This document shows positions 1 through 64,000 of a stretch of DNA of 64,000 nt, piece after piece (within the stretch, counting starts at the first letter, position 1; every line of letters begins with the position of its first letter). Where the stretch lies: assembly GCA_030693205.1 (NCBI GenBank), contig JAUYBG010000005.1, positions 9,017 to 73,016 on the forward strand. Direction: 5' to 3'. The position numbers and the translations under genes are program-made. The notes below the pieces were generated by a model. It did no database searches. It was not told the origin of the DNA and worked only from the letters and a program-made list of their open reading frames with translations. The DNA comes from a bacterium. Its GTDB lineage: Bacteria; Patescibacteriota; Minisyncoccia; JAHIHE01.

Positions 1-898
1 CTTCGGCGTAAATATTAAAAGTGGGGTAATTTCCTTTCCAGGTGTTTTTGTCGGCGAAGTTGGCTGTTACTTTGAATTTTTTATCAGTGGCGGCAACACA
101 GGAAGATAATTTAGTTTTGTTTACACTTGCTTTCGTAAGACAGGTTGCCGAGTCTCCGCTTGTGCTTTCAATAAAACATTTTAAATAGTTATTAAATTTT
201 GCGGGTTCGTTTGTTTTGATGCAGTATTGGCTAAGCTCTTCCTGTAATTCTTTTTCCCCATGCATGGCATAATCAGTGAATTTAATATCAAAGTTTATTT
301 TATTTCCAAGAGCGCTGACTACAGGAAGAATTCCTTTTTCAATTTGCGTGCCATAAGGGCAGTGGCTCATAACAAAGAGCTCCACTTCCGGTTTGTCGCT
401 TTTTACCAATTCGGTTTGAGCGGCAGAATTAGATTGAGCCGCGTTTTTTTTATCATTTTCCGTTTTTTCTATATCCACGGCTTGAGGAAAAAATATTTTT
501 CCGTCCTTGGTCATGTAAGCGTCAATATCGTTTCCCGAACCGGTATTGACGGCGATTTTGTAAAGGCCGTTTTTTTCCTCAGCTCCTTTTATCGTGATTT
601 TGCTTCCCGGAGCCATAAGATTTTTGTTAATAAAAGTTTCAGCTTTTATTTTGGCTTGTTCCAATGTGATGGGATTTTTTATTGATCCGTTTTTAATAAG
701 AGGGGATAGTTTTAAGGAAACTATTCCGGTCGCCAAAATAGCCATGATAAAGAAACCCGCCAAAAATCCTTTGGAAAAGCTTTTATTGTCGAATAATTTT
801 TTCTTTTTTTTCTCAAGGGTTAATTCGAACACTGTTTCATCTGTCCTTTTGTGTGTTTCGTGACCGACACTTTTATGGTTTTCTTTCTTTGTTTCCAT
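1..898 (-). CDS. Thioredoxin/DsbA-like fold protein with N-terminal membrane anchor (CxxG active-site variant); 3' end runs off the window
   Basis: Own translation of the minus strand: ATG at 898, open to position 1 (about 299 codons, no stop). Begins METKKENHKS..., has a TM segment FLAGFFIMAILATGIV, and the motif ELFVMSHCPYGTQ resembles a CPxC thiol-disulfide oxidoreductase site with the second Cys replaced by Gly. Missing from the ORF track because the stop lies outside the window. Plus-strand ORFs 260-685 and 594-863 are antisense artefacts. Confidence 0.45.
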   Translation of the reverse strand, partial: METKKENHKSVGHETHKRTDETVFELTLEKKKKKLFDNKSFSKGFLAGFFIMAILATGIVSLKLSPLIKNGSIKNPITLEQAKIKAETFINKNLMAPGSKITIKGAEEKNGLYKIAVNTGSGNDIDAYMTKDGKIFFPQAVDIEKTENDKKNAAQSNSAAQTELVKSDKPEVELFVMSHCPYGTQIEKGILPVVSALGNKINFDIKFTDYAMHGEKELQEELSQYCIKTNEPAKFNNYLKCFIESTSGDSATCLTKASVNKTKLSSCVAATDKKFKVTANFADKNTWKGNYPTFNIYAE

Positions 899-989
899 AT
901 TTTTTATTTTATTTTTTTTATAACCGATAATGCATAGATTATAGCACAAAGCTTTTTTTTTGAAAAGATTTCGGTTTTTTAAAAAAACT

Positions 990-1019
990 AAAAAGCCCTT
1001 CCTTAGGAAGGGCTTTTTA
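990..1019. terminator. Intrinsic terminator hairpin (perfect 9-bp stem AGCCCTTCC/GGAAGGGCT, loop TTA) flanked by A5 and T5; can act in both directions; sits right after the helicase stop
   Basis: Sequence aaaaAGCCCTTCCttaGGAAGGGCTtttt at 990-1019, immediately downstream of the stop of the minus-strand helicase gene (1033). Confidence 0.65.
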
Positions 1020-1032
1020 TATGGAGTAAGTT

Positions 1033-2370
1033 CTACCATTTTTTAGTTTTAAATTTAAATTTGGATCTTTTGCGGTGATTTCCAAAATTTTCAAAAGATT
1101 TTGATGGTTCTTGCGATCCGCCATGAGATCTGCCTCGTGATTTGCCCCAGGGTTTTGCGCTTTGTTTTTCTTGCGAAGCAAAAGGATGCGTCTGAATGCG
1201 TGTTGCTCCGGTTTGCCGGAAGCTTCCCTGAAATCCGCCAGGCTGAGCTTGAGGTCTCGGTAAATTCGGCAGAGGAGAAACTGGCAATTGTTTTTTGATA
1301 AGGCGTTCAATGGTTTTAATATCAAATCTTTGGTTGGGCGTGGCAAAAGAGATCGCGTGTCCCGAATGTCCGGCGCGTCCGGTGCGGCCGATGCGGTGCA
1401 CATAGTCTTCGGGATTTTCCGGCAAGTCAAAGTTTACCACCAGTTCAATATTGGTGACATCAATGCCGCGGGCGGCAATGTCGGTAGCCACTAAAACTCG
1501 GAAAGCTCCGGTTTTAAATCCGGACAGCGCTTTCAGTCTCTGGCTCAGGCTGCGATTAGAATGAATTTCAGCCGCGGTGTGTCCCATGCCTCTGATGGTA
1601 TAAGCGATTTTTTTCGCGCCATGTTTTGTCCGGGAAAAAACCAGAGTGCTTCCTTTATGTTCTTTTAAAACCGTTTCCAATAAAGATAATTTTGATTCTT
1701 TTTGGACAAAGAAAATTTCATGCGTGACGTTGGTTGCCGCCGTGCCTTGAGGAGCCACCTCGACTCTTATCGGGAGCTTCATGTAAGAATTAGCCAGAGC
1801 GACGATCTTTGGCGGCATGGTCGCGGAAAAAAGCATGGTTTGCCGATCGCGCGGCACAGTCTGCAATATCTTGTTTATCTGCGGCGCAAATCCGATATCC
1901 AGCATATGATCAGCTTCATCGAGCACTAAAATTACCACATTGTTCAGGCTGACCGTTCTTTGTTCAAGGTGATCAATAAGCCGGCCGGGGGTGGCGATAA
2001 TAATATGAGGATCCCGGCTCAAGGCCCGGTTTTGGTGGAACATTTTTTCTCCGCCGATCAATACCGCGGTTCTTAAACTTAAAGGCCTGCCAATTTTATC
2101 AATCGCTTCATTTACTTGCAAAGCCAGCTCTCTGGTCGGAAGCAAGATAAGCCCTTTACCTTTTAAAGTTGCCAGCCGCTGGATCATTGGAATGCCAAAA
2201 GCCAGAGTTTTGCCGGTTCCGGTTTGAGCAATACCTACGATATCTTTTCCCGTCAGCGCGGGAGGGATAGATTGAAATTGTATCGGAGTTGGCGCGGTAA
2301 ATTTTAGCGCATCCAATATTTCTAAAATTTTTGGCGCAATGCCAAGTCCGTCGAATGTTGTTGGTGTCAT
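1033..2370 (-). CDS. DEAD-box ATP-dependent RNA helicase
   Basis: Motif I AQTGTGKT, motif II VLDEADHML (DEAD), SAT, HRIGRTGRAG; Arg-rich C-terminal tail typical of CsdA/DeaD-type helicases. Confidence 0.9.
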   Translation of the reverse strand: MTPTTFDGLGIAPKILEILDALKFTAPTPIQFQSIPPALTGKDIVGIAQTGTGKTLAFGIPMIQRLATLKGKGLILLPTRELALQVNEAIDKIGRPLSLRTAVLIGGEKMFHQNRALSRDPHIIIATPGRLIDHLEQRTVSLNNVVILVLDEADHMLDIGFAPQINKILQTVPRDRQTMLFSATMPPKIVALANSYMKLPIRVEVAPQGTAATNVTHEIFFVQKESKLSLLETVLKEHKGSTLVFSRTKHGAKKIAYTIRGMGHTAAEIHSNRSLSQRLKALSGFKTGAFRVLVATDIAARGIDVTNIELVVNFDLPENPEDYVHRIGRTGRAGHSGHAISFATPNQRFDIKTIERLIKKQLPVSPLPNLPRPQAQPGGFQGSFRQTGATRIQTHPFASQEKQSAKPWGKSRGRSHGGSQEPSKSFENFGNHRKRSKFKFKTKKW

Positions 2371-2778
2371 ATATTTATAAAAAATTCTGACCCATTCAAA
2401 GTCAGAAATATATACCTAAATATAAGCTGAGAAAGATGAGTCTGTTAATTAGAAACTACACTATATCATATCTAAATAGGTTTGTCAAGTCCATTAATAA
2501 TTTTATTTTGAATGGAATTTTGGTCTTGCCGGAAGATAATATAGTTTTTGTTATCATGGGAGCCGTTTTCATATCATATATTTGATTTTAGTGTGTTTAA
2601 TAAAGTTTACCCCGTACGATATTTTATATTCATTTGTGTTGCAAAATAATATTATTTATTTGTTTTGGCGATTTTAATTTTTATTCTTAGCTTATTGTAA
2701 ATTATCGTTTGGAGTTTACTTTTTACACAATTTATGTTATATTTTATATTAAGCAGTTAATAATTAATAAATAAAAAT

Positions 2779-3330
2779 ATGATCGAATATGTATTTTTAG
2801 TAGCGGTATTAGCGATAATTTTGTGGGCTGTTGGCATTTATAATGGCCTTGTAACCTTGAAAAACAGGGTAGACGAAGCCTGGAGCGATATTGATGTTCA
2901 GTTAAAAAGACGGTATGATTTGATCCCGAATCTTATCAATACAGTTAAGGGATATGCGACGCACGAAAAAGAGCTTTTTGAAAAAGTAACTCAAGCTAGA
3001 GCGAATGCGATGAACGCGCAGAGTCCTGAGCAAAAAGCTGGAGCGGAAAATATGCTTACGGGCGCACTTAAGAGCCTGTTCGCGGTTTCGGAAAATTACC
3101 CTCAACTTCGAGCTAGCGAGAATTTCTTGGAATTACAGCGCGAGCTGACTGATACGGAAGACAAAGTTCAGGCTTCCCGCCGATTCTATAACGGTAATGT
3201 GCGCGATTTCAATATCAAGCTTGAAGTTTTTCCGGATATGATTGTGGCCAATATGCTGGCTTATAAGAAGAGGGAATTCTTCGAGATTGCCAACGTGGCG
3301 GAAAAAGAACCGGTGCAAGTGAAATTCTAG
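2779..3330 (+). CDS. lemA: LemA family membrane protein
   Basis: N-terminal TM followed by conserved LemA core (GLVTLKNRVDEAWSDIDVQLKRRYDLIPNLI...RFYNGNVRDFN). Confidence 0.85.
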   Translation: MIEYVFLVAVLAIILWAVGIYNGLVTLKNRVDEAWSDIDVQLKRRYDLIPNLINTVKGYATHEKELFEKVTQARANAMNAQSPEQKAGAENMLTGALKSLFAVSENYPQLRASENFLELQRELTDTEDKVQASRRFYNGNVRDFNIKLEVFPDMIVANMLAYKKREFFEIANVAEKEPVQVKF

Positions 3331-3505
3331 TATTCGCTAGTTGCGAAATATGCTGTTTTGTCATTTCGAATTCGCCATCAGGCGAAGAGAAATCCCTTAT
3401 TCTTGTTATTTTGTATGTTCAAGGGATTCCTCGTGGAGTTTATCCTGAGGAACCGAAGGGCTCGGAATGACAAAAAGAGAGTATTTCGTGTTTAGAATTA
3501 AAATT

Positions 3506-4756
3506 ATGCCAACTTTATATACCCAATTAGATAAAAATACTCATAATCGTTATATTTTGGGTGTTTTTATTTTTTTATTTTTATTTTTTCAACCGCTGTC
3601 TCTCGATTCATCTTTTTCTGAGACGAAGACTTTCGGCATTAATATAGCAAAAGCGGCTTGTCCGACGGGGTTTGCGGATTGTGATGGAAATTCATTAAAT
3701 GCATGCGAAGTTGATTTATTAACTGATAAAAATAATTGCGGATATTGCGGAGTAAAATGCAATGGCGCCTGTACAAATGGCCAGTGTTTAAAGATTGCGG
3801 GAGGACTTATTTCTTGCGGCAGACTTTCCGATAATTGCGTTACTCCAATCGACGAATCTGCTCCTTGCGGCCTTTGTGCTTTATTTTATATGCTGAAAAA
3901 CATCATTAATTTTGTTATGACCTTGACAATCGGCGTCGGAGTATTTATCCTTGTCATCACCGGACTTCTCTATGCTTTTTCCGCCGGAAATTCTCGAAAG
4001 ATCGAATTGGCTAAATCAGCCGTCACCAGTGCAATTACTGGAATAGCCATTGTTTTTATTGCTTGGCTTGTTATCGCGGTAATTTTGCAAGGAATGGGAT
4101 ACGCTAATATGGCTACATGGAATCAGGTGAATTGTAATATGCCAAGCGCAACCGTAACTTGTGTTTGCGGTGATGGTATTTGGGATCCGGAATTGGGAGA
4201 AAGTTGTGATGGATTGAGCGGGGTAGCTCGCTCGCCGGAAGAAAGTTCCCCTTCTCACCAATATGCTTGTACCGCTAGCTGTACTCCTACTGGCGGATAT
4301 GCCGGGGATGGCATAGTGAACGGACCGGAAATTTGCGATCAAAATAGTCCTATTACAAATGATTGTTCAGGTATATATACGACAGGGCTTCCGGCATGGT
4401 GTACGGGTGTACCGGTTGCGGGGACGCAAACCTGCAACAGCACTAGCACGGATTGGGGCGCTTGTACTGTTTCAGAACCGCTTCCTGTAGGTAGTTCTTC
4501 TACCGCGTGCTCCAGCACAAGTCCGCAAATGAATGATTACGCTTGTTGCGAGCTAGTAAGTTGCACGAAAGACGGATGTGATTGCTGCGGGAGACCTGCG
4601 GGCGCCGCAATACCAGGCGGTTATACAAATGTTCAAAGCTTAAGTCCGTGCGGAACCAGCAATAATAGTTGCAGGTTGAATCAAAGCATTGCTATCCCTA
4701 GAAACTGGACGATAACCACAAATCATACAACAGCCGCTTTTAGATGTTGGGAATAA
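3506..4756 (+). CDS. Secreted Cys-rich protein containing a TrbC/VirB2-type pilin domain (CPR-type pilin-like surface protein)
   Basis: Central double-TM segment NIINFVMTLTIGVGVFILVITGLLYAFSAGNSRKIELAKSAVTSAITGIAIVFIAWLVIAVIL matches the CPR TrbC/VirB2 pilin motif. Flanked by Cys-rich modules (CPTGFADCDGNSLNACEV..., CGYCGVKCNGACTNGQC, ...CCELVSCTKDGCDCCG). Start chosen at the ATG at 3506 (MPTLYTQLDKN...), not the track start 3467, because this N-terminus parallels the HtpX N-terminus. Confidence 0.55.
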   Translation: MPTLYTQLDKNTHNRYILGVFIFLFLFFQPLSLDSSFSETKTFGINIAKAACPTGFADCDGNSLNACEVDLLTDKNNCGYCGVKCNGACTNGQCLKIAGGLISCGRLSDNCVTPIDESAPCGLCALFYMLKNIINFVMTLTIGVGVFILVITGLLYAFSAGNSRKIELAKSAVTSAITGIAIVFIAWLVIAVILQGMGYANMATWNQVNCNMPSATVTCVCGDGIWDPELGESCDGLSGVARSPEESSPSHQYACTASCTPTGGYAGDGIVNGPEICDQNSPITNDCSGIYTTGLPAWCTGVPVAGTQTCNSTSTDWGACTVSEPLPVGSSSTACSSTSPQMNDYACCELVSCTKDGCDCCGRPAGAAIPGGYTNVQSLSPCGTSNNSCRLNQSIAIPRNWTITTNHTTAAFRCWE

Positions 4757-4771
4757 AATAAACCCAGGTTT

Positions 4772-5563
4772 ATGTTTAATAAAACAATAAAAATTATTAT
4801 AGGAATTATAATATTGGCTTTAGTAGCTTTTGCAATTTTTTTATTTAAAGATACCGAAAACAACAACGGGAACGGGGGGTCAGAAAATATTGTAAATAGA
4901 TTGCCGGAAAGTGAAAATATTGCCAGTATTTTAGAGGAGTTAAAAAATAATCATCCGGAATTTAGCGCTTCGCAATTAGAATTTTATCGCGAAACAGCAA
5001 AGAGCGATAAAGAAATTATTAAACTATGTAAGGGGAGAGGCGATGAAAATGATTGTATCGCTTCGGTAGCTTTTATTAAAGGTGAAAGCGCCGTTTGCGG
5101 CGAAATTGAAAATTCAAAAATACGAATTGAATGCGCGAATGCAATCTTGCAAAGATTGGGCGTGGAAAAGATTGATAAATGTTGGTCTTTTGACGGCTAT
5201 GATCTTATGCACTGTTTGAGGAACATTTTTGTAATGTATGATAAGCCGGAAGATTGTTTAAATTTAAAATCTGAAAAAACGCAGCAAGTGTGCGAAAGCG
5301 TTTTTTATTACGAGATAGCTTTTATACAACATGACGGGGAATTGTGTAAAAAGATTACAAACGAGAAATTAAATCAATATTGCTTTGAAAATGCAGGCGG
5401 TAAATTTCCGGATAGCGATAACGATGGATTAACTGATTATGAAGAAATAAATAAATATCATACCGATCCAGCTAATCCCGATACAGACGGCGATGGCTAT
5501 ACCGACGGCGACGAAGTTAAAAATGGTTTTAATCCATTAGGGGAAGGCAAATTAAAATTCTAA
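4772..5563 (+). CDS. Secreted protein with N-terminal TM anchor and C-terminal thrombospondin type-3-like calcium-binding repeats
   Basis: TM segment IIIGIIILALVAFAIFLF; C-terminus DSDNDGLTDYEEINKYHTDPANPDTDGDGYTDGDEV matches DxDxDG TSP3 repeats. Confidence 0.55.
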   Translation: MFNKTIKIIIGIIILALVAFAIFLFKDTENNNGNGGSENIVNRLPESENIASILEELKNNHPEFSASQLEFYRETAKSDKEIIKLCKGRGDENDCIASVAFIKGESAVCGEIENSKIRIECANAILQRLGVEKIDKCWSFDGYDLMHCLRNIFVMYDKPEDCLNLKSEKTQQVCESVFYYEIAFIQHDGELCKKITNEKLNQYCFENAGGKFPDSDNDGLTDYEEINKYHTDPANPDTDGDGYTDGDEVKNGFNPLGEGKLKF

Positions 5564-5623
5564 TTTGTAGTTGGTAGGAAAATTTTGTTCCTGCTACTCA
5601 CTACAACCTACTCACTACTTACT

Positions 5624-6523
5624 ATGCCTACTTTATACAATCAAGCTGATAAAAATATACGAAACTCTTATCTGTTAATTACAGCTTTTTTGATATTCGC
5701 GATAGGAGTGGGCTGGGTTTTCAGCCGGGCAATGGATAGCCCCGGCATTTTGGTTTTTGCCGTGATATTCAGCATGATAATGAGTATCAGCAGCTATTGG
5801 TTTTCCGATAAAATTGTTTTGGCCATGAGCGGGGCCAAAGAAATTGATCACGACAGCAATCGCGAGCTTTATCATATCGTGGAAAATCTTTGCATTACGG
5901 CCGGACTTCCTGTGCCGAAAATTTATATTATTGACGACACGGCGCCGAACGCGTTTGCCACCGGCCGCGATCCCCAGCATGCAGTCATCGCGGTAACAAC
6001 AGGAATTTTGCAGAAACTCGAAAAATCCGAACTGGAAGGAGTATTGGCTCACGAATTAAGCCATGTAGGAAACCGCGATATTTTATTTTCCACGATCGTG
6101 GTGATTTTGGTGGGTTTTATTACTTTGCTGGCTGATATGTTTTGGCGATCGTCTTTATTCGGAGGCGGGCGCAGAAACAGGGAAGGCGGCGGGGCGATTA
6201 TGATTATCGCGCTTGTTTTGACAATTTTGGCGCCGATCGTGGCGACTTTGATTCAGTTGGCGATTTCCCGGAAGCGCGAGTTTTTGGCTGATGCCAGTGC
6301 CGCGCTTTTGACACGACATCCCGAAGGATTGGCCAGAGCGCTCGAAAAAATCTCCGGCGACACTGAACCGCTGGAAGTGGCGAACAAAGCCACGGCGCAT
6401 ATGTATATCGTGAATCCTCTGAAAGGCAACGGTAGCGGCCGGAGCTGGTTTGCCAATATGTTTTCCACTCATCCGGCCGTAGAGGAGCGAATTGCGGCGC
6501 TGAGAGGATTGGAAATAAAATAA
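5624..6523 (+). CDS. htpX: Zinc metalloprotease HtpX (peptidase M48)
   Basis: HEXXH motif AHELSHVGNRD, four TM segments, C-terminal FSTHPAVEERIAALR. Start moved to the ATG at 5624 (MPTLYNQADKNIRNSYLL...), typical of an HtpX N-terminus; the track start at 5585 adds 13 unlikely residues. Confidence 0.85.
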   Translation: MPTLYNQADKNIRNSYLLITAFLIFAIGVGWVFSRAMDSPGILVFAVIFSMIMSISSYWFSDKIVLAMSGAKEIDHDSNRELYHIVENLCITAGLPVPKIYIIDDTAPNAFATGRDPQHAVIAVTTGILQKLEKSELEGVLAHELSHVGNRDILFSTIVVILVGFITLLADMFWRSSLFGGGRRNREGGGAIMIIALVLTILAPIVATLIQLAISRKREFLADASAALLTRHPEGLARALEKISGDTEPLEVANKATAHMYIVNPLKGNGSGRSWFANMFSTHPAVEERIAALRGLEIK

Positions 6524-6549
6524 TTTATTAATTTTTTAAATACAAAAAT

Positions 6550-7431
6550 ATGAAAATAATAGAGAATATCAAATCCAGTATTTACAACTCCGCCTATTAC
6601 AGCGAAATTTTGAATAAGCCGTTTTCTTATTCACTAAAATATTTTTTATCCTTGATATGCTTGATCGCCTTGGTTTCCACTATTATTTTTACTTTTTCAA
6701 CATTGCCGAAAATCAATAAAGTCTTCGACGAGATCGGTTCCAATGTTTTAAATTATTATCCTGAAGAATTGGAAATAACCGTAAAAAATGGAATAATTTC
6801 AACTAATGTTTCGGAGCCGTACTTTATAAAAGCGCCGGCCGAGTTTAAAAATGACAGCAAAAGATCGGACAATAAAACAATAAAAGATGAAATTGATAAT
6901 TTATTGGTTATTGATACCCAGTCGCCTTTGAACCTGGACGCGTTTAAAGATTATAAAACCTTTGTTCTTATAAGCCGCGACAGTATTGCTTATCGCGACT
7001 CGAACGAAGCTATTAAGATCCAATTTTTAAATCAAGAGTTCAATGGAGTTATTACCAAAACGAAAATTTCCTCGGCGCTGAACAAAATTATGCCATATTT
7101 AAAAGTTATACCGCTTGTTTTGGTGCCGCTGGTTTTTGTCGGATCAATTTTAGGCGCTACTATTAAATATCTTATTTATTTGATCTTTGGCGCGCTTGTT
7201 ATCTGGATTATGGCTAAAGCGATGAAAAGGAATTTGAGATTTGGTAAAAGCTATCAGATCGGTATTCACGCGATAACGCTCGGAGTGATCTTGGAAGCGA
7301 CAGTTTTCCGATTTTATCCGAATTTGGAATTTCCTTTATTTTTTACGCTTTTAATGTTTGCGATCGTCTGGATAAATCTTAAATTTTTGCCTAGTGTAAG
7401 CATTCCCATACCGACATTGAAAAAAGATTAA
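6550..7431 (+). CDS. DUF1189-like multi-pass membrane protein
   Basis: N-terminus IKSSIYNSAYYSEILNKPFSYSLKYFLSL plus TM-rich C-terminal half resemble the DUF1189 (YqgC-like) family. Confidence 0.4.
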   Translation: MKIIENIKSSIYNSAYYSEILNKPFSYSLKYFLSLICLIALVSTIIFTFSTLPKINKVFDEIGSNVLNYYPEELEITVKNGIISTNVSEPYFIKAPAEFKNDSKRSDNKTIKDEIDNLLVIDTQSPLNLDAFKDYKTFVLISRDSIAYRDSNEAIKIQFLNQEFNGVITKTKISSALNKIMPYLKVIPLVLVPLVFVGSILGATIKYLIYLIFGALVIWIMAKAMKRNLRFGKSYQIGIHAITLGVILEATVFRFYPNLEFPLFFTLLMFAIVWINLKFLPSVSIPIPTLKKD

Positions 7432-7479
7432 CTTAAAGCGTTAATTTTTAAAAACTAATTTTGAACGGAGGTGATAAAA

Positions 7480-7842
7480 ATGGAAACTCAACAAATGCCG
7501 CCGCAAAATACGCCGCCGGTAGCGCCGCAAGCGCCGCTGACTGACGAGCAGGATATCCAGCAGAATAAAATCTGGGCGCTTTTGAGCTATTTGGGAATTT
7601 TGTTTTTAATTCCGCTTTTAGCTAAAAAGGACAGCAAATTCGCTCAATTTCACGCAAAACAGGGAGTGATTTTGTTTGTTATATCGTTTGTTAGCGTTAT
7701 ACCGATAATCGGATGGATGTTATCACCTTTAGTGATATTTGTATTATTTATCGTATCCGTGATTGGTATAATAAATGTTTTGCAGGGTAAATATTGGAAA
7801 ATTCCGGTGATTGGAGATTACGCGGAGAAGATAAATATATAA
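7480..7842 (+). CDS. DUF4870 (TM2-like) small membrane protein
   Basis: Pro-rich N-terminus then KIWALLSYLGILFLIPLLAKKDSKFAQFHAKQGVILFVISFV, the classic DUF4870 core. GGAGG ribosome-binding site 8 nt upstream of the ATG at 7480; the track start 7471 is GTG. Confidence 0.7.
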   Translation: METQQMPPQNTPPVAPQAPLTDEQDIQQNKIWALLSYLGILFLIPLLAKKDSKFAQFHAKQGVILFVISFVSVIPIIGWMLSPLVIFVLFIVSVIGIINVLQGKYWKIPVIGDYAEKINI

Positions 7843-7875
7843 AATTTAATAAAATCTATTGATTCTAATACCGCG

Positions 7876-7906
7876 ATATGAAACCCGCGGTATTTTGTTG
7901 TAAAAT
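7876..7906 (+). terminator. Intrinsic terminator after the DUF4870 gene
   Basis: ACCGCG-atatgaaac-CCGCGGT hairpin followed by ATTTTGTTG. Confidence 0.45.
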
Positions 7907-7950
7907 TAAAAGAATATGATATGATTTAAGTAAAGACAATCAAAAACAAA

Positions 7951-8106
7951 GCGATAAAATATTTGATTTTGAAGCACATTTTATCGCCCTTTGTAAAAAC
8001 TTTTAATAAATTCATTTTTGGGCGATAAAATCTGAGCGAGGTGGAGTTGATGTAGCTATCTGGTATAATTGCGGCCGAGCGTCTGAAAAATTAAGTATTT
8101 TATCGC
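7951..8106. promoter_or_regulatory. Promoter region with four copies of a GCGATAAAAT motif arranged as two inverted pairs around an extended -10 promoter (TTGATG ... TGGTATAAT) upstream of the DUF2207 gene
   Basis: Motif copies at 7951-7960 (+), 7978-7987 (inverted), 8022-8031 (+), 8097-8106 (inverted). TGGTATAAT at 8061-8069 with TTGATG at 8049-8054, spacer 8055-8062. Confidence 0.5.
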
Positions 8107-8140
8107 TTTGTATAAAATCTGTAGAATTATAAGAAATTTT

Positions 8141-10138
8141 ATGCTTCACTCCATTGCTAAAATTTTTAGTAAAAGATTTATTGCACTTCCCGCTATTTTT
8201 ATTTTCGGTTTTTTATTGTCTTTCCAAGCAGCGGAAGCGAAAAGTTACTCTTATGATTTAATTGATGTAAAAATCAATATAAATCAAGATTCCACTTTTG
8301 ACGCGGAAGAACAGCAGACTTTTAATTATATCGGCGAGTATCATTCGGGCTGGCGGAGCATTTTGCTTAATAAAACCGATGGAATTTCAGATATTGAAGT
8401 TGTCGATGGTCAAACAGGGCAAAAATTGGCGTATAGCAGAAAAAGATTGGATAAATTGGATTCGGCAAGCTGGGGGCGCTTCACTTATTTCAAGGAAAAT
8501 GGCGCTGAAAATATCGAATGGTATTATAATTTGGCGGATACAACCTATAAGTGGATCATTAAATATAAAGTTCATGGCGGTATTGGTTTTTTCCCTGATT
8601 ATGACGAGTTGTATTGGAATGTTTTTACTGATTACGAAATGCCGGTAAAAGAAGCGACAGCGCAAATAATGCTTCCCGAAGAGGTTAATTACAGTAATGT
8701 GATTTTTAAAGCCTATAGAACCGATGTTTATCAGGAATATTTTATCGATAAGTCTCCTTTGCCTGACAAAAAAAGTTTTCTTTTTGAAGCTAAAAATTTT
8801 AAATCCAAAGAAGCGTTCACCGTCCAGCTGGATTGGCCCAAAGGCATAGTGAGCCAGTCCGCTTACTGGCAGGATTTTTTAAGGATTTATTTATTTTATC
8901 TTTTGGCAGGACTTATTACGTTTGCCAATTTGATTTTTATATTTGTTCACTGGTATTGGCGGGAAGTGCGGCCAAAAGGCAGGGGAACGATCATTCCGCA
9001 ATACGCGCCGCCGGAAAATCTGCGTCCGGCAATGGCGGAAATATTGATCAAAGAAAGGGTGACGGATAAAGGCTGGTCGGCGACGGTAATTGATCTCGCG
9101 GTAAGGGGATATGTCAGGATTAAAGAAGATACTGCGGATTGGATGGATACCGCTAGAAATATTTTTCCGATCATTCCTATTATATTAATCTTGCTGATAT
9201 TTATCACTCAGATCGTAAGATTTTCTGCTTATAAAAATTTTTGGTTTGCTGTTAGTTTTGGCGGCATATTCATGTGGCTTATTTTTATGTTCGTTAAACC
9301 TTTATGGGCATTGTTAAAAAACGGCTTAAAAGATTTTTTTGTTCCCAAAAATTATATATTGGAAGAAGTGGAAGACGCTGATAGGTCATCGCTGGAAGAC
9401 TATGAAATTTTATTTTTAAGCGTGATTTTTGGGGAGACAAAAACTTTTTCAACTAAGGCAATGAAACACGCCAGTAATGCAAGAAAAAGAGAATTATTTG
9501 AAGCGATGGAAAAATTGAAAGAAAAATTATACAGCGAAACCACTATTGATACCGGGGCTTTTGAGATCGGGGTTGAAAAAGAAAAAACCGGGTGCGGGAT
9601 TTTAGCCGTTGCTTTTATTGCGGTTATTCTTATTTTTGCCTTTTTCCAAACCATCGTGGCATCATTTGCGATTTTTTTAGGCGCTGTTTTTTTAAACGGG
9701 ATACTTATCTACATTTATCTTAATTACGAGGCCCGGCTTTCTAAAAAAGGATTTATCCTGAAAGAAGACTGGCTGGGATTTAAAATGTATTTGGAAACCG
9801 CGGAGCGGTATCGGATGCAGAATTTGACGCCGGAAACTTTTGAAAAATATTTGCCGTATGCCATAATTTTCGGTATTGAGAAAAAATGGGGCAAAGCTTT
9901 TGAGGCTTCTAATATACAAAATCCTTCCTGGTATATCGGCGTTTATGTCGGGGGTGGAATTCACTCCGGTGGATTTTCCCAAGGCGGCGGATTTTCGCCT
10001 GCCGGTTTTTCCGCGTCTTTCAGTTCCAGTTTTTCCTCGGCATTTTCTTCGGCGGGTGGCGTGGGAAGCGCTGGCGGAGGCGGAGGCGGTGGCGCGGGAA
10101 GCGCTGGCGGGGGCGGTGGCGGGGGAGGAGCGGGGTAG
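8141..10138 (+). CDS. DUF2207 family membrane protein with a Gly/Ser-rich C-terminal tail
   Basis: Signal peptide MLHSIAKIFSKRFIALPAIFIFGFLLSFQAAEA, beta-rich N-domain, TM segments, and a C-terminal GGGFSQGGGFSP...GGGGGGAGSAGGGGGGGG tail typical of DUF2207. True start is probably the ATG at 8141; the track start 8108 is TTG. Confidence 0.7.
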   Translation: MLHSIAKIFSKRFIALPAIFIFGFLLSFQAAEAKSYSYDLIDVKININQDSTFDAEEQQTFNYIGEYHSGWRSILLNKTDGISDIEVVDGQTGQKLAYSRKRLDKLDSASWGRFTYFKENGAENIEWYYNLADTTYKWIIKYKVHGGIGFFPDYDELYWNVFTDYEMPVKEATAQIMLPEEVNYSNVIFKAYRTDVYQEYFIDKSPLPDKKSFLFEAKNFKSKEAFTVQLDWPKGIVSQSAYWQDFLRIYLFYLLAGLITFANLIFIFVHWYWREVRPKGRGTIIPQYAPPENLRPAMAEILIKERVTDKGWSATVIDLAVRGYVRIKEDTADWMDTARNIFPIIPIILILLIFITQIVRFSAYKNFWFAVSFGGIFMWLIFMFVKPLWALLKNGLKDFFVPKNYILEEVEDADRSSLEDYEILFLSVIFGETKTFSTKAMKHASNARKRELFEAMEKLKEKLYSETTIDTGAFEIGVEKEKTGCGILAVAFIAVILIFAFFQTIVASFAIFLGAVFLNGILIYIYLNYEARLSKKGFILKEDWLGFKMYLETAERYRMQNLTPETFEKYLPYAIIFGIEKKWGKAFEASNIQNPSWYIGVYVGGGIHSGGFSQGGGFSPAGFSASFSSSFSSAFSSAGGVGSAGGGGGGGAGSAGGGGGGGGAG

Positions 10139-10227
10139 GCTGTGCACTTTTTACGAATTGGCGAAAATATGGTATTATATATACATAGGTAAAATATTCT
10201 CTATTTTTTAAATACAAAAATAATTTT

Positions 10228-12747
10228 ATGCAAAATAATCAACTTCTCGCGCCTCCTCATAATCTGATCAATGACCATAAGCATAATGGCAAAGACAAAA
10301 GCAAAGAATTAATTCTTTGGTTTTCCGATGTCGGTATCGGGGATGTCGGGCTGGTCGGCGGGAAAAATGCCAGCCTGGGCGAGATGTATCAGAATCTTGC
10401 CGCAAAAGGGGTAAGCGTTCCGAATGGCTTTGCGACCACAGCTTACGCTTATCGATATTTTTTAGAACAAAGCGGATTGAAAGATAAAATTAAAAAAATA
10501 TTAAAAGGGTTAAATACTCATGACATCAGGAATCTGGCGAAGCGCGGTGCCGCGGTGAGAAAAGCAGTCTTGGCGGTGGAACTTCCTAAAGATTTTAAAA
10601 AAGAAATTCTTGAGGCGTATTATCAACTTGGCGCCAAATACGGCAGCCATAATATCGATGTCGCAGTAAGAAGTTCGGCGACAGCCGAGGATTTGCCGGA
10701 TGCTTCTTTTGCCGGCCAGCAGGAATCTTATTTGAATGTTCACGGTGAGAAAGCGCTTTTTAAAGCAGTGAGAGATTGCGTGTCTTCTTTGTTCACTAAT
10801 CGGGCGATTTCTTACCGTGTGGATAAGGGTTTTGATCATTTTTCCATCGCGCTTTCGGTCGGCGTGCAAAAAATGGTGCGAAGCGATTTGGCCACGAGCG
10901 GAGTGATGTTTTCCTGCGATCCGGATTCCGGATTTGCCGATGTTACCGTAATTAATGCCGCTTATGGATTGGGAGAAAATGTGGTCAAAGGCCGGGTAAA
11001 CCCCGATGAATATTGGATTTTTGAGCCGTTTTTAAAAGAAGGAAAAAATTCGATCATCGAAAAAACGATCGGCAGCAAAGAATGGAGAATGATTTATTCC
11101 GGCAGCGCGAATTCAACTAAAAATACTAAAGTTTCTCAGTCGGATAAGAAAAAATTCGTATTGACTGATAAAGAAATTATTCAGCTGGCTAAATGGTCGG
11201 TAATCATAGAAAATCATTATAAGCGGCCGATGGATATTGAATGGGCTAAGGATGGCAAAACGAATAAATTGTATATTGTCCAGGCGCGGCCTGAAACCGC
11301 TCATCAGAGCAAGCGCGATGTAAATATGCTGGAAGTTTATAAATTAACCGTACCCAAGACCGGACTGCAAGTGGTTTCAGTCGGAGTAAGCGTGGGCGCT
11401 AAGATCGGAGTTGGAAAAGCTAATGTGATAAAAAGCGTAAAGCAGATTAATAATTTCAAGCCCGGACAGGTTTTGGTGACAAAAATGACCGATCCCGACT
11501 GGGAGCCGATCATGAAGATCGCTTCGGCTATCGTGACCGATGCCGGAGGCAGGACTTGCCACGCGGCGATCATTTCCCGGGAACTCGGAATTCCGGCCGT
11601 GGTGGGCACGAAAAACGGCACCGCTACAATAAAAAATAATTCAGACGTTACGGTGGATTGCTCTCAAGGAGAGACCGGTTATATTTATAAAGGAATTATT
11701 CCGATAAAGGTGGAAAAAACCGATCTGGGCGCAATTCCCGCGCTTCCGGTGAAAATTCTTATTAATTTGGGCGAGCCTGATCAGGCGTTCAAATATTCTT
11801 TCTTGCCGCAAAGCGGGATCGGCTTGGCGCGTGAAGAATTTATCATTAATAATTACATTAAGATCCATCCGTTAGCCCTGATCAATTATAAATTTAAAAA
11901 AGGCGGAGTGAAGCTCGACAGGCAAACAATTAATAAAATCGATGAATTAACCGTCGGCTACACCGACAAAGTCCAGTTTTATGTGGATAAATTAGCCGAG
12001 GGAGTGGCGAAGCTGGCGGCCGCTTTTTATCCGAAAGAAATAATTGTCCGTTTTTCTGACTTTAAGACCAACGAATACGCGAATCTTGTCGGCGGCGCAT
12101 ATTTTGAGCCGAAAGAAGAAAATCCGATGATCGGCTGGCGCGGCGCTTCCCGATATTATGATAAAAAATTCAAGGAAGCGTTTAGACTGGAATGCCGGGC
12201 GATCAAAAAAGTTCGCGATACTTTCGGATTCACTAATGTCATTGTAATGATCCCGTTTTGCCGGACCGTCGAGGAAGGAAAAAAAGTTTTGGAAATTATG
12301 GCCGGCGAAGGATTGAAGCAAGGCGACAACGGCTTCAAGGTGTACGTGATGGCGGAAATTCCCGCGAATATTATTTTGGCCGAAGAATTCGCCAAGATTT
12401 TCGACGGATTCTCGATCGGCAGCAATGATCTGACTCAATTGACCCTTGGGCTTGATCGCGATAATGGCACTTTGGCGCATATCGGCAACGAAAAAAACGA
12501 AGCGGTAAAAATATTGATCAGGCAATTGATCAAAGTGGCGCACAAATATAATCGTAAAGTCGGCATTTGCGGCCAGGCGCCAAGCGACTTCCCGGATTTT
12601 GCGGAGTTTTTGGTACAGGAAGGCATAGATAGTATTTCTCTTAATCCGGATACGGTATTGAAGACGACAATAATGTTGGGAAAAATGGCAAAATCGGCTA
12701 AAAAATCTTCAATGTTCGCGGGACTTATCGGGTTGATCGGGTTATAA
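10228..12747 (+). CDS. ppsA: Phosphoenolpyruvate synthase (pyruvate, water dikinase)
   Basis: ATP-grasp N-domain (VGGKNASLGEMY), phosphohistidine domain TDAGGRTCHAAIISRELGIPAVVG, C-terminal PEP-utilising TIM barrel (GICGQAPSD). Confidence 0.92.
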   Translation: MQNNQLLAPPHNLINDHKHNGKDKSKELILWFSDVGIGDVGLVGGKNASLGEMYQNLAAKGVSVPNGFATTAYAYRYFLEQSGLKDKIKKILKGLNTHDIRNLAKRGAAVRKAVLAVELPKDFKKEILEAYYQLGAKYGSHNIDVAVRSSATAEDLPDASFAGQQESYLNVHGEKALFKAVRDCVSSLFTNRAISYRVDKGFDHFSIALSVGVQKMVRSDLATSGVMFSCDPDSGFADVTVINAAYGLGENVVKGRVNPDEYWIFEPFLKEGKNSIIEKTIGSKEWRMIYSGSANSTKNTKVSQSDKKKFVLTDKEIIQLAKWSVIIENHYKRPMDIEWAKDGKTNKLYIVQARPETAHQSKRDVNMLEVYKLTVPKTGLQVVSVGVSVGAKIGVGKANVIKSVKQINNFKPGQVLVTKMTDPDWEPIMKIASAIVTDAGGRTCHAAIISRELGIPAVVGTKNGTATIKNNSDVTVDCSQGETGYIYKGIIPIKVEKTDLGAIPALPVKILINLGEPDQAFKYSFLPQSGIGLAREEFIINNYIKIHPLALINYKFKKGGVKLDRQTINKIDELTVGYTDKVQFYVDKLAEGVAKLAAAFYPKEIIVRFSDFKTNEYANLVGGAYFEPKEENPMIGWRGASRYYDKKFKEAFRLECRAIKKVRDTFGFTNVIVMIPFCRTVEEGKKVLEIMAGEGLKQGDNGFKVYVMAEIPANIILAEEFAKIFDGFSIGSNDLTQLTLGLDRDNGTLAHIGNEKNEAVKILIRQLIKVAHKYNRKVGICGQAPSDFPDFAEFLVQEGIDSISLNPDTVLKTTIMLGKMAKSAKKSSMFAGLIGLIGL

Positions 12748-12781
12748 CTTCGCGATAAATATAAAATAGTTGAGTTATCAT

Positions 12782-12810
12782 TGCGGCGGAGCTACGAGCT
12801 CCGCCGCTTT
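12782..12810 (+). terminator. Intrinsic terminator after ppsA (11-bp stem GCGGCGGAGCT/AGCTCCGCCGC)
   Basis: tGCGGCGGAGCTacgAGCTCCGCCGCttt directly downstream of the ppsA stop. Confidence 0.6.
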
Positions 12811-12874
12811 AGCGCTATTGAAAAAATAACCATATTGTGGTAAATTTAGTAAGCTAAGTCGTTAATCTATATTT

Positions 12875-13405
12875 ATGAAATGTCCAAAATGTTCAGCAGA
12901 TCTCGGGGAGTTTTCTTCTCAAGATCTAAAACTTGCCAGGTGTTTTACCTGTCATGGCATTTGGTTCGACAAAAATGAATTAAAAAAAGTCATTGATGAG
13001 CGGGATATGGATCTTGCCTGGATGCATTTTAATCTGTGGAGCGATAAAGATAAGTTTAATGCCGTTTCCGGGAAAAAAATATGTCCAAAATGCAAAAAAA
13101 CGATGGCAGTGCTTAAATATGATAAGAGCGAAGTGGAAGTGGATGTTTGCGCGGATTGCGGCGGAATGTGGCTTGATAGTGGAGAGTTCACGAAAATCGT
13201 TGATTTTTTGGAAAAAGCATTATTGAAAAAAGATGTGCCGGGATATATCGCAGAGCTCGCGAAAGAAGGGGAGCGGGTTATCTTGGATCCCGCGCATGGC
13301 GCGGTGGAAGCCAGACATTTTTTAATTCTGACAAAATTGTTGCAATATCGCATTCTGGCCGAGAATACATTCATTGCCAGTATTATTTCCGCGCTTCCGA
13401 AATAG
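12875..13405 (+). CDS. Zinc-ribbon protein with two TFIIB-type zinc ribbons (zf-TFIIB-like)
   Basis: Two CPKC...C..C.G.WLD modules (CPKCSADL...CFTCHGIWFD and CPKCKKTM...CADCGGMWLD). Confidence 0.6.
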   Translation: MKCPKCSADLGEFSSQDLKLARCFTCHGIWFDKNELKKVIDERDMDLAWMHFNLWSDKDKFNAVSGKKICPKCKKTMAVLKYDKSEVEVDVCADCGGMWLDSGEFTKIVDFLEKALLKKDVPGYIAELAKEGERVILDPAHGAVEARHFLILTKLLQYRILAENTFIASIISALPK

Positions 13406-13442
13406 AAAATAATAAGTATTAGTTTCCGCCAATCGGCGGTTT

Positions 13443-13527
13443 GGAGAGGTCGCATAGTGGCCGAGTGCGTCCGCTTGGAAAGCGGATATACCGAAAGGTA
13501 TCGAGGGTTCGACTCCCTCCCTCTCCG
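13443..13527 (+). tRNA. tRNA-Ser (anticodon GGA)
   Basis: Manual fold: acceptor GGAGAGG/CCTCTCC, anticodon loop TTGGAAA (GGA), long variable arm TATACCGAAAGGTATC, T-arm GAGGGTTCGACTCCCTC, discriminator G. Confidence 0.85.
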
Positions 13528-13533
13528 CAGGTA

Positions 13534-13562
13534 TTGACATTAATGCTTTAATCGTTTATAAT
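13534..13562 (+). promoter_or_regulatory. Consensus sigma70-type promoter (TTGACA, 17-nt spacer, TATAAT) driving the RRM protein gene through a long 5' UTR
   Basis: TTGACA at 13534-13539, spacer 17 nt, TATAAT at 13557-13562; the ATG of the downstream gene is at 13706. Confidence 0.6.
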
Positions 13563-13705
13563 TGTTTTTGTAAGTTTCGAAGGGTTTTCTTTCCTTATAT
13601 AAAACAATTAAGTATAAGTTAAGTTGAGCCGTTTGGCTCCTGAAAGCAAATCCCAGAGAAGTAGTCGACTTGCAAAATTAATTAGTTTATATAAGGAAAA
13701 AACAC

Positions 13706-14044
13706 ATGGCAAAGAAATTATATGTGGGCAGCTTATCATATAGCACCACAGATGACGCTTTGAAAGCGACTTTTTCCGCAGCTGGAACAGTAACATCAGC
13801 CTCAATTATCATCGATAAGATGAGTGGCCGATCAAAAGGTTTTGGTTTCGTGGAAATGAGCTCCGACGAAGAAGCAGTCAAAGCTATTGAAATGTTCAAT
13901 GGCAAAGAAGTTGATGGCAGAACCATTATCGTTAACGAAGCGAGACCGATGACCGAGAGACCACCCCGCGCAGGCGGACGTGGCGGATTCGGCGGCGGTA
14001 ATCGCGGCGGCGGACGAGGTTTTGGCGGAAACGACAGATTCTAA
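13706..14044 (+). CDS. Glycine-rich RNA-binding protein (single RRM)
   Basis: RNP-2 LYVGSL and RNP-1 KGFGFVEM motifs; C-terminal RAGGRGGFGGGNRGGGRGFGG tail. Confidence 0.85.
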   Translation: MAKKLYVGSLSYSTTDDALKATFSAAGTVTSASIIIDKMSGRSKGFGFVEMSSDEEAVKAIEMFNGKEVDGRTIIVNEARPMTERPPRAGGRGGFGGGNRGGGRGFGGNDRF

Positions 14045-14229
14045 TTATAAAAATATTTAGAAAACAAGAAGACGGCTTTCGGGCCGTTTTTTTGTTTTTA
14101 GTTGAACAAAAGCGTTTTTTTTGATAAAATTAAAGGATGTTAGCGTTAATGACAAATTTTCAATGTCAAATGACAATTCAATATCAAAGCTCAAATATCA
14201 AAAGTAATAAATAAATTAAGGAATAATTC

Positions 14230-14928
14230 ATGGATTCTAAAAAAATAATCGCAAAATTAAAATCACAAAGAAATCCAAAAAATATCGCCGGAATGGCGCG
14301 ATTTGGAATTAGCGCGAAAAACACTTTGGGCGTAAGTATGCCGTATTTGAGAAGTTTGGCAAAAGAAATCAGGAAAGAGGCTAAGACAGATAAAAAAGGC
14401 GCGGAAAATCGCCATAAATTAGCGATAATGCTTTGGAAGTCAAAAATTCACGAAGCGCGGATTTTGGCGGCGTTGATCGATGAGCCGGAAATGGTTGGCG
14501 AAAAGCAAATGGAAAATTGGGCGAAGGATTTTGATTCGTGGGACGTGTGTGATCATGTCTGTATGAATCTTTTTGATAAAACAGAGATTGCCTGGCAAAA
14601 AGCGGCTGATTGGAGCAGGCGAAAAGAGGAATTTGTCAAAAGAGCCGGCTTTGCTCTTGTGGCGGCGCTGGCTTTTCACGATAAAAAAGCCGATAATAAA
14701 AAATTCATTGAATTTTTCCCGCATATTAAGCGTGAGGCGGTTGATGGGCGAAATTTTGTCCGCAAAGCCGTAAATTGGGCGCTTCGCCAGACCGGCAAAA
14801 GAAATAAATCTTTATGTGTGGCGGCTTTGAAAACGGCGCGGGAAATTCAATCAAAAAACCCCGAGAATAAAACCGCTAAATGGATCGCTTCCGACGCGAT
14901 CAGAGAATTGGAAAAGAAAAAGTTCTAG
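14230..14928 (+). CDS. DNA alkylation repair protein (AlkD/AlkC-like HEAT-repeat glycosylase family)
   Basis: N-terminus KLKSQRNPKNIAGMARFGISAKNTLGVSMPYLRSLAKEI and W..D.CD motif characteristic of the DNA alkylation repair enzyme family. Confidence 0.65.
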   Translation: MDSKKIIAKLKSQRNPKNIAGMARFGISAKNTLGVSMPYLRSLAKEIRKEAKTDKKGAENRHKLAIMLWKSKIHEARILAALIDEPEMVGEKQMENWAKDFDSWDVCDHVCMNLFDKTEIAWQKAADWSRRKEEFVKRAGFALVAALAFHDKKADNKKFIEFFPHIKREAVDGRNFVRKAVNWALRQTGKRNKSLCVAALKTAREIQSKNPENKTAKWIASDAIRELEKKKF

Positions 14929-14985
14929 CACCGCTTGTTATTAGGTTCGGCGTCTATAAAAAATTAATAAATTAATTTAAAAATT

Positions 14986-15336
14986 ATGACAATGAAGGTT
15001 GAGTACAATCCAGGTCTTGCTTTGAGAAATATTTCGGAATTTAAGAATGGAAATCGGAGAATCGAGGAATGCATTCCGGAAAATCTTGAAGTGGGTAAGA
15101 CCTATCCTTTTTTGAAAAAAGACCAGAGAAATTTTTGGCTTTACGGAGAAGTTCCTTTGGCTGAAACAAAAGGCAGCGAGATAATTTCGAGTTCGAAAGC
15201 AAGCATTCTGATCCTTGAAGCGACGCATTATATGGAAAATAATGAAATTTATACGAAAGGAATTTATAAGGTTTTGGAAATATGCAACGGGAAGGATAAT
15301 TGCAGGGTTTTTAACAGGATCGGGTTAAAAAAATAG
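14986..15336 (+). CDS. Hypothetical protein
   Basis: ORF only; no recognisable motif. Confidence 0.3.
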   Translation: MTMKVEYNPGLALRNISEFKNGNRRIEECIPENLEVGKTYPFLKKDQRNFWLYGEVPLAETKGSEIISSSKASILILEATHYMENNEIYTKGIYKVLEICNGKDNCRVFNRIGLKK

Positions 15337-15404
15337 TTAATAGCTGAATAGTCTTGCTTACGGCAGGGCTATTTTTTTTGGTTTAAATATGATAAAATAC
15401 ACTT

Positions 15405-16418
15405 ATGGTTAATATGGGCAAAGTTGTAAAAGATATAAAATCCATTAAAATTCAAGGTGCCACTAATATTGCGAAAGCATCGATTGGCGCGCTTTTGGAT
15501 TTCAGCAAAGATTTTAAGATCGGAGCTCTGCCAAAAATATCAAATGGCAAAATTTGCAATTTTTTAAGAGCCACAGAGATTAATGCCAATAAATTGGCCT
15601 GGGCCAGGCCTGACGAGCCGCTGAACCAAAATCTTCTGAATTTAATAATGGCGCAGCTCGCGCGGGATAAAAATAAAAATGTCAAGAAAAAGATTGCTAA
15701 TTTTCAAAAGTCGTGCCTGGAAACGCTCGATTTGATTCAAAAAAATGAGGCACGGATAACCGCTAATGGAATAAGTTTGGTCAAAAAAATCTATAAAAAA
15801 AAGAAGAAACCGGTTTTGGTTTTTACTCACTGCAATTCTTCGTCGGTGTTTAAGATACTGATCGGCGCGCGCAAGGAAAAAATACGGTTTAAGGTCTATA
15901 ATTCTGAAACCCGGCCAAGATTTCAAGGGAGGATCATGGCAAAAAATCTTGTTAAAAAAGGGATTGACGTGACGATGATGACTGACAGTGCGGCGCCGTT
16001 CGTGATCTCCAAAAATGATCCGGACAAGATCAATATTGACTTGGTGATCATCGGAGCGGACGTGGTCGGTATGGACGGTTCAGTACTGAATAAGATCGGC
16101 AGCTATTCTTTATCTCTCGCGGCTAAAAGCGCCGGTGTGCCTTTTTATGTGGCTGCCAGCCTTTTGAAAGCTAGGAAGGATATAGACTCTTACAGGGAAA
16201 TAGAAATTGAAAAAAGAGATCCAACTGAACTTTGGCCATCCTTCGCCAAGGCTACGGATGGCAAGCAAAAAGGAATTAAAGCGATCAATTACGCTTTTGA
16301 TACCGTGCCGCCGGAATACACCAAGAAATTAATTACGGAATTCGGGATTTTAAAGCCGGGGAAGGTCAAAAAAGCGGCGATGAAGAACTATAAGGAGATT
16401 TTTAAAAATAAACATTAA
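15405..16418 (+). CDS. eIF-2B alpha/beta/delta-family isomerase, probably ribose-1,5-bisphosphate isomerase (e2b2) of the AMP salvage pathway
   Basis: Family core LVIIGADVVGMDGSVLNKIGSYSLSLAAKSAGVPFYVAAS. Sits directly upstream of a RuBisCO fragment and near the AMP phosphorylase gene. Confidence 0.7.
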   Translation: MVNMGKVVKDIKSIKIQGATNIAKASIGALLDFSKDFKIGALPKISNGKICNFLRATEINANKLAWARPDEPLNQNLLNLIMAQLARDKNKNVKKKIANFQKSCLETLDLIQKNEARITANGISLVKKIYKKKKKPVLVFTHCNSSSVFKILIGARKEKIRFKVYNSETRPRFQGRIMAKNLVKKGIDVTMMTDSAAPFVISKNDPDKINIDLVIIGADVVGMDGSVLNKIGSYSLSLAAKSAGVPFYVAASLLKARKDIDSYREIEIEKRDPTELWPSFAKATDGKQKGIKAINYAFDTVPPEYTKKLITEFGILKPGKVKKAAMKNYKEIFKNKH

Positions 16419-16436
16419 ATTTCTCAAATAATTTTT

Positions 16437-16841
16437 ATGTCTAAATTATTCTATCTGTGTCTTGGCGCGGAAATCGATAAAACCAAGCATATTATTGCGA
16501 CCTTTAGAATTGAGTCGAGTTTGCCGCTTGAAGAAGCCGCCGGTGAAATTGCGGCGGAATCATCGATTGGCACTTGGACCAAGGTAGGAACTTTAAGCGA
16601 AGAAACTTTTGATCGCTTAGCGGCAAAAGTTTTTGATATTAAAAAGATTATTGGCGATTGTAGCGCTGATATTAGCGAGCTATTCTGGTATTTTTCCAAA
16701 AAAGGAAAGCCGCCGATCAACAGGGGGATCGTGAAAATTGCTTACCCTTTGGATTTATTCGAATTTGGCAATATTCCGCAATTGCTCTCATCGGTAGCGG
16801 GAAATATTTTCGGAATGAAAAAAACAAATTATCAGGCTTAG
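16437..16841 (+). pseudogene. RuBisCO large-subunit (form II/III-like) N-terminal fragment, truncated after about 134 aa
   Basis: IIATFRIESSLPLEEAAGEIAAESSIGTWT ... IVKIAYPLDLFEFGNIPQLLSSVAGNIFGMKK aligns to the archaeal type III RuBisCO N-domain (AAESSTGTWTT ... IAYP...AGNIFGMK). The stop follows immediately and the catalytic TIM-barrel C-domain is absent. An A7 tract (16818-16824) lies at the truncation point; a -1/+2 frame reads ...KLSGLEDACFV (compare RuBisCO GLRLEDLYFP) for a few residues only. Confidence 0.75.
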
Positions 16842-16867
16842 AGGATGCGTGTTTCGTAAATTTTATT

Positions 16868-17047
16868 ATGTCCACCGAACAACAAAAAATAAGATTGGCG
16901 AAAATCGCTTTTGAAAGATTTTTACAAAAAATCATTCTTTTGCTTGGTGAAGAAAAACAATTATTTGAACGGATTATGGGGAAAATCGAGCAAAGAAAAA
17001 TAAATGAATGCCGGGGAAAAATTTGCGAGATCTACAAAAATAAATAA
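16868..17047 (+). CDS. Small hypothetical ORF (59 aa) occupying the position where the RuBisCO C-domain would be
   Basis: ATG at 16868 to TAA at 17045-17047; MSTEQQKIRLAKIAFERFLQKIILLLGEEKQLFERIMGKIEQRKINECRGKICEIYKNK. No homology recognised; may be non-coding debris. Confidence 0.2.
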   Translation: MSTEQQKIRLAKIAFERFLQKIILLLGEEKQLFERIMGKIEQRKINECRGKICEIYKNK

Positions 17048-17064
17048 TTGATAATTTTAAAAAT

Positions 17065-17952
17065 ATGAGCGATGAAAAAGAAATAAAAAAACCAATAGAT
17101 CCGGAAAAAGAAAAAGCTGGCGAGATTAGAGGTGAAGCGCCGGAAAAAGAGCCAAAAACCTTAGAAGAGGAAATTAAGAGAGACGCGGTTGAAATAGAAA
17201 ACGCGAAAGCGGCTATTACAGAACAACAAGAAAAAGATGAGAAAACTTTGGCGATCAACGATGCGGACGAGTCAAATAAGGAAGAATTTAATAATGGGAA
17301 AAAAGTGATCGGTGAAAAAGTAAAAGCGGCGGAAGGCGAGTATGGGGAAGAAGTTAACAAAATACGGGGCGATGTTGCTAATAAAATAATTTATAATGAT
17401 AATAATATGGAAAATAAAGAAGGAGCAAGCCAAAATTTATCAAAAGAAGAAATAGGGGTAAAAGTGACAAAAATCAATGAACAATTAGATAGTGCGAGAT
17501 TAAGCCCTAGACAAATCACTGAATTAAAAAAAGAGAGAGAAGTATTGTTAAATATGCTTCCAGAGTATCAGGGAGATTGGGGAAAAGGACCGGGAGCGGA
17601 GAATGAGATTACCGATCTTGATGATAATAAAACAATAAAATCGACAGATAGAGAAAGTAAAACTAAAGAAGAACCGAAGGAATTTAAACAAACAACCTTG
17701 GATAAGATTGAGAAATTAATGAGAGACCCTAGCTCTGAACTTTTTATAATCAATAAAGCTGTAAATTTTGAAGAGGAAAAGATACCAAAGCTTGAATTTG
17801 AGCTTGCTGACACGGAGTCGTCGAAAAATAACATACAAAAGGAAGAAAGAATTAAATTCACAAAAGCTAACATTAGAGAACATAAAAAAATATTGGAAAA
17901 TTTAAAAATCAAGGTTAAAGAAATATTAAATAAGCTTGAAACGGAGGATTAA
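17065..17952 (+). CDS. Lys/Glu-rich coiled-coil hypothetical protein
   Basis: Highly charged low-complexity sequence (MSDEKEIKKPIDPEKEKAGEIRGE...), no TM, no catalytic motif. Confidence 0.4.
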   Translation: MSDEKEIKKPIDPEKEKAGEIRGEAPEKEPKTLEEEIKRDAVEIENAKAAITEQQEKDEKTLAINDADESNKEEFNNGKKVIGEKVKAAEGEYGEEVNKIRGDVANKIIYNDNNMENKEGASQNLSKEEIGVKVTKINEQLDSARLSPRQITELKKEREVLLNMLPEYQGDWGKGPGAENEITDLDDNKTIKSTDRESKTKEEPKEFKQTTLDKIEKLMRDPSSELFIINKAVNFEEEKIPKLEFELADTESSKNNIQKEERIKFTKANIREHKKILENLKIKVKEILNKLETED

Positions 17953-17994
17953 GCCGAATATTTATTAATAAAATAAAAATTAGAAATTTTAACT

Positions 17995-19494
17995 ATGCCA
18001 TATTTTAAAGCTAGAAAATTAGATTTTGAGTCAGGGCATCGTCCGGAGGTGGTATTGCGGGAAGAAGAGGCGCGGCGTTATGGGATCAGAAAAGCCGATA
18101 TTTTGAAAATAGTTTGGAAAAATAAAAGTTTTTTCGCCGCGGTTAATTATACTAATTCAAAAGTCGAGGAAGGAGAGATCGGGTTTTTCCGGGAAATTTG
18201 GCAGGATAGCAAGGGCAAAGCGATGAATAGCGCGGGGATAGTGGAAGTTTCTTTGATCAAAAGGCCGGATTCGATCAAAGCGATAAAGAAAAAATTATTA
18301 GGTTCCCCATTGAACTATAAAGAAATAAAATCCATTATCAAAGATATTAGTGACGGGCTTTTGGGCGACATTGAAACGACCTATTTCGTGGCTTCAAGCT
18401 TTCGGGGTAATTTTTCCGATACGGAATTATATTATCTCACCAAAGCGATGGTTGAAACAGGGGATCGGATGAAGTTTAAAGGAATAGTTGTCGACAAGCA
18501 TTCGGTAGGCGGACTTCCGGGGAATCGAGTGACGCCGATTTTAGTTGCCATTATGGCCAGCTTGGGTTTTACTATTCCTAAAACTTCTTCGCGGGCGGTT
18601 ACTTCCCCTGCCGGCACGGCGGACACGGTTGAAGTTTTTATGCCGGTATGCCTCGAAACGTGTGATATTAAAAGAGTGGTTGAAAAAACGGGAGGATGTT
18701 TGGTGTGGGGCGGCGCGCTTCGAATCGCTCCGGCTGACGATAAGATCATAAAAGTTTCTTATCCGCTGGTGATGGAGCCTTATAATAAAATGATCGTTTC
18801 AATTATGGCTAAAAAAGTCGCCATGGGCATAAAATATCTGATTATCGATATGCCGATTGGAAGAAATACCAAAATAAAAGACAAAAAAGCCGCTGATATG
18901 ATCGAAAGAAAAATGCAGTATATTGCGGGCAAGTTTGGCATAAAATTGAAAGTTATGGTTTCTCGGGTAATTGATCCTTCCGGCCGCGGGATTGGCCCGG
19001 CTCTTGAAGCGAGGGATATACTGAGAGTTTGGCAGCAAAAAAAGGATCGGCCGATGGATCTAGAAAAGAAAGCGTTGAAAATAACTTCCGCTTTATTGGC
19101 TTTAACCGGAAAATTCAGCGAAGTTGAAGCGCAGAAAGCCGCTCGAGAAAATCTTCGGTCTTTGAAAGCTTGGGATAAAGCAAAAGAGATAATCAAGGCT
19201 CAAGGCGGGAATCCTAATATCAATTCCGAGAAAATTAAATTAGGCGCGTATCGGCACAAAGTTAAAGCCGTGAAAAATGGGCGGATCGCTATGTATGACA
19301 ATAAAGCGATCATTGAATTTTGCCGGATTTTGGGAGCGCCGTCGATCAAGCAAGCTGGCATATATTTGGATAAAGTGATCGGCAATAAGTTTAAAAAAGG
19401 CGAAACGCTTTTTACGTTGTTTGCCGATAGTCCGGATCGTCTTGATTTGGCCAAAGCGGCTTTAAAAAAAGGAAATATTTTGAAGATAGTTTAG
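17995..19494 (+). CDS. AMP phosphorylase (archaeal-type DeoA; thymidine phosphorylase family with N-terminal extension)
   Basis: DKHSVGGLPGNRVTPILVAIMASLGFTIPKTSSRAVTSPAGTADTVEVF...VEKTGGCLVWGGALRIAPADDKIIKV aligns closely with Thermococcus AMP phosphorylase; the N-terminal roughly 90-aa extension is present. Confidence 0.85.
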   Translation: MPYFKARKLDFESGHRPEVVLREEEARRYGIRKADILKIVWKNKSFFAAVNYTNSKVEEGEIGFFREIWQDSKGKAMNSAGIVEVSLIKRPDSIKAIKKKLLGSPLNYKEIKSIIKDISDGLLGDIETTYFVASSFRGNFSDTELYYLTKAMVETGDRMKFKGIVVDKHSVGGLPGNRVTPILVAIMASLGFTIPKTSSRAVTSPAGTADTVEVFMPVCLETCDIKRVVEKTGGCLVWGGALRIAPADDKIIKVSYPLVMEPYNKMIVSIMAKKVAMGIKYLIIDMPIGRNTKIKDKKAADMIERKMQYIAGKFGIKLKVMVSRVIDPSGRGIGPALEARDILRVWQQKKDRPMDLEKKALKITSALLALTGKFSEVEAQKAARENLRSLKAWDKAKEIIKAQGGNPNINSEKIKLGAYRHKVKAVKNGRIAMYDNKAIIEFCRILGAPSIKQAGIYLDKVIGNKFKKGETLFTLFADSPDRLDLAKAALKKGNILKIV

Positions 19495-19699
19495 AAGACA
19501 ATGTTTCTTTGACACTATAACCGAATATAATTTAATTTTTATACTGCGGGGATTAGTCATTGATTTTTTATTACAATATATAAATTGTTTTGGCAATTGA
19601 GCGTGTGTTCATTGGTTATGTTTTTTACTCACTAATCCATGTCCTCGTAAAAAAATTAAAATATATTCGGTTTTTTTAATTATTTATTAAAAAATTAAT

Positions 19700-20233
19700 A
19701 TGACAAATTTTATAGTTCCGATTCTGGGAATTTCGGCATTATCCTTGTTCGCTTTTTGTTATTTTATTTTTACTTTTTTATTTGTTTATGCGTTGCTTTT
19801 TGGGGCGCCATATGTGCCAATTCCGAAATACGGTCTTGATAAAATGATCGAATATGCTAATGTTAAGTTTGGCCAGAAAGCGGTGGATCTGGGGAGCGGC
19901 GACGGAAGGATTATGATCGCTTTGGCCAAAGTCGGCGCAGTTGTGCATGGCTATGAAATCAATCCTTTATTGGTTTTATGGACTAAATGGAAAATTAAGA
20001 AAGAGGGGCTGGAAGGCAGAGCCTTCGTGCACTTGAAGAGTTTTTGGGATACAGACCTGTCCTCTTTTGATATTGTGACTCTTTTTGGTGTCAGAAAAAT
20101 TATGGGACGGCTCGAGGAAAAATTAAATAAAGAATTAAAGCCTGGCGCGAAGATCATTTCTTTTGGATTTTCTTTTTACGGCTGGGAATATTTAAAAAAA
20201 GAGCAGGCGACGTTTTTGTATGAGAAAAAATAA
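19700..20233 (+). CDS. Small class I SAM-dependent methyltransferase with N-terminal TM segment
   Basis: Motif I VDLGSGDGRIMIALAK, followed by the acidic GYEINP motif. Confidence 0.6.
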   Translation: MTNFIVPILGISALSLFAFCYFIFTFLFVYALLFGAPYVPIPKYGLDKMIEYANVKFGQKAVDLGSGDGRIMIALAKVGAVVHGYEINPLLVLWTKWKIKKEGLEGRAFVHLKSFWDTDLSSFDIVTLFGVRKIMGRLEEKLNKELKPGAKIISFGFSFYGWEYLKKEQATFLYEKK

Positions 20234-20235
20234 TT

Positions 20236-21192
20236 ATGGAAAACTTCTGGAAAAAATTAAAGCATCCGATAATTGCTTTGGCGCCGATGGCGGGAATTAC
20301 CGATCAGCCCTTCCGGCAGATTTGCAGGGGCTATGGCGCGGATGTGGTATATTCGGAAATGGCCAGTACGAGTGCGATTTTCTACAATAAGAAAAAAACC
20401 ATCGGTATTACGCGTTTTAACAGCAAAAAAGAAAGTCCGTATGTGGTACAGCTCTTCGGCGATAAACCGGAGCATTTTTTGTTTGCGGCAAAAATTATCG
20501 CCAAGCAGATCAGGCCTGACGGAATTGATATAAATTTCGGCTGTCCGGCGCGGAAAATCATCGCTTGCGGGTCGGGCGCGGTTTTGATGGATAATATAAA
20601 ATTGGCCCGTGAAATAATCGAGGCTACACTGGAAGGCGTGGCCGGAAAAATCCCGGTTTCAATAAAGATTCGCGCCGGTGTGAAAAAAACTACAGCGTTG
20701 GATTTTATAAAAAAAATCAAGGATTTGCCGATTAGCGCGATTATGATCCACGGCCGGACATTGGAGCAGGGCTTTACTGGAACGCCGGATTATGAGATGA
20801 TAAGAAAAATTAAAGAGGCGGTGGATATTCCGGTTTTAGCCAATGGAGGGATTTTGAAGCCGGAAGACGCGAAAAATATGCTTGAAAAGACCGGAGCGGA
20901 CGGAATTGGCCTTGCCCAGGGAGTTTTAGGCAAGCCATGGCTTTTTAAACAAGTGAAAGATTATTTGACCAAAGGTTCGTATGCCGAATTTGAATTATCG
21001 GAAATAAAAAAAGTGGCGATCAAGCATGCTGAGATGATGTATAAAAAACGAGGCAAGCAAGGGGTGATCGAAATGCGAAAACACTTAGCCTGGTATTTTA
21101 AAGGATTTTCCGGCGCCAGCGAGCTGAGGCAGAAATTAGTGCATGTAAAAACAATTAGTGAAATTAAAAAAATACTAAATACTATTTTATGA
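20236..21192 (+). CDS. dus: tRNA-dihydrouridine synthase
   Basis: IALAPMAGITDQPFR, INFGCPARK, catalytic Cys and FMN-binding TIM-barrel motifs. Confidence 0.88.
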   Translation: MENFWKKLKHPIIALAPMAGITDQPFRQICRGYGADVVYSEMASTSAIFYNKKKTIGITRFNSKKESPYVVQLFGDKPEHFLFAAKIIAKQIRPDGIDINFGCPARKIIACGSGAVLMDNIKLAREIIEATLEGVAGKIPVSIKIRAGVKKTTALDFIKKIKDLPISAIMIHGRTLEQGFTGTPDYEMIRKIKEAVDIPVLANGGILKPEDAKNMLEKTGADGIGLAQGVLGKPWLFKQVKDYLTKGSYAEFELSEIKKVAIKHAEMMYKKRGKQGVIEMRKHLAWYFKGFSGASELRQKLVHVKTISEIKKILNTIL

Positions 21193-22151
21193 TCATTGAT
21201 GAAGTGAAAATCAAGATTTCAGCCGGAAAAGGCGGCGACGGCATGGTGGCTTTTGATCGCAGTAAATTCAGCCAAGGGCCAAGCGGCTCCAAAGGCGGCG
21301 ACGGCGGAAGTGTTTATCTGGAAGGAGTTTCCAATCTCAACGCTCTGAGCCAGTTTCGTTTTACGAAAGATTTTGCCGCCAAAGACGGAGAAGGTGGAAA
21401 ATCTCGCCGGCTGGACGGTGCGCGCGGCGAAGAACTGGTGCTAAAAGCTCCGGTAGGTACTATTGCGCATAATCTTACAACAGGGAAAGATATGGAAGTT
21501 GTTGAGGTCGGACAGCGGTTGCTTTTAGCGCGCGGGGGAAAAGGCGGAAGAGGCAATTGGTATTTCCGTTCTTCTACCAATGTTACTCCGAAAGAGTTTG
21601 AGAGGGGAACGCTGGGAGAGAATTTTGATATAGTTTTGGAGTTGCAGCTTATAGCCGACGTAGGATTGATTGGTTTGCCCAATGCCGGTAAGTCCAGCCT
21701 GATAAATCTTTTAACCAGAGCGGGGTCAAAAGTTGCTCCTTATGCTTTTACCACTCTCGAACCGGTTCTTGGCGCTTTTTTTGATATTGTTATTGCGGAT
21801 ATTCCCGGTTTAATTGAAGGAGCGGCGGCGGGAAAAGGCTTGGGCATAAAATTTTTGCGCCATATTAAGCGGACAAAAGTTTTATTCCATTGTATTTCTT
21901 CGGAGTCGGAAAATTTAACTCGAGATTATAAGACCATAAGAGAAGAATTGCAAAAATACGATTCCGATTTGGCGAAAAAACAAGAATATGTTTTACTGAC
22001 CAAGACAGATCTGGTTGATGCGAAGGAAGTAACTAAAAAAATAAAGGAATTAAAAAAAGTCAATCCCGAAGTGCATCCTCTTTCAATTTATGACGAAAAA
22101 AGCATTGAAAAAATAAAGAATTTATTGAGTAAGATAAAAATACAAAAATAA
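21189..22151 (+). CDS. obg: GTPase Obg/CgtA
   Basis: Obg fold N-domain with GGDGG repeats (AGKGGDGMVAF...GGDGGSV) plus G-domain GLPNAGKSSL; 4-bp overlap with dus. Confidence 0.9.
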   Translation: MIIDEVKIKISAGKGGDGMVAFDRSKFSQGPSGSKGGDGGSVYLEGVSNLNALSQFRFTKDFAAKDGEGGKSRRLDGARGEELVLKAPVGTIAHNLTTGKDMEVVEVGQRLLLARGGKGGRGNWYFRSSTNVTPKEFERGTLGENFDIVLELQLIADVGLIGLPNAGKSSLINLLTRAGSKVAPYAFTTLEPVLGAFFDIVIADIPGLIEGAAAGKGLGIKFLRHIKRTKVLFHCISSESENLTRDYKTIREELQKYDSDLAKKQEYVLLTKTDLVDAKEVTKKIKELKKVNPEVHPLSIYDEKSIEKIKNLLSKIKIQK

Positions 22152-22285
22152 AATTTTCAGCCACTTGCTAATAATTGTATAAATAAGTATAATACCTCTA
22201 TACATTATATTTTTAAGAATTAAATATTTTTAAAATTTAGCATTTTTATTAAAATGTTAAATTGTTAAAATATTGAAACGGGTTT

Positions 22286-22477
22286 ATGAGAATTAAAATT
22301 GATCGGGAACTTTGCATCGGCGACGGCTCCTGCGCCTCAATCGCCCCAAAAACTTTTAAATTGGATTTGGAAGGTAAAGCGGTAGTGATCGATGATTACG
22401 GCGATGATGACGAAACAATTAAAATGGCCATTGAGTCATGTCCGGTGCAGGCGATTGTCATAGAAGATGAAAAATAA
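22286..22477 (+). CDS. Small ferredoxin (single Fe-S cluster)
   Basis: CIGDGSCASIAP...CPVQAI cysteine pattern of small 3Fe-4S/4Fe-4S ferredoxins. Confidence 0.7.
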   Translation: MRIKIDRELCIGDGSCASIAPKTFKLDLEGKAVVIDDYGDDDETIKMAIESCPVQAIVIEDEK

Positions 22478-22596
22478 GCAAAACGCAGAATTTGTCGTTG
22501 ACTTATCGGTTTATTTGGGTTTTTAAAGCAAATCCAAGTGTTTTTTCGCCAAAGCTATTGACTAAATATAGATTATAGGGTAATATTTAATAATCA

Positions 22597-22625
22597 TCCG
22601 CCAATGGGCGGACTGATTTTAATTT
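22597..22625 (+). terminator. Hairpin TCCGCC-aatg-GGCGGA followed by a T-rich run
   Basis: Seen between the ferredoxin and typA genes; weak U-tract. Confidence 0.3.
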
Positions 22626-22666
22626 TAGTTTAAAGTAGAGAAAAAAGAACAGAAAGTGCATTTATT

Positions 22667-24490
22667 ATGACCATTAAAACCACACAACCAAATATCCGCA
22701 ATGTTGCCATTATCGCTCACGTTGATCATGGTAAAACCACCCTGGTAGACGGTTTGCTCAAACAAACCGGGACTTTTCGCGTTGGGCAGGAAGTGGCTGA
22801 ATGTATTATGGATTCCAATGTGCTGGAGCGTGAGCGCGGGATCACTATTTTGGCCAAAAATGCGGCGGTGAATTATAAAGGCGTAAAAATAAATATTATT
22901 GATACTCCGGGACATGCGGATTTTTCCAGCGAAGTGGAAAGAGTTTTAAAAATGGCGGAAGGTGTCTTGCTTTTGGTCGACGCGGCCGAAGGTCCTTTGG
23001 CGCAGACAAGATTTGTTTTAAGCAAAGCGCTTCAACTAGGACTTCAGCCAATCGTGGTAATAAATAAAATTGACAGAAAAGATGCCAGAGTTGAAGAAAC
23101 CCTGGATCTGATCTATGAATTATTCATGGATTTGGGAGCAAACGACAAACAGCTGGAGTTTCCAATTATTTATGCGATCGCGCGCGAAGGAATTGCCAAG
23201 ACCTCAATGACCGAAGATTCCAAAGACTTAACCCCTCTTTTAGACAAGCTTATAGAATATATACCAGCGCCGCAAGTATCAGATGAAGGTCCTTTGCAAG
23301 TTATGATCACGGGACTGGATTATAATGATTTTGTCGGCAGGATCGGTATTGGTAAAGTTGTGCGCGGAAAGATCAAGGCCGGAGAAAAAGTCGCTTTGAT
23401 CAATATTAAAGGCGAGATAAAAAATTATCCGATAACCAAGCTTTATTCTTTTGATAAAATGGGAAAATGCGAAGTGCCGGAAGTATCGGCGGGCGATTTA
23501 ATGGCTTTGGCCGGTATTGGGGAAATATCAATCGGCGATACAGTGGCGAGTGTTGAAAAGCCGGAAGCGCTGGAACGAATTAAAGTGGAAGATCCGACGA
23601 TCACTATGGATTTTATAACTAATGATGGTCCGTTTGCCGGCCGCGAAGGAAAACTTATTACTTCCAGGCACTTACGAGACAGACTAACGAAAGAACTGGA
23701 AAGCAATGTCGGATTGAAAGTGGAAGAAACTGATTCGGCCAAAGCATATAAGGTTTCCGGCCGGGGAGTATTGCATTTGGGAGTATTGGTTGAGAATATG
23801 CGCCGCGAAGGCTATGAAGTGGCGCTTTCCAAACCGCAAGTTATTTATAAGGAAGTAAACGGCGAGAAACTGGAGCCAATGGAGGAGCTTCACGTCAATG
23901 TACTTGACCCGGATGCGGGAAAAGTTATCGAGCTTGTCGGAAAAAGAAGAGGCGAGATGAGCAATATGAAATCGCATTTGGGGCATACGGATCTGAATTT
24001 TACGATCAGTTCGCGCGGACTTATCGGGTTTCGCTCGGAATTTATTATGATCACTCATGGTACCGGTACGATGGATCACAGGTTTACCGAATATGGAAAA
24101 GTAAAAGGCGATATTCCTTTCCGGACGAACGGCGTAATGGTTTCGATGACCGGCGGAAAGGTTTTGGCCTATGCTCTGGATCTACTGCAACAGCGGGGAA
24201 AGATGTTCGTGAAACCGGGAGACGAAGTTTATGAGGGTTTAATTGTCGGTTTGCGGCCGGAATCCGGCGACCTGGCAGTCAATCCTTGCAAAGCAAAACA
24301 TGTTTCAAATGTCCGAAAATCAGGCGGCGAAGAGGCGATCGTGCTGGTTCCGCCGGAAGAAATGACGCTGGAAAAAGCCATTGAATTCATTGATGACGAT
24401 GAGTTGGTGGAAGTAACGCCGAAAAGCATTAGATTAAGAAAAAAATTGCTTACCGATAACGCGAGAAGAAGGCAGGAAAAAGAACAATAG
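22667..24490 (+). CDS. typA: Translational GTPase TypA/BipA
   Basis: AIIAHVDHGKTTLVDGLLKQTGTF, DTPGHADF, NKIDR; EF-G-like domain architecture; 607 aa. Confidence 0.92.
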   Translation: MTIKTTQPNIRNVAIIAHVDHGKTTLVDGLLKQTGTFRVGQEVAECIMDSNVLERERGITILAKNAAVNYKGVKINIIDTPGHADFSSEVERVLKMAEGVLLLVDAAEGPLAQTRFVLSKALQLGLQPIVVINKIDRKDARVEETLDLIYELFMDLGANDKQLEFPIIYAIAREGIAKTSMTEDSKDLTPLLDKLIEYIPAPQVSDEGPLQVMITGLDYNDFVGRIGIGKVVRGKIKAGEKVALINIKGEIKNYPITKLYSFDKMGKCEVPEVSAGDLMALAGIGEISIGDTVASVEKPEALERIKVEDPTITMDFITNDGPFAGREGKLITSRHLRDRLTKELESNVGLKVEETDSAKAYKVSGRGVLHLGVLVENMRREGYEVALSKPQVIYKEVNGEKLEPMEELHVNVLDPDAGKVIELVGKRRGEMSNMKSHLGHTDLNFTISSRGLIGFRSEFIMITHGTGTMDHRFTEYGKVKGDIPFRTNGVMVSMTGGKVLAYALDLLQQRGKMFVKPGDEVYEGLIVGLRPESGDLAVNPCKAKHVSNVRKSGGEEAIVLVPPEEMTLEKAIEFIDDDELVEVTPKSIRLRKKLLTDNARRRQEKEQ

Positions 24491-24507
24491 AATTTTGAAT
24501 AATATAA

Positions 24508-24536
24508 AAGAGCGGCGGATCCGCTTTTTTATTATT
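24508..24536 (+). terminator. Intrinsic terminator after typA
   Basis: AGCGG-cggat-CCGCT followed by TTTTTTATT. Confidence 0.6.
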
Positions 24537-24541
24537 TATTA

Positions 24542-24569
24542 TTGACATTTGTATAATATCTGCTATAAT
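24542..24569 (+). promoter_or_regulatory. Sigma70-type promoter (TTGACA, 16-nt spacer, TATAAT)
   Basis: TTGACA at 24542-24547, TATAAT at 24564-24569, upstream of the CDS at 24628. Confidence 0.5.
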
Positions 24570-24627
24570 GAAAAGTCTTTCAAAACGATCATAAAATTGT
24601 AATTTAAAAGACAAAACAGGAGGGAAT

Positions 24628-25002
24628 TTGGTGAGAAAAAAGAATGGGTATAAGTATAGGCCACTATCGACACATGTACTATTTGATGAAGCGACTGTCG
24701 TCGCAATCGGTCAGATGTTTAATGAGGAGGATCCCGATCAAATAAAATTTTTTGAGAAAAATATTCGCGCGTATTATTCAGAGCAAGATTGTCCTCTTGT
24801 GCTGGAAGCAATGCAAGAAGTAAAAAATGAAACAAAGGGAACAGATATAAAGAGAGTGGAATTTATTGCAAGCGTGAATAGGCGGTATGAAAAAAAGCTT
24901 GAAAAAAGGATAAAAGAAAGAAATAGAAGAAAAAATTTAAAAAAACGCAGAGCAAAGAAGAGAAAAGGCGGGGCAAAAAGCCTCAGTAGTCAAAACCTTT
25001 GA
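24628..25002 (+). CDS. Hypothetical protein with a strongly basic C-terminal tail
   Basis: GTG start preceded by AGGAGGG; C-terminus RIKERNRRKNLKKRRAKKRKGG. Confidence 0.4.
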   Translation: MVRKKNGYKYRPLSTHVLFDEATVVAIGQMFNEEDPDQIKFFEKNIRAYYSEQDCPLVLEAMQEVKNETKGTDIKRVEFIASVNRRYEKKLEKRIKERNRRKNLKKRRAKKRKGGAKSLSSQNL

Positions 25003-25093
25003 TCTTCTTTTTTATTTTGACACCTTAACAAATTATTGCTACCATATAATAAAATCATACTTTTTTATTATATTTAAGACATAACACAAAACT

Positions 25094-26416
25094 ATGCTCG
25101 ATATAAGATTTATCAGAGAAAACAAAGAAGAAATCAAAAAAGCGGCAAAGAATAAGCATGTTGATTTGGATTTGAAGCGGCTTTTGGCGCTTGATGATAA
25201 ACGTTTGAAAGCTATGCAAGAAGTTGAAGGCTTGCAGGCGGAAAAGAACAAGATCAATGATTCCATTCGCTCGGCGAAAAATAAGAACGAGAGGGCTAAA
25301 ATTATCGCAGGGGGAAAGAAAATTAAAAGCAAGATTGATCTGGTGGAGCCGGATTATAATAAGATTTTAAGCGAATACAATTCCTTAATGATAAAAGTTC
25401 CGACTATTCCTTCAGCTGATACGCCGATAGGAAAGGGCGAAGAGGATAATAAGGAAGTTTATGTTTGGGGAGAGAAGCCAAAATTCGACTTCAAGCCGAA
25501 AGACCATATTGAGATCGGAAAAAACCTGGATCTTTTAGATTTGGAGCGCGGCAAGAAGGTGGCCGGTTATCGGGGTTATTACTTGAAAAACGAAGGCGCG
25601 CTTTTGGCGATGGGGCTTATGATGTACGCGCTTAAAAAAATGGTTCAAAGTGGATATACGCCGATAATCCCACCGACTCTAGTGAAAGGCGGAGCGCTTT
25701 TTGGCAGCGGGTATTTCAAAGGATTGGAATATAGTGATGAAGTAGATGAAATATATCAGATTGCCAGTCAGGATAAAGAGGTGGATGGTGCAGCTAGCAA
25801 AGAAAGGAAATTTTTAGTGGGTACATCAGAGCCGTCGCTTTTGGCATATTATGGGGGAGAGGTTTTGGAGGAGAAAAATTTACCGCTTAAAATGACAGGC
25901 TATAGTCAATGTTATCGAAGCGAGATAGGAAGTTATGGCCGGGATACGAAAGGAATTTATCGCGTTCATGAATTTATGAAAGTAGAACAGGTGGTATTTT
26001 GCAAGGCTGATAAAAAAGAGGCGGAGAAATTACAAGATGAAATGTTGGGTATTTCTCAGGAAATCTTGGAAGACTTGGGCTTGCCGTATCGAAAAATTAT
26101 TATTTGCACCGGGGATCTGAGTGCCGGCAAGTATCGGCAATACGATCTGGAAGTGTGGCTGGCGGCGAATAGCTGGTATCGGGAGAGCGGTTCGGCAAGT
26201 ATTTTTCTGGACTGGCAGTCGCGCCGTTTGGACGTGAAGTATAAGGATGCGAATGATAAAAAGCAATATGTTTATATGCTGAATAACACCGCCATTGCCA
26301 CGCCGCGTGTTTTGATTGGGATTTTGGAAAATTATCAGCAGAAAGATGGAACGGTGCGGGTGCCGAAAGCGCTCGTGGAATATGTGGGGAAAGAGATAAT
26401 AAGGCCGAGAAAATAA
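25094..26416 (+). CDS. serS: Seryl-tRNA synthetase
   Basis: N-terminal coiled-coil arm (MLDIRFIRENKEEIKKAAKNK...), class II motifs, 440 aa. Confidence 0.9.
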   Translation: MLDIRFIRENKEEIKKAAKNKHVDLDLKRLLALDDKRLKAMQEVEGLQAEKNKINDSIRSAKNKNERAKIIAGGKKIKSKIDLVEPDYNKILSEYNSLMIKVPTIPSADTPIGKGEEDNKEVYVWGEKPKFDFKPKDHIEIGKNLDLLDLERGKKVAGYRGYYLKNEGALLAMGLMMYALKKMVQSGYTPIIPPTLVKGGALFGSGYFKGLEYSDEVDEIYQIASQDKEVDGAASKERKFLVGTSEPSLLAYYGGEVLEEKNLPLKMTGYSQCYRSEIGSYGRDTKGIYRVHEFMKVEQVVFCKADKKEAEKLQDEMLGISQEILEDLGLPYRKIIICTGDLSAGKYRQYDLEVWLAANSWYRESGSASIFLDWQSRRLDVKYKDANDKKQYVYMLNNTAIATPRVLIGILENYQQKDGTVRVPKALVEYVGKEIIRPRK

Positions 26417-26420
26417 GAAT

Positions 26421-27008
26421 TTGATTCTAATAAATAATCTTACAAATATGGAACAATTCGAAACTTTTCTAAGCAATTTTTTAAAAAACTACGGAAACGG
26501 AATTTTTTGGATTTTGATTCTGATAATTTTTGACAGAGTTTTTTTAAAGATAGCGGTGAAGCGGTTAGTTAAGCTGATTATTAAATTTGATTTTAGTAAA
26601 AACGGCGCGAAAGAAAAATTAGAGATGAAAATGAAAACACTGGGAGGCGTGGCGGTTAATACAGGGAATATGCTGATTCTGTTTGCCATTGTTTTGATTT
26701 TACTGCGGATGTTCAAAGTTGACACGGGACCGGTTTTGGCAGGAGCCGGCATTATCGGATTGGTTATAGGTTTTGGAACCCAATCCTTAATCAAGGACTT
26801 CGTGTCGGGACTTTTTATTTTAATAGAGAATCAATATAATGTCGGCGATCGGGTGAAAATCGGGACATTTGAAGGCAAGGTTAAAAAAATCACGATACGC
26901 TCCACGATTTTAGAAGATAATGAAGGCAGGATTATTTATTTGCCTAACGGAATCATTACCACGGTTATAAATTATTCACAAGGTTTGCCGCCCGGGAAAA
27001 CGGCTTAA
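26421..27008 (+). CDS. Small-conductance mechanosensitive channel (MscS family)
   Basis: TM3-beta domain motif GAGIIGLVIGFGTQSLIKDFVSGLFILIENQYNVGDRVKI. Confidence 0.8.
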   Translation: MILINNLTNMEQFETFLSNFLKNYGNGIFWILILIIFDRVFLKIAVKRLVKLIIKFDFSKNGAKEKLEMKMKTLGGVAVNTGNMLILFAIVLILLRMFKVDTGPVLAGAGIIGLVIGFGTQSLIKDFVSGLFILIENQYNVGDRVKIGTFEGKVKKITIRSTILEDNEGRIIYLPNGIITTVINYSQGLPPGKTA

Positions 27009-27012
27009 TTTT

Positions 27013-27990
27013 ATGATTTGGCTTTACATCCTAATTTTTATAATTTCTTGCATTCTGCTTTATTTTTCCGGAGAACTTTTAGTTGGAAGCCTGACAAGAA
27101 TAGCCAAATTCATGGGCTGGAAGGAATTCGTAGTCGCTTTTTTATTAATGGCTTTTGCAAGTTCCCTGCCTAATCTTTTTGTTGGTGTTTTTTCGGCTTT
27201 GCACGGAGTCCCCCAGCTTTCTTTCGGCGATGTTTTGGGAAATAATATGGTAGCTATGACCTTGGCCGTAGGTTTGGCAGCTTTCTTTTCCCATACCGGA
27301 ATTCCAGGCAATAGCCAAACGATTCAAACAACGGCGGTTTTCGTTTTAGTCTCTGCGATTCTGCCTTTGCTTTTGTCGGCGGACGGAATCCTTTCAAGGG
27401 TTGATGGCGTTTTACTCATATCTTTTTTTGTGTTTTACCTTTATTGGCTCTTTTCAAAAAAAGAAAGATTTTCACGAGTTTATAACGGCGAACATAGCGC
27501 TTGTATTTACTCAAAGGTTTTAAGTATTTACAAAGACTTGGGCAGGGTAATTATAGCGGCAGTTTTCATAATAATTGCGGCCGAAGGAATCGTAAAATCA
27601 GCTGCTTTTTTTTCCTTTACTTTTAATTTGCCGCTGATTTTAATCGGAATTTTTATTACCGGACTGGGAAATGCCTTGCCGGAAATATATTTTACCGTAG
27701 CTTTGGCTAAGAAAGGGCATAACTGGATGATTTTGGGAACTTTGATGGGTGCTGTTATAATACCCGCTACTTTAGTTTTAGGAATTGTCTCTTTAATACA
27801 TCCGATTGAAATTATTAATTCTTCATACGGAGTTATCGCAAGATTATTTTTAATTATTGCGTCTTTATTCTTCTTTTTCTCGGTGCTAACCGGAAAAAGA
27901 ATTACGAAAAAGGAAGCTTTGGTTTTACTGGGACTCTACTTTATTTTTATCTTAGTCGCAATCGCCGTAGGAACATATGAAAATATTTAA
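27013..27990 (+). CDS. Sodium/calcium exchanger family membrane protein (CaCA, YrbG-like)
   Basis: Two alpha-repeat signatures GNNMVAMTLAVG and GNALPEIYFTVALAKKG. Confidence 0.8.
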   Translation: MIWLYILIFIISCILLYFSGELLVGSLTRIAKFMGWKEFVVAFLLMAFASSLPNLFVGVFSALHGVPQLSFGDVLGNNMVAMTLAVGLAAFFSHTGIPGNSQTIQTTAVFVLVSAILPLLLSADGILSRVDGVLLISFFVFYLYWLFSKKERFSRVYNGEHSACIYSKVLSIYKDLGRVIIAAVFIIIAAEGIVKSAAFFSFTFNLPLILIGIFITGLGNALPEIYFTVALAKKGHNWMILGTLMGAVIIPATLVLGIVSLIHPIEIINSSYGVIARLFLIIASLFFFFSVLTGKRITKKEALVLLGLYFIFILVAIAVGTYENI

Positions 27991-29332
27991 TAGCGCTAAG
28001 ACAGAGCGTTTTATCTGCGATTTTCACATTCATTCCAAATATTCCCGCGCTACCAGCCGCGATATGGAGCCCGAAGCGTTGGCTTATTGGGCCGCGATTA
28101 AAGGCATTAAAGTAGTGGGAACCGGGGATTTTACGCATCCGGTTTGGATCAAGGAATTGAAAGAGAAACTGGAGCCGGCGGAAAAGGGGCTTTATAAATT
28201 GAAAGACGCGAAGCTTGCGATAAAAAATAATTTTAATAATGCTAAAATTCCCGCGGAAGTAGTTTCGAAGATCCAAGCTTCCGCTCTTGGCGAGATAAGA
28301 TTTATTCTGACCGCGGAGATTTCCAGTATTTATTCGAAGGGCGGCAAAGTGCGGCGGGTTCATAATATTGTTTTTGCGCCTTCTTTTGAAATAGCCGATA
28401 AGATAAACGAGAAATTGAACACTATTGGAAATTTGCATTCGGACGGACGGCCGATCTTGGGACTAGACTCGAAGGATCTTTTAAAAATTATTTTAAATAT
28501 TTCCACTTCCGCGGTGCTGGTTCCCGCGCATGCCTGGACTCCTTGGTTTTCGGTTTTCGGTTCCAAATCCGGTTTTGATTCACTGGAAGAATGTTTTGAC
28601 GAATACACAAAATTTATTTTTGCCGTTGAAACCGGATTATCCAGCGATCCGGCGATGAATTGGCGCTTGAGCAAGCTTGATAATATTTCGTTGATCTCCA
28701 ATTCCGACGCGCATTCTCCGGAAAATTTGGGACGAGAAGCCAATATTTTTGAAGGAGAGGTGGTCGATTATTATTCAATAATGAGCGCGATAAAGAATAA
28801 AGGGGAATCTGACGTTAAAAAAACCTTACCGTTGAAATTTGTTTCGACTGTCGAGTTTTTTTCCGAGGAAGGGAAATATCATTATGACGGTCATCGGCTT
28901 TGCAAGATTTCCATGAGTCCCGAGGAAACCAAAAAGGCGAAAGGCATTTGTCCGGTTTGCGGAAAACCGCTGACCATAGGCGTGATGTACCGGGTGGATG
29001 AATTAGCTGATAGAGCGATTGGCGGAAAACCGGCTAAATTCGTGCCTTATAAAAATTTAATTCCGCTGAAGGAGATCATTGCGGATGCTATGGGCGTGGC
29101 CAAAGGCGCAAAAAAAGTAAATGAAGAATATTTTAAACTAATAAGCCATTTCGAGACAGAGTTTGCCATTCTGCTTGACGTTGATATTAAAGAGATAGCC
29201 AAAAATACGACTTCTTTGATTGCGGAAGGAATTGAGAAAATGAGAGCCGGACATGTGCAGCTTGTACCAGGTTTTGACGGAGAGTATGGAAAAATCAAGA
29301 TTTTTGACGGTAAGAAAAAGGAAAAACAATAA
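27977..29332 (+). CDS. PHP-domain nuclease with C-terminal zinc ribbon, endonuclease Q-like
   Basis: N-terminal PHP signature DFHIHSKYSRATSRDM...GTGDFTHP (compare EndoQ DLHIHS...GTGD); C-terminal CPVCGKPLTIGV Zn-binding motif; size about 450 aa. Confidence 0.5.
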   Translation: MKIFNSAKTERFICDFHIHSKYSRATSRDMEPEALAYWAAIKGIKVVGTGDFTHPVWIKELKEKLEPAEKGLYKLKDAKLAIKNNFNNAKIPAEVVSKIQASALGEIRFILTAEISSIYSKGGKVRRVHNIVFAPSFEIADKINEKLNTIGNLHSDGRPILGLDSKDLLKIILNISTSAVLVPAHAWTPWFSVFGSKSGFDSLEECFDEYTKFIFAVETGLSSDPAMNWRLSKLDNISLISNSDAHSPENLGREANIFEGEVVDYYSIMSAIKNKGESDVKKTLPLKFVSTVEFFSEEGKYHYDGHRLCKISMSPEETKKAKGICPVCGKPLTIGVMYRVDELADRAIGGKPAKFVPYKNLIPLKEIIADAMGVAKGAKKVNEEYFKLISHFETEFAILLDVDIKEIAKNTTSLIAEGIEKMRAGHVQLVPGFDGEYGKIKIFDGKKKEKQ

Positions 29333-29364
29333 AGTTTGGTATAAAGCATAAATCCGCGCAGGGC

Positions 29365-29393
29365 TTGACAAGAAAATTAATTATTGCTATACT
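29365..29393 (+). promoter_or_regulatory. Consensus promoter (TTGACA, 17-nt spacer, TATACT)
   Basis: TTGACA at 29365-29370, TATACT at 29388-29393. Confidence 0.55.
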
Positions 29394-29399
29394 TTTTAA

Positions 29400-29500
29400 C
29401 GCTAACCACTTAGTAATCACAAAGGTAATCACAGGTGGCTTACTGCTTAGTTTTTGGCAGGTTCTTCCGCCAACACTCCTCCCTTTGTGATTCTTTTTTA
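29400..29500 (+). ncRNA. Candidate small RNA or leader: long-range stem (AATCACAAAGG / CCTTTGTGATT) enclosing a sub-hairpin, ending in a U-tract
   Basis: Transcript predicted from the promoter above; 11-bp complementary arms at 29415-29425 and 29482-29492, followed by TCTTTTTTAAAA. Confidence 0.35.
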
Positions 29501-29536
29501 AAATCAAGCTTAAATAAGCTTGGTGTGTGGTCAGGT

Positions 29537-29613
29537 GGGCGATAGTTCGTAATTTCTAATGATACTTTGCCGGGATGCAAAGATTAAGATACGAACTATA
29601 CGCCCTTTTAATT
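29537..29613 (+). ncRNA. Second structured element: long imperfect stem GGGCGATAGTTCGTA / TACGAACTATACGCCC with internal CTTTGC/GCAAAG hairpin, then TTTTAATTTT
   Basis: Seen directly in the sequence between the first structure and tRNA-Arg. Confidence 0.3.
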
Positions 29614-29654
29614 TTGCCAAAAAAGCTTAAAATGGTAGAATTGATGTTAGAGAA

Positions 29655-29729
29655 AGCTCTCGTAGTTCAATGGATAGAATGCGAGCCTCCGAAGCTTGTG
29701 ATACAGGTTCGATTCCTGTCGAGAGCACC
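29655..29729 (+). tRNA. tRNA-Arg (anticodon CCG), CCA encoded
   Basis: Manual fold: acceptor GCTCTCG/CGAGAGC, anticodon loop CTCCGAA (CCG), T-arm ACAGGTTCGATTCCTGT, discriminator A, then CCA. Confidence 0.85.
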
Positions 29730-29745
29730 AATTAAATAATTTTTA

Positions 29746-30738
29746 ATGACCGATTTTATGCAAATTATTAAACCAAAAAAACTTCAAAAAGGCGATATGG
29801 TGGCAATTGTTTCGCCGTCCGGAGGAGTGTCAGAAGAATTAAAAAATCAATTTAATAGTGGCATTAAATTTCTGGAAAATTTGGGTTTAAAAGTAAAAAT
29901 TAGCAAGAATGCTTTAGGTAGATATTATTATTCTTCAGGAACGACAGAAGCGCGATTGAGTGATTTTCACGAAGCATTTAGGGATAAAGAGGTTAAGGCG
30001 GTAATAATGTCTATTGGAGGAACAACAGCTAATAATCTTTTGGACGGATTGGATTTTGATTTGATCAGAAGAAACCCAAAAATATTTTTAGGGATCAGTG
30101 ATGGTACAACCTTATTGAATCCGATATTTTCTAAAACAGGTTTAATTACTTATCATGGGCCTGATCTAATTTTTACTTTCGGCTTGCCAGTGTCGCCGGT
30201 AATCAAAGAAAACTTAGTTAAAACTTTATTTGAAGGAAAAGGAGGGCAATTATCGCCGAATCCGGAATGGAAGGGTCTGGATAAACTGAATGAAAATGAA
30301 AAGTATCAAGGGTGGCGAACAGTGCGGCCGGGCAAAGCGAATGGGCGATTAATCGGCGGGAATATTGCTTGTCTTGAAAATTTGGATAATACCGAATTTA
30401 GACCGGATTATAAAAAAGTGATTTTGTTTTTGGAAGCGTATATGGTTAAAATCGAAGATATTGATATGACACTTACGCACTTTCGCCAGGCGAAAATTTT
30501 TGATGAAATCAGTGGTTTGATTCTTGGTCAATTTTATGGTTCGCATATGGCGGACAAAAAGCAAGACAGGGAAGTGCGGGATGTAATTTTAGAAGTTACA
30601 AAAAACTATTTTTTTCCGATTTTGGAAGTCGGAGAAATTGGGCATAATGTAGAAAATTATATTATACCTATCGGTTGCCGGGCAACTGTTGATGCCGAGC
30701 GGAAATATTTTTCAATTGACGAAGAAACGGTTATATAA
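29746..30738 (+). CDS. LD-carboxypeptidase (peptidase S66; LdcA/MccF family)
   Basis: KGDMVAIVSPSGGV, catalytic Ser region ILGISDGTTLL, C-terminal His/Glu region; 330 aa. Confidence 0.8.
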   Translation: MTDFMQIIKPKKLQKGDMVAIVSPSGGVSEELKNQFNSGIKFLENLGLKVKISKNALGRYYYSSGTTEARLSDFHEAFRDKEVKAVIMSIGGTTANNLLDGLDFDLIRRNPKIFLGISDGTTLLNPIFSKTGLITYHGPDLIFTFGLPVSPVIKENLVKTLFEGKGGQLSPNPEWKGLDKLNENEKYQGWRTVRPGKANGRLIGGNIACLENLDNTEFRPDYKKVILFLEAYMVKIEDIDMTLTHFRQAKIFDEISGLILGQFYGSHMADKKQDREVRDVILEVTKNYFFPILEVGEIGHNVENYIIPIGCRATVDAERKYFSIDEETVI

Positions 30739-30762
30739 GCAAATAGTTTAAACAATAAATCT

Positions 30763-31302
30763 ATGGCGGGAAAAATCAAAAAAATATCTTCAGAAGTAGA
30801 TTATAAGACCCCATATTTTAAAATTGTTAAAAGCGGTTTTTTGATTCCTGGGCAAAAAAAGCCGATTTATTGGTATCTTTTGAAACGCGCAAGTTACGCC
30901 GCGATTTTAGCGAAGGAGGGAAATTATTTTTATATGGTGGAGACATATAGGTTTGCGGTGGAGAAAAAAATGCTGGAATTTCCGGCAGGAGTTATTGAAA
31001 AAGGAGAAACGCCGCGGGTGGCGGCAAAAAGAGAGCTTGGCGAAGAAGCCGGCATTGTTGCCAAAAAATTTACTTTTTTGGGCTGGTATTACGCTTTTGT
31101 CGGAATGTCAGATAGCAAATCTTATGTTTTTTTGGCTGAAAATTTAAGTTTTACAAAACAAAAACTGGACGAAAGCGAATATGGTATGAAAGTGAAAAAA
31201 ATAAAAATTTCCGATGTGGAAAATTTAATAAGAAAAGGAAAAATCCGGGGCGAGCATAGTATAAATAGTTTTTATATTTATAAGCTAAAAAATAAAAAAT
31301 AA
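30763..31302 (+). CDS. NUDIX hydrolase
   Basis: Nudix box FPAGVIEKGETPRVAAKRELGEEAGI. Confidence 0.8.
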   Translation: MAGKIKKISSEVDYKTPYFKIVKSGFLIPGQKKPIYWYLLKRASYAAILAKEGNYFYMVETYRFAVEKKMLEFPAGVIEKGETPRVAAKRELGEEAGIVAKKFTFLGWYYAFVGMSDSKSYVFLAENLSFTKQKLDESEYGMKVKKIKISDVENLIRKGKIRGEHSINSFYIYKLKNKK

Positions 31303-31318
31303 GCCGAATGGTTTCGGC

Positions 31319-33031
31319 TTATAGATTTTTTACCATATATTCATCTTTTAGTCTATAACTCAATTTTCTGTAATAATCGCGCACTCCAATTCCGGAGATG
31401 ACCGCGATTTTTTTTATGCCAAATTCTTCGCGCACGATCCGTTCGGCTTCGGCGATCAATTGTTTGCCCAATCCGATATGTTGAGCGTTCCTTGTGCCTT
31501 TTTCCGCGATTGGCACAAGTTGGCCGTAAGTATGCACTTCTCGGATAATTGCCGCGTTTTGCAATGCTGGAATAAAATGTTTACCCTCCGAAGCCTTGGC
31601 GAAGGGGGGCTTTTTGCGTGATAATACTTTCGAAGGTATTCTCAGGCGCAAAAGCGCGAATAGTTTATCTTGTTTGGTGTCCTCAAAAGATAAGAAAATT
31701 TCTTTTCCGCCCGATGCCGGATAATCCATTCTTTTTAATTTTAGATTTTTAGGCGCGAATGTTTTATCTTTGATCTCGCGGCAGCGGATGCATCGGCAAT
31801 GCAGAATATCTTGGCGAGTTTTTTGCTCGATTATTTGGCGCAGGTTGGAAATCTTACTTCCGGCGATAATGCTTTGCGAAGGGATATCGCGCACAAGGCG
31901 CATAATTCGGACATAGGGCGGAATATCTTTTTTTATATCAATCAAAAGATTCAGCAGTTGCTTGTCGGAGTATGGCTTGTATTTACCTCGTTTCCACCAT
32001 TGATAAAGCTCGGAATTTTTTACCACTACGGTCGGATAAATTTTTAAAATATCCGGCTGGAAGTTTTTGTTGCTGAAAATCTCTCGAAACATTTTTTTAT
32101 CGCGGCTTATGCTGGATCCGGGAAGATTCGGCATCATATGGTAATTGATCTTTAGCCCGGCGTCTTTCAGAAGTTTTGTAGCTTGAATGGTTTGGGAAAT
32201 ATTGTGTCCGCGTTTATTTAATTTTAAGACATCGTCATAAATGCTTTGTACGCCGAGCTCTACCCGAGTTACGCCGAGTTCGCGCAGTTTCAAAACTTCT
32301 TTTTCATTAATATAGTCTGGCCGGGTCTCAATAGTAATACCGACAAGACGATGTTTAGATTTCTCGTTTATTTTTTTAATTTGTTTTAAAGTTTGTGTTT
32401 TGGAATTTTTGATTTGTTTGGGATTTGGGATTTGGGATTTGGGATTTGTGGCAAAAGTATTTGCCGCTTGGTAGCATCTTTTAATAAATTCGTATCTATA
32501 CTTATCCGGTATGGAACTAAAAGTCCCTCCAATAATAATTAATTCTATCTTGTCTGTAGGGTGGCCGGAATTTTCCAGTCCCTCAAGGCGCGTTTGGACT
32601 TGCCGGTATGGATCAAAGTCGTTGGCAATTGCCCGCATTACCGCCGGTTCGTTGGAAAGATAGCTTTTGGGCATGCCTTTTTCTGTGGGGCAATAAAGGC
32701 AATTGCCCGGACAGCCGAAGTCTTTGGTCAGCACCGCTACTACTGCTACGCCGGATTGGGAGCGCACTTTTCGAGTGCGGAGGAGGTTTTTTATCTCTTC
32801 TTGGCGGCTCAAAGAGGGCTTAAGCGCGCCGCTTTTTATCATTGTATTATACTCTTTAAGGAGTATAATATTTGTAGGCGTTTTAAGGTATTTTTTGCCG
32901 AATTTCCGCTTCAAAACGGAAAGAGCGTCAGGATTATTGACGTTGTTTTTAATGATTAATCTAATAAGCTGTTGGTTAATTGTCATCCCGTTTTTATTTA
33001 TTATTGCAAGATATGGATATTCAATACGCAA
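31319..33031 (-). CDS. Elp3-like radical SAM / GNAT acetyltransferase (tRNA wobble-uridine modification enzyme homolog)
   Basis: Radical SAM motif AVLTKDFGCPGNCLYCP (Cx4Cx2C) in an Elp3-like context; C-terminal GNAT region (HIGLGKQLIAEAERIVREEFGIKKIAVISGIGVRDYYRKL); 570 aa. Contains a low-complexity insert encoded by a 7-bp microsatellite. Confidence 0.65.
   Translation of the reverse strand: MRIEYPYLAIINKNGMTINQQLIRLIIKNNVNNPDALSVLKRKFGKKYLKTPTNIILLKEYNTMIKSGALKPSLSRQEEIKNLLRTRKVRSQSGVAVVAVLTKDFGCPGNCLYCPTEKGMPKSYLSNEPAVMRAIANDFDPYRQVQTRLEGLENSGHPTDKIELIIIGGTFSSIPDKYRYEFIKRCYQAANTFATNPKSQIPNPKQIKNSKTQTLKQIKKINEKSKHRLVGITIETRPDYINEKEVLKLRELGVTRVELGVQSIYDDVLKLNKRGHNISQTIQATKLLKDAGLKINYHMMPNLPGSSISRDKKMFREIFSNKNFQPDILKIYPTVVVKNSELYQWWKRGKYKPYSDKQLLNLLIDIKKDIPPYVRIMRLVRDIPSQSIIAGSKISNLRQIIEQKTRQDILHCRCIRCREIKDKTFAPKNLKLKRMDYPASGGKEIFLSFEDTKQDKLFALLRLRIPSKVLSRKKPPFAKASEGKHFIPALQNAAIIREVHTYGQLVPIAEKGTRNAQHIGLGKQLIAEAERIVREEFGIKKIAVISGIGVRDYYRKLSYRLKDEYMVKNL
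32417..32450. repeat. 7-bp microsatellite (TTTGGGA, about 4.7 copies) inside the Elp3-like coding sequence
   Basis: TTTGGGATTTGGGATTTGGGATTTGGGATTTGTGG; encodes the PNPKSQIPNPKQIK linker on the minus strand. Confidence 0.8.
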
Positions 33032-33744
33032 AATTTTTAATGGAAAAAACCAAGCGAGATTACGATGAAATTGCCGAGGAATTTTCGGCTACTCGGAAGT
33101 CTATGTGGCCGGAGCTCGGGGATTTGGATAAATACGCGGAAGAAGGCGATAGTGTTCTTGACATCGGCTGCGGAAACGGCAAACTTTTCGGATTTTTGGC
33201 GGAGAAAAGAAAAAATTTTTCGTATGTCGGTTTGGATATTTCGGAAAATCTTATAAATATTGCGAAACAGAATTTTAAAGCGGAAAATGCCGAATTTAAG
33301 GTTTTTGACGGAATCGAAATTCCATATGCTGAAAATAGCTTTGATATTATTTATTGTCTCGCCACATTGCCTCATCTTCCTGGCCGCGAAATGCAGATAA
33401 ACTTCTTGGAAAATGTCCGAAAAATTGCGAAACCCGGGGCAAAACTGATCATAACTTGCTGGAATCTTTGGCAGTTTAAGTTTATCAAATATCAAGCAAA
33501 AATGATAGTTAATTGTATCACAGATAAGATTTTAGGCAAGGATGAGTATGATTGGGGTGATTTGTATATTCCTTGGAAAAAACGCGGAGTTCCGCCGATT
33601 TTTCGCTTTTATCATGCTTTTACACTTGCTGAATTAAATAGTATTTTGAAAAAAGCGGGATGGGAAGTGGAAGAAATCGGTTATAAAAATCGCAACGGGA
33701 AGAAAAATTTCAATCTTTTCGCAGTGGCAAGAAAACCGATATAG
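32980..33744 (+). CDS. Class I SAM-dependent methyltransferase (Methyltransf_11-like)
   Basis: Motif I VLDIGCGNGKLFGFLAE, motif II/III present; its 5' end overlaps the convergent Elp3 gene by about 50 nt on the opposite strand. Confidence 0.7.
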   Translation: MSSRFYLLLQDMDIQYAKFLMEKTKRDYDEIAEEFSATRKSMWPELGDLDKYAEEGDSVLDIGCGNGKLFGFLAEKRKNFSYVGLDISENLINIAKQNFKAENAEFKVFDGIEIPYAENSFDIIYCLATLPHLPGREMQINFLENVRKIAKPGAKLIITCWNLWQFKFIKYQAKMIVNCITDKILGKDEYDWGDLYIPWKKRGVPPIFRFYHAFTLAELNSILKKAGWEVEEIGYKNRNGKKNFNLFAVARKPI

Positions 33745-33861
33745 TTAAAGTATGTTAAAAAGCAGGGTATTTCGCTCCGCTTTTTAAAATAGTGTTTTTA
33801 GTTGATTTTAAGCGGGTTTTGGGGTAAAATTAGGTAATAGTTGAATTTAAGGAAAATAATT

Positions 33862-36570
33862 ATGCAAGAACAAGCGAAAGAAAAAATAAAAGCGCTGGTG
33901 GAAAAATACGAGAAAATCAAGAGTTCGGGGAAATTAAAATCATATACCGAAGAAGAAACCAAGAAAGATCTAATCCTTCCTCTTTTGGAAGCGCTGGGCT
34001 GGAATGTTTTCGACAAAAACGAAGTTTCAGCCGAAGAACATATCATTTCTTCTGGCAGGGTTGATTACGGGATCTATCTTAACGGCAGGGCTAAATTTTA
34101 TCTGGAAGCAAAAAAGCTTAGCGCGGATTTGCAGCGAGAGGATTTTGCCAACCAATCAATTCGCTATTCGTGGAACAAAGGCGTGACTTGGGCCGTTTTG
34201 ACCGATTTTGAAAGTTTTAAAGTATTCAATGCTCAAGAAATTGATAAATCGCTGGCGGATAAATTGCTTTTTGAAATCCCTTATACCCAATATCTTGAAC
34301 GTTTTGACGAACAATTAAGCCTTCTTTCCAAAGAAGCGTTTGAAAAAGGCCTGATTGATAAATACGCCGAGGAACACGGCAAAAAACTGCAAAAAATATC
34401 CGTAAGCGCGCTTTTATACAAAGATTTGCAAAAAGCCAGAGATATTCTTACTAAAAGTCTGGCGGCGTGGAATGAAAAAGTTCCCAAAGACCTGCTTGAC
34501 GAAGGCGTGCAAAAATTGCTTGATCGCCTTATATTTCTTAGAGTAGCCGAAGATCGCGGCGTTGAGCCGCCGACATTGATTCCGATGATTAGGCAGTGGC
34601 AGGCCAGAAGCAAACAAGAACGCATTTACAAATCAATGATTGAGAAATTTCGGGAATTCGATAAGATTTATAATTCCAATTTATTCTCGCCGCATCCTTT
34701 TGAAGAGTGGGAAGAATACGACGACTCGACTGAAAAGGTGATTAATATTCTCTATGGTAAAAAAGGATATTATGAATACGATTTCAGCGCGATGCCGGCC
34801 GATGTGTTGGGTAGCGTTTACGAGAATTATCTGGGCTATCGGCTTTCACAGTCCAAAAAAGGAATGACTGTTGATAAGGATGCCAAAAAGCGCAAAGAGC
34901 AAGGTATTTATTACACGCCGACTTTTGTGGTTGATTATATTGTCAAAAACGCTTTGGGTCCGGTTTTGGCTGAATGTAAAAGCATCACCGATCTTAAAAA
35001 AATCAAGGTTCTTGATCCGGCTTGCGGTTCGGGCTCGTTTCTTGTCAAGGCTTTGGAAGCGATAAATGATAAATATAAGGATTTCGGCGCTGACGGCGGG
35101 GTTTATACCAAGCTTCAGATTTTAACCGAAAATATCTACGGGGTTGATCTTGACGAACAGGCGGTGGAAATCGCCAGATTGAATTTGTTGATTAACGCTT
35201 TGGATAGCAAGATTAAACTGCCGTCGCTCGCGAAAAATATTAAAAATGGTAATTCACTGATCTCCGACACCGACGAAGAATTAAAAAAATATTTTGGCAA
35301 AAATTTCAGGGACAAAAAGCCATTTAATTGGCAGGAAGAATTTCCAGAAGTTTTCGCGCAAGGCGGTTTTGATGTGATTATTGGCAATCCGCCGTATATT
35401 TTTGCTCGTGGCGGTAATTTTGATGAAAATGAAAAGAAATATTATTATGATAACTTTAAATTGCAGCAGTATCAACTAAATACTTTTTTGCTTTTTATAG
35501 AGCAAGGTTATAATTTATTAAAACAAAACGGCGAGTTTGGTTTTATTGTTCCCAATAATTGGTTGACTATAAATTCATTTTCAAAACTGAGAGAATTTTT
35601 GCTAAAAAATGTTGCTGATTTAAAAATTATTAACGCTATCGAAACTGTTTTTGATCAAGCTAGTGTGGATACAGGCCTTTTGTTATTTCAAAAATCAAAA
35701 CCGACAGAAATTCAACTTGGGGAATTGAAAGAGGGTAATATGCTCGATTTAACTACCTATAAACCAGAAAATTTCTATCAAAATGATTTTATTATTAATA
35801 TTTCAAAATCTAAGAATGTTAACGATAACAATATTTTGAGTAAATTTGAAAAATGTGTTCAACTTAATGAAATTGCGATTGTAAAATCTGGGCTAAAAGC
35901 ATACGAAGTCGGAAAAGGTATTCCTGCTCAAACTAAACAAATGAAGGATGATAGAGTTTATCATTCAAAAACAAAAATTGATCAAAATTATTTTCCCTAC
36001 TTAGAAGGTAAAAATGTTCAAAGGTTTAAAATAAACTGGAGTGGTTGGTATTTGAAATACGGAAAATGCCTTGCTGCCTCCCGAGAAGAAAAGTTATTTA
36101 AAAGTGAAAGAATTTTAGTTAGGCAAATTCCGTCTCCTTTTCCTAGTTGTATAAACGGTGTATTTACCAATAAAGATTATTTAAACGATATAAACAGCAT
36201 GATAATTTATGCTTCTACTAAAGAGTATAATCTTAAATATATTTTAGGGGTTATAAACTCTAGATTAATTTCTTATTGGTTTGTAAAGACTTTTGATAAA
36301 TTTCAGAGAAAGATATTTCCGCAATTTAAGGTTAATGAGCTTGCAAAATTTCCTATTTATCCAGCCAACAGGAAGCAACAGATGACTGTTGTAAATTTAG
36401 TTAATAAAATGCTTGCGTTTAACGAGGAGCTTTTAGAAGCTCCCAAAAATTCCAATAAATGGAATTCGATAAAAGAGGAAATTGAGAAGACGGATAGAAA
36501 AATAGACAAGGAAGTTTATGAGCTTTATGGATTGAGGGAGGAGGAAATTAGGATCGTGGAAAATATATGA
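33862..36570 (+). CDS. Single-chain Type IIG restriction-modification enzyme (N-terminal PD-(D/E)xK nuclease, gamma-class N6-adenine methyltransferase, C-terminal target-recognition domain)
   Basis: N-terminal HsdR_N-like nuclease motif (GRVDYGIYLNGRAKFYLEAKK); methyltransferase motif I VLDPACGSGSFLV and motif IV GNPPYI; long C-terminal specificity domain. Start set to the ATG at 33862; the track start is TTG. Confidence 0.75.
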   Translation: MQEQAKEKIKALVEKYEKIKSSGKLKSYTEEETKKDLILPLLEALGWNVFDKNEVSAEEHIISSGRVDYGIYLNGRAKFYLEAKKLSADLQREDFANQSIRYSWNKGVTWAVLTDFESFKVFNAQEIDKSLADKLLFEIPYTQYLERFDEQLSLLSKEAFEKGLIDKYAEEHGKKLQKISVSALLYKDLQKARDILTKSLAAWNEKVPKDLLDEGVQKLLDRLIFLRVAEDRGVEPPTLIPMIRQWQARSKQERIYKSMIEKFREFDKIYNSNLFSPHPFEEWEEYDDSTEKVINILYGKKGYYEYDFSAMPADVLGSVYENYLGYRLSQSKKGMTVDKDAKKRKEQGIYYTPTFVVDYIVKNALGPVLAECKSITDLKKIKVLDPACGSGSFLVKALEAINDKYKDFGADGGVYTKLQILTENIYGVDLDEQAVEIARLNLLINALDSKIKLPSLAKNIKNGNSLISDTDEELKKYFGKNFRDKKPFNWQEEFPEVFAQGGFDVIIGNPPYIFARGGNFDENEKKYYYDNFKLQQYQLNTFLLFIEQGYNLLKQNGEFGFIVPNNWLTINSFSKLREFLLKNVADLKIINAIETVFDQASVDTGLLLFQKSKPTEIQLGELKEGNMLDLTTYKPENFYQNDFIINISKSKNVNDNNILSKFEKCVQLNEIAIVKSGLKAYEVGKGIPAQTKQMKDDRVYHSKTKIDQNYFPYLEGKNVQRFKINWSGWYLKYGKCLAASREEKLFKSERILVRQIPSPFPSCINGVFTNKDYLNDINSMIIYASTKEYNLKYILGVINSRLISYWFVKTFDKFQRKIFPQFKVNELAKFPIYPANRKQQMTVVNLVNKMLAFNEELLEAPKNSNKWNSIKEEIEKTDRKIDKEVYELYGLREEEIRIVENI

Positions 36571-37166
36571 ATGTAAAAGATAAACAAATTTTAAAAGATT
36601 CAATTGATGTTATTATTTCAAATATTCCAGCATTGAATATTGCTTGGGGGTTAAGTAGAGCACTTTATGGAGCGGGGTTGAAATTACGGGAACAAAGAGC
36701 TTTGGAGTGGGTGGAGATGGTAAGGGATAATCCAGAAGTTTTTACTCAGGAAATATTGCAACAGGAAGAGTTTCAGGACGGATTTGTGTTTTCTCTTGAA
36801 AAGTATTTAACATCACGAAACGAAGAAAAACGTAGATATTTTCGGAATATATTTTTAGGATATTCTAAAAATGATAATAAATACGAGTTTGAATTGGAAA
36901 GATTTGTTCATGTTTTGTCGCAACTAAGTTTAGAAGATATAGATGTTCTTAAATATGTTAATGTTAAAACTCGCAATAGTTACCAAGTTTTTGACGATTC
37001 AAAGTGCTTATCAAGCATTTATCATTTGATTAATTTAGGTATTTTATACAATGATCCTTCGTCTCGAGTTGGTCCTATTGAATTTCCGTTTGTTTATACT
37101 TCGACACTCGGGATAAATTTTATTAAATACCTTAAAAATGAAAAATGTTTGGCCAATAAAAAATAG
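36567..37166 (+). CDS. Hypothetical protein translationally coupled (ATGA overlap) to the Type IIG RM gene
   Basis: 4-nt start/stop overlap with the upstream gene; no recognisable domain. Confidence 0.5.
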   Translation: MNVKDKQILKDSIDVIISNIPALNIAWGLSRALYGAGLKLREQRALEWVEMVRDNPEVFTQEILQQEEFQDGFVFSLEKYLTSRNEEKRRYFRNIFLGYSKNDNKYEFELERFVHVLSQLSLEDIDVLKYVNVKTRNSYQVFDDSKCLSSIYHLINLGILYNDPSSRVGPIEFPFVYTSTLGINFIKYLKNEKCLANKK

Positions 37167-37175
37167 GAGAAATAT

Positions 37176-38639
37176 ATGAATGATAACGATTTATTAAAAA
37201 TATTTTTAGCCGCGCAAGAATGGCAAACATTCGAATGCAAAAGAGCTGCCATTAAACCTGCTGATTTATTAGAAACAGCGGTTGCTTTTGCAAATGCCGA
37301 TGGCGGTCTTGTTGTTATAGGTCTTGAAGATTCCATGAAGGCTCAAGGAGAAAAAAGGTTTATTGGAATTAGTGAGAACGCGAGTAATGTTTCTGACTTT
37401 TTGAAACTGCTAGAAAAAGAAATCGAACCGCCGCTTATGTTGTGGGGAAAGTTTGAGCTTGATATTACAAACACGCAAGGCAAGGCGGATAAGCTTGTGG
37501 TAATAAATATTAAAAAGAGCAATGATGTGCACTCGCTTAAAAGAGGCGATACTTTCGTGAGGAAAGGCCATCAAAATGTTAAAATTGGCTCTACGGAAAT
37601 AATACGGCTTAAATATGAAAAAGGCGCCATAAAGTTTGAAAATGAAAAATCCGATATTGGCCAGCTTAATGATTTAAACCGCGACCTTTTTGAACAGTAT
37701 AAAAAAGATACATCATCCAGCGGTTTAGATGACTGGCAATTCTTGAAAGACAACGGATTAGCTCTAAATGAGGGTGGCAAATATGAATTAACTAAGGCGG
37801 GAATACTTCTTTTTGGTAAAAATCCGTCTGTTATTCTTAAAAGTAAGTGCGGAATAAAAATTTCTCATTACTATGGAACAAAGCCAACATATACCGATAA
37901 ACCGAATTTTGTAAATCGACCGTTTACGATAGAAGGACCGCTAATAAAGCAAATAGAACAAGCCATTGAATATTTTAGCAGTGTTGTTAAAAAGTCTCCG
38001 CCAAAGTTAATTGGCGCTTCTTTTGTTCCGACCTTTTTAATACCGGAATGGGCATTTCAAGAAGCAATAACTAATGCGGTTATCCATCGCAATTATTTTG
38101 TGCAAGACGATATTCAGGTTAGATTTTTTGATGATCGGGTTGAAATAGAAAGTCCAGGCACATACCCTGGTCATATTACAGTTGACAATATTAGATCGGA
38201 AAGATTTTCAAGAAACCCCTTGATTTTAAGAACACTAAATCGTTTTCAGATTGCTCCTAATTTGGATATTGGTGAGGGCGTTGATCGCATGTTTAAGGTA
38301 ATGAAAGAACAAAATTTATATGAACCGTTGTATTTTCCGCCGACCTTAAGGCCAAATTCCGTATTATTGATTTTATTAAATTTACACAAAGTCCAATATT
38401 GGGATACTGTCAGTAAATACGTAGACGAGAATTATCGAATTACAAACAAGAAAGCTCGCGAAATAACCGGTTTAAATGATGTGTTAAAAATGTCTAGGCT
38501 TTTAAAGGCATGGGTTGATAAAGGATTACTTGAAAAAATTGGATTGGCAAAAAAAGATAGCTATTATAGAAAGCCGGGTCAAGAAATACCTAAGCGTTTA
38601 TTTTCAACAGGTATTGATAATAAAATAAAAAATAGGTAA
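37176..38639 (+). CDS. AlbA_2 (Schlafen-like) DNA-binding domain protein with C-terminal HATPase_c_4-like domain and wHTH
   Basis: N-terminus LLKIFLAAQEWQTFECKRAAIKPADLLETAVAFANADGGLVVIGLED is the AlbA_2/divergent AAA-4 signature; C-terminal ITNAVIHRNY...VEIESPG resembles HATPase_c_4; terminal wHTH-like segment. Confidence 0.6.
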   Translation: MNDNDLLKIFLAAQEWQTFECKRAAIKPADLLETAVAFANADGGLVVIGLEDSMKAQGEKRFIGISENASNVSDFLKLLEKEIEPPLMLWGKFELDITNTQGKADKLVVINIKKSNDVHSLKRGDTFVRKGHQNVKIGSTEIIRLKYEKGAIKFENEKSDIGQLNDLNRDLFEQYKKDTSSSGLDDWQFLKDNGLALNEGGKYELTKAGILLFGKNPSVILKSKCGIKISHYYGTKPTYTDKPNFVNRPFTIEGPLIKQIEQAIEYFSSVVKKSPPKLIGASFVPTFLIPEWAFQEAITNAVIHRNYFVQDDIQVRFFDDRVEIESPGTYPGHITVDNIRSERFSRNPLILRTLNRFQIAPNLDIGEGVDRMFKVMKEQNLYEPLYFPPTLRPNSVLLILLNLHKVQYWDTVSKYVDENYRITNKKAREITGLNDVLKMSRLLKAWVDKGLLEKIGLAKKDSYYRKPGQEIPKRLFSTGIDNKIKNR

Positions 38640-38881
38640 TTATCCTTTGTTTATGCAGGTTTTCTTTAATGTCATTTTCACAGCTTTTAAAATTCAAATT
38701 CTCCAAAAAGCTAGGCTTTTTAAAATAATTTTATACGGATACAAAATTTTCAAAAGATTCAATCAAACCCAAAATCGCGGAAATTTTTGAGCAATATTTC
38801 GCAAAAATCGGACATTGTAATATCTCGACTGAATTTTCTTGCCATGGCATAAATTTTCAGTTACAGTAATTTATTTTTAAA

Positions 38882-39487
38882 ATGATTTTACCTAAAATTT
38901 TTAAAAAGAAAGATATTGAGAAGCCAAACGCAATATATGTGTTTATTGATGCGTCGAATTTATGGCAGGCGCAAAAGGCCAAAGGAAAAATGTTTGATTA
39001 TCAGAAGTTGAAAATATTTTTGAAAATAAAATTTGGCGCTTCCGAGATTCAAGTATTTTATTATACCGCCTATCCCGCCAAAGGAACGCGAGATTACTGC
39101 CTTGACGGCAGACATAAGTTTTTTACCTATTTAAAGAAAGGGCTTGGATTTATTGTGAGAAAGAAAGAATTAAAAAGAATAACAACCCATAGCGATGAAC
39201 TTGGCGATTCAATTCAGGAAAAAGGAAATATGGATGTCGAAATGACGATTGATGTAATTCATCATATGAAAAAGTATGATGTTGCTGTATTATTTACGGG
39301 CGATTCTGATTTTCTTGAGTTGGTAACTTATGTAAAAAATGGAGGCAAAAAAGTTTATATCTTTTCTTCAAAGAATAATATTTCCCAAGAATTGCGAACA
39401 GGCGGGGATGGTTATTTTGATGTACTTAATATTGGAGAAGATATTTGGGGCAGAGAATTAAAGCGTAGGGAGAATATGCCGAAATAA
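38882..39487 (+). CDS. NYN/LabA-like (PIN-fold) domain protein, putative ribonuclease
   Basis: VFIDASNLW...GNMDVEMTIDVI...DVAVLFTGDSDF acidic catalytic pattern of NYN/LabA domains. Confidence 0.6.
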   Translation: MILPKIFKKKDIEKPNAIYVFIDASNLWQAQKAKGKMFDYQKLKIFLKIKFGASEIQVFYYTAYPAKGTRDYCLDGRHKFFTYLKKGLGFIVRKKELKRITTHSDELGDSIQEKGNMDVEMTIDVIHHMKKYDVAVLFTGDSDFLELVTYVKNGGKKVYIFSSKNNISQELRTGGDGYFDVLNIGEDIWGRELKRRENMPK

Positions 39488-39659
39488 AAAGCAACCCTCC
39501 TCGCGGAAGGTTGCCCTTGGATGTAAAACCCTATCAGTTTATGGAAAACCAATAGATACTTATAATATACTCTTTCTAAATTTAAAGTCAATAGTCTATC
39601 CACATAATCAATAAAATTAAAATTTTCCAAAGATCTAATCAAAGAATAAGATAAATATT

Positions 39660-40033
39660 ATGGAAACTACAAAAATAGCTTTATTTAAAGGAAAAAAAAT
39701 TAGACGAATTATTTTTAAAAATGAGTGGTATTTTTCAGTTGTTGATATTATTGAGGCGTTAACGGATAGCGTTCAGCCGAGTAAATATTGGACCGCAATG
39801 AAAGCAAGGGTTAATTTGGAAGATGAAGTTCAGTTATCTACAATTTGTAGACGACTGAAATTCATCGCCAAGAAAATTCAGAAGGCATACCAAAATTAAA
39901 GCAAGATGCCGGCAGGGGAGGGAAGATAGCCGGAAACGCCAGAAAAGAACTGGAAAAAGAATTAGGCAGACCAATTGTGTCTAAAAAGAATTATTTGCAA
40001 AAACCGAAAAATAAAAAGTTATTAGATAAATAA
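39660..40033 (+). pseudogene. Decayed DinD / Bro-N family gene (N-terminal roughly 79 aa in frame 0, C-terminal tail in the -1 frame, middle deleted)
   Basis: N fragment KKIRRIIFKNEWYFSVVDIIEALTDSVQPSKYWTAMKARV parallels the DinD N-terminus (GQEFWSARELAPLLDYRDWRNFQKVLARA). From 39851 a different frame reads ...EGIPKLKQDAGRGGKIAGNARKELEKELGRPIVSKKNYL, matching the DinD C-terminus (...HFDVGRKVRQTIQELGGTMPEEL). A full-length homolog would be about 270 aa. Confidence 0.55.
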
Positions 40034-40147
40034 TATGAACTTAAAAATCTTAAAAATCAATTCATATTGAAAATCTGAACACAAAATTTTCAAAAGATTT
40101 AATTAAAGGACAAGATAAATATTTGGCGCTTTTCAAGAGTATAATTT

Positions 40148-41407
40148 ATGAAAACAAAAACAAAAGAAAATGATCTATGGGATGTCGTGGTGATCGGCGG
40201 AGGGCCGGCGGGAATGATGGCGGCGGGAAGGGCGGCGGAGCGCGGTTTGTCAGTTTTACTCTTGGAAAAAAATGCGGTACTCGGAAAAAAACTTCTGCTT
40301 ACTGGCGGCGGGCGGTGCAATTTAACTAATAATATTTCCGATATTCGCTTGTTGTCAGCGAAGTATAAAAAAAGCGGCAAGTTTTTATTGTCGGCTTTTT
40401 CACAGTTTGGCGTTGAGGAAACGCTTGAGTTTTTCAATAGCCGGGGAATGGCGACGAAAGAAGAAGACGACGAAAGAATTTTTCCTGTTTCCAATCAGGC
40501 GCAATCGGTTTTAGATGTGCTGATTCGCTATATGAAAAAAGGCGGAGTAAAAATTGAGACTAATTCTGAAGTTAACGATTTGACGATTGGCGCGAAAAAA
40601 AAGCATTTTAACATTCGGATCAAGGACGGAAAAGAGTTAAAAGCGAAATCATGTATTGTCGCGACCGGAGGCACTGCGCTTTCTGTTACCGGTTCCACCG
40701 GCGATGGATTTATTTGGCTTAAAAAACTTGGACATGCTATTGCCGAAAATAATCTCGCGCTTGTGCCGGTCGCGTTGAAAGATATTTGGGCGAAAAAATT
40801 AAGCGGAATAATTCTTGAAGATATTAAGCTTACGATATTTCAGAATGGCCGCAAATACGGAGCGGAAAAAGGCAAGATGCTTTTTGCCCATTTTGGGATT
40901 ACCGGACCGCTAGTGCTTAATATGAGCAGGGAAATCGGCGAGCTGATAAAGAATGGCGAAGTTATTATATCGCTTGATCTTTTTCCGGGCCTTGATCAAA
41001 ATGCATTGAGTAAAAAATTTCTGGAACTTCTCCAAAACGAGAGTAATAAAAAATTGAAAAATACATTAAGCCTTTTTATTCCTTCGGCGCTTGCTTTAGA
41101 AGTTTTAGAGATGGCGAGTATTGATGGCGAAACTTTTAACCATAGTTTAAAAAGCGAAGAACGGGTGAAATTACTTGCGATGTTAAAAAATATTACTCTT
41201 AATGTCCGGGGCTTGCTTGGAGCGGATAAAGCGATTGCTTCTTCGGGCGGTGTTGAGCTCCGAGACGTAGACTTTAAGACAATGCAGTCGCGTCTTGTGC
41301 CTCGCTTGTATATTATCGGAGACGCGTTAAATATTGATCGCGCTTCCGGCGGCTACAGCCTGCAGCTTTGTTGGACGACCGGTTTTGTGGCGGGAGATAA
41401 TTGCTGA
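40148..41407 (+). CDS. HI0933-like (aminoacetone oxidase family) FAD-dependent flavoprotein
   Basis: Dinucleotide-binding motif DVVVIGGGPAGMMAAGRAAERG and GGGRCNLTN signature. Confidence 0.8.
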   Translation: MKTKTKENDLWDVVVIGGGPAGMMAAGRAAERGLSVLLLEKNAVLGKKLLLTGGGRCNLTNNISDIRLLSAKYKKSGKFLLSAFSQFGVEETLEFFNSRGMATKEEDDERIFPVSNQAQSVLDVLIRYMKKGGVKIETNSEVNDLTIGAKKKHFNIRIKDGKELKAKSCIVATGGTALSVTGSTGDGFIWLKKLGHAIAENNLALVPVALKDIWAKKLSGIILEDIKLTIFQNGRKYGAEKGKMLFAHFGITGPLVLNMSREIGELIKNGEVIISLDLFPGLDQNALSKKFLELLQNESNKKLKNTLSLFIPSALALEVLEMASIDGETFNHSLKSEERVKLLAMLKNITLNVRGLLGADKAIASSGGVELRDVDFKTMQSRLVPRLYIIGDALNIDRASGGYSLQLCWTTGFVAGDNC

Positions 41408-41521
41408 AGGCTATAAAGACTTTATTTGCTTCTCATACCGGGCGCAAAACCCGGTTTTTAATTTTATGGCAGATTTACAGGGTTTGTGATATAATTAAAC
41501 AAAATAGCTTAGAATAATCTT

Positions 41522-41848
41522 ATGTTTAGTCCCGTTATTAATTTTTTTTACGGCTGGTATATTGATGATACGAGAAATTTTTGGAATTGGCTCGGCAAGC
41601 TTTTAAAAACCCTTGATCGCGACATAGGATTAGTTGGTAATTTGCAAAACTGGGCAAGTCCTCTTTATGGAGACTATACTTATGTTGGGATAGTGATAGG
41701 GCCGATCCTAAGGACTATGAGGATTTTTTTTGGTCTGGCTTTTTACTCGGTAATAGCTTTTTTTTCGTTGATGGTTTATTTATTTTGGATAGCTTTGCCA
41801 ATGGTGGCAATTATAATGGTATTTTTAAATTTATTTGATAAAAGATAA
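41522..41848 (+). CDS. Small membrane protein (2 TM), hypothetical
   Basis: ORF with two hydrophobic segments; no motif. Confidence 0.35.
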   Translation: MFSPVINFFYGWYIDDTRNFWNWLGKLLKTLDRDIGLVGNLQNWASPLYGDYTYVGIVIGPILRTMRIFFGLAFYSVIAFFSLMVYLFWIALPMVAIIMVFLNLFDKR

Positions 41849-41850
41849 TA

Positions 41851-44586
41851 ATGGCGGGGATCAATGTCAATAAAAACAAGGATAGTATGGAAATTATAAC
41901 TTGCTCTGTTTGCGGCGGCTTGGGAATTGTTGTCGCTCGTCAATCGGAAGCAAAAAGCCAAACGTGCCAAGAATGCGGCGGCGCGGGAGTGTGGCTCGCA
42001 AAAGGCAATGAAAAATATTTTTGGCAGCCGCAAAACAAAATAGGTTCGTCCTTATCCCGATGGCTAAAGACCGTTGTAGCTGTTGCTATTAAGATTTTGG
42101 CGATTTTTTTTATCATTTCTTCTTATGACAAAGCGATTGTTTTTCTGGAATCTTCCGATGATATTTTTGCTTTGTTCACTCAAAAAGGCGTCGAACCTTT
42201 TCTTTTTTGGGCATCAACGCTTGTTTTGGTTTACTGGATCTATCTTTTGCGGGCGGCGGCAAAAAAAGAGCGCGAACAAGATTTTGATATTTTTAAAATA
42301 GTATTCGGTGTGTTTGATAAAGCGGAAACAAATCGGGGAAGCGGGTTCAATATTGAGCCGCTTTTGGATTCTTCGGCCAAGGGAAAAATTTACGAAGCCG
42401 GAGCGATTGCCGAAGGATCAAAAAACCAGGTTGGCGTTTGGCATTTACTGAAAGCGCTGTTTAGTGATCGGGATATTGAACGGATCATTGCTATGCTTGA
42501 AGTCAGCCAAAAAGAAATGATCGAATTAATAAATAATAAGATCAAAGAAACCGCCGAGCCGATCTTAGGAGAGCAAAAAGTTCAATTCAATGCCGATATT
42601 AAGAAAGCCGTGATCGGTTCTTTGCTGGAAGCGGTAAAAATGGGTAGGAAAGATATTGATAAAATAAGCCTTTTTTCTTCGGTGGCGATAAATCTTAAGG
42701 ATGTTAATTTTTTCTTGCAGGGATCGGGGATCAACGCGGAGAATCTTCATACGGGAGTATTGTGGTCTCAAAAGGAAAATAACGGAGGATTCTTACAAAA
42801 GTTATTTATAAAAAAAGGGCTCAGAAGAGTAACGATCAAGCATCGGATAATGAATAGCGCGTGGACAGCCAGGCCGACGCCGACTCTTGATAAATTCAGC
42901 TACGACATAACCGATTATGCGGCGGCGGGGGTTTTGCCTCCGATCGTGGGCAGAGAAAAGGAGATCAGCGAAGTAATGAGAATTTTGGAGAGAAACAGCA
43001 AGAATAATGTGCTTTTGATCGGCGAGACAGGGAGCGGCAGAAGATCTATCGTTAACGCGATCGGCAGATTAATGGCTAGTGATAAATGTTTGTCAAAACT
43101 TAGAGACAAGCGTCTGGTTTCTCTTGATGCTTCATTGGTAGTTTCCGGAGTGACGGCAGGCGGTGAGCTTGAGGAGAGAATACAAGATATTTTGCAGGAA
43201 ATCCAATTGGCGGGGAATATTATTTTTTTTATTCCCGATATTCATAATTTAGCCGACTCGGGCGCTGAGCATGGTTTTGATGTTTCGGAAATCCTAACTC
43301 CGGTTTTCAGACAAAGCTATTTACAGGTAATTGGTACGACAACTTTTTTTGATTATCACCAGACGATCGAGAAGCGCGGCGATTTTGCCGATACTTTTGA
43401 TATAGTTAAGGTGGAAGAGGTTACTCCCGATGTTGCTTTGGAAATTTTATCAAGGGAATCATACGGAATAGAGGAAAAAGAAGAAGTTCGGTTTACTTTT
43501 AATGCTCTTAAAAAAGCGGTTGATCTTTCCCAAAGGTACATTTTTAACAAGCTTTTGCCCGCCAAGGCTGTGGATCTATTAAGCGAGGCTGCGGTTATGG
43601 TGAAAGTGCGATCGGGAAAAGATTCTTTGGTAAAGAGCGAAGACATCATGGCTTTGGTGACCGAAAAGACAGGGGTGCCGGTTATTGATATTACAAGCAA
43701 GGAAGCGAATATATTAAATAATCTTGAATCAGAGATTCACAAAAGAATGATCGGCCAGGATTTGGCGGTTAAAGCGATTTCCGAAGCGATCAAAAGAATG
43801 CGAGTGGGTTTGAAGAACGAGAAAAAACCTATGGGTGTGTTTCTTTTTTTGGGGCCGACGGGAGTGGGGAAAACAGAGCTGGCTAAGACTCTGGCTGAGG
43901 TTTATTTCGGTTCGGAAAAATTAATGGTGCGCCTGGATATGAGCGAGTTTCAGTCGGTGCAAAGCATTGAAAAACTGATCGGTTCTCCGGACGGAGTTGT
44001 CAGCGGCCAGTTGACCGAGGCGGTAAAAAAGAAGCCGTTTTCGCTTGTCTTGCTTGATGAGTTTGAAAAAGCGCATCCCAATGTTCTAAATTTATTTTTG
44101 CAGGTTTTTGACGATGGCCGCCTTACGGACAGTTTGGGCCGGTTGGTGGATTTTACCAATACTATTATTATTGCCACATCCAATGCCGGATCGAAGATCA
44201 TTCAGGAGCGGCTAAGGGAAGGAAAAACCATACCGGAATTCCAGGCGGAATTCGAAAAGAATTTATTGGAATATTTCAAACCGGAACTTTTGAATCGTTT
44301 TAACGCGCAGATCATATTCAAGACTTTATCCGAGGACGATATTACTCAGATCGCGAAGCTGCAGATCAAGAATCTTTCCAAGCGCATGGAGAAGGCTCAG
44401 GGCATTGAAATAAAGATCACAGATGAGGCGGTGGCAAAAATTTCAAGAATAGGATATAATCCTTTTTTTGGCGCTCGTAATTTGCAGAGGGTGATCACAG
44501 AAAAGATCGAAAACGTTATTGCCGATAAGTTTTTGAAAGGGGAGATCAAGCGCGGACAGGTTTATACGGTTAAAGATATAGAATAA
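41851..44586 (+). CDS. Clp/Hsp100-family two-ring AAA+ ATPase (ClpC/ClpB-like) with N-terminal zinc ribbon and two TM segments
   Basis: N-terminus CSVCGG...CQECGG (Zn ribbon) then TM segments (VVAVAIKILAIFFIISSY, LFWASTLVLVYWIYLL); a Clp_N-like repeat; D1 with atypical Walker A GETGSGRRS (Lys replaced by Arg); D2 with canonical GPTGVGKTELAKTLA, sensor and ClpB_D2-small motifs. No IGF/LGF ClpP-docking loop noticed. Confidence 0.75.
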   Translation: MAGINVNKNKDSMEIITCSVCGGLGIVVARQSEAKSQTCQECGGAGVWLAKGNEKYFWQPQNKIGSSLSRWLKTVVAVAIKILAIFFIISSYDKAIVFLESSDDIFALFTQKGVEPFLFWASTLVLVYWIYLLRAAAKKEREQDFDIFKIVFGVFDKAETNRGSGFNIEPLLDSSAKGKIYEAGAIAEGSKNQVGVWHLLKALFSDRDIERIIAMLEVSQKEMIELINNKIKETAEPILGEQKVQFNADIKKAVIGSLLEAVKMGRKDIDKISLFSSVAINLKDVNFFLQGSGINAENLHTGVLWSQKENNGGFLQKLFIKKGLRRVTIKHRIMNSAWTARPTPTLDKFSYDITDYAAAGVLPPIVGREKEISEVMRILERNSKNNVLLIGETGSGRRSIVNAIGRLMASDKCLSKLRDKRLVSLDASLVVSGVTAGGELEERIQDILQEIQLAGNIIFFIPDIHNLADSGAEHGFDVSEILTPVFRQSYLQVIGTTTFFDYHQTIEKRGDFADTFDIVKVEEVTPDVALEILSRESYGIEEKEEVRFTFNALKKAVDLSQRYIFNKLLPAKAVDLLSEAAVMVKVRSGKDSLVKSEDIMALVTEKTGVPVIDITSKEANILNNLESEIHKRMIGQDLAVKAISEAIKRMRVGLKNEKKPMGVFLFLGPTGVGKTELAKTLAEVYFGSEKLMVRLDMSEFQSVQSIEKLIGSPDGVVSGQLTEAVKKKPFSLVLLDEFEKAHPNVLNLFLQVFDDGRLTDSLGRLVDFTNTIIIATSNAGSKIIQERLREGKTIPEFQAEFEKNLLEYFKPELLNRFNAQIIFKTLSEDDITQIAKLQIKNLSKRMEKAQGIEIKITDEAVAKISRIGYNPFFGARNLQRVITEKIENVIADKFLKGEIKRGQVYTVKDIE

Positions 44587-44680
44587 TTTTTAAGTTATAA
44601 AGTTATAAAGTGAAAAGTTATAAAGTAAATTAAATTACGACCTTACAACTTTAAGAACTTTATAAACTTTTTACTAATTC

Positions 44681-44815
44681 ATGGGTGTTATTGAAAATAA
44701 TTCCAAGTGGTTTTTTAAGAGGACGCTCTTTCTTTGGCTGCCATTTGCCGCGATCATTTTACTTATTCAAAAATGGCGAGAGGAAAGAAAGAAAAAAGAA
44801 GAGGAAGAAAAATGA
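44681..44815 (+). CDS. Possible 44-aa single-TM micro-protein upstream of the permease
   Basis: ATG at 44681 to TGA at 44813-44815: MGVIENNSKWFFKRTLFLWLPFAAIILLIQKWREERKKKEEEEK; coding status unproven. Confidence 0.2.
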   Translation: MGVIENNSKWFFKRTLFLWLPFAAIILLIQKWREERKKKEEEEK

Positions 44816-44841
44816 TCAGTTTATAAATTTTTTACCGGGAC

Positions 44842-45984
44842 ATGCTTAATGCCAGATTTTTCAATGCTCTTGCGATGCTCGTCGGCACTATTATCGGCGC
44901 CGGTATTTTTGGTTTGCCATATGTCGCGGCAAAAACGGGCTTGGTTCCCACGGTGATTTATTTGACAGTGCTGACTTTTATCGTTTTGTTGATGCATCTT
45001 TTGTACGGAGAAGTCGTTTTGAGGACCAAAGGCAAGCATCGCTTGGTGGGTTACGCCGAGATCTATCTGGGAAAATGGGGGAAAAGGGTCGCGACTTTAT
45101 CCGTTGTTTTGGGCGGTTACGCCGGCCTTTTGATCTATATAATCTTAAGCGGCGTTTTTTTATCCAATCTTTTGGGAGAATTTTTTGGCCATGATCCGCG
45201 GCCTTATAGCATAATCGTATTTTTTGTCTCTTTTATTTTTATTGCCGGCGGGCTCAAAGTTGTTTCGTGGGTAGAGTCATTTTTGTCTTTTTTGCTTGTT
45301 GCCGCTATTTTTCTTTTTTTAGCAAAAGGATCTTCTTCAATCAGCCTTTCCAGTTTTACAGAGAGTATTAATTGGTCCGAAATTTTCTTGCCCTACGGGG
45401 TGCTTCTTTTTGCTTTGACCGGCGGTTCGATCATTCCAGATTTGATATCGGTTTTGGAAAAAAAAGAAAATTTGATCAAAAAAACAATCATTATCGGCAC
45501 TTTGATCCCCGCCGTTATTTATTTTTTATTTATCGTAATAATTTTTGGAATTACCGGAGAAGCTACTACGCCGGACGCGATAACGGGATTAAAAAATTTT
45601 TATGGCGACGGGTTCGTGAAGATCGGCGCGCTAGTCGGATTTTTGGCGGTGATCACTTCGTTTTTGGCTTTTGGCATCAATTTGAAAAAAACCCTACAGC
45701 ATGATTATAAATTTTCCAAAGCTTTATCTCTGGTGCTGGCGCTATTTGTTCCGTTCTTGATATTTTCAACCGGCTTTAACGATTTTATCCGCGTGATCGG
45801 ATTTTCGGGAGCGGTAATGGGTGGCATTGACGGCGTCTTGATAATTTTGATGTATCAGAAAGCCGATCGCGAAGGCAAAGGCACAAGAAAGCCGGAGTAT
45901 GATATTCCAACTTCAAAAGCTTTGGAATATTTGCTAGTTGTTGTTTTTGCGTTGGGAATTATTTATGCGATTTTAAATCCATAA
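44842..45984 (+). CDS. Amino acid permease (aromatic amino acid / HAAAP-like transporter family)
   Basis: N-terminus FNALAMLVGTIIGAGIFGLPYVAAKTGL and about 11 TM segments. Confidence 0.65.
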   Translation: MLNARFFNALAMLVGTIIGAGIFGLPYVAAKTGLVPTVIYLTVLTFIVLLMHLLYGEVVLRTKGKHRLVGYAEIYLGKWGKRVATLSVVLGGYAGLLIYIILSGVFLSNLLGEFFGHDPRPYSIIVFFVSFIFIAGGLKVVSWVESFLSFLLVAAIFLFLAKGSSSISLSSFTESINWSEIFLPYGVLLFALTGGSIIPDLISVLEKKENLIKKTIIIGTLIPAVIYFLFIVIIFGITGEATTPDAITGLKNFYGDGFVKIGALVGFLAVITSFLAFGINLKKTLQHDYKFSKALSLVLALFVPFLIFSTGFNDFIRVIGFSGAVMGGIDGVLIILMYQKADREGKGTRKPEYDIPTSKALEYLLVVVFALGIIYAILNP

Positions 45985-45997
45985 AACAAAGTTTTGC

Positions 45998-46378
45998 TTG
46001 AAAAATATTTATATGAATTTTAAAGATAAAAATATTTTGAATTGGATATTGCTCATTTTTTGGATGGGAGTTATTTTTTATTTTTCCAATCAGCTGGATC
46101 TGAAATCCGGATTTGAAAGCCGGCTGGATTTTATTTTGCGAAAAGCTGCGCATATTGCCGAATACGCGATTTTGACATATTTGGCCTGGCAGGCGATAGG
46201 CGACGGGGTGAAAAGTAAAAAATATTTGATCTATGCCGTGATTTTTTCCATATTATACGCGATTGGCGATGAATATCATCAGACATTTGTGCGCTCAAGG
46301 ATCGGAAGTCCCATTGATGTTTTAGTTGATAGTGTGGGAATAACTCTGGCCGGGTTGATAATTTGGAAAAGAAAATAA
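45998..46378 (+). CDS. VanZ-like family membrane protein
   Basis: KAAHIAEYAILTYLAW ... DEYHQTFVRSRIGSPIDVLVDSVG. Confidence 0.75.
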   Translation: MKNIYMNFKDKNILNWILLIFWMGVIFYFSNQLDLKSGFESRLDFILRKAAHIAEYAILTYLAWQAIGDGVKSKKYLIYAVIFSILYAIGDEYHQTFVRSRIGSPIDVLVDSVGITLAGLIIWKRK

Positions 46379-46395
46379 AACAGGTTATAATAAAA

Positions 46396-46420
46396 ACTGC
46401 CGTAAAGGGCAGTTTTTATT
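46396..46420. terminator. Bidirectional terminator hairpin ACTGCC-gtaaag-GGCAGT between the convergent VanZ and rplT genes
   Basis: aaaaACTGCCgtaaagGGCAGTttttatttt. Confidence 0.6.
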
Positions 46421-46441
46421 TTTACAGAAATATGCTTTAAC

Positions 46442-46789
46442 TTATTTTCGCGCCGTTTCCACTATTGTTTTGAAAACTTCGGGATTTTTGACGGCCAATT
46501 CCGATAATACTTTCCGATTTAATTTGATATTGGCTTTTTTAAGTCCGCCCATGAATTTGCTGTATGAAAAATCATAAGGCATCAATGCGGCGGAAATTCT
46601 GATATTCCAAAGCGCGCGGAAATCGCGTTTTTTAAGCCGTCGGCCGATCCAGGCGTATTTGCCGGCTTTGAGCAGAGCTTCATTGGCCGCGCGGAAAGTC
46701 GTGCTTCTTCTGCCAAGAAATCCTTTGGCTCGTTTTAATATTTTTTTGTGGCGCTTTCTGGTTATTACGCCTCTTTTTACTCTGGTCAT
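46442..46789 (-). CDS. rplT: 50S ribosomal protein L20
   Basis: MTRVKRGVITRKRHKKILKRAKGF... Confidence 0.95.
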   Translation of the reverse strand: MTRVKRGVITRKRHKKILKRAKGFLGRRSTTFRAANEALLKAGKYAWIGRRLKKRDFRALWNIRISAALMPYDFSYSKFMGGLKKANIKLNRKVLSELAVKNPEVFKTIVETARK

Positions 46790-46844
46790 AGGTTTAAATT
46801 TTTAATTTCTAATTTTGTGATTTTAAAATTTCGTTCGGTAAAAA

Positions 46845-47039
46845 TTACTTATACGGCATCATTTTTTTAATGCCTCTTTCGTATTTTGGCAATAGGTCGG
46901 AATCTTTTCTTTTTGATCTGGTAGTTTTGCCGGTTTCTCCGGCGTTGAAATGATCCTGTCCAGCCTTGCGATGGCGAAGCTTGTTGGTCGGCGTGATCTT
47001 AAATCTTTTTGCTACCGCTTTTATTGTCTTTAATTTCAT
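46845..47039 (-). CDS. rpmI: 50S ribosomal protein L35
   Basis: MKLKTIKAVAKRFKITPTNKLRHRKAGQDH... Confidence 0.93.
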   Translation of the reverse strand: MKLKTIKAVAKRFKITPTNKLRHRKAGQDHFNAGETGKTTRSKRKDSDLLPKYERGIKKMMPYK

Positions 47040-47043
47040 AAAT

Positions 47044-47574
47044 TTATTTTTTAGCTTTTGATATTATTGCGATCAATCCCCATGATTGGCGTTTTGGCCT
47101 TTGTTCCATTATTATTTTTCCCGTAAATTTCGGATTGGAGTTTATTATTTGCAAGAATTCATTTACTTTTTTTTCAGCCAGATCGGCATGCGCTTTTTCG
47201 CGGCCTTTCATCAGGAGGTCGATCTTGATTTTTGATCCTTCATCCATAAATTTTTCGGCTTGCCTGGCTTTGGTTTCCATATCGTGCAGACTGATGCGCG
47301 GACTCAATCTTATTCCTTTCGTCTCGATCGTTTTTTGTTTTGCTTTGTGCTGGCGTTCCTGCTTGGCGATCTTATATAAATATTTTCCGAAATCCATTAT
47401 CTTGCATATCGGGGGAATGGTTTTTGGCGAGACTTCGATCAGATCCAGCCCTTGCGCCTTGGCAAGGTTGATCGCTTCCAGAGTGTTCATTGGACCGAGA
47501 TTTTTCCCCTCGCTGTCGATCACCGAAACTTCAGGAACTCTAATTTGTTCATTTATTCTAAATTTTTTTGCTAT
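47044..47574 (-). CDS. infC: Translation initiation factor IF-3, probably with a non-AUG (AUA) start
   Basis: Conserved FRINEQIRVPEVSVIDSEGKNLG...EVSP...CKIMDFGKYLY. The conserved RINEQIRV segment lies upstream of the track's GTG start (47523), so the start must be at 47559 or higher. The only in-frame candidate after the upstream TAA is ATA at 47574 (xAKKFRINEQ...), consistent with the atypical AUU/AUA starts known for infC. Confidence 0.8.
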   Translation of the reverse strand: MAKKFRINEQIRVPEVSVIDSEGKNLGPMNTLEAINLAKAQGLDLIEVSPKTIPPICKIMDFGKYLYKIAKQERQHKAKQKTIETKGIRLSPRISLHDMETKARQAEKFMDEGSKIKIDLLMKGREKAHADLAEKKVNEFLQIINSNPKFTGKIIMEQRPKRQSWGLIAIISKAKK

Positions 47575-47595
47575 ATTTTTAAAATTAATTATTAG

Positions 47596-48026
47596 GGGTG
47601 GAGATGGCGGGAATTGAACCCGCGTCTAGAAAGAAAACCTTAAAATTATCTACTGATGTAGTCTGTTCGTTGTTTTTCGGATCTTTGGTTAGTGAACAAA
47701 CAAGAATACAAAGATCTTATGCTCGGTCTTTTCGGTGAAAGCTCGGAGCCGGGAGAATCCACCTATCCTAATTAATGACACCAGATAACCGACTATTAGG
47801 AGTTATCGGTCTGATGGGTCGTGAACCTTCAACTTGGCTTGTGGCCGAGTAATATTAGGCTACGGCGGCAGCAAAGCTAGGAACTGCAAAAGCTTGCGCT
47901 ACTGCAGACTTAACTTTACCAATAAGTGTTTTGGCACTTAAGTTTGATTCTAAAAGTTTTACGAGGTTTTAGAATACTCGATCAGCAATTTTAAGTTTCA
48001 GCTTCCTATCGAAGCCGGTCATCCCC
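47596..48026 (-). ncRNA. ssrA: tmRNA (SsrA)
   Basis: 5' end GGGGAUGACCGGCUUCGAUAGG (minus strand from 48026). tRNA-like 3' domain with T-arm CGGGTTCAATTCCCG and acceptor CAUCUCC-A-CC giving a G3:U70 pair (the Ala identity element). Internal tag ORF reading ...GCA GUU CCU AGC UUU GCU GCC GCC GUA GCC UAA (AVPSFAAAVA*). Located immediately downstream of smpB. Confidence 0.8.
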
Positions 48027-48045
48027 AAGCGCTGCGAACAAAGCG

Positions 48046-48495
48046 TCACTTTCCGCGCAAGGCTCGCTGGATATTTCTTTTGGATTCTCGTTCACCAATC
48101 GCCGCGCGCTTGTCGAACTGCTTCTTTCCGCGCGCTACAGCAAAGGAAACTTTAATTTTTCCTATTGTGTTAGTATATACCGAAAGTGGTATCAGTGTCA
48201 AGCCTTTTTCCTTGGATTCTCCAATTAAACGGTTGATCTGATTTTTATGGAGAAGGAGCTTTCTGGTGCGGGTCGGCTCGTAGTTCAGAGGCATATTTTT
48301 GGGCTGATAATGCGAAATATGGGCGTTTAAAAGAAAGGCTTCGCCGCCGATGATGACGACGTAAGCGCCTTTTAGGCTGATATGGCCCAGTCTCGCGGCT
48401 TTTACTTCATACCCGGCCAATACCAAACCAGCCTCGAATTTATCCAGGATCTCATAATCAAATGTCGCTCGTTTGTTGGTGGCTAGTGTTGGCAT
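48046..48495 (-). CDS. smpB: SsrA-binding protein SmpB
   Basis: ATFDYEILDKFEAGLVLAGYEVKAARLG...; basic C-terminal tail; adjacent to the tmRNA. Confidence 0.92.
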   Translation of the reverse strand: MPTLATNKRATFDYEILDKFEAGLVLAGYEVKAARLGHISLKGAYVVIIGGEAFLLNAHISHYQPKNMPLNYEPTRTRKLLLHKNQINRLIGESKEKGLTLIPLSVYTNTIGKIKVSFAVARGKKQFDKRAAIGERESKRNIQRALRGK

Positions 48496-48654
48496 ATAGT
48501 TTTTTAATTACTTTAATACTACCGTAAAAAAGCGATTTTGACAATTAAATATTAAGGCACTGAATTGAATTTTTCTTTTAGTTTCATTGACGTTTCACTC
48601 AAAAAATGTTAAATTTAACATAGGAGTTGTCTATAAATTCTTAATTCTAAACCT

Positions 48655-49857
48655 ATGCGCATTGGCATTGACGCTCGCACAATTTTAAATCCCGAGCTTG
48701 GCGAAGCGATCGGGATCGGCCACTATACTTTTATGCTGATCCGCCATTTATTGAAAATGGACGCGGATTTTAAAAATGGAAAAAATGAATACGTTTTATT
48801 TTTTGATAATCGCGTAAGGAAAAAAGATATTGAACGGTTTAAGATTACCGGAGTAAAGATCGTTAACTTTCCTTTTTCTTCGTACCGAAGGTATTTGCCG
48901 GGAGTTTATTCGGAAATTTTGGTTAACGCGATGTTTTCGCGCGAGAAGCTGGACATTCTTCATTCACCCGGCGGTTCAATCCCGTTGTCTTATCGTGGCA
49001 AGACAGTAGTGACGGAATCCGGCATCGGTATTCGCAAATTCAGCGATATGTTTCCGCCTTATCAGAGGTTGAGTGCGTCTTTCGCCAAATCTATTTTAGT
49101 CAAAACAAATCATATCATTGTTAATTCCTGGGCGGCGAAAAAAGACACGATTGATTGCTTTGGCATTAAAGCGGAAAAAATAACCCCGATATATAAAGGC
49201 GTTGATCAGAGGTTTTTCGATAAGGTTAGTCAAAATGAAATTGCCAGAGTAAAAGAAAAATATAAGATCAAAGGCAGATATTTCTTGTTTTTGAGCACTA
49301 TCAAGCCGATCAATAATTTGGTTGGGTTAGTCAGGTCTTTTGCCGAAGTGCGCGGAAAAATTCTCAAAGACGCGAAGGATACGCATTTTGCGCTGGAGAA
49401 CGATTGCTCCAACTGCCAGTTGGTTTTAGCCGGCAAGGAAGGGTGGCTGAGCGCCGAAGAAGTGGCGGAAACGGCCAAAGAACTGCAAATTGAAAAAGAT
49501 ATTATTTTAACCGGCTATGTTCCGCCGGAAGATCTGAATGGAATTATCCAGGGAGCGGATCTGTTTTTGTTCCCGCCATTTTATGAGGAATTCGGCGCGC
49601 CGGCCCTAGAAGCGATGGCTTCCGGAGTGCCGGTCATAGCTTCGAGAATTCCGTCGCTGGAAGAAATTTTGGGAAATGGCGCGATATTTATTGATCCGAA
49701 TAATACTGATCATTGGGCGCGAGAAATTGTTAGCCTGATCAATAACAAAAGCCGCCAGAGCGAACTTATCCGGCTTGGCGCGGCGCAAGCAAAAAAATAT
49801 ACTTGGGAAAAAACGGCGGAAGAAACGCTTAGGGTTTATAAAAATATTGTAAAGTAG
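48655..49857 (+). CDS. Glycosyltransferase family 4 (GT-B, glycosyl transferase group 1)
   Basis: C-terminal EX7E-type region EEFGAPALEAMASGVPVIASRIPSLEEILG. Confidence 0.8.
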   Translation: MRIGIDARTILNPELGEAIGIGHYTFMLIRHLLKMDADFKNGKNEYVLFFDNRVRKKDIERFKITGVKIVNFPFSSYRRYLPGVYSEILVNAMFSREKLDILHSPGGSIPLSYRGKTVVTESGIGIRKFSDMFPPYQRLSASFAKSILVKTNHIIVNSWAAKKDTIDCFGIKAEKITPIYKGVDQRFFDKVSQNEIARVKEKYKIKGRYFLFLSTIKPINNLVGLVRSFAEVRGKILKDAKDTHFALENDCSNCQLVLAGKEGWLSAEEVAETAKELQIEKDIILTGYVPPEDLNGIIQGADLFLFPPFYEEFGAPALEAMASGVPVIASRIPSLEEILGNGAIFIDPNNTDHWAREIVSLINNKSRQSELIRLGAAQAKKYTWEKTAEETLRVYKNIVK

Positions 49858-49884
49858 TTGTTTAAGCGGCTATTTTTTGCAACG

Positions 49885-50208
49885 ATGACAGAATTTTTAG
49901 AAAAAAACATAAAAAAACTTAAGAAAATTGCCGGATCCTCATTATTCGCGGCTCTGCCTCTAGAACCGGTTACGATGAAGCCGATGGCAAACTTGATCGA
50001 TTCGCTTCTTAATACTATTTTGGCAATAGTTGCCGGCCTTGGAATTTTGTTTTTGATCATCGGCGGCATAAGATACATCAGAAGCTGGGGAGATTCCGAC
50101 CAAATGGAAAAGGCGAAAAAAATGATCACTTATGTGATTATAGGTTTGGTAGTGATTTTAGTGTCTTATTCCGTGATAGCTACTTTGGATACGATAATTA
50201 ACGGATAG
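49885..50208 (+). CDS. TrbC/VirB2-family pilin-like protein
   Basis: Signal region then LNTILAIVAGLGILFLIIGGIRYIRSWGDSDQMEKAKKMITYVIIGLVVILVSYSVIA, the canonical CPR T4SS-pilin-like double-TM motif. Start set to the ATG at 49885; the track start 49858 is TTG. Confidence 0.7.
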   Translation: MTEFLEKNIKKLKKIAGSSLFAALPLEPVTMKPMANLIDSLLNTILAIVAGLGILFLIIGGIRYIRSWGDSDQMEKAKKMITYVIIGLVVILVSYSVIATLDTIING

Positions 50209-50303
50209 TTGACAAAATGCAAAATTAGTTTATGATTAATTTAAACAAATTACAGGAGGAATAAAGTATAAAAGGAAAAAATAACAATATTGTTTCTCCT
50301 ATT

Positions 50304-50567
50304 GTGGATAATGGGGGAAACGGAAGAAAAGTAGCATATTGTCCTCATCATGAAATGATATTATGCAATGAATTTATGGCAAAAAAAGGGTGTCTTAAAA
50401 ACTGCAATCATGTAATGACGGTAAAAAAGAAGTATATACATAAATTAAAAAAATATACAAGAACGACGGATATAGACACAAAACTGCGTGATCTGCAAAA
50501 TACCGTAAATAATGGCATAAAAGTGGATTATGATTATTGGAATGCAGTTCTGTATAGCAGGCATTGA
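50304..50567 (+). CDS. Small Cys/His-rich hypothetical protein
   Basis: GTG start; CPHHEMILCNEF...CLKNCNH pattern suggests metal binding; no family recognised. Confidence 0.3.
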   Translation: MDNGGNGRKVAYCPHHEMILCNEFMAKKGCLKNCNHVMTVKKKYIHKLKKYTRTTDIDTKLRDLQNTVNNGIKVDYDYWNAVLYSRH

Positions 50568-50702
50568 TTGTCTGCTTATTTTTTTTGACCAAATTGTTTT
50601 TTTCAGTTAAACTAAAAGAAGTATTAAAAGTAATTCACCCCGTTAAATAGGTTGCAATACAACCTAAAATTCTGAAGGATTTTATTTAACAGGGTAAAAT
50701 AT

Positions 50703-53700
50703 ATGAAAAATAAAGCGGAACAAAAGCAAAAATCTGAAGTGGCGCTTCGGGAAGAAGCGATTTTGAAATTTTGGGAGGAAAACAAGATTTTTCAAAAATC
50801 CGTCAATCAGCGTTCGGGATCAAAAGAATTCGTTTTTTATGAAGGTCCGCCGACTGCCAACGGGAAACCCGGAATTCATCATGTTTTGGCGAGGTCTTTC
50901 AAAGACATAGTCTGCCGTTATAAAACAATGCGGGGATATAGGGTTGAGCGGAAAGCCGGCTGGGATACGCATGGGCTTCCGGTAGAGCTTCAGGTGGAAA
51001 AAGAATTAAAAATTTCTTCTAAGCCTGAAATAGAAAAATATGGCATTGAAGAATTTAATAAGAAATGCAAAGCGTCGGTTTGGGAATACAAAGACGAGTG
51101 GGAACGCCTGACCAAGCGCATCGCTTTCTGGCTGGACTTGGAGCATCCTTACATAACTTATAGCAACGAGTATATTGAATCAGTTTGGTGGATTCTGTCG
51201 GAAATTTACAAAAAAGGCTTGCTTTACGAAGGCCACAAAGTTGTGCCGTATTGTTCGCGCTGCGGCACGGGGCTCTCGAGCCATGAAGTGGCGCAAGGAT
51301 ATAAAAAAATACCGGAAAAATCCGTATATGTGAAATTCAAAGTCAAAAGCCGGCTGGGCACGGGGATTGTCGTCGTCAACGAAAAAGGCGAGATATTGTT
51401 GGGGAAAAGGATCAAAACCGGTCAATGGACTTTGCCCGGAGGAAAAGTGGAAAAAGGCGAAACATACGAAGAAACGATCGTACGCGAGACCAAAGAAGAA
51501 ACAGGGATTGATATCGAGATCGTGAAAACTTTGGGATTGGCCGAAAGCATAATTGACGGCGCGCATTGGCGGTATCAGAATTTCATCGGCCGCGCAAAAG
51601 GCGGGGAATTGAAAGACGAAAAAGGAAAGATCGAAGGCTGGAAATGGATCGCGCCGGATAAATTGCCGGAAAATATTTACGAGCCGAGCGGAAAAACCTT
51701 GAAGCTTTTTTTGGCTGATAAAAAAGGGATTATAAGTGATGTCTTGGTGCATGAAAATGATTCCACATATTTTTTGGTTTGGACCACTACGCCGTGGACT
51801 TTGCCGGGAAATGTGGCACTGGCAGTAGGAAAGGATATTGATTATGTAATAATTAAGTATTTTGGCAATAAATCGTCCAGAAGTATCATTGGGAGCGGGA
51901 ATAGAAAAGAAGGATTAACTGAATCTACAATATTAGCTCCAGGTAATTATATAATAGCCAAAGATATTTTACAAAAAAACTTGGAATCAAATGCGGGGCT
52001 TATAGAAATCAGATATTTGTTCGGTAACATTGATGTGTTTAATGAGAATTTAAGGAAGCATCCTGCGCATCAAGATCTTGACGGTTTATTAAAAGCATAT
52101 AATTTTGATGTTATTAAAGGATCTGAACTTGTCGGTTTGGAATACAAACAATTATTTGATTTTGTAAAACCGGACCCGCTTTCTCCGTCAGTAGGCGGAT
52201 TCAGCGAGGCAAGTAAGCCTGCATTTCGAGTCGTGGCTGGGGATTTTGTGACCACGCAAGACGGTTCGGGCATAGTTCATATTGCGCCGGCGTTTGGCGA
52301 GGATGATATGCGAGTGGCAAAAGAAAATGATTTGCCGGTTTTGATGACTGTGAATTTGCAAGGCAAATTTATTCCGGAAATTACTCCATGGGCGGGAAAA
52401 TATGTGGCCAGAGAAGAAACCAATAAAGAGATTATTACCGAATTGGACAAGAGAAAAGTTTTATTCAAAACCGAAGATATAGAGCATGATTATCCTTTTT
52501 GCTGGCGATGCAATACGAAACTGATCTATTACGCCAAAAAATCTTGGTTTATTAAGATGTCTGATCCGAAAATCAAGAAAGCTTTGATCGAAAATAACGA
52601 AAAAATAAACTGGATACCGGAACATATCAAGAAAGGCCGGATGGGCGAGTGGCTCCGCGAAATAAAAGATTGGGCACTGAGCCGCGAGCGCTATTGGGGA
52701 ACGCCGCTGCCGATTTGGAAATGCGCCAAATGCGGAGATGATAAAATAATCGGTTCGATCGCGGAACTGGAAAAATTTGGCGGTAAGAAACTGGAAGACT
52801 TGCACAGACCGTTCATAGACAAAGTTATTTTTAAGTGCGATAAATGCGGCGGCGAAATGAAGAGGATCACGGACGTGATTGATTGCTGGTTTGATTCCGG
52901 CTCAATGCCTTTCAGTCAATGGCATTATCCTTTTGAAAACAAAGAATTAGTCGACCCTTCGACAGGCTCAGGGCAGGCTAAAGGCAAGAAATTTCCGGCT
53001 GATTATATTTCCGAAGCGATCGATCAGACAAGAGGGTGGTTCTATACTTTGCTGGCGATTGCCACGCTTTTGGGAAAAAGCGCGCCTTACAAGAATGTCA
53101 TAACTTACGGCCATATTCTGGACGCGAAAGGCCAAAAAATGAGCAAATCCAAAGGCAATGTCGTCAGTCCATGGGAAGTGGCTGATAAATATGGCATAGA
53201 TATTTTGCGCTGGTATTTTTATACGGTCGGCGGACCCGGAGAGCCGAAGCGTTTTGATTTCAAGGATCTTAATGAAGTGCAAAATAAATTTTATCGCACT
53301 TTATGGAATTCATATCAATTTTTTAAGACATACGCGGGCAAAGCCAAAAGCCAAAAGCCCACAGCCAAAAATCAAAATTTATTGGATAAGTGGATTGTTT
53401 CGCGGCTCAATGAAACGATTTTTGAAACGACAAAACTTTTGGATGATTATGATATTATTCGCTCGGCTCGTCTTATCGGCGATTTTACGGATGATCTGTC
53501 GAATTGGTATATCCGCCGCTCACGCGACAGGATGCGGGTTGAGGAATCCGCGGCCCTTTGGACGCTTTTGGCGGTCTTGAGCGAATTGACAAAGCTTGCC
53601 GCGCCTTTCGTGCCGTTTATTTCAGAAGAAATTTATCGAGATATTAAAACAGGCGGTTCTCCGGAAAGCATTCATCTTTCGGATTGGCCGAAAGCCGATG

Positions 53701-54266
53701 AAAAATTAATTGATAAGAAATTAAACGAGGAAATGAAATTAGTCCGTGAAATTGTTACTTTGGGTTTGGCCGCGCGCGCGAAATCAAAAATTAAAGTCAG
53801 GCAGCCTTTGGCCCTGCTGGAAGTTCAGGGAACGAAAGAAAAAATAAAAGCCGACTTGTTGGAATTAGTAAACGATGAATTGAATGTTAAAAAAGTAGCT
53901 TTTGTTTCTGAGGTTAGCGCAAAGAGCGGTTGGATATCGGAAACTAATGGCCGGATTGCAATTGCGCTTGATACAAAAATCACCGATGAACTTAAAGAAG
54001 AGGGAGTTGTTCGCGATATTGCGCGGCATATCCAGACAATGCGCAAAGACTTGGGTTTGACCAAGGAAGATTTGATCGAAGTTTTTTACGGAAAAAACGG
54101 AAGTGCGGGGAAAATTTTCGCCAATGCCAAATGGCAAAAATATATCAAAGAAAAAACCATTACGAAAAATATCGATAAATATGAAGAAGGCGGAAAATAC
54201 GATATGGAAAAAGATTTGGAGATCGAAGGCGAAAAAATTAAATTCGCGGTTAAGAAAGTGAAATAA
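50703..54266 (+). CDS. ileS: Isoleucyl-tRNA synthetase carrying an inserted NUDIX hydrolase domain (about aa 217-348)
   Basis: Class I signatures PPTANGKPGIHH (HIGH region) and KMSKSKGN; editing-domain hallmark LVWTTTPWTLPGN; anticodon-binding C-terminal region. Between SVYVKFKVKS and YFLVWTTTPWTLP sits a roughly 130-aa insert with a perfect Nudix box GGKVEKGETYEETIVRETKEETGI. Confidence 0.9.
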   Translation: MKNKAEQKQKSEVALREEAILKFWEENKIFQKSVNQRSGSKEFVFYEGPPTANGKPGIHHVLARSFKDIVCRYKTMRGYRVERKAGWDTHGLPVELQVEKELKISSKPEIEKYGIEEFNKKCKASVWEYKDEWERLTKRIAFWLDLEHPYITYSNEYIESVWWILSEIYKKGLLYEGHKVVPYCSRCGTGLSSHEVAQGYKKIPEKSVYVKFKVKSRLGTGIVVVNEKGEILLGKRIKTGQWTLPGGKVEKGETYEETIVRETKEETGIDIEIVKTLGLAESIIDGAHWRYQNFIGRAKGGELKDEKGKIEGWKWIAPDKLPENIYEPSGKTLKLFLADKKGIISDVLVHENDSTYFLVWTTTPWTLPGNVALAVGKDIDYVIIKYFGNKSSRSIIGSGNRKEGLTESTILAPGNYIIAKDILQKNLESNAGLIEIRYLFGNIDVFNENLRKHPAHQDLDGLLKAYNFDVIKGSELVGLEYKQLFDFVKPDPLSPSVGGFSEASKPAFRVVAGDFVTTQDGSGIVHIAPAFGEDDMRVAKENDLPVLMTVNLQGKFIPEITPWAGKYVAREETNKEIITELDKRKVLFKTEDIEHDYPFCWRCNTKLIYYAKKSWFIKMSDPKIKKALIENNEKINWIPEHIKKGRMGEWLREIKDWALSRERYWGTPLPIWKCAKCGDDKIIGSIAELEKFGGKKLEDLHRPFIDKVIFKCDKCGGEMKRITDVIDCWFDSGSMPFSQWHYPFENKELVDPSTGSGQAKGKKFPADYISEAIDQTRGWFYTLLAIATLLGKSAPYKNVITYGHILDAKGQKMSKSKGNVVSPWEVADKYGIDILRWYFYTVGGPGEPKRFDFKDLNEVQNKFYRTLWNSYQFFKTYAGKAKSQKPTAKNQNLLDKWIVSRLNETIFETTKLLDDYDIIRSARLIGDFTDDLSNWYIRRSRDRMRVEESAALWTLLAVLSELTKLAAPFVPFISEEIYRDIKTGGSPESIHLSDWPKADEKLIDKKLNEEMKLVREIVTLGLAARAKSKIKVRQPLALLEVQGTKEKIKADLLELVNDELNVKKVAFVSEVSAKSGWISETNGRIAIALDTKITDELKEEGVVRDIARHIQTMRKDLGLTKEDLIEVFYGKNGSAGKIFANAKWQKYIKEKTITKNIDKYEEGGKYDMEKDLEIEGEKIKFAVKKVK
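51351..51746 (+). other. NUDIX hydrolase domain inserted in-frame within ileS
   Basis: Nudix box Gx5Ex7REUxEExGU fully satisfied (G-KVEKG-E-TYEETIV-RE-T-K-EE-T-G-I); flanked on both sides by conserved IleRS segments in the same frame. Confidence 0.8.
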
Positions 54267-54267
54267 T

Positions 54268-54912
54268 ATGGAACTCCCTTATTCGCAGGAAGGTATAATT
54301 TTAGCCAGCGATTATTATAAAGACAGGGACAGGATACTGACTGTCTATACCAAGGATATAGGCAAGATCCGCGCTATTTGCCGCGGGTCAAGAAGCATTA
54401 CTTCAAAACTGGCGCCGCACTTGAAAGTGCTCGATTACGTGGATTTAATGCTATTTGACGGCAAGGCCTTGATCACTATTACTAAGGCATCCGAGATCAG
54501 ATCTTTCCGGAATTTAAAAAACGATTTTGAGCGATCCGCGATCGCGCTATACGCGGCGGAATTGGTTAATATTTCGACAATAGAAAGATTACCCGATCAA
54601 AAAATTTTCAACCTTTTATTGGATCTGTTCGAGTATTTAGATTCGAAAAGCATTGGTAAAAACGCAATACCTGCCAGTGAAGAAATAGTATTGGCGTTCA
54701 AGTTGAAGCTGCTGGATATTTTAGGATTGCGGCCGATGGAGATAGCGGAAGACCATAAAGATGGTTTAAGAATAATCGAGGAAGGTTTTTCATATTTGGA
54801 AAATATTGGCTGGCAAGCGATAGGGAAGGAGAAGCTGGGAAAGCTCTTGGATCATTCGCTGGAAGATATACTGAACAGGCAAGTGATGAGCTTTGGCAAG
54901 TTTATTTGTTGA
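54268..54912 (+). CDS. recO: DNA repair protein RecO
   Basis: N-terminal OB-fold GIILASDYYKDRDRILTVYTKDIGKIRAICRGSRS; 214 aa. Confidence 0.75.
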   Translation: MELPYSQEGIILASDYYKDRDRILTVYTKDIGKIRAICRGSRSITSKLAPHLKVLDYVDLMLFDGKALITITKASEIRSFRNLKNDFERSAIALYAAELVNISTIERLPDQKIFNLLLDLFEYLDSKSIGKNAIPASEEIVLAFKLKLLDILGLRPMEIAEDHKDGLRIIEEGFSYLENIGWQAIGKEKLGKLLDHSLEDILNRQVMSFGKFIC

Positions 54913-54985
54913 TAATTATTTTTTAAAAATAGAAGAAAGTGATATAATAAGTAATAGTTATAAAGCTTCTAAAGCAATAATAAAC

Positions 54986-56725
54986 ATGAAGAAAATCTTT
55001 TTAGGAATAGCGATTCTGGCTATCGTCGGTCTTATAGCGGGAGTGGCTTATCAAATTTTTTATAAGAATCAAAAAGCTTTTGCCGAATCCAATACCGTTG
55101 TGAAAATTTTTGGAACGGAAACTTTGGATGTAGGGGGAGAAACTGATATAGAGATTACCTATAAAAATGACAATCGGACAAATTTGAAAAATGCGGTTTT
55201 GTCTTTGAGTTATCCCGCGGAAGGGTTTAGCGATATTAAAGATAAATCCGGTTTTGGCAAGATAAAAGGTTCGCAGATAGTTTGGGAGCTGGGAGAAATT
55301 TCTGCCGGTTATGACGGATCGGTTAAAATTTCCGCAAAAATTACCGATGTTAACGCTAATGTGATATCCGCTTCGCTTGATTATGATCCGGAAAATTTTA
55401 ATTCCAGTTTTTCAGCCAAAGCCAATCATAGGTTTAACGTTAAAATAGCCAAAGTTTCTGTTAATTTATTTGCGCCCAAAGAAGCGGTCGCGGGCCAGGA
55501 AATTAAATATATTTTGACTTATACGAATGCCACGGCGATGGATTTTGAAATGATCAGGATAAAACTCAATTATCCTTCCAGTTTCGTATTTACAAGCAGC
55601 AATCCTTCCGCAACGCAAGCGCCGGATACTTGGGAAGTGTCTGGTTTTACTCGGGCTTCAAGCGGGCAGATAGAGATTATCGGGACATTAAATAGTTCGG
55701 AAGTGGAAACTAAAATAGTCGGGGCGGTGATCGAGCAGAGAAACAGAGACGGAAAATATATTTTTAATAATGAAATAAGCGCCAACACCAGCTTGATAGG
55801 TTCGCCTTTTGTTGTTGTTCAGACGGTCAATGACAAAGAGAATTATGCCGCCGATATCGGGGAAACATTGAATTATAAAATTAAGATCAGGAACTTAAGC
55901 AATACTAAGCAGGAAAATCTTATTATTAGCGCGGTTTTGGATGGTCAGGCATTGGATTTTACCTCTTTGGTTGCCGAAAACGCCAATCTTGATCGGGCGC
56001 TTCACACTATAATATGGGATAGCAAGGTAAGAAGCGATTTGGCGGCAGTTGATCCGAATAAAGAAATAGAAGTTGAATTTAGTGTAAAGACCAATGGAAG
56101 CATTACGATAATGGACGGCAACAGCAAGAATTTTCTGGTAAAAAATACCGTTACTATTAAAGATGGAAATATTTTTAATGCTGACGGATTAAATAAAGTA
56201 ATTGTTGCGGCCTCTTTTGAGACAAAGATCAACTCCAGTCCTGTTCTGTTTGTCAGAGGATATTTTAATGACGATGATCGCCTGAAAACTTCCGGGGTTA
56301 TTCCGCCGAAAGTCGGACAGACTACCGCTTACAATATCCATTGGCAAATTTTAAATACGGTCAATAAAATTAAAAATGTAAAAGTTACGGGGGTTTTGCC
56401 GGCCAATATCAAATGGACGGGAAATATTTTTCCTCTCGACGCCAAGATCTTTTACGATATAAATACCAGGACCATTACTTGGGAAGCGGGCGATATAGAA
56501 GTCGGCACCGGAATAATTTCGCCGTTGAAAGAGGTGTTATTCCAAGTAAGCGTTGCGCCGACTATCAGCGATGTCGGAAATTATTTAGTGCTGATCGATA
56601 AAAACTTCCTGAACGCTACTGATGAATTTACATTGAGTGAAATTGCGGTTACGGCCGAAGGCATAACTAGCCGTTTGCCGGATGATCTGAGCGTCACGCC
56701 CGAGGAAGGGAAAGTGGCGCTATAA
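54986..56725 (+). CDS. Large secreted/cell-surface protein with N-terminal signal anchor and repeated beta-sandwich (DUF11/CARDB-like) modules
   Basis: Signal anchor MKKIFLGIAILAIVGLIAGVAY, then Thr/Asn/Val-rich beta-strand repeats; start set to the ATG at 54986 rather than the track start that overlaps recO. Confidence 0.45.
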   Translation: MKKIFLGIAILAIVGLIAGVAYQIFYKNQKAFAESNTVVKIFGTETLDVGGETDIEITYKNDNRTNLKNAVLSLSYPAEGFSDIKDKSGFGKIKGSQIVWELGEISAGYDGSVKISAKITDVNANVISASLDYDPENFNSSFSAKANHRFNVKIAKVSVNLFAPKEAVAGQEIKYILTYTNATAMDFEMIRIKLNYPSSFVFTSSNPSATQAPDTWEVSGFTRASSGQIEIIGTLNSSEVETKIVGAVIEQRNRDGKYIFNNEISANTSLIGSPFVVVQTVNDKENYAADIGETLNYKIKIRNLSNTKQENLIISAVLDGQALDFTSLVAENANLDRALHTIIWDSKVRSDLAAVDPNKEIEVEFSVKTNGSITIMDGNSKNFLVKNTVTIKDGNIFNADGLNKVIVAASFETKINSSPVLFVRGYFNDDDRLKTSGVIPPKVGQTTAYNIHWQILNTVNKIKNVKVTGVLPANIKWTGNIFPLDAKIFYDINTRTITWEAGDIEVGTGIISPLKEVLFQVSVAPTISDVGNYLVLIDKNFLNATDEFTLSEIAVTAEGITSRLPDDLSVTPEEGKVAL

Positions 56726-57014
56726 ATTTGACAGATTTTTTATATATGCTAATATATTTATAGATTAGTGAAATTTATGAATTATACGCAAAACAACAAT
56801 TTCTTTTTCTTTTTTACACCGTCCTAAGGCAGGTTGTTTATGCGTATAAGTTAAAGAGAAAAAAGATTCAGAAGATTACGCGAACAAGCCTGTCGAGGGC
56901 TGTTTTTTTGTTGCCTCAAACGGAAGATTTTAGAAAAAAAAGTTTTCCGCCTGCGGCAAAAATCGCGGGATAAGATTATTGTCTTATCGATTAAGTATAA
57001 GGAGGAATTGAACC

Positions 57015-57194
57015 TTGAAAACAAATGTTAAAATAGAGTCTGAAGATGCAATAAAAAGCTTAGAAGCTATGGTAAAAAGGTTTTCACTAAAAGCCCAAAG
57101 AGCTGTAAAATTCAAAGATACAAGGTCGCAAAACTATAATACTAATAAAGTTGCGGGGCTGAAACTAAAAATCAAATACCTGAGAGATAAATAG
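57015..57194 (+). CDS. Possible small basic protein (59 aa, TTG start) with strong ribosome-binding site
   Basis: AAGGAGG 8 nt upstream of the TTG at 57015; MKTNVKIESEDAIKSLEAMVKRFSLKAQRAVKFKDTRSQNYNTNKVAGLKLKIKYLRDK; weak resemblance to the ribosomal protein S21 N-terminus (VKV..E....ALRRFKR). Confidence 0.3.
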   Translation: MKTNVKIESEDAIKSLEAMVKRFSLKAQRAVKFKDTRSQNYNTNKVAGLKLKIKYLRDK

Positions 57195-57341
57195 CAGGAG
57201 GACAAAATGGAAGAAATTATTATAGAGGTAAAAGAAAAAGAAGAAAAAATAAAAATAAAAATCGTGGAGCATAAATTTATGTCTTCTCTTTTTTTGCCAA
57301 AAAGCCGGAATTAGTATAATGTATTATGTATCGGGCATTAA

Positions 57342-58580
<1,239 letters not shown>

Positions 58581-58589
58581 AAGGTAGAT

Positions 58590-58622
58590 AAAAAAAAGAG
58601 CGGTTAAGCCGCTCTAAAATTT
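58590..58622. terminator. Bidirectional terminator hairpin AGAGCGG-ttaa-CCGCTCT between the convergent tgt and large minus-strand genes
   Basis: aaaaaaAGAGCGGttaaGCCGCTCTaaaatttt. Confidence 0.6.
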
Positions 58623-60950
58623 TAGAGATATTGTTTCTCCGTTTATTGTTATCACATCGAGCTTTGCCATAAAATCTAAGTATGGCGTGAGGGTGATATC
58701 CTTTATTCTAAATATTTCTCTTATTTTTCTCTTTTTTAAAGATCCTCCTGCGTCATTCAGCTTCTCCAATATTTCTTTTTGTTTATCACAAAGTTCGGGT
58801 GTGGCTTTGAGTTGCGCTAACGTTCTTTTAGGTTTTCCTGCGATATCTGTACCGTTTACATTGCTTTCATTTTGCAACTTTTCTCTCAGCTCATTCATCG
58901 TAACTATTTTTTCCTCCGGTTTTTCTTGCGGCGGCTTATCTTTTTCGAGCTCGCTCAAGAACTCTGTTTCACTCAATAGTTCGATCGTGCTATTTTCGAA
59001 ATCGTCTTCGTTAAGGCTGATTTTTATAGCTTTTATTCGGTCGTTTGGATTGTCGGTTTTTTTATTCATTGTTTTGACAATTGCCGAAATAAAAGTTTTT
59101 GCTTGATTTTTCTTAACGCCCGCCTTACTGCAAACAACAGACAAACTGATTTTTTCTCCTTTTTCCAGATAGTCATTTAAGTAGTCTTCCACTTGTTGTT
59201 TTCTATTATCTGGTAAGGAACTTAGCAAGCCGGGTTCTTTGTTTGTTAAAGAATCGGACAAGAGCAATAATTCAGCTTTTATTGTTTCGTTTGGCTCTGT
59301 TTTTGTTTCCGTCGATTTCGGCGGTTTTTGAACGATTTCCGGCTCTGCGATTTTTTCTTCCGGTTTTTTCTGTTCTGACGGTTGGCGCTGGCTATTCTCG
59401 TCTTTTTCTGGAGTTATTTCTGGTTTTGTCTGCTCCGTAGGTTTTATCATATCCGGAAGCTGGAGTCGGATTTGATCCACTTGAGCTGTTACTCTGGAAC
59501 GTATGCCCTCTTGCCTATTTTTAACCAAACCTTTTTCAGCCAGTGTTCTTACGGATAGGTTTACTCTGGTCTGGATAATGCGGGTTTTTTCGATTATTTC
59601 TTGTTGCAAAATACCAGCTTGTCCGTTTTCAATTATTACCCGCAAGACTTGCAAGTCTTTTAGAGACAGCTTTACGTCTGCCAAAGACTTTTTTTCTTTC
59701 GCAGGATTTTTTTCCGCAATTGTTTCATTTGACGTTTTTAGTTTTACCGAGTGTTTATGCTTTTCGGCGATTCCCAAAGTTTCCAGCTCTTTTGCCAAGC
59801 TACGGACAGTAGCGGTTGTGCATCGCATTCTTTCCGCCAGATCTGTTATTGTTGTTTGCTGCTGATCGCTGTTGATAATAATACCGACAGCGGCAGCTAA
59901 ACTGCTTACCCTTGTGTGATTTCTATTAAGATTGGCTTTCCGCAATTTTTCCTCTATCAGCTCCTGGATTTTTTTCATTTGTTCGTCTAGAGAACCGATC
60001 AGTTTTAGATCTATTATCTCTTTATAAAGATCGCCGGTTTCCGGTGCTGGTTCACTTGGTTTATCGGTTATTTTTGTCAGCTCGTTAACTTTTTGAGTTT
60101 TTTCGCCTAACAATAAACTGAGTTTGATTATTTCTCCATCGAGCCGTTTAATTGTCGCGTTGCGATCGGCGATTGTTTTTTGAGCTTCTTCAAGCCGCAG
60201 GTTTTTTTCATCAAGCCATTCTTTGAATTTGCCTTTTTCTTTTAACGCTTGATCGAGCCGTCTTTCTAATTCGGCAACTTGATTTAACAGTTCTTTGTCT
60301 GTCGGTAACCCTTTTTCCCGAGCTTCTCCGAGGGCTTTTTTAAGTCCTTCTATTTCAGTATAAGCCATTTGGCAAATTTCCTCGGATTTTTTAAGAGCTA
60401 TCGTCAGTTTCTTGATTTCTTTCTCGTCCGGTTTTGGGATTTCGGCAGAGTGGCCATTTCCTGTTAAATTTGTTAGCACGCTTCCGTTATTGGAAATACT
60501 GTAGAAGTCAGTATTTGTCTTGTCAATGCCGTTTACGAAACCCTTTTTAAGGAGAATTCCCGGCAAGCCGTCGCCGCTTGAAACCATCAAGGTAATAAGC
60601 GACAAGTGCATTTCTTTAAACGCGCACTCTTTGAAGCTTTCTATGGCGCTTGCGATCATTTCTTGGTTATTCCGCATCGATTTTTCAAAAGCGATGCTGA
60701 ATATCCCGAAGCTATTTTTAATAATCGTATGCGCCAGCACAACCCCGATGGCCGTTTGTTTTTGATCTTCGTTTTTTTCTATTATAAATACGCGTCCGCA
60801 GGTTGTTTCTTTCTGCAAGGTTTCATCGCAAAACGGCTTATCAATACAGACAGCCTCTGTTGAATTAATTATACTAAGTATGGCTGGGATCAATTTCTGA
60901 TCCGATGCGAACTTGCTCATTACTCTAATGCCTATTCCATCATTTCCCAT
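58614..60950 (-). CDS. Large hypothetical protein (about 778 aa): N-terminal globular domain, long coiled coil, two MarR-like winged-helix segments, Pro/Glu/Lys-rich linker, C-terminal domain
   Basis: Start placed at the ATG at 60950 (MGNDGIGIRVMSKFASDQK...), because the track's longer N-terminus overlaps the upstream HTH gene. The start has a GGGAAGTG ribosome-binding site and a TTGACA/TAATAT promoter. wH-like segments TTITDLAERMRCTTATVRSLAKELETLGI and LQVLRVIIENGQAGILQQEIIEKTRIIQTRVNLSVRTLAEKGLV. Confidence 0.5.
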   Translation of the reverse strand: MGNDGIGIRVMSKFASDQKLIPAILSIINSTEAVCIDKPFCDETLQKETTCGRVFIIEKNEDQKQTAIGVVLAHTIIKNSFGIFSIAFEKSMRNNQEMIASAIESFKECAFKEMHLSLITLMVSSGDGLPGILLKKGFVNGIDKTNTDFYSISNNGSVLTNLTGNGHSAEIPKPDEKEIKKLTIALKKSEEICQMAYTEIEGLKKALGEAREKGLPTDKELLNQVAELERRLDQALKEKGKFKEWLDEKNLRLEEAQKTIADRNATIKRLDGEIIKLSLLLGEKTQKVNELTKITDKPSEPAPETGDLYKEIIDLKLIGSLDEQMKKIQELIEEKLRKANLNRNHTRVSSLAAAVGIIINSDQQQTTITDLAERMRCTTATVRSLAKELETLGIAEKHKHSVKLKTSNETIAEKNPAKEKKSLADVKLSLKDLQVLRVIIENGQAGILQQEIIEKTRIIQTRVNLSVRTLAEKGLVKNRQEGIRSRVTAQVDQIRLQLPDMIKPTEQTKPEITPEKDENSQRQPSEQKKPEEKIAEPEIVQKPPKSTETKTEPNETIKAELLLLSDSLTNKEPGLLSSLPDNRKQQVEDYLNDYLEKGEKISLSVVCSKAGVKKNQAKTFISAIVKTMNKKTDNPNDRIKAIKISLNEDDFENSTIELLSETEFLSELEKDKPPQEKPEEKIVTMNELREKLQNESNVNGTDIAGKPKRTLAQLKATPELCDKQKEILEKLNDAGGSLKKRKIREIFRIKDITLTPYLDFMAKLDVITINGETISLKF

Positions 60951-61072
60951 AGTATCACTTCCCGCGCTTGAAGCGCTTTTGTTGTTCGTCCTTGTTTTTA
61001 ATTGTAAGGTACAGTGATTCCATATTAATATAAACAAGAATTTTGTCAATAAAAATAGCAGCCGATTTTGCG

Positions 61073-61390
61073 TTATGGCTGCTTTTTCTTTTTTATTTTT
61101 ATGTACCAGATTTCCAGCTTTCCTTCTGTTTCGGAAAATATTTCTATTTTCGTATCCGGGCTGCGGTAGTTGGCGCGCATATCCCATATTCCCCGTTCGC
61201 TAGTATCCATTATTTTAGCCGCTTCTTCCAGCGTGATCGCTTGATCTCTTCCGGTTAGTAAGGCCTCAAGCTCTTTAAGTTTTCCAACAATCAGGTTTTT
61301 TTCAGGGTTTTTCATCATTCTTTGCAGCCTTTCAAAATTTATCCGCTGTTGTTCCGGCGACACAGTTTTGGTTTTTTGATTTTTTGGCAC
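61073..61390 (-). CDS. Excisionase-family helix-turn-helix (HTH_17-like) DNA-binding protein
   Basis: GTG start with AAAGGAGG ribosome-binding site; C-terminal ITLEEAAKIMDTSERGIWDMRANYRSPD matches the excisionase/MerR-like HTH pattern (lt..EaAe.lgvs..tiy.l...g); own TTGACA-16-TAATAT promoter; hairpin terminator GCAGCC...GGCTGC after the stop. Confidence 0.55.
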   Translation of the reverse strand: MPKNQKTKTVSPEQQRINFERLQRMMKNPEKNLIVGKLKELEALLTGRDQAITLEEAAKIMDTSERGIWDMRANYRSPDTKIEIFSETEGKLEIWYIKIKKKKQP

Positions 61391-61512
61391 GGTTGATTCC
61401 TCCTTTAAAGTGCTTTTTGATAAATTTTATCTATATTAGCATATATCCACAGCTTGTCAATCGTGGTTGTTTATGATAAATTAAAAGAGTTAAACTACAT
61501 CAAATTATATTT

Positions 61513-62922
61513 ATGGCAGAAAAAAATACAGACAAAATGGAAAAAATCGTTTCGCTTTGCAAAAGACGGGGTTTTGTGTATCCGGGAAGCGAAATTTATG
61601 GCGGATTAGCCAATACTTGGGATTACGGTCCTTTGGGCGCAGAATTGAAAAATAATATTAAAAGGCTTTGGTGGAAGACGTTTGTTCAGCAAAGAGATGA
61701 TATGGTGGGAATTGACGCCAGTATTTTAATGAATCCGAAAGTCTGGGAAGCGTCCGGACATACGACCAGTTTTGCCGATGCGAAAATTGATTGTCTCGCG
61801 TGCAAAGCCAGGATCAGAGCGGATCATATGATCGAAGATGAGCTGAAAATAAGCGTGGAAGGGAAAAGCTTGGAAGATATCAATAAAATTATTTCTGACA
61901 ATAAATTAAAATGCCCGGTTTGTAAGTCCGTAAAATTGACCGAAGCGAGGAAGTTCAATTTGCTTTTCAAAACCCAAGTCGGATCGCTGGAAGACGCGAA
62001 GGCCGCGGTTTATCTTCGCGGCGAGACGGCTCAAGCAATGTTTGTAAATTTCAAAAATGTTTTGAATTCCAGCCGCAAGAAAATTCCTTTTGGTATCGCG
62101 CAGGTCGGAAAAGCTTTCCGGAACGAGATCACTCCGGGCAATTTTATTTTCCGCACTTTGGAATTCGAGCAGATGGAAATAGAATATTTTATCCGCGAGA
62201 AGGATTGGGAGAAAACTTTTGATTACTGGAAAGATGAAATGAAAAAATGGGCTACGAAAATTTTAGGGCTTAAAAAAGAAAACATTCGGGTGCGCGAGCA
62301 TGCCAAGGAAGAATTGTCGCATTATTCCCGGCGCACTGTTGATTTCGAGTTTAATTTTCCGTTCGGAGGATTCAAAGAATTATATGGTTTGGCATATCGC
62401 ACGGATTTTGACCTGACGGCGCATCAAAAAGCGAGCGGCGAGGATATGAGCTATTTTGACGAAGCAGCCAAAGAGAAATTTATTCCGCACGTGATCGAGC
62501 CGACTTTTGGAGTGGACAGAAGTATTTTGGCAGTGCTGGCCGACAGTTTCGAGGTTATTAAAGGCGGGCGAACGACAACTACGGAATCGATCAAGGAAGA
62601 AGAATTTGTTTTGCGTTTGGCTCCGCGCATCGCGCCGATCAAAGCCGCGATTCTGCCTTTGGTAAAAAAAGATCCGCTGAAAAAGCTGGCTGGGGAAATT
62701 TACAAAGACCTTCGCGAGCAGTGGATGGTGCAGTACGATGAAACCGGTTCGGTTGGCAAGCGATATCGCCGGCAAGACGAGATCGGCACGCCATTTTGCG
62801 TGACGGTGGATTTTGATTCGCTGGAAGACAATGCGGTCACGGTTCGCGACCGCGACACGATGAAACAAGAGAGAATAAAGATTGCCGAGCTCGCGGATTA
62901 TCTGGAAGAAAAATTAATTTAA
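61513..62922 (+). CDS. glyQS: Glycyl-tRNA synthetase (dimeric class II, GlyQS type)
   Basis: RRGFVYPGSEIYGGLANTWDYGPLG N-terminus, class II motifs, 469 aa. Confidence 0.92.
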   Translation: MAEKNTDKMEKIVSLCKRRGFVYPGSEIYGGLANTWDYGPLGAELKNNIKRLWWKTFVQQRDDMVGIDASILMNPKVWEASGHTTSFADAKIDCLACKARIRADHMIEDELKISVEGKSLEDINKIISDNKLKCPVCKSVKLTEARKFNLLFKTQVGSLEDAKAAVYLRGETAQAMFVNFKNVLNSSRKKIPFGIAQVGKAFRNEITPGNFIFRTLEFEQMEIEYFIREKDWEKTFDYWKDEMKKWATKILGLKKENIRVREHAKEELSHYSRRTVDFEFNFPFGGFKELYGLAYRTDFDLTAHQKASGEDMSYFDEAAKEKFIPHVIEPTFGVDRSILAVLADSFEVIKGGRTTTTESIKEEEFVLRLAPRIAPIKAAILPLVKKDPLKKLAGEIYKDLREQWMVQYDETGSVGKRYRRQDEIGTPFCVTVDFDSLEDNAVTVRDRDTMKQERIKIAELADYLEEKLI

Positions 62923-62926
62923 AAAG

Positions 62927-63883
62927 ATGACGATAAAAGAAATTTATAATTTGGCGATAAAGATGGGAATCGAATCCGATCTGCGCGGGAAAGAAAAAGT
63001 CCAGCGGCTTTTGAAGCGCGCAAAAGAACAATATGAGAAATTAAACAAAGAAGAAAAAGAAGAATTTGATGCGGAAAAATTAAGCAATCCTTATTCGGAT
63101 TCAAGAATACTTTTGACGGATTCGGATAAAAAAGTAAAAAAAATATTGGCGGGCATAGATATTGATACGGGAGAGGTGTTGCTGGCCGATAAGCTAGGGG
63201 TTGATTTAATTATTAGTCATCATCCAATGGGGAAAGCGCTGGCAAAACTTGATGACGTGATGCATTTGCAGGCAGAGGTGCTGAATATTAAATATGGCGT
63301 GCCGATAAACATTGCTCAAGGAGTGATTAGGGAAAAAATCAGTGAAGTGGGGCGTTCGGTTATTAGGGGGAATTATAATCAGTCAATTGATGCCGCTCGG
63401 CTGATTAAGCAAAGCATGATCTGTGTTCATACGCCTTGTGATAACTTGGTGGCAAAATTTCTTTGCGAAAATATTGAAAAAGAAAATTTTGAATATGTTG
63501 GTGATTTGCTTAAGTTTTTAAAAGAAATTTCTGAATATAAGGAAGCGATAAAATTAAATGCCGGACCGCGTCTTTTTGCCGGTTTGCCGGAAAATTATAC
63601 CGGAAAAATTGCCATAACGGAAATTACCGGAGGCACCGAAGGCGCGCCGCAAATTTACGAAAAAATGGCGCAAGCGGGAATTGGGACGATTATAGGCATG
63701 CATATGAGCGAAGAGCACAAAAAAGAGGCGGAAAAGGCGCATATCAATGTTGTAATTGCCGGCCATATGTCCAGTGATTCGCTCGGAATGAATTTATTTC
63801 TTGATGAATTGGAGAAAAAAGGAATTGAAGTTATCCCATGCTCGGGATTAATCAGGATTAAAAGGTTTTTAAAGAAATCATAA
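62927..63883 (+). CDS. Nif3-like dinuclear metal centre protein (YqfO/NIF3 family)
   Basis: DLIISHHP motif and C-terminal metal-binding His/Glu pattern (MSEEHKKEAEKAHINVVIAGHMSSD). Confidence 0.7.
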   Translation: MTIKEIYNLAIKMGIESDLRGKEKVQRLLKRAKEQYEKLNKEEKEEFDAEKLSNPYSDSRILLTDSDKKVKKILAGIDIDTGEVLLADKLGVDLIISHHPMGKALAKLDDVMHLQAEVLNIKYGVPINIAQGVIREKISEVGRSVIRGNYNQSIDAARLIKQSMICVHTPCDNLVAKFLCENIEKENFEYVGDLLKFLKEISEYKEAIKLNAGPRLFAGLPENYTGKIAITEITGGTEGAPQIYEKMAQAGIGTIIGMHMSEEHKKEAEKAHINVVIAGHMSSDSLGMNLFLDELEKKGIEVIPCSGLIRIKRFLKKS

Positions 63884-63902
63884 TCAACGTGAATTCAGAT
63901 TT

Positions 63903-64000
63903 ATGTATAAAAAAACCATTTTAAATAACGGGCTTCGCGTGATTATCGCGCCGATGGAAGGCACTAAAACCGCTACGGTTTTGGTAATGGTGGGGACCGG
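63903..64000 (+). CDS. M16-family zinc peptidase, N-terminal fragment (continues past the window end)
   Basis: MYKKTILNNGLRVIIAPMEGTKTATVLVMVGT, the typical insulinase-family N-terminus. Confidence 0.5.
   Translation, partial: MYKKTILNNGLRVIIAPMEGTKTATVLVMVGT

What the first reader, a model, noticed from the sequence alone, without database searches (positions are those of the whole stretch)
36567..37166. Uncharacterised 199-aa protein translationally coupled to the Type IIG RM gene
Its ATG overlaps the RM stop codon (ATGA), implying co-translation and co-regulation. I could not match any known domain: no TM, no nuclease or NTPase motif. Proteins in this position next to Type IIG enzymes can be specificity or control factors, anti-restriction-sensing components or abortive-infection partners.
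Basis: inference. Interest (0 to 1): 0.5.

Follow-up and report, generated by a model that had tools for sequence, protein, structure and literature searches.

The report
Divergent Abi-alpha-like gene behind RM gene
The 199-aa gene is real and is not a dedicated partner of the Type IIG restriction enzyme: it belongs to a large family from candidate-phyla-radiation bacteria that is distantly related to the single-gene phage abortive-infection protein Abi-alpha and sits behind many different defence genes.

Summary
The ORF at 36567-37166 (+, 199 aa) exists, and its ATG overlaps the TGA of the 909-aa Type IIG RM gene (ATGA). It is a real gene: at least 260 homologues at 53-67% identity, almost all from Patescibacteria, and 331 representatives at 50% clustering. 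Pfam, NCBIfam, PADLOC, PHROGs and PDB sequence searches give no significant hit.

An AlphaFold model (pLDDT 89.8) shows an N-terminal helical domain plus a C-terminal winged helix. There is no TM segment.

The coupling to a Type IIG enzyme is not conserved; it occurs in 1 of 25 distinct contexts. The gene lies in Type I RM operons and behind Mrr, KAP NTPase, UvrD or helicase-nuclease genes. It also lies in integrative elements and sometimes stands alone. One relative is fused to Mrr_cat.

Abi_alpha (PF14337) was the only recurrent weak Pfam hit. Profile-profile comparison with true Abi_alpha proteins gives 93% probability over about 190 collinear columns; reversed controls give below 1%.

Best reading: a divergent, stand-alone Abi-alpha-like defence gene riding on the RM operon, within a small island that also holds AlbA_2/HATPase_c_4 and NYN genes. 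The mechanism is unknown, as it is for Abi-alpha itself. Moderate interest.

The parts
36567..37166 (+). ORF199: divergent Abi-alpha-like protein (199 aa), the feature under study
   Evidence: The ORF is listed. It has 260 homologues and 331 representatives at 50% clustering. hhalign of the family against Abi_alpha gives 93.7% probability, with controls.
36567..36570 (+). ATGA start/stop overlap with the Type IIG RM gene
   Evidence: Read directly from the sequence. Overlapping or near-abutting starts (within 13 nt) with a co-directional upstream gene occur in 13 of 25 contexts, but the upstream gene differs from context to context.
36567..36881 (+). N-terminal all-helical domain (aa 1-105). 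It contains the most conserved motifs: AWGLSKALYGAGLKLRQxRALEWVEM, FQDGF, LEKY..ERNEEKR..F.NIFLGF
36882..37142 (+). C-terminal winged-helix-like domain (aa ~106-192)
33841..36570 (+). Context: Type IIG restriction-modification enzyme (909 aa from TTG; 902 aa from ATG 33862)
   Evidence: Pfam HSDR_N, Eco57I 1.4e-40, N6_Mtase, MmeI_Mtase and TaqI_C 8.7e-25. PADLOC REase_MTase_IIG 2.3e-109. Gene call.
37176..38639 (+). Context: Schlafen AlbA_2 + HATPase_c_4 protein (487 aa). It starts 9 nt downstream of ORF199 and has its own AGGAG ribosome-binding site
   Evidence: Pfam SLFN_AlbA_2 6.4e-16 and HATPase_c_4 2.5e-16. phrog_12156 1.6e-96. A PADLOC pAgo-associated model hits at 3.6e-28. It is not found beside any other family member.
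38882..39487 (+). Context: NYN (LabA-like) domain protein (201 aa), last gene of the low-GC island
   Evidence: Pfam NYN 1e-20 and PADLOC NYN 3.2e-13. GC is 0.31-0.35 over 35-40 kb, against about 0.40 in the flanks.

Best explanation
ORF199 is a self-contained defence gene of the Abi-alpha (Abiα, DUF4393/PF14337) superfamily. It belongs to a divergent, shortened branch found almost only in Patescibacteria. It is not a subunit, specificity factor or controller of the Type IIG enzyme.

In this genome the gene sits directly behind the RM gene, so it is transcribed with it and translated by re-initiation at the ATGA overlap. It would therefore be made constitutively, together with the first-line RM barrier. 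Together with the AlbA_2/HATPase_c_4 and NYN genes it forms a four-gene, low-GC defence islet.

The protein has an N-terminal helical domain carrying nearly all the invariant residues, and a C-terminal winged helix. By analogy with Abiα of E. faecalis prophage 6, I infer that it acts as a single-protein sentinel. Once a phage escapes restriction, it would abort the infection by premature lysis or growth arrest.

Shown: the gene is real and conserved; its partners vary; it associates with defence genes; it has profile-level homology to Abi_alpha; its fold is as described.

Inferred: that it confers Abi, what triggers it, and what it acts on.
For: 1) The family is large and well conserved, and it has no fixed neighbour. 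There are 260 homologues and 331 representatives. There are 25 distinct contexts.

2) The contexts are dominated by defence genes.
- Between hsdM and hsdS of Type I RM operons: L011, L020/L021, L042.
- Behind HsdR: L028.
- Behind HsdR-YgjP-KAP NTPase: L046.
- Behind Mrr_cat: L023, L029.
- Behind a helicase-nuclease plus KAP NTPase: L025.
- Behind UvrD: L044.
- Behind an AAA_11/12 + MTES_1575 protein: L037.
- In an island with AbiEii, GmrSD and an EcoRI methylase: L004.
- Near Type II RM genes: L048, L010.
- At the edge of serine-recombinase/Prim-Pol elements: L006, L013.
In total, 16 of 25 contexts have an RM, nuclease or NTPase defence-type gene within a few genes, and 2 more are integrative elements.

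3) Abi_alpha is the only recurrent weak Pfam hit: 5 of 40 and 12 of 149 members, best E 5.9e-4. P0014 residues 85-138 align to profile positions 41-93.

4) Profile-profile comparison supports homology. hhalign of the family (A2) against 51 bona fide PF14337 proteins (A4) gives probability 93.7%, E 1.8e-7, over 188 collinear columns spanning both domains. An independent re-alignment of 66 representatives gives 93.1%. Reversed controls give 0.2-0.6%. Block-shuffled controls score at most 33, against 55.6 for the real comparison. The family HMM scores Abi_alpha proteins up to 27 bits, against 10 bits for an unrelated control family.

5) The most conserved positions of the two families coincide in that alignment. 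The pairs are W27/W28, E78/E82, Y80/Y87, F96/F97, D124/D128, L154/L181, G182/G276 and F185/F279.

6) Abiα is a single-gene Abi of 272 aa. It is found on prophages and in phage-resistance islands, and it causes premature lysis (PMC6356687). A phiNM1 homologue is the most abundant prophage protein in lysogens (bioRxiv 10.1101/2025.10.23.684294).
Against: - ORF199 itself gives no Pfam Abi_alpha hit at E <= 1. The one relative examined individually (P0014) reaches 16 bits against a cut-off of 29.
- hhalign support depends on the alignment used: 5.7% with the shallow A1, 22% with the noisy A3, and 3.7% for the long subfamily alone, although in the same register.
- Several Abi_alpha invariants (P72, G78-P79, R183, C283) are not shared.
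- No structural comparison with an Abi_alpha model was possible. The BFVD search gave only one weak, unnamed hit (E 4.9e-3, TM 0.42).
- No homologue was found in phage or plasmid records or in IMG/VR, whereas canonical Abiα is mostly prophage-borne.
- The mechanism of Abiα is itself unknown, so homology predicts a phenotype and not a biochemistry.
- No experiment exists for any member of this family.
Confidence: 0.55

Rival explanations
1. Modular adaptor or sensor. The protein does not act alone. It plugs into whichever effector is encoded beside it (an RM nuclease, Mrr, a KAP NTPase, or a small membrane protein) and gates or redirects that effector on infection.
For: - The gene is co-directional with the upstream gene, within 13 nt or overlapping it, in 13 of 25 contexts.
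- One relative (P0210, 514 aa) is a direct fusion to an Mrr_cat nuclease. Separate Mrr_cat genes lie immediately upstream in L023 and L029.
- In three contexts with different upstream genes (L022, L046, L025/26), the gene is followed by a homologous 164-173-aa protein with four TM segments, overlapping by 4 nt or separated by 8 nt. In L004 and L044 a TM-anchored DUF2726 protein follows.
- The winged helix is near neutral (pI 6.9), which suits protein binding as well as DNA binding.
Against: - The partners belong to unrelated families, so one conserved interface (53-67% identity across the family) is hard to reconcile with them.
- Some members stand alone or sit among small ORFs of mobile elements, with no candidate effector nearby (L001, L010, L013).
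- Tight gene spacing is usual in small CPR genomes.
- Canonical Abiα works as a single cloned gene (PMC6356687).
Confidence: 0.22
2. Winged-helix transcription regulator of the defence islet, a functional analogue of the regulators that accompany many defence systems.
Against: - The putative recognition helix (aa 145-156, consensus NIYNLINLGIL) is hydrophobic or neutral. The domain pI is 6.9 and the protein pI is 6.75.
- The strongest conservation lies in the non-HTH N-terminal domain.
- The gene usually lies downstream of the defence gene, not upstream.
- No conserved operator-like repeat lies upstream of the RM gene.
- The profile match is to Abi_alpha and not to a regulator family.
Confidence: 0.1
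3. Dedicated accessory of the Type IIG RM enzyme: a specificity, control or anti-restriction-sensing subunit.
For: The ATGA overlap in the window. The family is often close to RM genes in general: 9 of 25 contexts.
Against: - No Type IIG neighbour occurs in any other context.
- The enzyme already carries its own TaqI_C target-recognition domain.
- ORF199 has no Methylase_S hit and no Xre-type HTH hit.
- The same family sits behind non-RM genes and in mobile elements.
Confidence: 0.03

Closest known systems
Abi-alpha (Abiα, EF2833 of E. faecalis V583 prophage 6; Pfam PF14337 Abi_alpha, formerly DUF4393; phiNM1 ABF73047/A0EWI8)
   Same: - Both are single genes without a fixed partner.
- Both are found on mobile elements and in phage-resistance islands.
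- The profile-profile match is collinear over both domains at 93% probability.
- Shared conserved positions include W near the N-terminus, LE..Y, F in the 'IFLGF/MFAKLI' helix, 'QLS..D..L', 'L..LG(I/L)(L/I)', and the C-terminal 'G..F'.
- The mechanism is unknown in both.
   Different: - ORF199 is below the Pfam threshold: no hit for ORF199 itself, and 16 bits against 29 for the one relative examined individually, P0014.
- It is 199 aa against 250-296 aa, lacking about 60 residues between the 'LGIL' helix and the C-terminal strand-helix.
- The Abi_alpha invariants P72, G78-P79, R183 and C283 are not conserved. ORF199 has its own invariant block, ALEWVEM...FQDGF.
- The hosts are Patescibacteria rather than Firmicutes or Pasteurellaceae.
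- No phage-borne copy was found.
- The Abi phenotype is untested.
Defence genes nested in Type I RM operons (e.g. the PrrC anticodon nuclease within the prr/hsd locus; from general knowledge, not tested here)
   Same: The family gene is repeatedly inserted between hsdM and hsdS or behind hsdR. It lies alongside other inserts there: DUF3800, Fic, HEPN, AAA_14, Trypsin_2 and AbiEii. This is the classical 'second line behind RM' arrangement.
   Different: There is no sequence or domain relationship to PrrC or RloC: no ATPase and no nuclease motif. The gene is not restricted to RM loci.
RM controller (C) proteins
   Same: Small proteins encoded within RM operons that carry a helix-turn-helix-type fold.
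   Different: C proteins are Xre-type HTH proteins of about 80-100 aa, encoded upstream of or overlapping the R gene, with C-box operators. ORF199 is 199 aa, lies downstream, and has a near-neutral winged helix plus a large conserved helical domain. Its linkage to RM is not conserved.
MarR/PadR/HrcA-type winged-helix proteins
   Different: There is no sequence similarity. The N-terminal domain is unrelated, no basic recognition helix is present, and no dimerisation helices of MarR type are evident.

Membership tests
Abi_alpha (PF14337) | Match to the Pfam HMM at or above the gathering score (29 bits) | tested here: not met
   ORF199 gives no Abi_alpha hit at E <= 1. Among relatives, 5 of 40 and 12 of 149 give weak hits, best E 5.9e-4. 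P0014 scores 16.2 bits.
Abi_alpha (PF14337) | Profile-level homology over the whole domain | tested here: met
   hhalign A2 vs A4 gives 93.7%, E 1.8e-7, 188 columns. A re-aligned set gives 93.1%. Reversed and shuffled controls score 16-33 against 55.6. The family HMM scores Abi_alpha proteins up to 27 bits, against a control of 10 bits. Support is weaker with alignments A1, A3 and the long subfamily (5.7%, 22% and 3.7%).
Abi_alpha (PF14337) | Family-invariant residues conserved | tested here: inconclusive
   Eight highly conserved positions coincide: W, E, Y, F, D, L, G, F. The Abi_alpha invariants P72, G78, P79, R183 and C283 have no counterpart.
Abi_alpha (PF14337) | Stand-alone gene on prophages, mobile elements or defence islands | tested here: met
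   There are 25 contexts with no fixed partner. Sixteen have defence-type neighbours and 2 are integrative elements. No copy was found in phage records or IMG/VR.
Abi_alpha (PF14337) | Abortive-infection phenotype (premature lysis, loss of plaquing) | not testable with these tools
   This needs expression and phage challenge. It is reported for EF2833 only (PMC6356687).
RM controller (C) protein | Small Xre-type HTH protein upstream of the R gene, with linkage to RM conserved | tested here: not met
   No HTH_3 or Xre hit. The protein is 199 aa and lies downstream of the RM gene. A Type IIG neighbour occurs in 1 of 25 contexts.
RM specificity subunit (HsdS/TRD) | Methylase_S or TaqI_C-type target recognition domain | tested here: not met
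   ORF199 has no such hit. The Type IIG enzyme carries its own TaqI_C. In Type I loci a separate HsdS is present next to the family gene.
Winged-helix DNA-binding regulators (MarR/PadR-like) | Winged-helix fold | tested here: met
Winged-helix DNA-binding regulators (MarR/PadR-like) | Basic recognition helix or wing, and sequence membership in a regulator family | tested here: not met
   No Pfam regulator family is hit. The recognition-helix consensus NIYNLINLGIL is non-basic. The domain pI is 6.9.

The most novel reading that the evidence does not exclude
The family is not just another Abi. It would be a portable infection-sensing module of CPR bacteria that couples to whatever effector lies beside it: an RM or Mrr nuclease, a KAP NTPase, or a 4-TM membrane protein. 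This would turn constitutive nucleases into infection-triggered suicide or defence devices. Supporting observations are the Mrr_cat fusion, the conserved X-4TM pair, and the near-universal tight operon coupling to an upstream defence gene. If true, it would also offer the first mechanistic handle on the whole Abi-alpha superfamily.
Probability: 0.15. Interest if true: 0.7.

Novelty: new variant of a known kind. Interest (0 to 1): 0.38.

Why it matters
- Defence repertoires of Patescibacteria are poorly charted, and standard tools (PADLOC, Pfam, NCBIfam) do not recognise this gene.
- Linking an unannotated CPR family of more than 300 clusters to Abi-alpha extends that superfamily to a new phylum-level group.
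- The link supplies a compact 199-aa version with a confident structural model.
- It gives a set of natural gene neighbourhoods and fusions (Mrr_cat, a 4-TM partner) that could guide work on how Abi-alpha proteins act, which is still unknown.
- For annotation of this window, it corrects the tempting reading 'RM accessory subunit' to 'independent second-line defence gene sharing the RM operon'.

Tried and rejected
- Direct HMM searches of ORF199 against Pfam, NCBIfam, PADLOC and PHROGs gave nothing below E = 0.05.
- PDB sequence searches, with the single sequence and with a profile, gave nothing below E = 0.09.
- A per-member PHROGs scan of 149 relatives showed no recurrent annotated family.
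- tblastn against GenBank phages and PLSDB plasmids found no match.
- The IMG/VR pattern scan confirmed no relative.
- BFVD gave one weak unnamed hit, A0A291AUV8.
- HEPN hypothesis: rejected, because no conserved Rx4-6H motif appears in the alignment.
- Membrane-protein hypothesis for the glycine-rich conserved helix (aa 21-40): rejected on hydropathy.
- Partnership with the downstream AlbA_2/HATPase_c_4 or NYN genes: rejected, because neither occurs near any other family member.
- My first guess for the phiNM1 DUF4393 gene (the 310-aa ORF at 1402-2334) was wrong; it has no PF14337 annotation. It was reused as a negative control.
- Alignment A3 (149 representatives, including fragments and a thymidylate-kinase chimera) was too noisy for hhalign, giving 22%.
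Full report
**Observation**

The ORF 36567..37166 (+, ATG, 199 aa) is present.

The upstream ORF is a Type IIG restriction-modification enzyme. Pfam finds HSDR_N, Eco57I (1.4e-40), N6_Mtase, MmeI_Mtase and TaqI_C (8.7e-25). PADLOC finds REase_MTase_IIG at 2.3e-109. A public gene call starts it at ATG 33862, giving 902 aa.

Nine nucleotides downstream of ORF199 starts a 487-aa Schlafen AlbA_2 + HATPase_c_4 protein. It is preceded by a good AGGAG ribosome-binding site. A 201-aa NYN-domain protein follows. These four genes occupy a stretch of lower G+C, 0.31-0.35 against about 0.40 in the flanks. The simple scan found no convincing terminator between the RM gene, ORF199 and the AlbA_2 gene. Co-transcription, and translational coupling of ORF199 to the RM gene, are therefore plausible but not shown.

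**Is it a gene?**

Yes. A search of 5.8 billion proteins returned 260 homologues. The 120 listed are at E <= 4e-57, are 53-67% identical, and nearly all are 190-207 aa long with a conserved start, MNxKDKQI. An exhaustive profile search found 331 representatives at 50% clustering, 234 of them below 1e-10. The named sources are Patescibacteria: Paceibacterota, Saccharibacteria, Kaiser-, Davies-, Buchanan-, Dojka- and Amesbacteria. A few bins are assigned elsewhere.

A longer subfamily (275-308 aa) keeps the N-terminal ~135 positions and the C-terminal end, and carries an insertion of about 90 residues.

**What standard annotation gives**

Nothing. There is no significant hit in Pfam, NCBIfam, PADLOC or PHROGs, or in PDB sequences with the single sequence or a profile. 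There is no TM segment (maximum hydropathy 1.21) and the pI is 6.75.

**Structure**

With 85 diverse homologues, AlphaFold2 gives pLDDT 89.8 and pTM 0.85. An earlier model built from 40 close homologues gave 77.7.

- Residues ~1-105 form an all-helical domain. It carries most of the invariant residues: W27, K39, R41, E47, W48, E50, Q70, F73, E78, F96.
- Residues ~106-192 form a winged-helix-like domain.

**Neighbourhood survey**

I assembled 48 loci around family members, plus the window, from assemblies and GTDB genomes. They collapse to 25 distinct contexts.

No homologue of the Type IIG enzyme, the AlbA_2 protein or the NYN protein lies near the family gene in any of the 37 other loci searched by tblastn. 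Only the methyltransferase core matches, to Type I HsdM and one Type II methylase. None appears in the Pfam-annotated loci fetched later either.

The gene is found in these positions:
- Between hsdM and hsdS of Type I operons, next to other inserted genes. The arrangements are DUF3800 and Fic in L011; an AAA_14/DUF4143 ATPase and a HEPN protein in L020/L021; and Trypsin_2 and AbiEii in L042.
- Directly behind HsdR (L028).
- Behind HsdR-YgjP-KAP NTPase (L046).
- Behind a ResIII/TnsA-like helicase-nuclease plus KAP NTPase (L025/26).
- Directly behind Mrr_cat proteins (L023, L029).
- Behind a UvrD helicase (L044).
- Behind an AAA_11/12 helicase with an MTES_1575 nuclease domain (L037).
- Behind an AAA_15/21 ATPase (L033).
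- In an island with AbiEii, an EcoRI-type methylase, GmrSD, DUF2254 and DUF2726 (L004/L022).
- Near Type II RM genes (L048, L010).
- At the edge of integrated elements with a serine recombinase and a Prim-Pol primase (L006-9/L018, L013-17).
- Alone among housekeeping genes (L001).

The tally is:

| Context type | Contexts (of 25) |
|---|---|
| RM genes within about five genes | 9 |
| Other nuclease/NTPase defence-type genes adjacent | 7 |
| Integrative element | 2 |
| Uninformative | 7 |

The gene is co-directional with the upstream gene and within 13 nt of it, or overlapping it, in 13 of 25 contexts. Tight coupling is therefore a property of the family, or of compact CPR operons, and not of a specific partnership.

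Additional observations:
- One relative (P0210, 514 aa) is fused to a C-terminal Mrr_cat nuclease.
- In three contexts with different upstream genes, the family gene is followed by a homologous 164-173-aa protein with four hydrophobic segments, overlapping by 4 nt or 8 nt downstream. In two others a TM-anchored DUF2726 protein follows.

**Remote homology**

Scanning every family member against Pfam gave one recurrent weak hit, Abi_alpha (PF14337, formerly DUF4393). It appeared in 5 of 40 and 12 of 149 members, best E 5.9e-4. In P0014, residues 85-138 align to profile positions 41-93 of 196.

To test this, I located a bona fide member. This is phiNM1 ABF73047 (DQ530359, 8828-9685, minus strand), found from a preprint that names the DUF4393 protein of that phage. 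Its homologues are all annotated PF14337. I aligned 51 of them as alignment A4.

Results:
- hhalign of the ORF199 family (A2) against A4 gives 93.7% probability, E 1.8e-7, over 188 collinear columns from the N-terminal W motif to the C-terminal helix.
- Reversing either alignment gives 0.4-0.6% (score 16-18).
- Twenty-four block-shuffles of A4 give scores of 17-33, against 55.6 for the real comparison.
- An independent MAFFT alignment of 66 short representatives gives 93.1%, with a reversed control of 0.4%.
- The family HMM scores Abi_alpha proteins up to 27 bits. An unrelated helical control family reaches 10 bits.

Eight of the best-conserved positions in the two families coincide in the alignment: W27/W28, E78/E82, Y80/Y87, F96/F97, D124/D128, L154/L181, G182/G276 and F185/F279.

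Support is weaker in several respects:
- The shallow alignment A1 gives 5.7%.
- The noisy A3 gives 22%.
- The long subfamily alone gives 3.7%, in the same register.
- Several Abi_alpha invariants (P72, G78-P79, R183, C283) are not shared.

I rate homology at about 0.7.

**What Abi-alpha is**

Abiα (EF2833, 272 aa) of E. faecalis V583 prophage 6 is a single-gene abortive-infection system. It blocks a Picovirinae phage and causes lysis about 10 minutes early. Homologues lie mostly on prophages and sometimes in phage-resistance islands next to other Abi genes. Its mechanism is unknown (PMC6356687). In S. aureus lysogens the phiNM1 homologue is the most abundant prophage protein. A full-text search found no later mechanistic work.

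**Interpretation**

The evidence fits a self-contained, horizontally mobile defence gene. In this genome it has landed directly behind a Type IIG RM gene and shares its expression. I commit to the model that ORF199 is a divergent Abi-alpha-type sentinel giving a second line of defence behind restriction.

Steps shown: the gene is real, its partners vary, it is linked to defence islands, it has profile-level homology, and its fold is as described.

Steps inferred: the Abi phenotype, the trigger and the target.

The main rival is that the protein is a sensor or adaptor working through adjacent effectors. The Mrr_cat fusion, the conserved 4-TM partner and the tight coupling favour it. The unrelated partners and the stand-alone copies argue against it. 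A winged-helix regulator role and a dedicated RM-accessory role are less likely, for the reasons given under the rival explanations.

**Novelty and score**

The gene is not recognised by current defence or domain libraries, and the family appears undescribed. It is best seen as a shortened, CPR-specific variant of a known (though mechanistically obscure) kind, not as a new category. Interest is moderate. The specific claim of an RM-coupled accessory factor dissolves. The family link, the confident model and the natural fusions and partners remain useful leads for Abi-alpha biology and for CPR defence annotation.

Noticed in passing
window 38743-38767, 39619-39643, 40083-40107: A 25-nt motif, AAAATTTTCMAAAGATYTAATYAAA, occurs exactly three times in the 64-kb window, against 0 expected. 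All three copies lie in the intergenic gaps that bound the NYN gene and the 79-aa ORF 39660-39899. The last copy is 41 nt upstream of the HI0933-like flavoprotein gene. An 81-nt stretch around copies 2 and 3 is 70% identical (D2). It looks like a promoter or target region duplicated by successive cassette insertions.
   Followed up: partly
window 37176-38639 and 38882-39487: A Schlafen AlbA_2 + HATPase_c_4 protein lies here (phrog_12156 1.6e-96; a PADLOC pAgo-associated model at 3.6e-28), together with a NYN/LabA-like nuclease-fold protein. They complete a four-gene low-GC islet with the RM gene and ORF199. Neither accompanies ORF199 homologues elsewhere.
   Followed up: partly
L022 8585-9079, L046 5585-6097, L025 8600-9121 (+1 genes of family members): A homologous small protein of 164-173 aa with four predicted TM segments directly follows the ORF199 homologue in three contexts with different upstream genes. 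The arrangements are DUF2254-367aa-X-4TM and KAP NTPase-X-4TM. This may be a two-gene module in one branch of the family.
   Followed up: partly
P0210 (514 aa; metagenomic protein, no locus fetched): This protein is a natural fusion of the long form of the family domain (residues ~30-290) with a C-terminal Mrr_cat restriction-endonuclease domain at residues 346-412, E 5.3e-5. Another representative, not identified, carries a SLOG cluster2 hit at 7.5e-5.
   Followed up: partly
L020 4244-9756 and L021 4418-9732: These Type I RM operons carry three inserted genes between hsdM and hsdS: an AAA_14/DUF4143 ATPase (474-481 aa), a HEPN protein (203-212 aa) and the ORF199 homologue. This is a striking example of defence genes stacked inside an hsd operon.
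   Followed up: partly
window 36561-36581 and 37170-37190: The translation start regions of ORF199 and of the AlbA_2 gene share the 13-nt string AAATATATGAATG, and 18 of 21 nt overall (D7). Both proteins start with MN. This could be coincidence or a shared initiation context.
   Followed up: no
window 17065-17952 (+): A 295-aa ORF, extremely rich in Glu and Lys, lies in a 1-kb stretch with extreme purine skew: GC skew 0.33 and AT skew 0.40. Its function was not examined.
   Followed up: no
window 47597-48026 (-), 13443-13528 (+), 29656-29730 (+): A tmRNA gene (tag peptide AKTLIGKVKSAVAQAFAVPSFAAAVA) and two tRNA genes (Ser-GGA and Arg-CCG) are present. None abuts the defence islet, so there is no obvious tRNA-linked integration site.
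   Followed up: no

What the first reader, a model, noticed from the sequence alone, without database searches (positions are those of the whole stretch)
41851..44586. Membrane-anchored Clp/Hsp100 ATPase with zinc ribbon and a Lys-to-Arg Walker A in the first AAA+ ring
Instead of a soluble Clp_N start, the protein opens with a CxxC...CxxC zinc ribbon and two TM segments, and only then the Clp-like N-repeat and two AAA+ modules. D1 Walker A reads GETGSGRRS, with the invariant Lys replaced by Arg, so D1 may bind but not hydrolyse ATP. D2 is canonical. No ClpP-docking tripeptide was spotted. A membrane-tethered unfoldase with a regulatory D1 is unusual and could act in membrane-protein quality control in an organism that also encodes HtpX nearby.
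Basis: partly seen in the sequence, partly recalled or inferred. Interest (0 to 1): 0.5.

Follow-up and report, generated by a model that had tools for sequence, protein, structure and literature searches.

The report
Membrane-anchored Clp-like ATPase with small partner
This gene and the small gene just before it encode a membrane-bound, two-part relative of the Clp/Hsp100 protein-unfolding machines, found across the tiny Patescibacteria, that keeps one working ATP motor but has lost the first motor's catalytic residues, both substrate-gripping tyrosines and the docking site for the ClpP protease.

Summary
ORF 41851-44586 encodes a 911-aa class-I Clp/Hsp100 protein. It has a C4 zinc ribbon, two hydrophobic helices, a true Clp_N domain, no M-domain and no ClpP loop.

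The D1 Walker A Lys-to-Arg is not a sequencing error: all 32 full-length zinc-ribbon orthologues aligned carry Arg. It is also only part of the picture. Across 110 relatives D1 has also lost Walker B (DE to PD), both arginine fingers and the pore-loop Tyr, yet it stays well conserved. D1 is therefore a pseudo-ATPase ring.

That holds only for its ATPase motifs. Its pore loop is shortened by four residues, and no member has an aromatic residue there.

The 108-aa membrane ORF at 41522-41848, two bases upstream, is an obligate partner. It sits next to the Clp-like gene in 22 of 22 loci and is fused to it in Saccharibacteria-labelled proteins.

The most likely reading is a ClpP-independent, D2-driven, two-subunit membrane AAA+ machine of Patescibacteria. 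It probably remodels rather than processively threads clients, by analogy with Torsin. The client is unknown. I found no description in the searched literature. I classify it as a new variant of a known kind, interest 0.65.

The parts
41437..41455 (+). Terminator-like hairpin (ACCGGGCGCAAAACCCGGT followed by a T-run) that closes the upstream flavoprotein gene and marks the 5' boundary of the module.
   Evidence: Consensus scan and direct reading. This is a pattern match only.
41466..41495 (+). Best sigma-70-like promoter match (ATGGCA-18-TG-TATAAT), 27 nt upstream of the small ORF.
   Evidence: 10 of 12 matches with an extended -10. Consensus match only; function not shown.
41522..41848 (+). 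Partner gene: a 108-aa membrane protein with no Pfam family. It has an N-terminal amphipathic helix (invariant W12, Y13), a P47-L-Y-G-D51-Y52 loop, G56, G60, R64 and R67, then about 38 uncharged hydrophobic residues (Y86, W89, P93 invariant).
   Evidence: No Pfam or PADLOC hit. Homologues lie directly upstream of the Clp-like gene in other loci at 38-47% identity. There are 528 representative clusters. Adjacency holds in 19/20 scanned genomes and in 22/22 non-redundant loci that hold the Clp-like gene. It is fused to the ATPase in P0348, P0385 and P0365. AF2 pLDDT is 91.
41851..44586 (+). Clp/Hsp100-type double-AAA+ ATPase, 911 aa (NCBI MDP3056989.1, 'AAA family ATPase'). Its ATG lies 2 nt after the partner's stop codon.
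41890..42021 (+). C4 zinc ribbon (aa 14-57) made of two CxxCxGxG knuckles: C18, C21, C39, C42.
   Evidence: Sequence. AF2 beta-ribbon. Two CxxC motifs in the zinc-ribbon orthologues P0001-P0033 listed, except P0017, which shows one. Weak DnaJ_CXXCXGXG match.
42061..42126 (+). Predicted transmembrane helix 1 (aa 71-92).
42196..42261 (+). Predicted transmembrane helix 2 (aa 116-137). The loop 93-115 is acidic and the flank after TM2 is basic (KKEREQ), which suggests an N-in/C-in hairpin.
   Evidence: The topology is inferred.
42361..42777 (+). Clp_N double-repeat domain (aa 171-309, eight helices).
   Evidence: The profile hits ClpC, ClpA, ClpB and Hsp104 N-domains, best E about 1e-9. AF2 helices.
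42838..42885 (+). Family-specific conserved linker K-H-R-I-M-N-S-A-W-T-A-R-P-T-P-T (aa 330-345), nearly invariant across the family but of low AF2 confidence in the monomer.
   Evidence: Invariant-column lists. pLDDT about 50.
42883..43620 (+). D1 AAA+ module (aa 345-590), a pseudo-ATPase. Walker A is GETGSGRRS (43021-43047). The pore loop is SGVTAGGELE, with no Tyr (43144-43173). Walker B is IIFFIPDIH (43219-43245). The Arg-finger site is GDFADTFDI (43378-43404).
   Evidence: Conservation is 51% mean pairwise identity across the family and 68% in the zinc-ribbon group.
43630..44583 (+). D2 AAA+ module with ClpB_D2-small (aa 594-911), an intact ATPase. Walker A is GPTGVGKTE (43852-43878), Walker B LVLLDEFEK (44044-44070), sensor-1 ATSN (44173-44184), Arg finger ELLNRF (44284-44301) and sensor-2 FGARN (44467-44481). 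The pore loop is trimmed to GSPDGVVSG (43981-44007), with no aromatic residue and no ClpP loop.

Best explanation
The finding is the ATPase subunit of a conserved two-gene membrane machine restricted to Patescibacteria (CPR).

Shown:
- A bicistronic unit (41522-44586) encodes a 108-aa membrane protein and a membrane-anchored class-I Hsp100.
- The domain order is zinc ribbon, TM hairpin, Clp_N, conserved linker, D1, D2. There is no M-domain and no ClpP-docking loop.
- D1 keeps the P-loop glycine scaffold and stays under purifying selection. It has lost the Walker A Lys/Thr pair, Walker B Asp-Glu, both arginine fingers and the pore-loop Tyr.
- D2 keeps every ATPase motif. Its pore loop is shortened by four residues and carries no conserved aromatic residue.

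Inferred:
- D1 is a structural, hydrolysis-dead ring, perhaps still nucleotide-binding. It would hold the hexamer together, as NSF-D2 or p97-D1 do, and couple the motor to the membrane-proximal parts.
- D2 is the only motor.
- The ring sits under the cytoplasmic face of the membrane with its N-domain face, zinc ribbons and the partner's cytoplasmic helix towards the bilayer.
- It acts without ClpP.
- Because both sets of gripping tyrosines are gone, it most likely performs low-force, non-processive remodelling or release of a membrane-associated client or of its own partner. This is Torsin-like or switch-like behaviour, not processive unfolding like ClpB, ClpC or FtsH.

The client is unknown.
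For: Architecture:
- Pfam AAA_2, ClpB_D2-small, AAA and AAA_lid_9 all match.
- The best PDB relatives are ClpC and ClpB.
- The Clp_N profile hit is E about 1e-9.
- AF2 gives pLDDT 83.5, with a beta zinc ribbon, two long helices and an eight-helix N domain.
- Two strong hydrophobic windows are present.

No M-domain:
- The ClpC alignment jumps from residue 407 to 464 while the query is continuous.
- D1-to-D2 Walker A spacing is 274-278 residues in all members.

No ClpP loop: 0 of 110 members have one.

D1 decay is family-wide:
- Walker A Lys column: K76, R34.
- The next residue: E69, R14, K7, with T in only 9.
- Walker B: Pro in 104 of 110, followed by Asp in 97.
- Arg is almost absent from the Arg-finger columns (at most 2 of 110).
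- There is no pore Tyr.
- G391, G394 and G396 are invariant, and D1 identity is 51-68%.

D2 pore-loop aromatic column: S21, K21, Q12, R12, A11, T9, E9 and no aromatic residue. All D2 ATPase motifs are invariant.

Partner:
- It is homologous and adjacent in every locus examined.
- The gap is 2 nt, with its own promoter-like site and an upstream terminator-like hairpin.
- Natural fusions exist in at least four assemblies.

Taxon labels are all Patescibacteria lineages.

Torsin is a precedent for a membrane-associated Clp-related AAA+ protein without aromatic pore loops (PMC5425593).
Against: - No experiment bears on this family.
- Loss of aromatic pore residues does not strictly exclude translocation. 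The second pore-loop position stays mostly aliphatic (I31, V22, T22, M12).
- A relative with a canonical D1 and a D2 Tyr (P0035) also has the partner gene. The ancestral machine may therefore have been a true threading unfoldase.
- Membrane insertion rests on hydropathy, AF2 helices and conservation, not on a dedicated predictor. Kyte-Doolittle values for this protein are borderline.
- The physical interaction with the partner is inferred from gene order and fusions.
- I could not check whether the same genomes encode ClpP or canonical Clp ATPases.
Confidence: 0.6

Rival explanations
1. The protein is a membrane-tethered processive unfoldase or extractase for membrane-protein quality control. 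D2 threads clients, D1 acts as a nucleotide-sensing regulatory ring, and substrates are handed to membrane proteases such as HtpX or FtsH.
For: - A membrane anchor next to a Clp_N domain and a DnaJ-type zinc knuckle could hold unfolded clients.
- The D2 ATPase is intact.
- The second pore-loop residue is usually aliphatic.
- The relative P0035 keeps a D2 pore Tyr and a canonical D1, and also has the same partner.
Against: - Neither pore loop has an aromatic residue in 110 of 110 members, and the first pore position is variable and polar.
- The D2 loop is shortened by four residues.
- HtpX is 36 kb away and is never syntenic.
- No protease gene recurs near the module.
Confidence: 0.22
2. The protein is the motor of a membrane translocation or insertion device. 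The hexamer's own membrane helices, together with those of the six partner subunits, would form a ring or basket coaxial with a widened AAA+ channel. ATP turnover in D2 would then gate or drive passage of bulky cargo across or into the membrane, as Bcs1 or PTEX-HSP101 do.
For: - The stoichiometric membrane partner and the fusions point to an integrated membrane assembly.
- The trimmed pore loop would widen the channel.
- The family is very widespread in episymbiotic, import-dependent Patescibacteria.
- The fused forms sit between secA and prfB-ftsEX in one locus.
Against: - This is purely architectural reasoning. There is no conserved neighbouring cargo or secretion gene.
- The secA proximity is seen in one locus only (L030) and is not evidence of functional linkage.
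- There is no structural model of the oligomer.
Confidence: 0.1
3. The protein is an ordinary ClpC/ClpA-type partner of the ClpP protease, as many relatives are annotated ('ATP-dependent Clp protease ATP-binding subunit').
For: Source annotations of relatives. Best structural matches are ClpC-ClpP complexes.
Against: - The ClpP-docking tripeptide is absent in 110 of 110 members, and the loop region is deleted.
- NCBIfam scores are far below every Clp equivalog cut-off.
- No ClpP is found in the window.
Confidence: 0.03
4. The unusual motifs are an artefact or reflect decay: a sequencing error, a pseudogene, or a mobile defence-island ATPase.
For: The gene lies just downstream of a type IIG R-M, Schlafen/AlbA_2 and NYN islet. 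D2 matches the PADLOC models PDC-M37B and DolB.
Against: - The motifs are conserved in 110 relatives with an intact 911-aa frame.
- D1 is under purifying selection.
- The PADLOC hits cover only the generic D2 fold, and the partner has no hit.
- The module keeps housekeeping synteny (rplT, infC, permease) across deep divergence.
Confidence: 0.02

Closest known systems
ClpC (Bacillus subtilis / Staphylococcus aureus; e.g. PDB 3j3t, 9gi1)
   Same: Best sequence and fold match: 40-42% identity and TM-score 0.78 over D1-D2. It has a Clp_N double repeat, two AAA+ modules and a D2-small domain.
   Different: - No M-domain: ClpC residues 408-463 have no counterpart.
- No VGF ClpP loop.
- D1 is catalytically dead.
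- No pore-loop Tyr in D1 or D2.
- Extra N-terminal zinc ribbon and TM hairpin.
- Obligate small membrane partner instead of MecA/McsB-type adaptors.
ClpB / Hsp104 disaggregases
   Same: The D2 region after sensor-1 is ClpB-like, short and without a ClpP loop. The best NCBIfam hit is TIGR03346. Both are ClpP-independent.
   Different: - Lacks the long coiled-coil M-domain.
- Lacks the D2 GYVG tyrosine.
- Score 545.8 against a cut-off of 1232.1.
- Membrane-anchored.
ClpA
   Same: No M-domain. The Walker A to Walker A spacing of about 277 residues is close to my recollection of ClpA (about 281, from memory, not computed here). The ClpA model aligns in one stretch.
   Different: No IGL ClpP loop, a dead D1, no pore tyrosines, and a score of 496.6 against a cut-off of 993.
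ClpX / ClpE N-terminal zinc-binding domains and the DnaJ CxxCxGxG zinc finger
   Same: N-terminal C4 zinc module on a Clp ATPase. The two CxxCxGxG knuckles resemble one DnaJ zinc centre (sub-threshold).
   Different: It is followed by a TM hairpin. The Cys spacing varies among orthologues (x4, x11, x17). The larger sister subgroup lacks it entirely.
Torsin ATPases (with LAP1/LULL1)
   Same: A membrane-associated, Clp/Hsp100-related AAA+ protein that lacks aromatic pore loops and depends on a membrane-protein cofactor (PMC5425593). This is the closest 'works like' analogue.
   Different: Torsin has a single AAA+ module, lacks its own arginine finger and faces the ER lumen. Here D2 keeps its own Arg finger (R816) and sensor-2, there are two rings, and the partner is not an AAA+-fold protein.
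NSF D2 / p97 D1 / PEX1-PEX6 D1 (inactive rings in tandem AAA+ proteins)
   Same: One ring of a double-ring AAA+ protein is retained as a non-hydrolysing or poorly hydrolysing oligomerisation scaffold (established knowledge of those families).
   Different: These belong to a different AAA clade. Here both Walker B acidic residues and the arginine fingers are replaced.
FtsH, Msp1/ATAD1 and Bcs1 (membrane-anchored AAA proteins)
   Same: N-terminal membrane anchor with the AAA ring held beneath the bilayer.
   Different: No protease domain, unlike FtsH. No aromatic pore loops, unlike FtsH and Msp1. Double-ring Hsp100 lineage. Separate small subunit.

Membership tests
Clp/Hsp100 class I (double-ring AAA+) | Two AAA+ modules (AAA/AAA_lid_9 then AAA_2) plus the C-terminal ClpB_D2-small domain | tested here: met
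   Pfam AAA_2 at 3e-52, ClpB_D2-small at 2e-23, AAA_lid_9 at 2e-11, and AAA in two stretches. PDB hits to ClpC, ClpB and ClpA at E about 1e-131 to 1e-95.
Clp/Hsp100 class I (double-ring AAA+) | Clp_N double-repeat N-terminal domain | tested here: met
   The family profile of aa 160-345 hits ClpC N-domains at E 1e-9 to 5e-9 over ClpC residues 6-137.
Clp/Hsp100 class I (double-ring AAA+) | Conserved aromatic pore-loop residues (D1 KYR, D2 GYVG) used for substrate threading | tested here: not met
   D1 is TAG and D2 is G-VV-SG with a four-residue deletion. No aromatic residue is found at these columns in 110 sequences.
ClpB | Long coiled-coil M-domain inserted in the D1 small domain | tested here: not met
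   The D1 and D2 alignments abut (query 589/588). Walker A to Walker A spacing is 274-278 residues.
ClpB | NCBIfam equivalog TIGR03346 score at or above the cut-off | tested here: not met
   545.8 bits against a cut-off of 1232.1.
ClpC | Short M-domain plus (V/L/I)G(F/L) ClpP-docking loop in D2 | tested here: not met
   ClpC residues 408-463 have no counterpart. The loop region is deleted, and 0 of 110 members carry the tripeptide.
ClpA | IGL ClpP-docking loop, catalytically competent D1, and TIGR02639 score at or above the cut-off | tested here: not met
   No tripeptide. D1 motifs are degenerate. 496.6 bits against a cut-off of 993.15.
ClpV/TssH, ClpK, ClpG | NCBIfam model score at or above the cut-off | tested here: not met
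   469 against 884.95, 473.9 against 1900, and 465.6 against 1900. No T6SS genes are found in the window.
ClpX/ClpE-type zinc-binding N domain | Four Cys (CxxC...CxxC) at the extreme N terminus of a Clp ATPase | tested here: inconclusive
   The four Cys are present and conserved in the subgroup, and are modelled as a beta-ribbon. The only Pfam match is a sub-threshold DnaJ_CXXCXGXG hit, and no ClpX ZBD model was among the 25 best of 34 Pfam matches listed.
FtsH | N-terminal TM segments, a single AAA module and an M41 zinc protease domain | tested here: not met
   No Peptidase_M41 hit. The protein has the double-ring Hsp100 architecture.
Torsin | Single Clp-D2-like AAA+ module lacking both aromatic pore loops and its own arginine finger, activated by a cofactor's arginine | tested here: not met
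   Only a weak Torsin Pfam match (22 bits against a cut-off of 27). The D2 Arg finger R816 is invariant. Only the absence of an aromatic pore loop is shared.
PADLOC defence ATPases (PDC-M37B, DolB) | Match to all system components in a defence-island context | tested here: not met
   Only the D2 fold matches (aa 544-893). The partner has no hit. The module keeps housekeeping synteny.
Membrane-integral protein (two-TM hairpin) | Two helices long and hydrophobic enough to span the bilayer, confirmed by a TM predictor or by experiment | tested here: inconclusive
   Hydropathy, AF2 helices and conservation across the family all agree. DeepTMHMM or TMHMM were not available, and Kyte-Doolittle scores for this protein are borderline.

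The most novel reading that the evidence does not exclude
The pair defines a previously unrecognised kind of bacterial membrane AAA+ machine. It would be a near-universal Patescibacteria complex in which a pore-loop-less Hsp100 ring, held together by a pseudo-ATPase D1, uses D2 ATP turnover to gate or remodel a ring of membrane helices formed with its small subunit. This would be a Torsin- or Bcs1-like mechanism, for instance for inserting, extracting or passing bulky cargo at the episymbiont envelope. On this reading it is not a protein-unfolding chaperone or protease partner at all.
Probability: 0.15. Interest if true: 0.85.

Novelty: new variant of a known kind. Interest (0 to 1): 0.65.

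Why it matters
Hsp100/Clp proteins are textbook threading motors. This is a lineage-wide natural variant that deletes the threading tyrosines of both rings and silences one ring. It also bolts the machine to the membrane and adds an obligate small subunit.

The variant tests which parts of the Hsp100 design are needed for which job. It also gives a bacterial counterpart to the still-enigmatic eukaryotic Torsins.

The family is widespread in Patescibacteria. The partner alone forms 528 clusters at 50% identity. Relatives are currently annotated as 'Clp protease ATP-binding subunit' or 'hypothetical protein', so proteostasis inventories of CPR genomes are probably misread.

The fused homologues carry Saccharibacteria labels, a group in which (from my own knowledge, not checked here) some members can be cultured and genetically manipulated. 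If so, the question could be tested directly.

Tried and rejected
No complex model was obtained.
- Re-using that linker alignment for a PDB profile search returned only GS-linker fusion constructs and was useless. It was repeated properly with an N-domain-only alignment.
- The third homologue search, with the N-terminal 358 aa of fusion protein P0385, returned nothing. The spread of the fused form is therefore known only.
- Matching proteins by identical 'longest contig' length gave one false pair, P0099 with P0010. Adjacency claims therefore rest on the loci actually read.
- Counting TM segments in the fusion proteins to fix the partner's topology was inconclusive. Their aromatic-rich N-terminal helices also score as hydrophobic.
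- The defence-system reading was rejected.
- No ClpP was found by tblastn with E. coli ClpP in the window or loci. This is not informative about the whole genome.
- Seven literature searches and look-ups in four papers found no description of this family. ClpI of Actinomycetota (PMC10149685) is a different, motif-intact class.
- The alignment of 41 partner sequences was too diverse for the genome scan. The four-sequence alignment worked.


Full report
**1. The observation**

The ORF 41851..44586 (+) exists exactly as reported: ATG to TAA, 911 aa.

It is a class-I Clp/Hsp100 protein:
- Pfam AAA_2 (3e-52), ClpB_D2-small (2e-23), AAA and AAA_lid_9 all match.
- The best solved relatives are ClpC and ClpB, at E about 1e-131 to 1e-130.
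- Foldseek on an AF2 model (pLDDT 83.5, pTM 0.75) gives ClpC with TM-score 0.78 and 40-42% identity over D1-D2.

The N terminus reads C18-SV-C21-GGLG ... C39-QE-C42-GGAG. AF2 models it as a beta zinc ribbon.

Residues 71-92 and 116-137 are the two most hydrophobic windows in the protein (Wimley-White dG -7.6 and -14.2). AF2 models them as long helices. A profile of residues 160-345 hits ClpC N-domains at E about 1e-9, so the N-repeat is a real Clp_N domain.

D1 Walker A is GETGSGRRS, against ClpC GEPGVGKTA.

No dedicated TM predictor was available. Membrane insertion is therefore strongly suggested but not proven.

**2. Not a sequencing error, and not only the lysine**

The exact protein is in NCBI as MDP3056989.1, 'MAG: AAA family ATPase [bacterium]'.

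A homologue search returned two groups, all with Patescibacteria labels:
- Full-length orthologues with a zinc ribbon, TM segments and GxGR in D1 (34-82% identity); 32 of them were aligned.
- A much larger sister group of about 840 aa, with N-terminal TM helices, no zinc ribbon and GxGKE in D1.

Aligned with ClpC, 110 members give these counts:

| Site | Result |
|---|---|
| D1 Walker A Lys column | K76, R34 |
| Mg-coordinating Thr column | E69, R14, T9, K7 |
| D1 Walker B (ClpC IDELH) | IPDIH: Pro 104/110, Asp 97/110 |
| D1 arginine fingers (ClpC ALERRFQ) | DFADTFD; at most 2 of 110 with Arg in these columns |
| D1 pore loop (ClpC KYRGEFE) | xAGGELE, no Tyr |

G391, G394 and G396 of the P-loop remain invariant. 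D1 also stays well conserved: 51% mean pairwise identity across the family and 68% within the zinc-ribbon group.

D1 is therefore a selected pseudo-ATPase, not a decaying domain. The Lys-to-Arg is a subgroup-specific detail of that state.

**3. D2 is an intact motor without a gripping loop**

Walker A (GPTGVGKTE), Walker B (LLDEFEK), sensor-1 (ATSN), the arginine finger (ELLNRF) and sensor-2 (GAR) are invariant or nearly so.

The pore loop is different. ClpC SPPGYVGYDEGG aligns to SPDGVV----SG in both the HMMER and MAFFT alignments. At the Tyr column the 110 sequences show S21, K21, Q12, R12, A11, T9, E9 and no aromatic residue. The next position is mostly aliphatic.

The segment that carries the ClpP-docking tripeptide in ClpC, ClpA and ClpX is deleted. 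It has a fixed length of 34-36 residues, and 0 of 110 members have [ILVM]G[FLM].

There is no M-domain. ClpC residues 408-463 have no counterpart, and Walker A to Walker A spacing is 274-278 residues.

The NCBIfam equivalog models for ClpB, ClpA and ClpV and the exception models for ClpK and ClpG all score far below their cut-offs.

**4.

The 108-aa ORF 41522..41848 ends 2 nt before the ATPase start codon. Upstream of it lie a terminator-like hairpin (41437-41455) and the best promoter-like site in the region (41466-41495). It has no Pfam or PADLOC family.

Evidence that it is a real and conserved partner:
- Homologues at 38-47% identity lie directly upstream of the ATPase gene in both subgroups.
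- A profile finds 374 clusters at 90% identity and 528 representatives at 50% identity. Almost all are 80-155 aa and annotated 'hypothetical'.
- A pattern scan of species-representative genomes found 20 loci, all in Patescibacteria MAGs, including two closed chromosomes of about 0.89 Mb. In 19 of them the Clp-like gene follows immediately, with a gap of -11 to +166 nt.
- An all-against-all comparison of 23 non-redundant loci shows the small-then-Clp pair in all 22 that hold the Clp-like gene. This includes the P0035 locus, where the small gene had not been called. The 23rd locus is L011, the exception in the scan above.

Three representatives are natural fusions: P0348 (859 aa), P0385 (875 aa) and the truncated P0365. 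In these the partner domain is the N terminus of a Clp-like ATPase.
- They occur in at least four independent assemblies.
- Fragments in the P0348 cluster are labelled Candidatus Saccharibacteria.
- They keep D1 Walker A and B (GSGKT/S; IDEIH or IEEIH), but they too lack both pore tyrosines.

Conversely, P0035 and P0043 keep a canonical D1 and a D2 Tyr, and P0035 still has the partner. The partner is therefore ancestral, and loss of the pore loop and of D1 activity are derived.

AF2 models the partner confidently (pLDDT 91) as helix 4-35, a PLYGDY loop and a long helix 54-107. Its membrane topology remains unresolved.

**5. How it most likely works**

Shown:
- The domain architecture.
- The motif states.
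- The gene pairing and the fusions.
- The restriction to Patescibacteria labels.

Inferred:
- The protein hexamerises like other Hsp100s, since the D2-small domain and the interface motifs are retained.
- D1 serves as an inert scaffold, possibly nucleotide-loaded, as NSF-D2 and p97-D1 do.
- D2 is the only motor.
- The N-domain face, the zinc ribbons and the partner's cytoplasmic helix lie against the inner face of the membrane. The TM hairpin has an acidic loop and a basic C-flank.
- It works without ClpP.
- The nearly invariant linker H-R-I-M-N-x-A-W-T-A-R-P-T-P (aa 331-344) is disordered in the monomer model. It is a candidate contact site for the partner or for a neighbouring subunit.

[quoted passage not shown] I therefore favour a low-force, non-processive remodelling or switch mechanism acting on a membrane-proximal client or on the partner itself.

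The client is unknown. Conserved neighbours are a Trp/Tyr-type permease (13 of the 22 loci that hold the pair), VanZ, rplT and infC. These look like inherited synteny rather than a functional operon.

**6. Rivals**

The second pore position is aliphatic, and an intermediate relative keeps the Tyr.
- A translocation or gating device is possible at about 0.1.
- A ClpP partner is essentially excluded.
- An artefact or a defence gene is essentially excluded.

The proposed HtpX link is unsupported. The only M48 peptidase in the window is at 5585..6523, 36 kb away, and is never syntenic.

**7. Comparison with what is known, and novelty**

It works most like Torsin (no pore loop, membrane-associated, cofactor-dependent) combined with an NSF/p97-type silent ring. 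By descent it is an Hsp100 closest to ClpC in D1-D2 and ClpB-like in the D2 loop region.

It fails the defining tests for ClpB (M-domain, model score), ClpC and ClpA (ClpP loop), ClpV, ClpK, ClpG, FtsH and Torsin (see the membership table).

Seven full-text searches and four papers gave no description of such a family. ClpI of Actinomycetota is a distinct, motif-intact class.

I rate it a new variant of a known kind.

**8. Limits**

- There are no experimental data.
- There is no TM predictor result.
- The genomes' ClpP and other Clp content was not assessed.
- The partner's topology is unresolved.
- The taxonomic spread rests on source labels.

Noticed in passing
window 50703-54266 (+): A 1187-aa class-I aminoacyl-tRNA synthetase (tRNA-synt_1, Anticodon_1 and DUF5915; IleRS-like) carries a NUDIX hydrolase domain at aa 216-334, inside the span of the catalytic-domain match (aa 20-840) (E 7e-24).
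   Followed up: no
window 15405-19494 (+): A CPR-type nucleoside-salvage cluster: an IF-2B-like isomerase (15405-16418), a RuBisCO_large_N-only ORF of 134 aa (16437-16841), a 295-aa ORF (17065-17952) with no Pfam hit even at E 1e-3, and an AMP-phosphorylase-like protein (17995-19494). The RuBisCO large subunit looks split or highly atypical.
   Followed up: partly
window 33841-39487 (+): A small defence-like islet lies just upstream of the module: a type IIG Eco57I/MmeI-like restriction-methylase fusion (909 aa), an unannotated 199-aa ORF, a Schlafen/AlbA_2 plus HATPase_c_4 protein (which also matches a PADLOC pAgo-associated model), and a NYN nuclease.
   Followed up: partly
window 2779-10138 (+): An envelope-stress-like cluster: LemA (2779-3330), an M48/HtpX-like peptidase (5585-6523), DUF1189 (6550-7431) and the DUF2207 membrane protein (8108-10138).
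   Followed up: yes
window 49858-50208 (+): A 116-aa protein matching T4SS_pilin / TrbC-VirB2 pilin, next to a GT4 glycosyltransferase (48655-49857).
   Followed up: no
window 58614-61187 (-): An 857-aa ORF whose only recognisable part is a MarR/TrmB-type winged helix at aa 505-560. The rest is unannotated.
   Followed up: no
L028 3659-6238, L029 3509-6088, L030 6001-8628: The fused partner-ATPase genes sit in a conserved block: the fusion gene, prfB, one or two small ORFs, ftsE, a protein with an FtsX match in L030 (unannotated 255-aa ORF at that position in L028), and a PcsB/M23-like peptidase. The gene upstream is an AP endonuclease in L028 and L029; L030 has secA about 4 kb upstream with other genes between. 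This is a cell-division and secretion neighbourhood, different from that of the split form.
   Followed up: partly
L011 5953-9407: This is the one scanned genome where the small partner gene is not followed by the ATPase. Instead a 589-aa RadC/JAB-like plus DNA cytosine-methyltransferase-like ORF and a 259-aa ORF follow, assignments made by reading the translations. It is possibly an R-M insertion, and the contig ends soon after.
   Followed up: partly
window 44842-46378 (+) and loci L002, L004, L007, L008, L010, L021, L027: A Trp_Tyr_perm-type amino-acid permease lies downstream of the Clp-like gene in these zinc-ribbon subgroup loci. A VanZ-like membrane protein also follows in most of them, but was not found in L002. 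The permease also lies within 6 kb upstream in the sister subgroup (13 of 22 loci). It is unclear whether this is a functional link or inherited synteny.
   Followed up: partly

What the first reader, a model, noticed from the sequence alone, without database searches (positions are those of the whole stretch)
50703..54266. Isoleucyl-tRNA synthetase with a complete NUDIX hydrolase domain inserted ahead of the CP1 editing domain
A roughly 130-aa in-frame insert (51351-51746) lies between the conserved IleRS segments ...SVYVKFKVKS and YFLVWTTTPWTLPGN. In canonical IleRS these are separated by only about 15-20 residues. The insert carries a perfect Nudix box, GGKVEKGETYEETIVRETKEETGI, with all catalytic Glu residues, so it looks like a functional pyrophosphohydrolase module and not junk. 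Aminoacyl-tRNA synthetases make Ap4A and related dinucleoside polyphosphates as side products, and Nudix enzymes hydrolyse them. A physically fused aaRS-Nudix could self-clear such products, or aminoacyl-adenylate-like or mis-activated intermediates. I am not aware of this architecture being described. The rest of the enzyme looks intact (HIGH-like PGIHH, KMSKS, editing and anticodon-binding regions).
Basis: partly seen in the sequence, partly recalled or inferred. Interest (0 to 1): 0.82.

Follow-up and report, generated by a model that had tools for sequence, protein, structure and literature searches.

The report
NUDIX enzyme nested inside isoleucyl-tRNA synthetase
The isoleucyl-tRNA synthetase of an uncultivated ultra-small (Patescibacteria/CPR-like) bacterium has a complete nucleotide-pyrophosphate-cleaving NUDIX enzyme, kept under purifying selection, built into a hairpin of its proofreading domain. 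I found no paper describing this architecture; it recurs in many related lineages and, independently, in a valyl-tRNA synthetase.

Summary
ORF 50703-54266 (+) encodes a 1187-aa type-2 IleRS: TIGR00392 scores 914 bits, the class I signature is GIHH, and KMSKS, the editing motifs and the zinc knuckles are intact. A complete NUDIX domain (residues 216-340, Pfam E 7e-24, Nudix box intact) replaces the turn of the first CP1 β-hairpin. That gap is 12-34 residues in 73 relatives and 148 here.

It is not an assembly artefact. Independent metagenome contigs carry the same insert collinearly, and its dN/dS is 0.066.

The architecture recurs in at least 12 clusters at 50% identity (Patescibacteria, Dojkabacteria, Gracilibacteria), always at this hairpin and always with REx2EE kept. 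Orthologous syntenic loci carry a different NUDIX type (33% identity against 83% backbone identity) or none, so the module is swappable and dispensable for aminoacylation. A UGA=Trp organism has a ValRS with two NUDIX domains at the homologous hairpin.

Modelled alone, the domain gives pLDDT 91.6. It resembles small MutT/ApnA-hydrolase NUDIX enzymes (4kyx, MutT1, Ndx1); the substrate is unknown.

The best reading is a bifunctional synthetase with an autonomous nucleotide or dinucleoside-polyphosphate clean-up lobe. The link to Ap4A is an inference. No paper describes the architecture, and the database entries are named only "class I tRNA ligase family protein". This is a new variant of a known kind.

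The parts
50703..54266 (+). ileS gene: 1187-aa type-2 isoleucyl-tRNA synthetase with a nested NUDIX domain (identical to NCBI MDP3056999.1)
   Evidence: ORF; Pfam and NCBIfam; exact database match; the AF2 model best matches Priestia megaterium IleRS2 structures, TM 0.78
50871..50882 (+). Class I signature motif G57-I-H-H60: the non-canonical GXHH form of HXGH found in some IleRS2
   Evidence: Read from the sequence. G57, H59 and H60 are invariant in 78 homologues. GXHH in IleRS2 is described in PMC10485003
51321..51347 (+). First β-strand of the CP1 hairpin (SVYVKFKVK), which runs directly into the first NUDIX strand
   Evidence: Alignments. In the AF2 model, strand 200-214 is followed by NUDIX strand 216-225 with no linker
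51348..51722 (+). Inserted NUDIX hydrolase domain, residues 216-340 ('type A')
   Evidence: PF00293 E 7e-24 in the protein, 3e-25 alone. AF2 of the domain alone: pLDDT 91.6, pTM 0.85. Foldseek: 4kyx, MutT1, Ndx1 and others. dN/dS 0.066 against the orthologue in L001
51441..51509 (+). Nudix box G247-I269, GKVEKGETYEETIVRETKEETGI, with catalytic R261, E262, E265 and E266
   Evidence: Read from the sequence. REx2EE is kept in all 22 embedded NUDIX domains examined
51723..51764 (+). Flexible linker, residues 341-354 (DKKGIISDVLVHEN), returning to CP1; it may retain part of the native hairpin
   Evidence: pLDDT below 50 for residues 339-352 in the full-length model and for 347-354 in the domain model. 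Compared with the hairpin GQKIGNFITDEN of relatives that lack the NUDIX; this part is inference
51780..51800 (+). Thr-rich editing peptide WTTTPWT (residues 360-366) of CP1
   Evidence: W360, T362, T363, P364 and W365 are invariant in 78 IleRS
52263..52307 (+). CP1 editing-site motif GSGIVHIAPAFGEDD (residues 521-535)
   Evidence: G521, G523, H526, A528, G532 and D535 are invariant. Their role in editing is from established knowledge of IleRS
53136..53150 (+). KMSKS loop (residues 812-816)
   Evidence: K812, M813, S814, K815 invariant
53385..53813 (+). Anticodon-binding domain (Anticodon_1, residues 895-1037)
   Evidence: Pfam E 4e-34
53919..54260 (+). C-terminal DUF5915 domain, typical of type-2 IleRS (residues 1073-1186)
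   Evidence: Pfam E 4e-21

Best explanation
The gene encodes a bifunctional polypeptide. The body is the housekeeping type-2 IleRS. It activates Ile, charges tRNA-Ile and edits Val-tRNA-Ile in CP1; this is inferred from intact motifs.

A complete small MutT/ApnA-hydrolase-like NUDIX enzyme has been grafted into the turn of the first β-hairpin of CP1. It is joined rigidly at its N-terminal end and through a floppy linker of about 14 residues at its C-terminal end, so it forms an autonomous lobe on the editing domain. Its REx2EE metal-binding helix is intact and under strong purifying selection, so it is most likely catalytically active. It would hydrolyse a pyrophosphate bond in small nucleotide substrates.

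My best guess for the substrate is dinucleoside or adenylylated polyphosphates (Ap4A, Ap3A, Ap4N). Synthetases make these when an aminoacyl-adenylate reacts with a nucleotide instead of tRNA. The alternative is aberrant (d)NTPs. Either way, nucleotide clean-up would be tied 1:1 to a constitutive synthetase that is itself a source of such by-products.

The lobe is not needed for aminoacylation or editing as such.

Shown: the architecture, fold, conservation, selection, recurrence and dispensability. Inferred: catalytic activity, substrate class and coupling to IleRS chemistry.
For: 1. Complete NUDIX with an intact box. Confident autonomous fold: pLDDT 91.6.
2. dN/dS 0.066 in the NUDIX, against 0.04-0.15 in the IleRS parts. 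Within each type the NUDIX is more conserved than the backbone: 94% against 86%.
3. REx2EE is retained in all 22 embedded copies, from at least 12 clusters at 50% identity.
4. Nearest solved structures: 4kyx, M. smegmatis MutT1 and Rv2985 (a diadenosine polyphosphatase), T. thermophilus Ap6A hydrolase Ndx1, Aquifex Ap4A hydrolase, DR1025 and NUDT15.
5. aaRS synthesise Ap3-5N, and Nudix enzymes (RppH/NudH, MutT1, Nudt2) degrade them (PMC7705103).
6. The link to class Ia synthetases recurs. It is seen in IleRS of Patescibacteria, Dojkabacteria and Gracilibacteria. A code-4 ValRS has two NUDIX domains at the homologous hairpin, YYLKYPL|...|LLVATSRPET. A LeuRS-like protein has three NUDIX stretches by Pfam.
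7. One close free homologue is encoded between pheS-pheT and serS, overlapping serS by 4 nt.
8. Orthologues at 78-82% backbone identity lack the insert, so IleRS function does not depend on it.
Against: - No biochemical data exist, and substrate class cannot be read from sequence.
- All specific NCBIfam NUDIX models (MutT, RppH, NudC and others) score below their cut-offs.
- The Tyr about 17 residues after the box that is typical of ApnA hydrolases is absent; the nearest Tyr is at +22.
- Eight gene neighbourhoods of free homologues are mostly about nucleotide metabolism or repair (pyr genes, a PRTase, a purB-like lyase, Maf, UvrB, MGMT). Only one is next to aaRS genes.
- IleRS is not among the strongest Ap4A producers (own knowledge).
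- Ap4A diffuses, so physical fusion is not obviously required.
- The orientation of the NUDIX active site relative to the synthetic and editing sites could not be assessed. No coordinates or PAE were available, and the NUDIX scores only pLDDT 50-76 in the full-length model.
- The window also encodes a separate free NUDIX at 30763-31302.
Confidence: 0.45

Rival explanations
1. Pure piggy-back. The NUDIX is an ordinary house-cleaning nucleotide pyrophosphohydrolase (MutT-like sanitation of NTPs/dNTPs, or salvage) with no mechanistic connection to IleRS. In tiny streamlined genomes it has simply been lodged in a permissive surface loop of an essential, constitutively expressed protein, which ensures co-expression and saves a promoter and RBS.
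For: - The insert equals a whole free-standing NUDIX of about 145 aa, including its C-terminal helix.
- Neighbourhoods of free homologues are dominated by nucleotide metabolism.
- The domain is gained, lost or swapped among orthologous loci with 76-83% identical backbones.
- An unrelated hydrolase, His_Phos_1, is inserted at another loop in about 35 of the 120 best IleRS hits.
- NUDIX and His_Phos_1 co-occur no more often than chance would give: 3 of 9 full-length NUDIX-IleRS, against about 30% overall.
Against: - NUDIX domains land at the homologous CP1 hairpin in two paralogous synthetases from different phyla (IleRS in CPR, ValRS in a UGA=Trp organism), and again in a LeuRS-like protein.
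- Two or more NUDIX lineages occupy the same IleRS site.
- Such repetition is easier to explain if the pairing itself is selected. The site could, however, simply be the most permissive loop.
Confidence: 0.3
2. RNA-directed activity. The NUDIX lobe acts in cis on RNA bound to the synthetase. Examples are RppH/NudC-like removal of 5'-triphosphate, NAD or Np4A caps from tRNA-Ile precursors or other RNAs, taking advantage of its position on the CP1 domain beside the acceptor stem.
For: - Among the best NCBIfam hits for the insert are RppH models (46 bits), all below cut-off.
- Foldseek lists E. coli RppH bound to Ap4A.
- The insert sits on the domain that handles the tRNA acceptor end (established knowledge).
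- One free homologue lies near a LigT-like 2'-5' RNA ligase gene.
Against: - RppH models are below cut-off and score no better than the MutT models.
- Bacterial tRNAs normally receive a 5'-monophosphate from RNase P (established knowledge).
- Close orthologues do without the domain.
- No RNA-binding extension is present.
Confidence: 0.1
3. Extra proofreading site. The NUDIX hydrolyses mis-activated aminoacyl-adenylates (Val-AMP) released from the synthetic site, acting as a third sieve.
For: The location on the editing domain. The same site is used in ValRS, another editing enzyme.
Against: - NUDIX chemistry targets pyrophosphate linkages. Aminoacyl-adenylates are acyl-phosphate anhydrides, and the enzymes known to hydrolyse them are HIT proteins or the synthetases themselves (own knowledge).
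- The canonical editing motifs are intact, so nothing needs replacing.
- The domain is dispensable in close relatives.
Confidence: 0.05
4. Non-catalytic module. The NUDIX fold serves as a nucleotide-binding sensor or a structural or interaction domain that modulates IleRS, without hydrolysing anything.
For: Catalytically dead NUDIX proteins that bind Ap4A exist (NUDT21/CFIm25; PMC7705103). Some embedded copies have degenerate box positions: P0255 and P0258 lack the GX5E spacing.
Against: R-E-x2-E-E is kept in all 22 embedded copies across very divergent hosts. dN/dS is 0.066. The box of the window copy is complete.
Confidence: 0.05
5. Assembly or annotation artefact: a chimeric join of an ileS gene and a NUDIX gene.
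For: The source is a single MAG contig, and read coverage was not available.
Against: - The insert is in frame at both junctions.
- Independent contigs from other samples and assemblers have the same junctions. L001 is collinear at 89-97% nt identity without indels.
- The architecture is found in more than 20 sequences from JGI, Logan, ENA and NCBI, including a Dojkabacteria contig of 888,748 bp.
- GC content of the insert is 0.47, against 0.42 for the gene.
Confidence: 0.01

Closest known systems
Type-2 isoleucyl-tRNA synthetase with GXHH signature (Priestia megaterium IleRS2 structures 8c8u/8c8v/8c8w; PMC10485003)
   Same: Best sequence match (826 bits) and best fold match (TM 0.78). Same domain order, zinc knuckles, CP1 motifs, KMSKS and C-terminal DUF5915. 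The window's GIHH corresponds to the non-canonical GXHH motif described for some IleRS2.
   Different: PmIleRS2 goes straight from ...VKFKVKNR to DNEYFLGWTTTPW. The window protein has about 135 extra residues there, forming a NUDIX domain plus linker. It also has private short inserts in CP1 (residues 391-415, 434-468, 492-504) and after the zinc module (752-759).
Small free-standing MutT-like NUDIX hydrolases of the 4kyx type (Rickettsia felis 'ADP-ribose pyrophosphatase MutT'; metagenomic P0121, P0124 and others, 138-156 aa)
   Same: 34-45% identity over the whole domain, including the C-terminal W-x-W...D-x-LP-x-N-x-[FY]-x-P motif and final helix. Same fold: TM 0.77, rmsd about 2 Å.
   Different: These are independent genes; here the whole enzyme is nested in another enzyme. 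None of them has an experimentally established substrate that I could find.
Nudix ApnA hydrolases (T. thermophilus Ndx1 1vc8, Aquifex aq_158 3i7u, M. tuberculosis Rv2985/MutT1 9cxx, E. coli RppH)
   Same: High-ranking structural neighbours. Their substrates are made by aaRS (PMC7705103), which provides a rationale for the fusion.
   Different: 22-30% identity only. The diagnostic Tyr of ApnA hydrolases is not at the expected spacing. Activity is untested.
Mycobacterial MutT1 (Nudix N-terminal domain + histidine-phosphatase C-terminal domain; PMC11784022)
   Same: It combines the two domain families (NUDIX and His_Phos_1) that are found inserted in Patescibacteria IleRS, sometimes in the same polypeptide (P0008, P0242, P0335). 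The closest free homologue of the window's NUDIX lies immediately downstream of a His_Phos_1 gene.
   Different: In MutT1 the two domains are in tandem. In IleRS they sit in different loops, and the window protein has no His_Phos_1. The IleRS-inserted His_Phos_1 is closest to PspA/CobC, not to the MutT1 C-terminal domain. NUDIX and His_Phos_1 are not enriched together (3 of 9 against about 30%).
NCBIfam NF040702 'isoleucine--tRNA ligase, N-acetyltransferase domain-containing' (ileS_w_GNAT)
   Same: A curated precedent for an IleRS carrying an extra small-molecule enzyme domain.
   Different: The domain family is different (GNAT). The window protein scores 338 bits against a cut-off of 1999, so it is not a member.
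CP1 editing domain as a nested insertion in class Ia synthetases (surveyed in PMC13114784)
   Same: Class I aaRS are classic hosts of nested domains. Here a domain is nested inside the already nested CP1.
   Different: That survey and two IleRS evolution papers do not mention NUDIX. CP1 acts on the synthetase's own product, whereas the role of the NUDIX is unknown.

Membership tests
Isoleucyl-tRNA synthetase (TIGR00392 ileS equivalog) | Whole-protein HMM score above the curated cut-off | tested here: met
   913.8 bits against a cut-off of 621.4; valS, leuS and metG models are all below their cut-offs
Isoleucyl-tRNA synthetase (class Ia) | Class I signature motifs: HXGH (or the IleRS2 variant GXHH) and KMSKS | tested here: met
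   G57-I-H-H60 and K812-M-S-K-S816, invariant in 78 homologues. GXHH is accepted as functional in IleRS2 (PMC10485003)
Isoleucyl-tRNA synthetase (class Ia) | CP1 editing domain with the Thr-rich peptide and the conserved His/Asp motif | tested here: met
   WTTTPWT at 360-366 and GSGIVHIAPAFGEDD at 521-535, with invariant columns
Isoleucyl-tRNA synthetase (class Ia) | Aminoacylation of tRNA-Ile and hydrolysis of Val-tRNA-Ile | not testable with these tools
   Requires enzymology
Type-2 (IleRS2) subclass | Type-2 C-terminal organisation (DUF5915/ARD3, no C-terminal zinc-binding domain) and closest similarity to IleRS2 structures | tested here: met
   DUF5915 E 4e-21. Best PDB matches are PmIleRS2, T. 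thermophilus and eukaryotic IleRS; IleRS1 enzymes are far weaker
MupA/MupB acquired mupirocin-resistance IleRS (NF000257, NF000258) | Score above the 1900-bit exception cut-off | tested here: not met
   816 and 802 bits
ileS_w_GNAT (NF040702) | Score above the 1999-bit cut-off; GNAT domain present | tested here: not met
   338 bits; no acetyltransferase domain in Pfam
NUDIX hydrolase superfamily (PF00293) | Pfam score above the gathering threshold | tested here: met
   84.7 bits in the protein and 89.1 bits alone, against a cut-off of 21.1
NUDIX hydrolase superfamily (PF00293) | Nudix box GX5EX7REUXEEXGU with the catalytic Glu residues | tested here: met
   G247...E253...R261 E262 T263 K264 E265 E266 T267 G268 I269. 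The only deviation is Thr at the first U
NUDIX hydrolase superfamily (PF00293) | α/β/α Nudix fold | tested here: met
   AF2 pLDDT 91.6. Foldseek probability 1.00, TM 0.77-0.80 to many solved NUDIX enzymes
NUDIX hydrolase superfamily (PF00293) | Metal-dependent pyrophosphohydrolase activity | not testable with these tools
   Requires an enzyme assay
MutT 8-oxo-dGTP diphosphatase (TIGR00586) | Score above the curated cut-off | tested here: not met
   46.3 bits against 97.9
RppH RNA pyrophosphohydrolase (PRK00714 models) | Score above the curated cut-off | tested here: not met
   40-47 bits against cut-offs of 116-259
Nudix ApnA hydrolases | Conserved Tyr about 17 residues downstream of the Nudix box, contacting the adenine of the leaving nucleotide (PMC5389931 section 17; spacing from own knowledge) | tested here: inconclusive
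   No Tyr at +16 to +18; the nearest is Y291 at +22. Structural neighbours include ApnA hydrolases
NADH pyrophosphatase (NudC) / ADP-ribose pyrophosphatase / CoA pyrophosphatase subfamilies | SQPWPFPxS motif / Pro about 16 residues after the box / upstream NuCoA motif (own knowledge of Dunn et al. 1999; discussed in PMC5389931) | tested here: not met
   None of these motifs occurs in residues 216-340, and there is no Pro between 270 and 300 (sequence). NudC, NudE and CoA models are far below cut-off
Intein or other self-splicing insert | Hint-domain blocks, a C/S/T at the insert's N-terminus, and a terminal HN followed by C/S/T | tested here: not met
   No Hint or intein Pfam hit. The insert starts RLGTG and ends ...HEND-S

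The most novel reading that the evidence does not exclude
NUDIX domains, and in other lineages His_Phos_1 and HAD phosphohydrolases, nested in class Ia synthetases constitute a third catalytic site that is functionally coupled to adenylate chemistry or to the acceptor end of the bound tRNA. On this reading the lobe would destroy adenylylated by-products (ApnN), or would decap or repair RNA ends, in cis. The pairing would have evolved convergently at the same CP1 hairpin in IleRS (CPR) and ValRS (a UGA=Trp lineage), with NUDIX cassettes exchanged between ileS alleles by recombination.
Probability: 0.22. Interest if true: 0.8.

Novelty: new variant of a known kind. Interest (0 to 1): 0.62.

Why it matters
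Aminoacyl-tRNA synthetases are among the best-studied enzymes. Their accessory domains (editing domains, EMAPII, WHEP, GST and others) have repeatedly revealed new biology. A whole, selected-for pyrophosphohydrolase nested in the proofreading domain has not been described in the literature I could search. It recurs in many Patescibacteria IleRS and, independently, in a ValRS.

If the lobe destroys Ap4A-type by-products at source, it would be the first hard-wired link between synthesis and degradation of these alarmones. It would also give a clean experimental handle, by comparing wild type, ΔNUDIX and Nudix-box mutants, on how much ApnN a class I synthetase makes in vivo.

If it is only a piggy-back, it still marks the CP1 hairpin as a naturally validated permissive site for domain insertion. 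It would also document cassette-like exchange of enzyme modules inside an essential gene in streamlined genomes.

There is a practical consequence too. These proteins are currently named only "class I tRNA ligase family protein" in NCBI records, so automated reconstructions may miss the ileS (and NUDIX) function in such MAGs.

Tried and rejected
1. Mixing free NUDIX sequences into the full-length alignment to deepen the MSA (A3). MAFFT scattered them along the IleRS, so A3 was discarded. A4 (IleRS only) and A5 (NUDIX only) were used instead.
2. The word-indexed homologue search with the 180-aa junction did not even return the known fused proteins. It was useful only for finding free NUDIX relatives. 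The exhaustive profile search was needed to find further fusions.
3. I looked for a repeated or mobile DNA element behind the short private inserts of the window protein. There are no repeats in the window, and one shared 12-mer at 44393 is a chance match in clpB.
4. I tested whether the IleRS-inserted His_Phos_1 resembles the MutT1 C-terminal domain. It does not; the closest solved relatives are PspA and CobC. The His_Phos_1 gene next to the closest free NUDIX is only 27-38% identical to the IleRS inserts. NUDIX and His_Phos_1 inserts are not enriched together.
5. Intein or self-splicing element: no supporting features.
6. A regex-based measure of hairpin length gave spurious long values. It was replaced by an alignment-based count.
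7. A Foldseek search of afdb50 for the same architecture in UniProt was unavailable.
8. The orientation of the NUDIX pocket relative to the synthetic and editing sites could not be evaluated, because the tools return no coordinates or PAE.
9. Literature searches for IleRS/aaRS combined with Nudix, His-phosphatase or domain insertion in CPR found no description.

Full report
**Observation.**
The ORF at 50703..54266 (+) exists as described and encodes 1187 aa. Pfam places tRNA-synt_1 across residues 20-840 (E 1e-122), a NUDIX domain at 216-334 (E 7e-24; 3e-25 for the excised segment), Anticodon_1 at 895-1037 and DUF5915 at 1073-1186. NCBIfam's ileS equivalog scores 913.8 bits against a cut-off of 621.4. 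All ValRS, LeuRS and MetRS models fall below their cut-offs.

The Nudix box is G247-I269, GKVEKGETYEETIVRETKEETGI. It fits GX5EX7REUXEEXGU, with Thr at the first hydrophobic position.

In an alignment of 78 IleRS, the distance between the equivalents of K211 and W360 is 12-34 residues (median 13) in the 73 proteins without the insert. It is 148 or 157 in the five that have it. In the closest solved enzyme (Priestia megaterium IleRS2, 8c8w) the flanks are contiguous: VKFKVKNR|DNEYFLGWTTTPWTLP. The insert therefore replaces the turn of the first β-hairpin of the CP1 editing domain.

**Not an artefact.**
The identical protein is in NCBI as MDP3056999.1, on a 124-kb MAG contig. A contig from an unrelated JGI metagenome (L001, protein P0002) has the same gene in the same synteny: SmpB, a GT4 glycosyltransferase, ileS, recO and a DUF11 protein. 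It is collinear with the window at 89-97% nucleotide identity in 90-nt bins across both junctions, with no indel between 51153 and 51848. GC content of the insert is 0.47, close to the gene's 0.42.

**The host enzyme looks fully functional.**
That form is known from a subset of IleRS2, where it confers mupirocin hyper-resistance with little cost to catalysis (PMC10485003).
- KMSKS (812-816), the four CxxC zinc knuckles, the Thr-rich editing peptide WTTTPWT (360-366) and the GSGIVHIAPAFGEDD editing motif (521-535) are invariant or nearly so in 78 homologues.
- An AlphaFold2 model of the whole protein has mean pLDDT 83.7 and pTM 0.78, with the IleRS parts mostly above 90. It superposes best on PmIleRS2 (TM 0.78 normalised to the target).
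- No second class I synthetase gene is in the window.

**The insert is a complete, autonomous NUDIX enzyme.**
In the full-length model the NUDIX region is only moderately confident (pLDDT 50-76), because just five sequences cover it. It nevertheless shows the expected strand-helix pattern. Strand 200-214 of CP1 runs straight into the first NUDIX strand (216-225), and residues 339-352 form a low-confidence linker back to CP1.

Modelled alone with 54 homologues, the domain reaches pLDDT 91.6 and pTM 0.85. Foldseek against the PDB returns the following at TM 0.75-0.80:
- Rickettsia felis 'MutT' 4kyx, which is also the best sequence hit (E 6e-17);
- Mycobacterium smegmatis MutT1 and M. tuberculosis Rv2985, a diadenosine polyphosphatase;
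- the Ap6A hydrolase Ndx1 and the Aquifex Ap4A hydrolase;
- B. pseudomallei MutT, NUDT15, DR1025 and NUDX1.

Free-standing metagenomic homologues of 138-156 aa are 41-45% identical over their whole length, including the C-terminal W-x-W...LP-x-N-x-[FY]-x-P motif and last helix. An entire small NUDIX gene has therefore been nested. All specific NCBIfam NUDIX models (MutT, RppH, NudC and others) score below their cut-offs. The subfamily motifs for NADH, ADP-ribose and CoA substrates are absent, and the ApnA-type Tyr is not at its usual spacing. The substrate cannot be assigned from sequence.

**Selection.**
Between the window and L001, Nei-Gojobori dN/dS is 0.066 for the NUDIX. It is 0.041 for the N-terminal catalytic half, 0.15 for the rest of CP1 and 0.13 for the C-terminal part. 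Within a NUDIX type, amino-acid identity is higher in the insert than in the backbone: 94% against 86%, and 88% against 82%. The R-E-x2-E-E core is retained in all 22 embedded copies I examined.

**Distribution and evolution.**
Among the 120 best IleRS homologues, five carry the NUDIX. An exhaustive profile search of 1.84 billion representative proteins with the junction region found further IleRS-NUDIX representatives. These are P0241, P0242, P0252, P0255, P0258, P0335 and P0337, plus the fragments P0259, P0265 and P0363. In each, the insert lies at the same hairpin, just before WTTTPWT.

The records are labelled Patescibacteria group (MCX6807234.1, MDA3815477.1) and Candidatus Dojkabacteria (WKZ23590.1, on an 888,748-bp contig). 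All are named only 'class I tRNA ligase family protein'. A scan of GTDB species representatives found the same architecture in four Candidatus Gracilibacteria genomes and two other CPR genomes; it reads through when translated with code 25. The hosts are divergent: N-terminal halves are 43-57% identical, and most have a canonical HYGH signature.

Within the window's own narrow clade (backbones 76-86% identical, same synteny) three states coexist:
- 'type A' NUDIX (window, P0002, P0003);
- 'type B' NUDIX (P0004, P0008), only 33% identical to type A;
- no NUDIX, just an 11-12-residue hairpin (P0005, P0006, P0007, P0009, P0010).

Type B is 56-63% identical to the NUDIX of the distant hosts P0241 and P0242, whose N-terminal halves are only 46-49% identical to P0004. 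The best non-self match of type A is a free-standing NUDIX (P0121, 101 bits), ahead of the best match to another embedded type (82 bits). Between the window and the type-B orthologue, dN in the insert is 0.66, against 0.07-0.13 elsewhere.

So the module has been exchanged, gained or lost within orthologous ileS genes, probably through recombination across the highly conserved flanks. This mechanism is inferred. It also shows that the domain is dispensable for IleRS function.

**Beyond IleRS.**
The same search turned up a ValRS (P0268 fragment; full-length P0395, 1155 aa). It has two tandem NUDIX domains at the homologous hairpin, between YYLKYPL and LLVATSRPET. It is encoded on a 26% GC contig that translates to the recorded protein only with UGA=Trp. 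The search also found a LeuRS-like protein (P0288) with three NUDIX stretches by Pfam and a HAD domain between the catalytic and anticodon-binding parts.

About 35 of the 120 best IleRS hits carry a histidine-phosphatase (PF00300) domain inserted between the two distal zinc knuckles. Three NUDIX-bearing IleRS have one as well (P0008, P0242, P0335). In P0335 it sits at a different position, between the catalytic and anticodon-binding domains. The co-occurrence (3 of 9 full-length proteins) is no higher than the background of about 30%.

**Functional clues from free homologues.**
Eight gene neighbourhoods were read.
- P0124 lies between pheS-pheT-GATase and serS, overlapping serS by 4 nt.
- P0121, the closest relative, lies in UvrB-GNAT-PnuC-His_Phos_1-NUDIX, with the phosphatase stop codon abutting the NUDIX start.
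- P0122 and P0133 lie among pyrimidine-biosynthesis, PRTase and Maf genes.
- P0131 lies beside a purB-like lyase.
- P0125 lies among three NUDIX genes and AhpC.
- P0136 lies near LigT and MGMT.
- P0143 is in an archaeal context, with a HIT gene nearby.

The common theme is nucleotide metabolism and house-cleaning. A link to aaRS genes appears only once.

**Interpretation.**
The data establish a bifunctional polypeptide: an intact IleRS2 carrying an autonomous NUDIX lobe, strongly constrained and almost certainly catalytic, on its editing domain. What the lobe hydrolyses is inferred.

I favour small nucleotide pyrophosphates, and within these the dinucleoside or adenylylated polyphosphates. The reasons are these:
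- Synthetases make such compounds and Nudix enzymes are known to degrade them (PMC7705103).
- ApnA hydrolases are prominent among the structural neighbours.
- NUDIX domains have been captured repeatedly by class Ia synthetases, twice at the same hairpin.

I give this 0.45. The main rival (0.30) is a house-cleaning NUDIX that merely rides in a permissive loop of an essential protein in a streamlined genome. That reading fits the heterogeneous neighbourhoods, the gain, loss and swap pattern, and the frequent insertion of an unrelated phosphatase elsewhere in these IleRS.

Action on RNA or tRNA ends (0.10), hydrolysis of mis-activated adenylates (0.05, chemically unlikely for a NUDIX), a non-catalytic role (0.05) and an artefact (0.01) are less likely.

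**Novelty.**
Searches of 8 million full texts found no description. The terms covered IleRS or aaRS combined with Nudix, fusion or insertion in CPR, and histidine phosphatase. The same holds for targeted reading of the Nudix-clan review, two IleRS evolution papers and a 2026 survey of domain insertions. NCBIfam does have a curated model for an IleRS with a GNAT domain (NF040702), so extra enzyme domains in IleRS are not unprecedented. Both components are well-known families. I therefore classify this as a new variant of a known kind: real, recurrent and convergent, but with its function still open.

**Limits.**
- I had no coordinates or PAE, so the geometry of the NUDIX pocket relative to the IleRS sites is unknown.
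- I had no whole genomes, so I could not check whether the fused gene is the only ileS, or whether free ApnA hydrolases are missing.
- The inference of several independent acquisitions rests on pairwise scores, not on a resolved phylogeny.

Noticed in passing
Not in the window; P0008, P0009, P0017, P0019, P0020 and others (alignment A1, columns ~795-1020): About 35 of the 120 best IleRS homologues, mostly Patescibacteria (e.g. Nealsonbacteria), carry a histidine-phosphatase (PF00300, PspA/CobC-like) domain of about 190 aa. It is inserted between the two distal CxxC zinc knuckles of IleRS. In P0335 it sits instead between the catalytic and anticodon-binding domains. I found no literature on this.
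   Followed up: partly
L090:6001-9468 (protein P0395; fragment P0268): A complete ValRS (1155 aa) with two tandem NUDIX domains inserted at the hairpin homologous to the IleRS site (YYLKYPL|...|LLVATSRPET). It lies on a 26% GC contig. The gene has 29 in-frame TGA codons and matches the recorded protein only with UGA=Trp (table 4).
   Followed up: partly
Protein P0288 (1268 aa; no locus fetched): A LeuRS-like protein (leuS_bact, 289 bits, C-terminal half only). Three NUDIX stretches by Pfam and a HAD_2 domain lie between the KMSKS region and the anticodon-binding domain. The N-terminal ~200 aa have no family match in the scans run.
   Followed up: no
L086:1815-4082: The closest free-standing homologue of the window's NUDIX (P0121) sits in a tight gene row: GNAT, PnuC-like NMN/nicotinamide-riboside transporter, His_Phos_1, NUDIX. 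GNAT, His_Phos_1 and NUDIX are the three small-enzyme families known to be embedded in IleRS. This may be a coincidence of common domains, or a lead towards NAD/nucleotide salvage.
   Followed up: partly
L083:725-6754: Another close free homologue (P0124) is encoded between pheS-pheT-GATase and serS, with a 4-nt overlap with serS.
   Followed up: no
window 30763-31302 (+): A separate free-standing NUDIX gene (179 aa, PF00293 E 1e-12) of a different subfamily. The embedded NUDIX is therefore not the organism's only one.
   Followed up: partly
window 51873-51947, 52002-52106, 52176-52214, 52956-52979: The window IleRS has private short in-frame inserts that its closest relatives lack: residues 391-415, 434-468, 492-504 (PLSPSVGGFSEAS, GC 0.59) and 752-759 (PSTGSGQA, GC 0.67). 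Two of them (391-415 and 492-504) coincide with the low-pLDDT segments 391-408 and 493-503 of the model. Close relatives have their own different private inserts at other positions. No repeats of these sequences occur in the window.
   Followed up: partly
window 50871-50882: The class I signature is GIHH, the non-canonical GXHH motif associated with mupirocin hyper-resistance in IleRS2. Most other NUDIX-bearing IleRS have a canonical HYGH.
   Followed up: yes
window 47596-48495: A tmRNA gene (47596-48026, minus strand; tag peptide AKTLIGKVKSAVAQAFAVPSFAAAVA) lies next to smpB (48046-48495, minus strand), upstream of the GT4 - pilin-like - ileS - recO block. The same SmpB-GT4-ileS-recO-DUF11 synteny is seen in L001 and L002.
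   Followed up: partly
window 49858-50208 (+) and 50304-50567 (+): Two small ORFs lie directly upstream of ileS. One is a 116-aa T4SS-pilin/TrbC-like protein (PF18895, E 1e-11). The other is an 87-aa Cys/His-rich ORF with no family match.
   Followed up: no
NCBI records MDP3056999.1, MCX6807234.1, WKZ23590.1, MDA3815477.1: All NUDIX-bearing IleRS found in NCBI are named only 'class I tRNA ligase family protein', although they score above the ileS equivalog cut-off. Automated metabolic reconstructions of these MAGs may therefore report ileS as missing.
   Followed up: no
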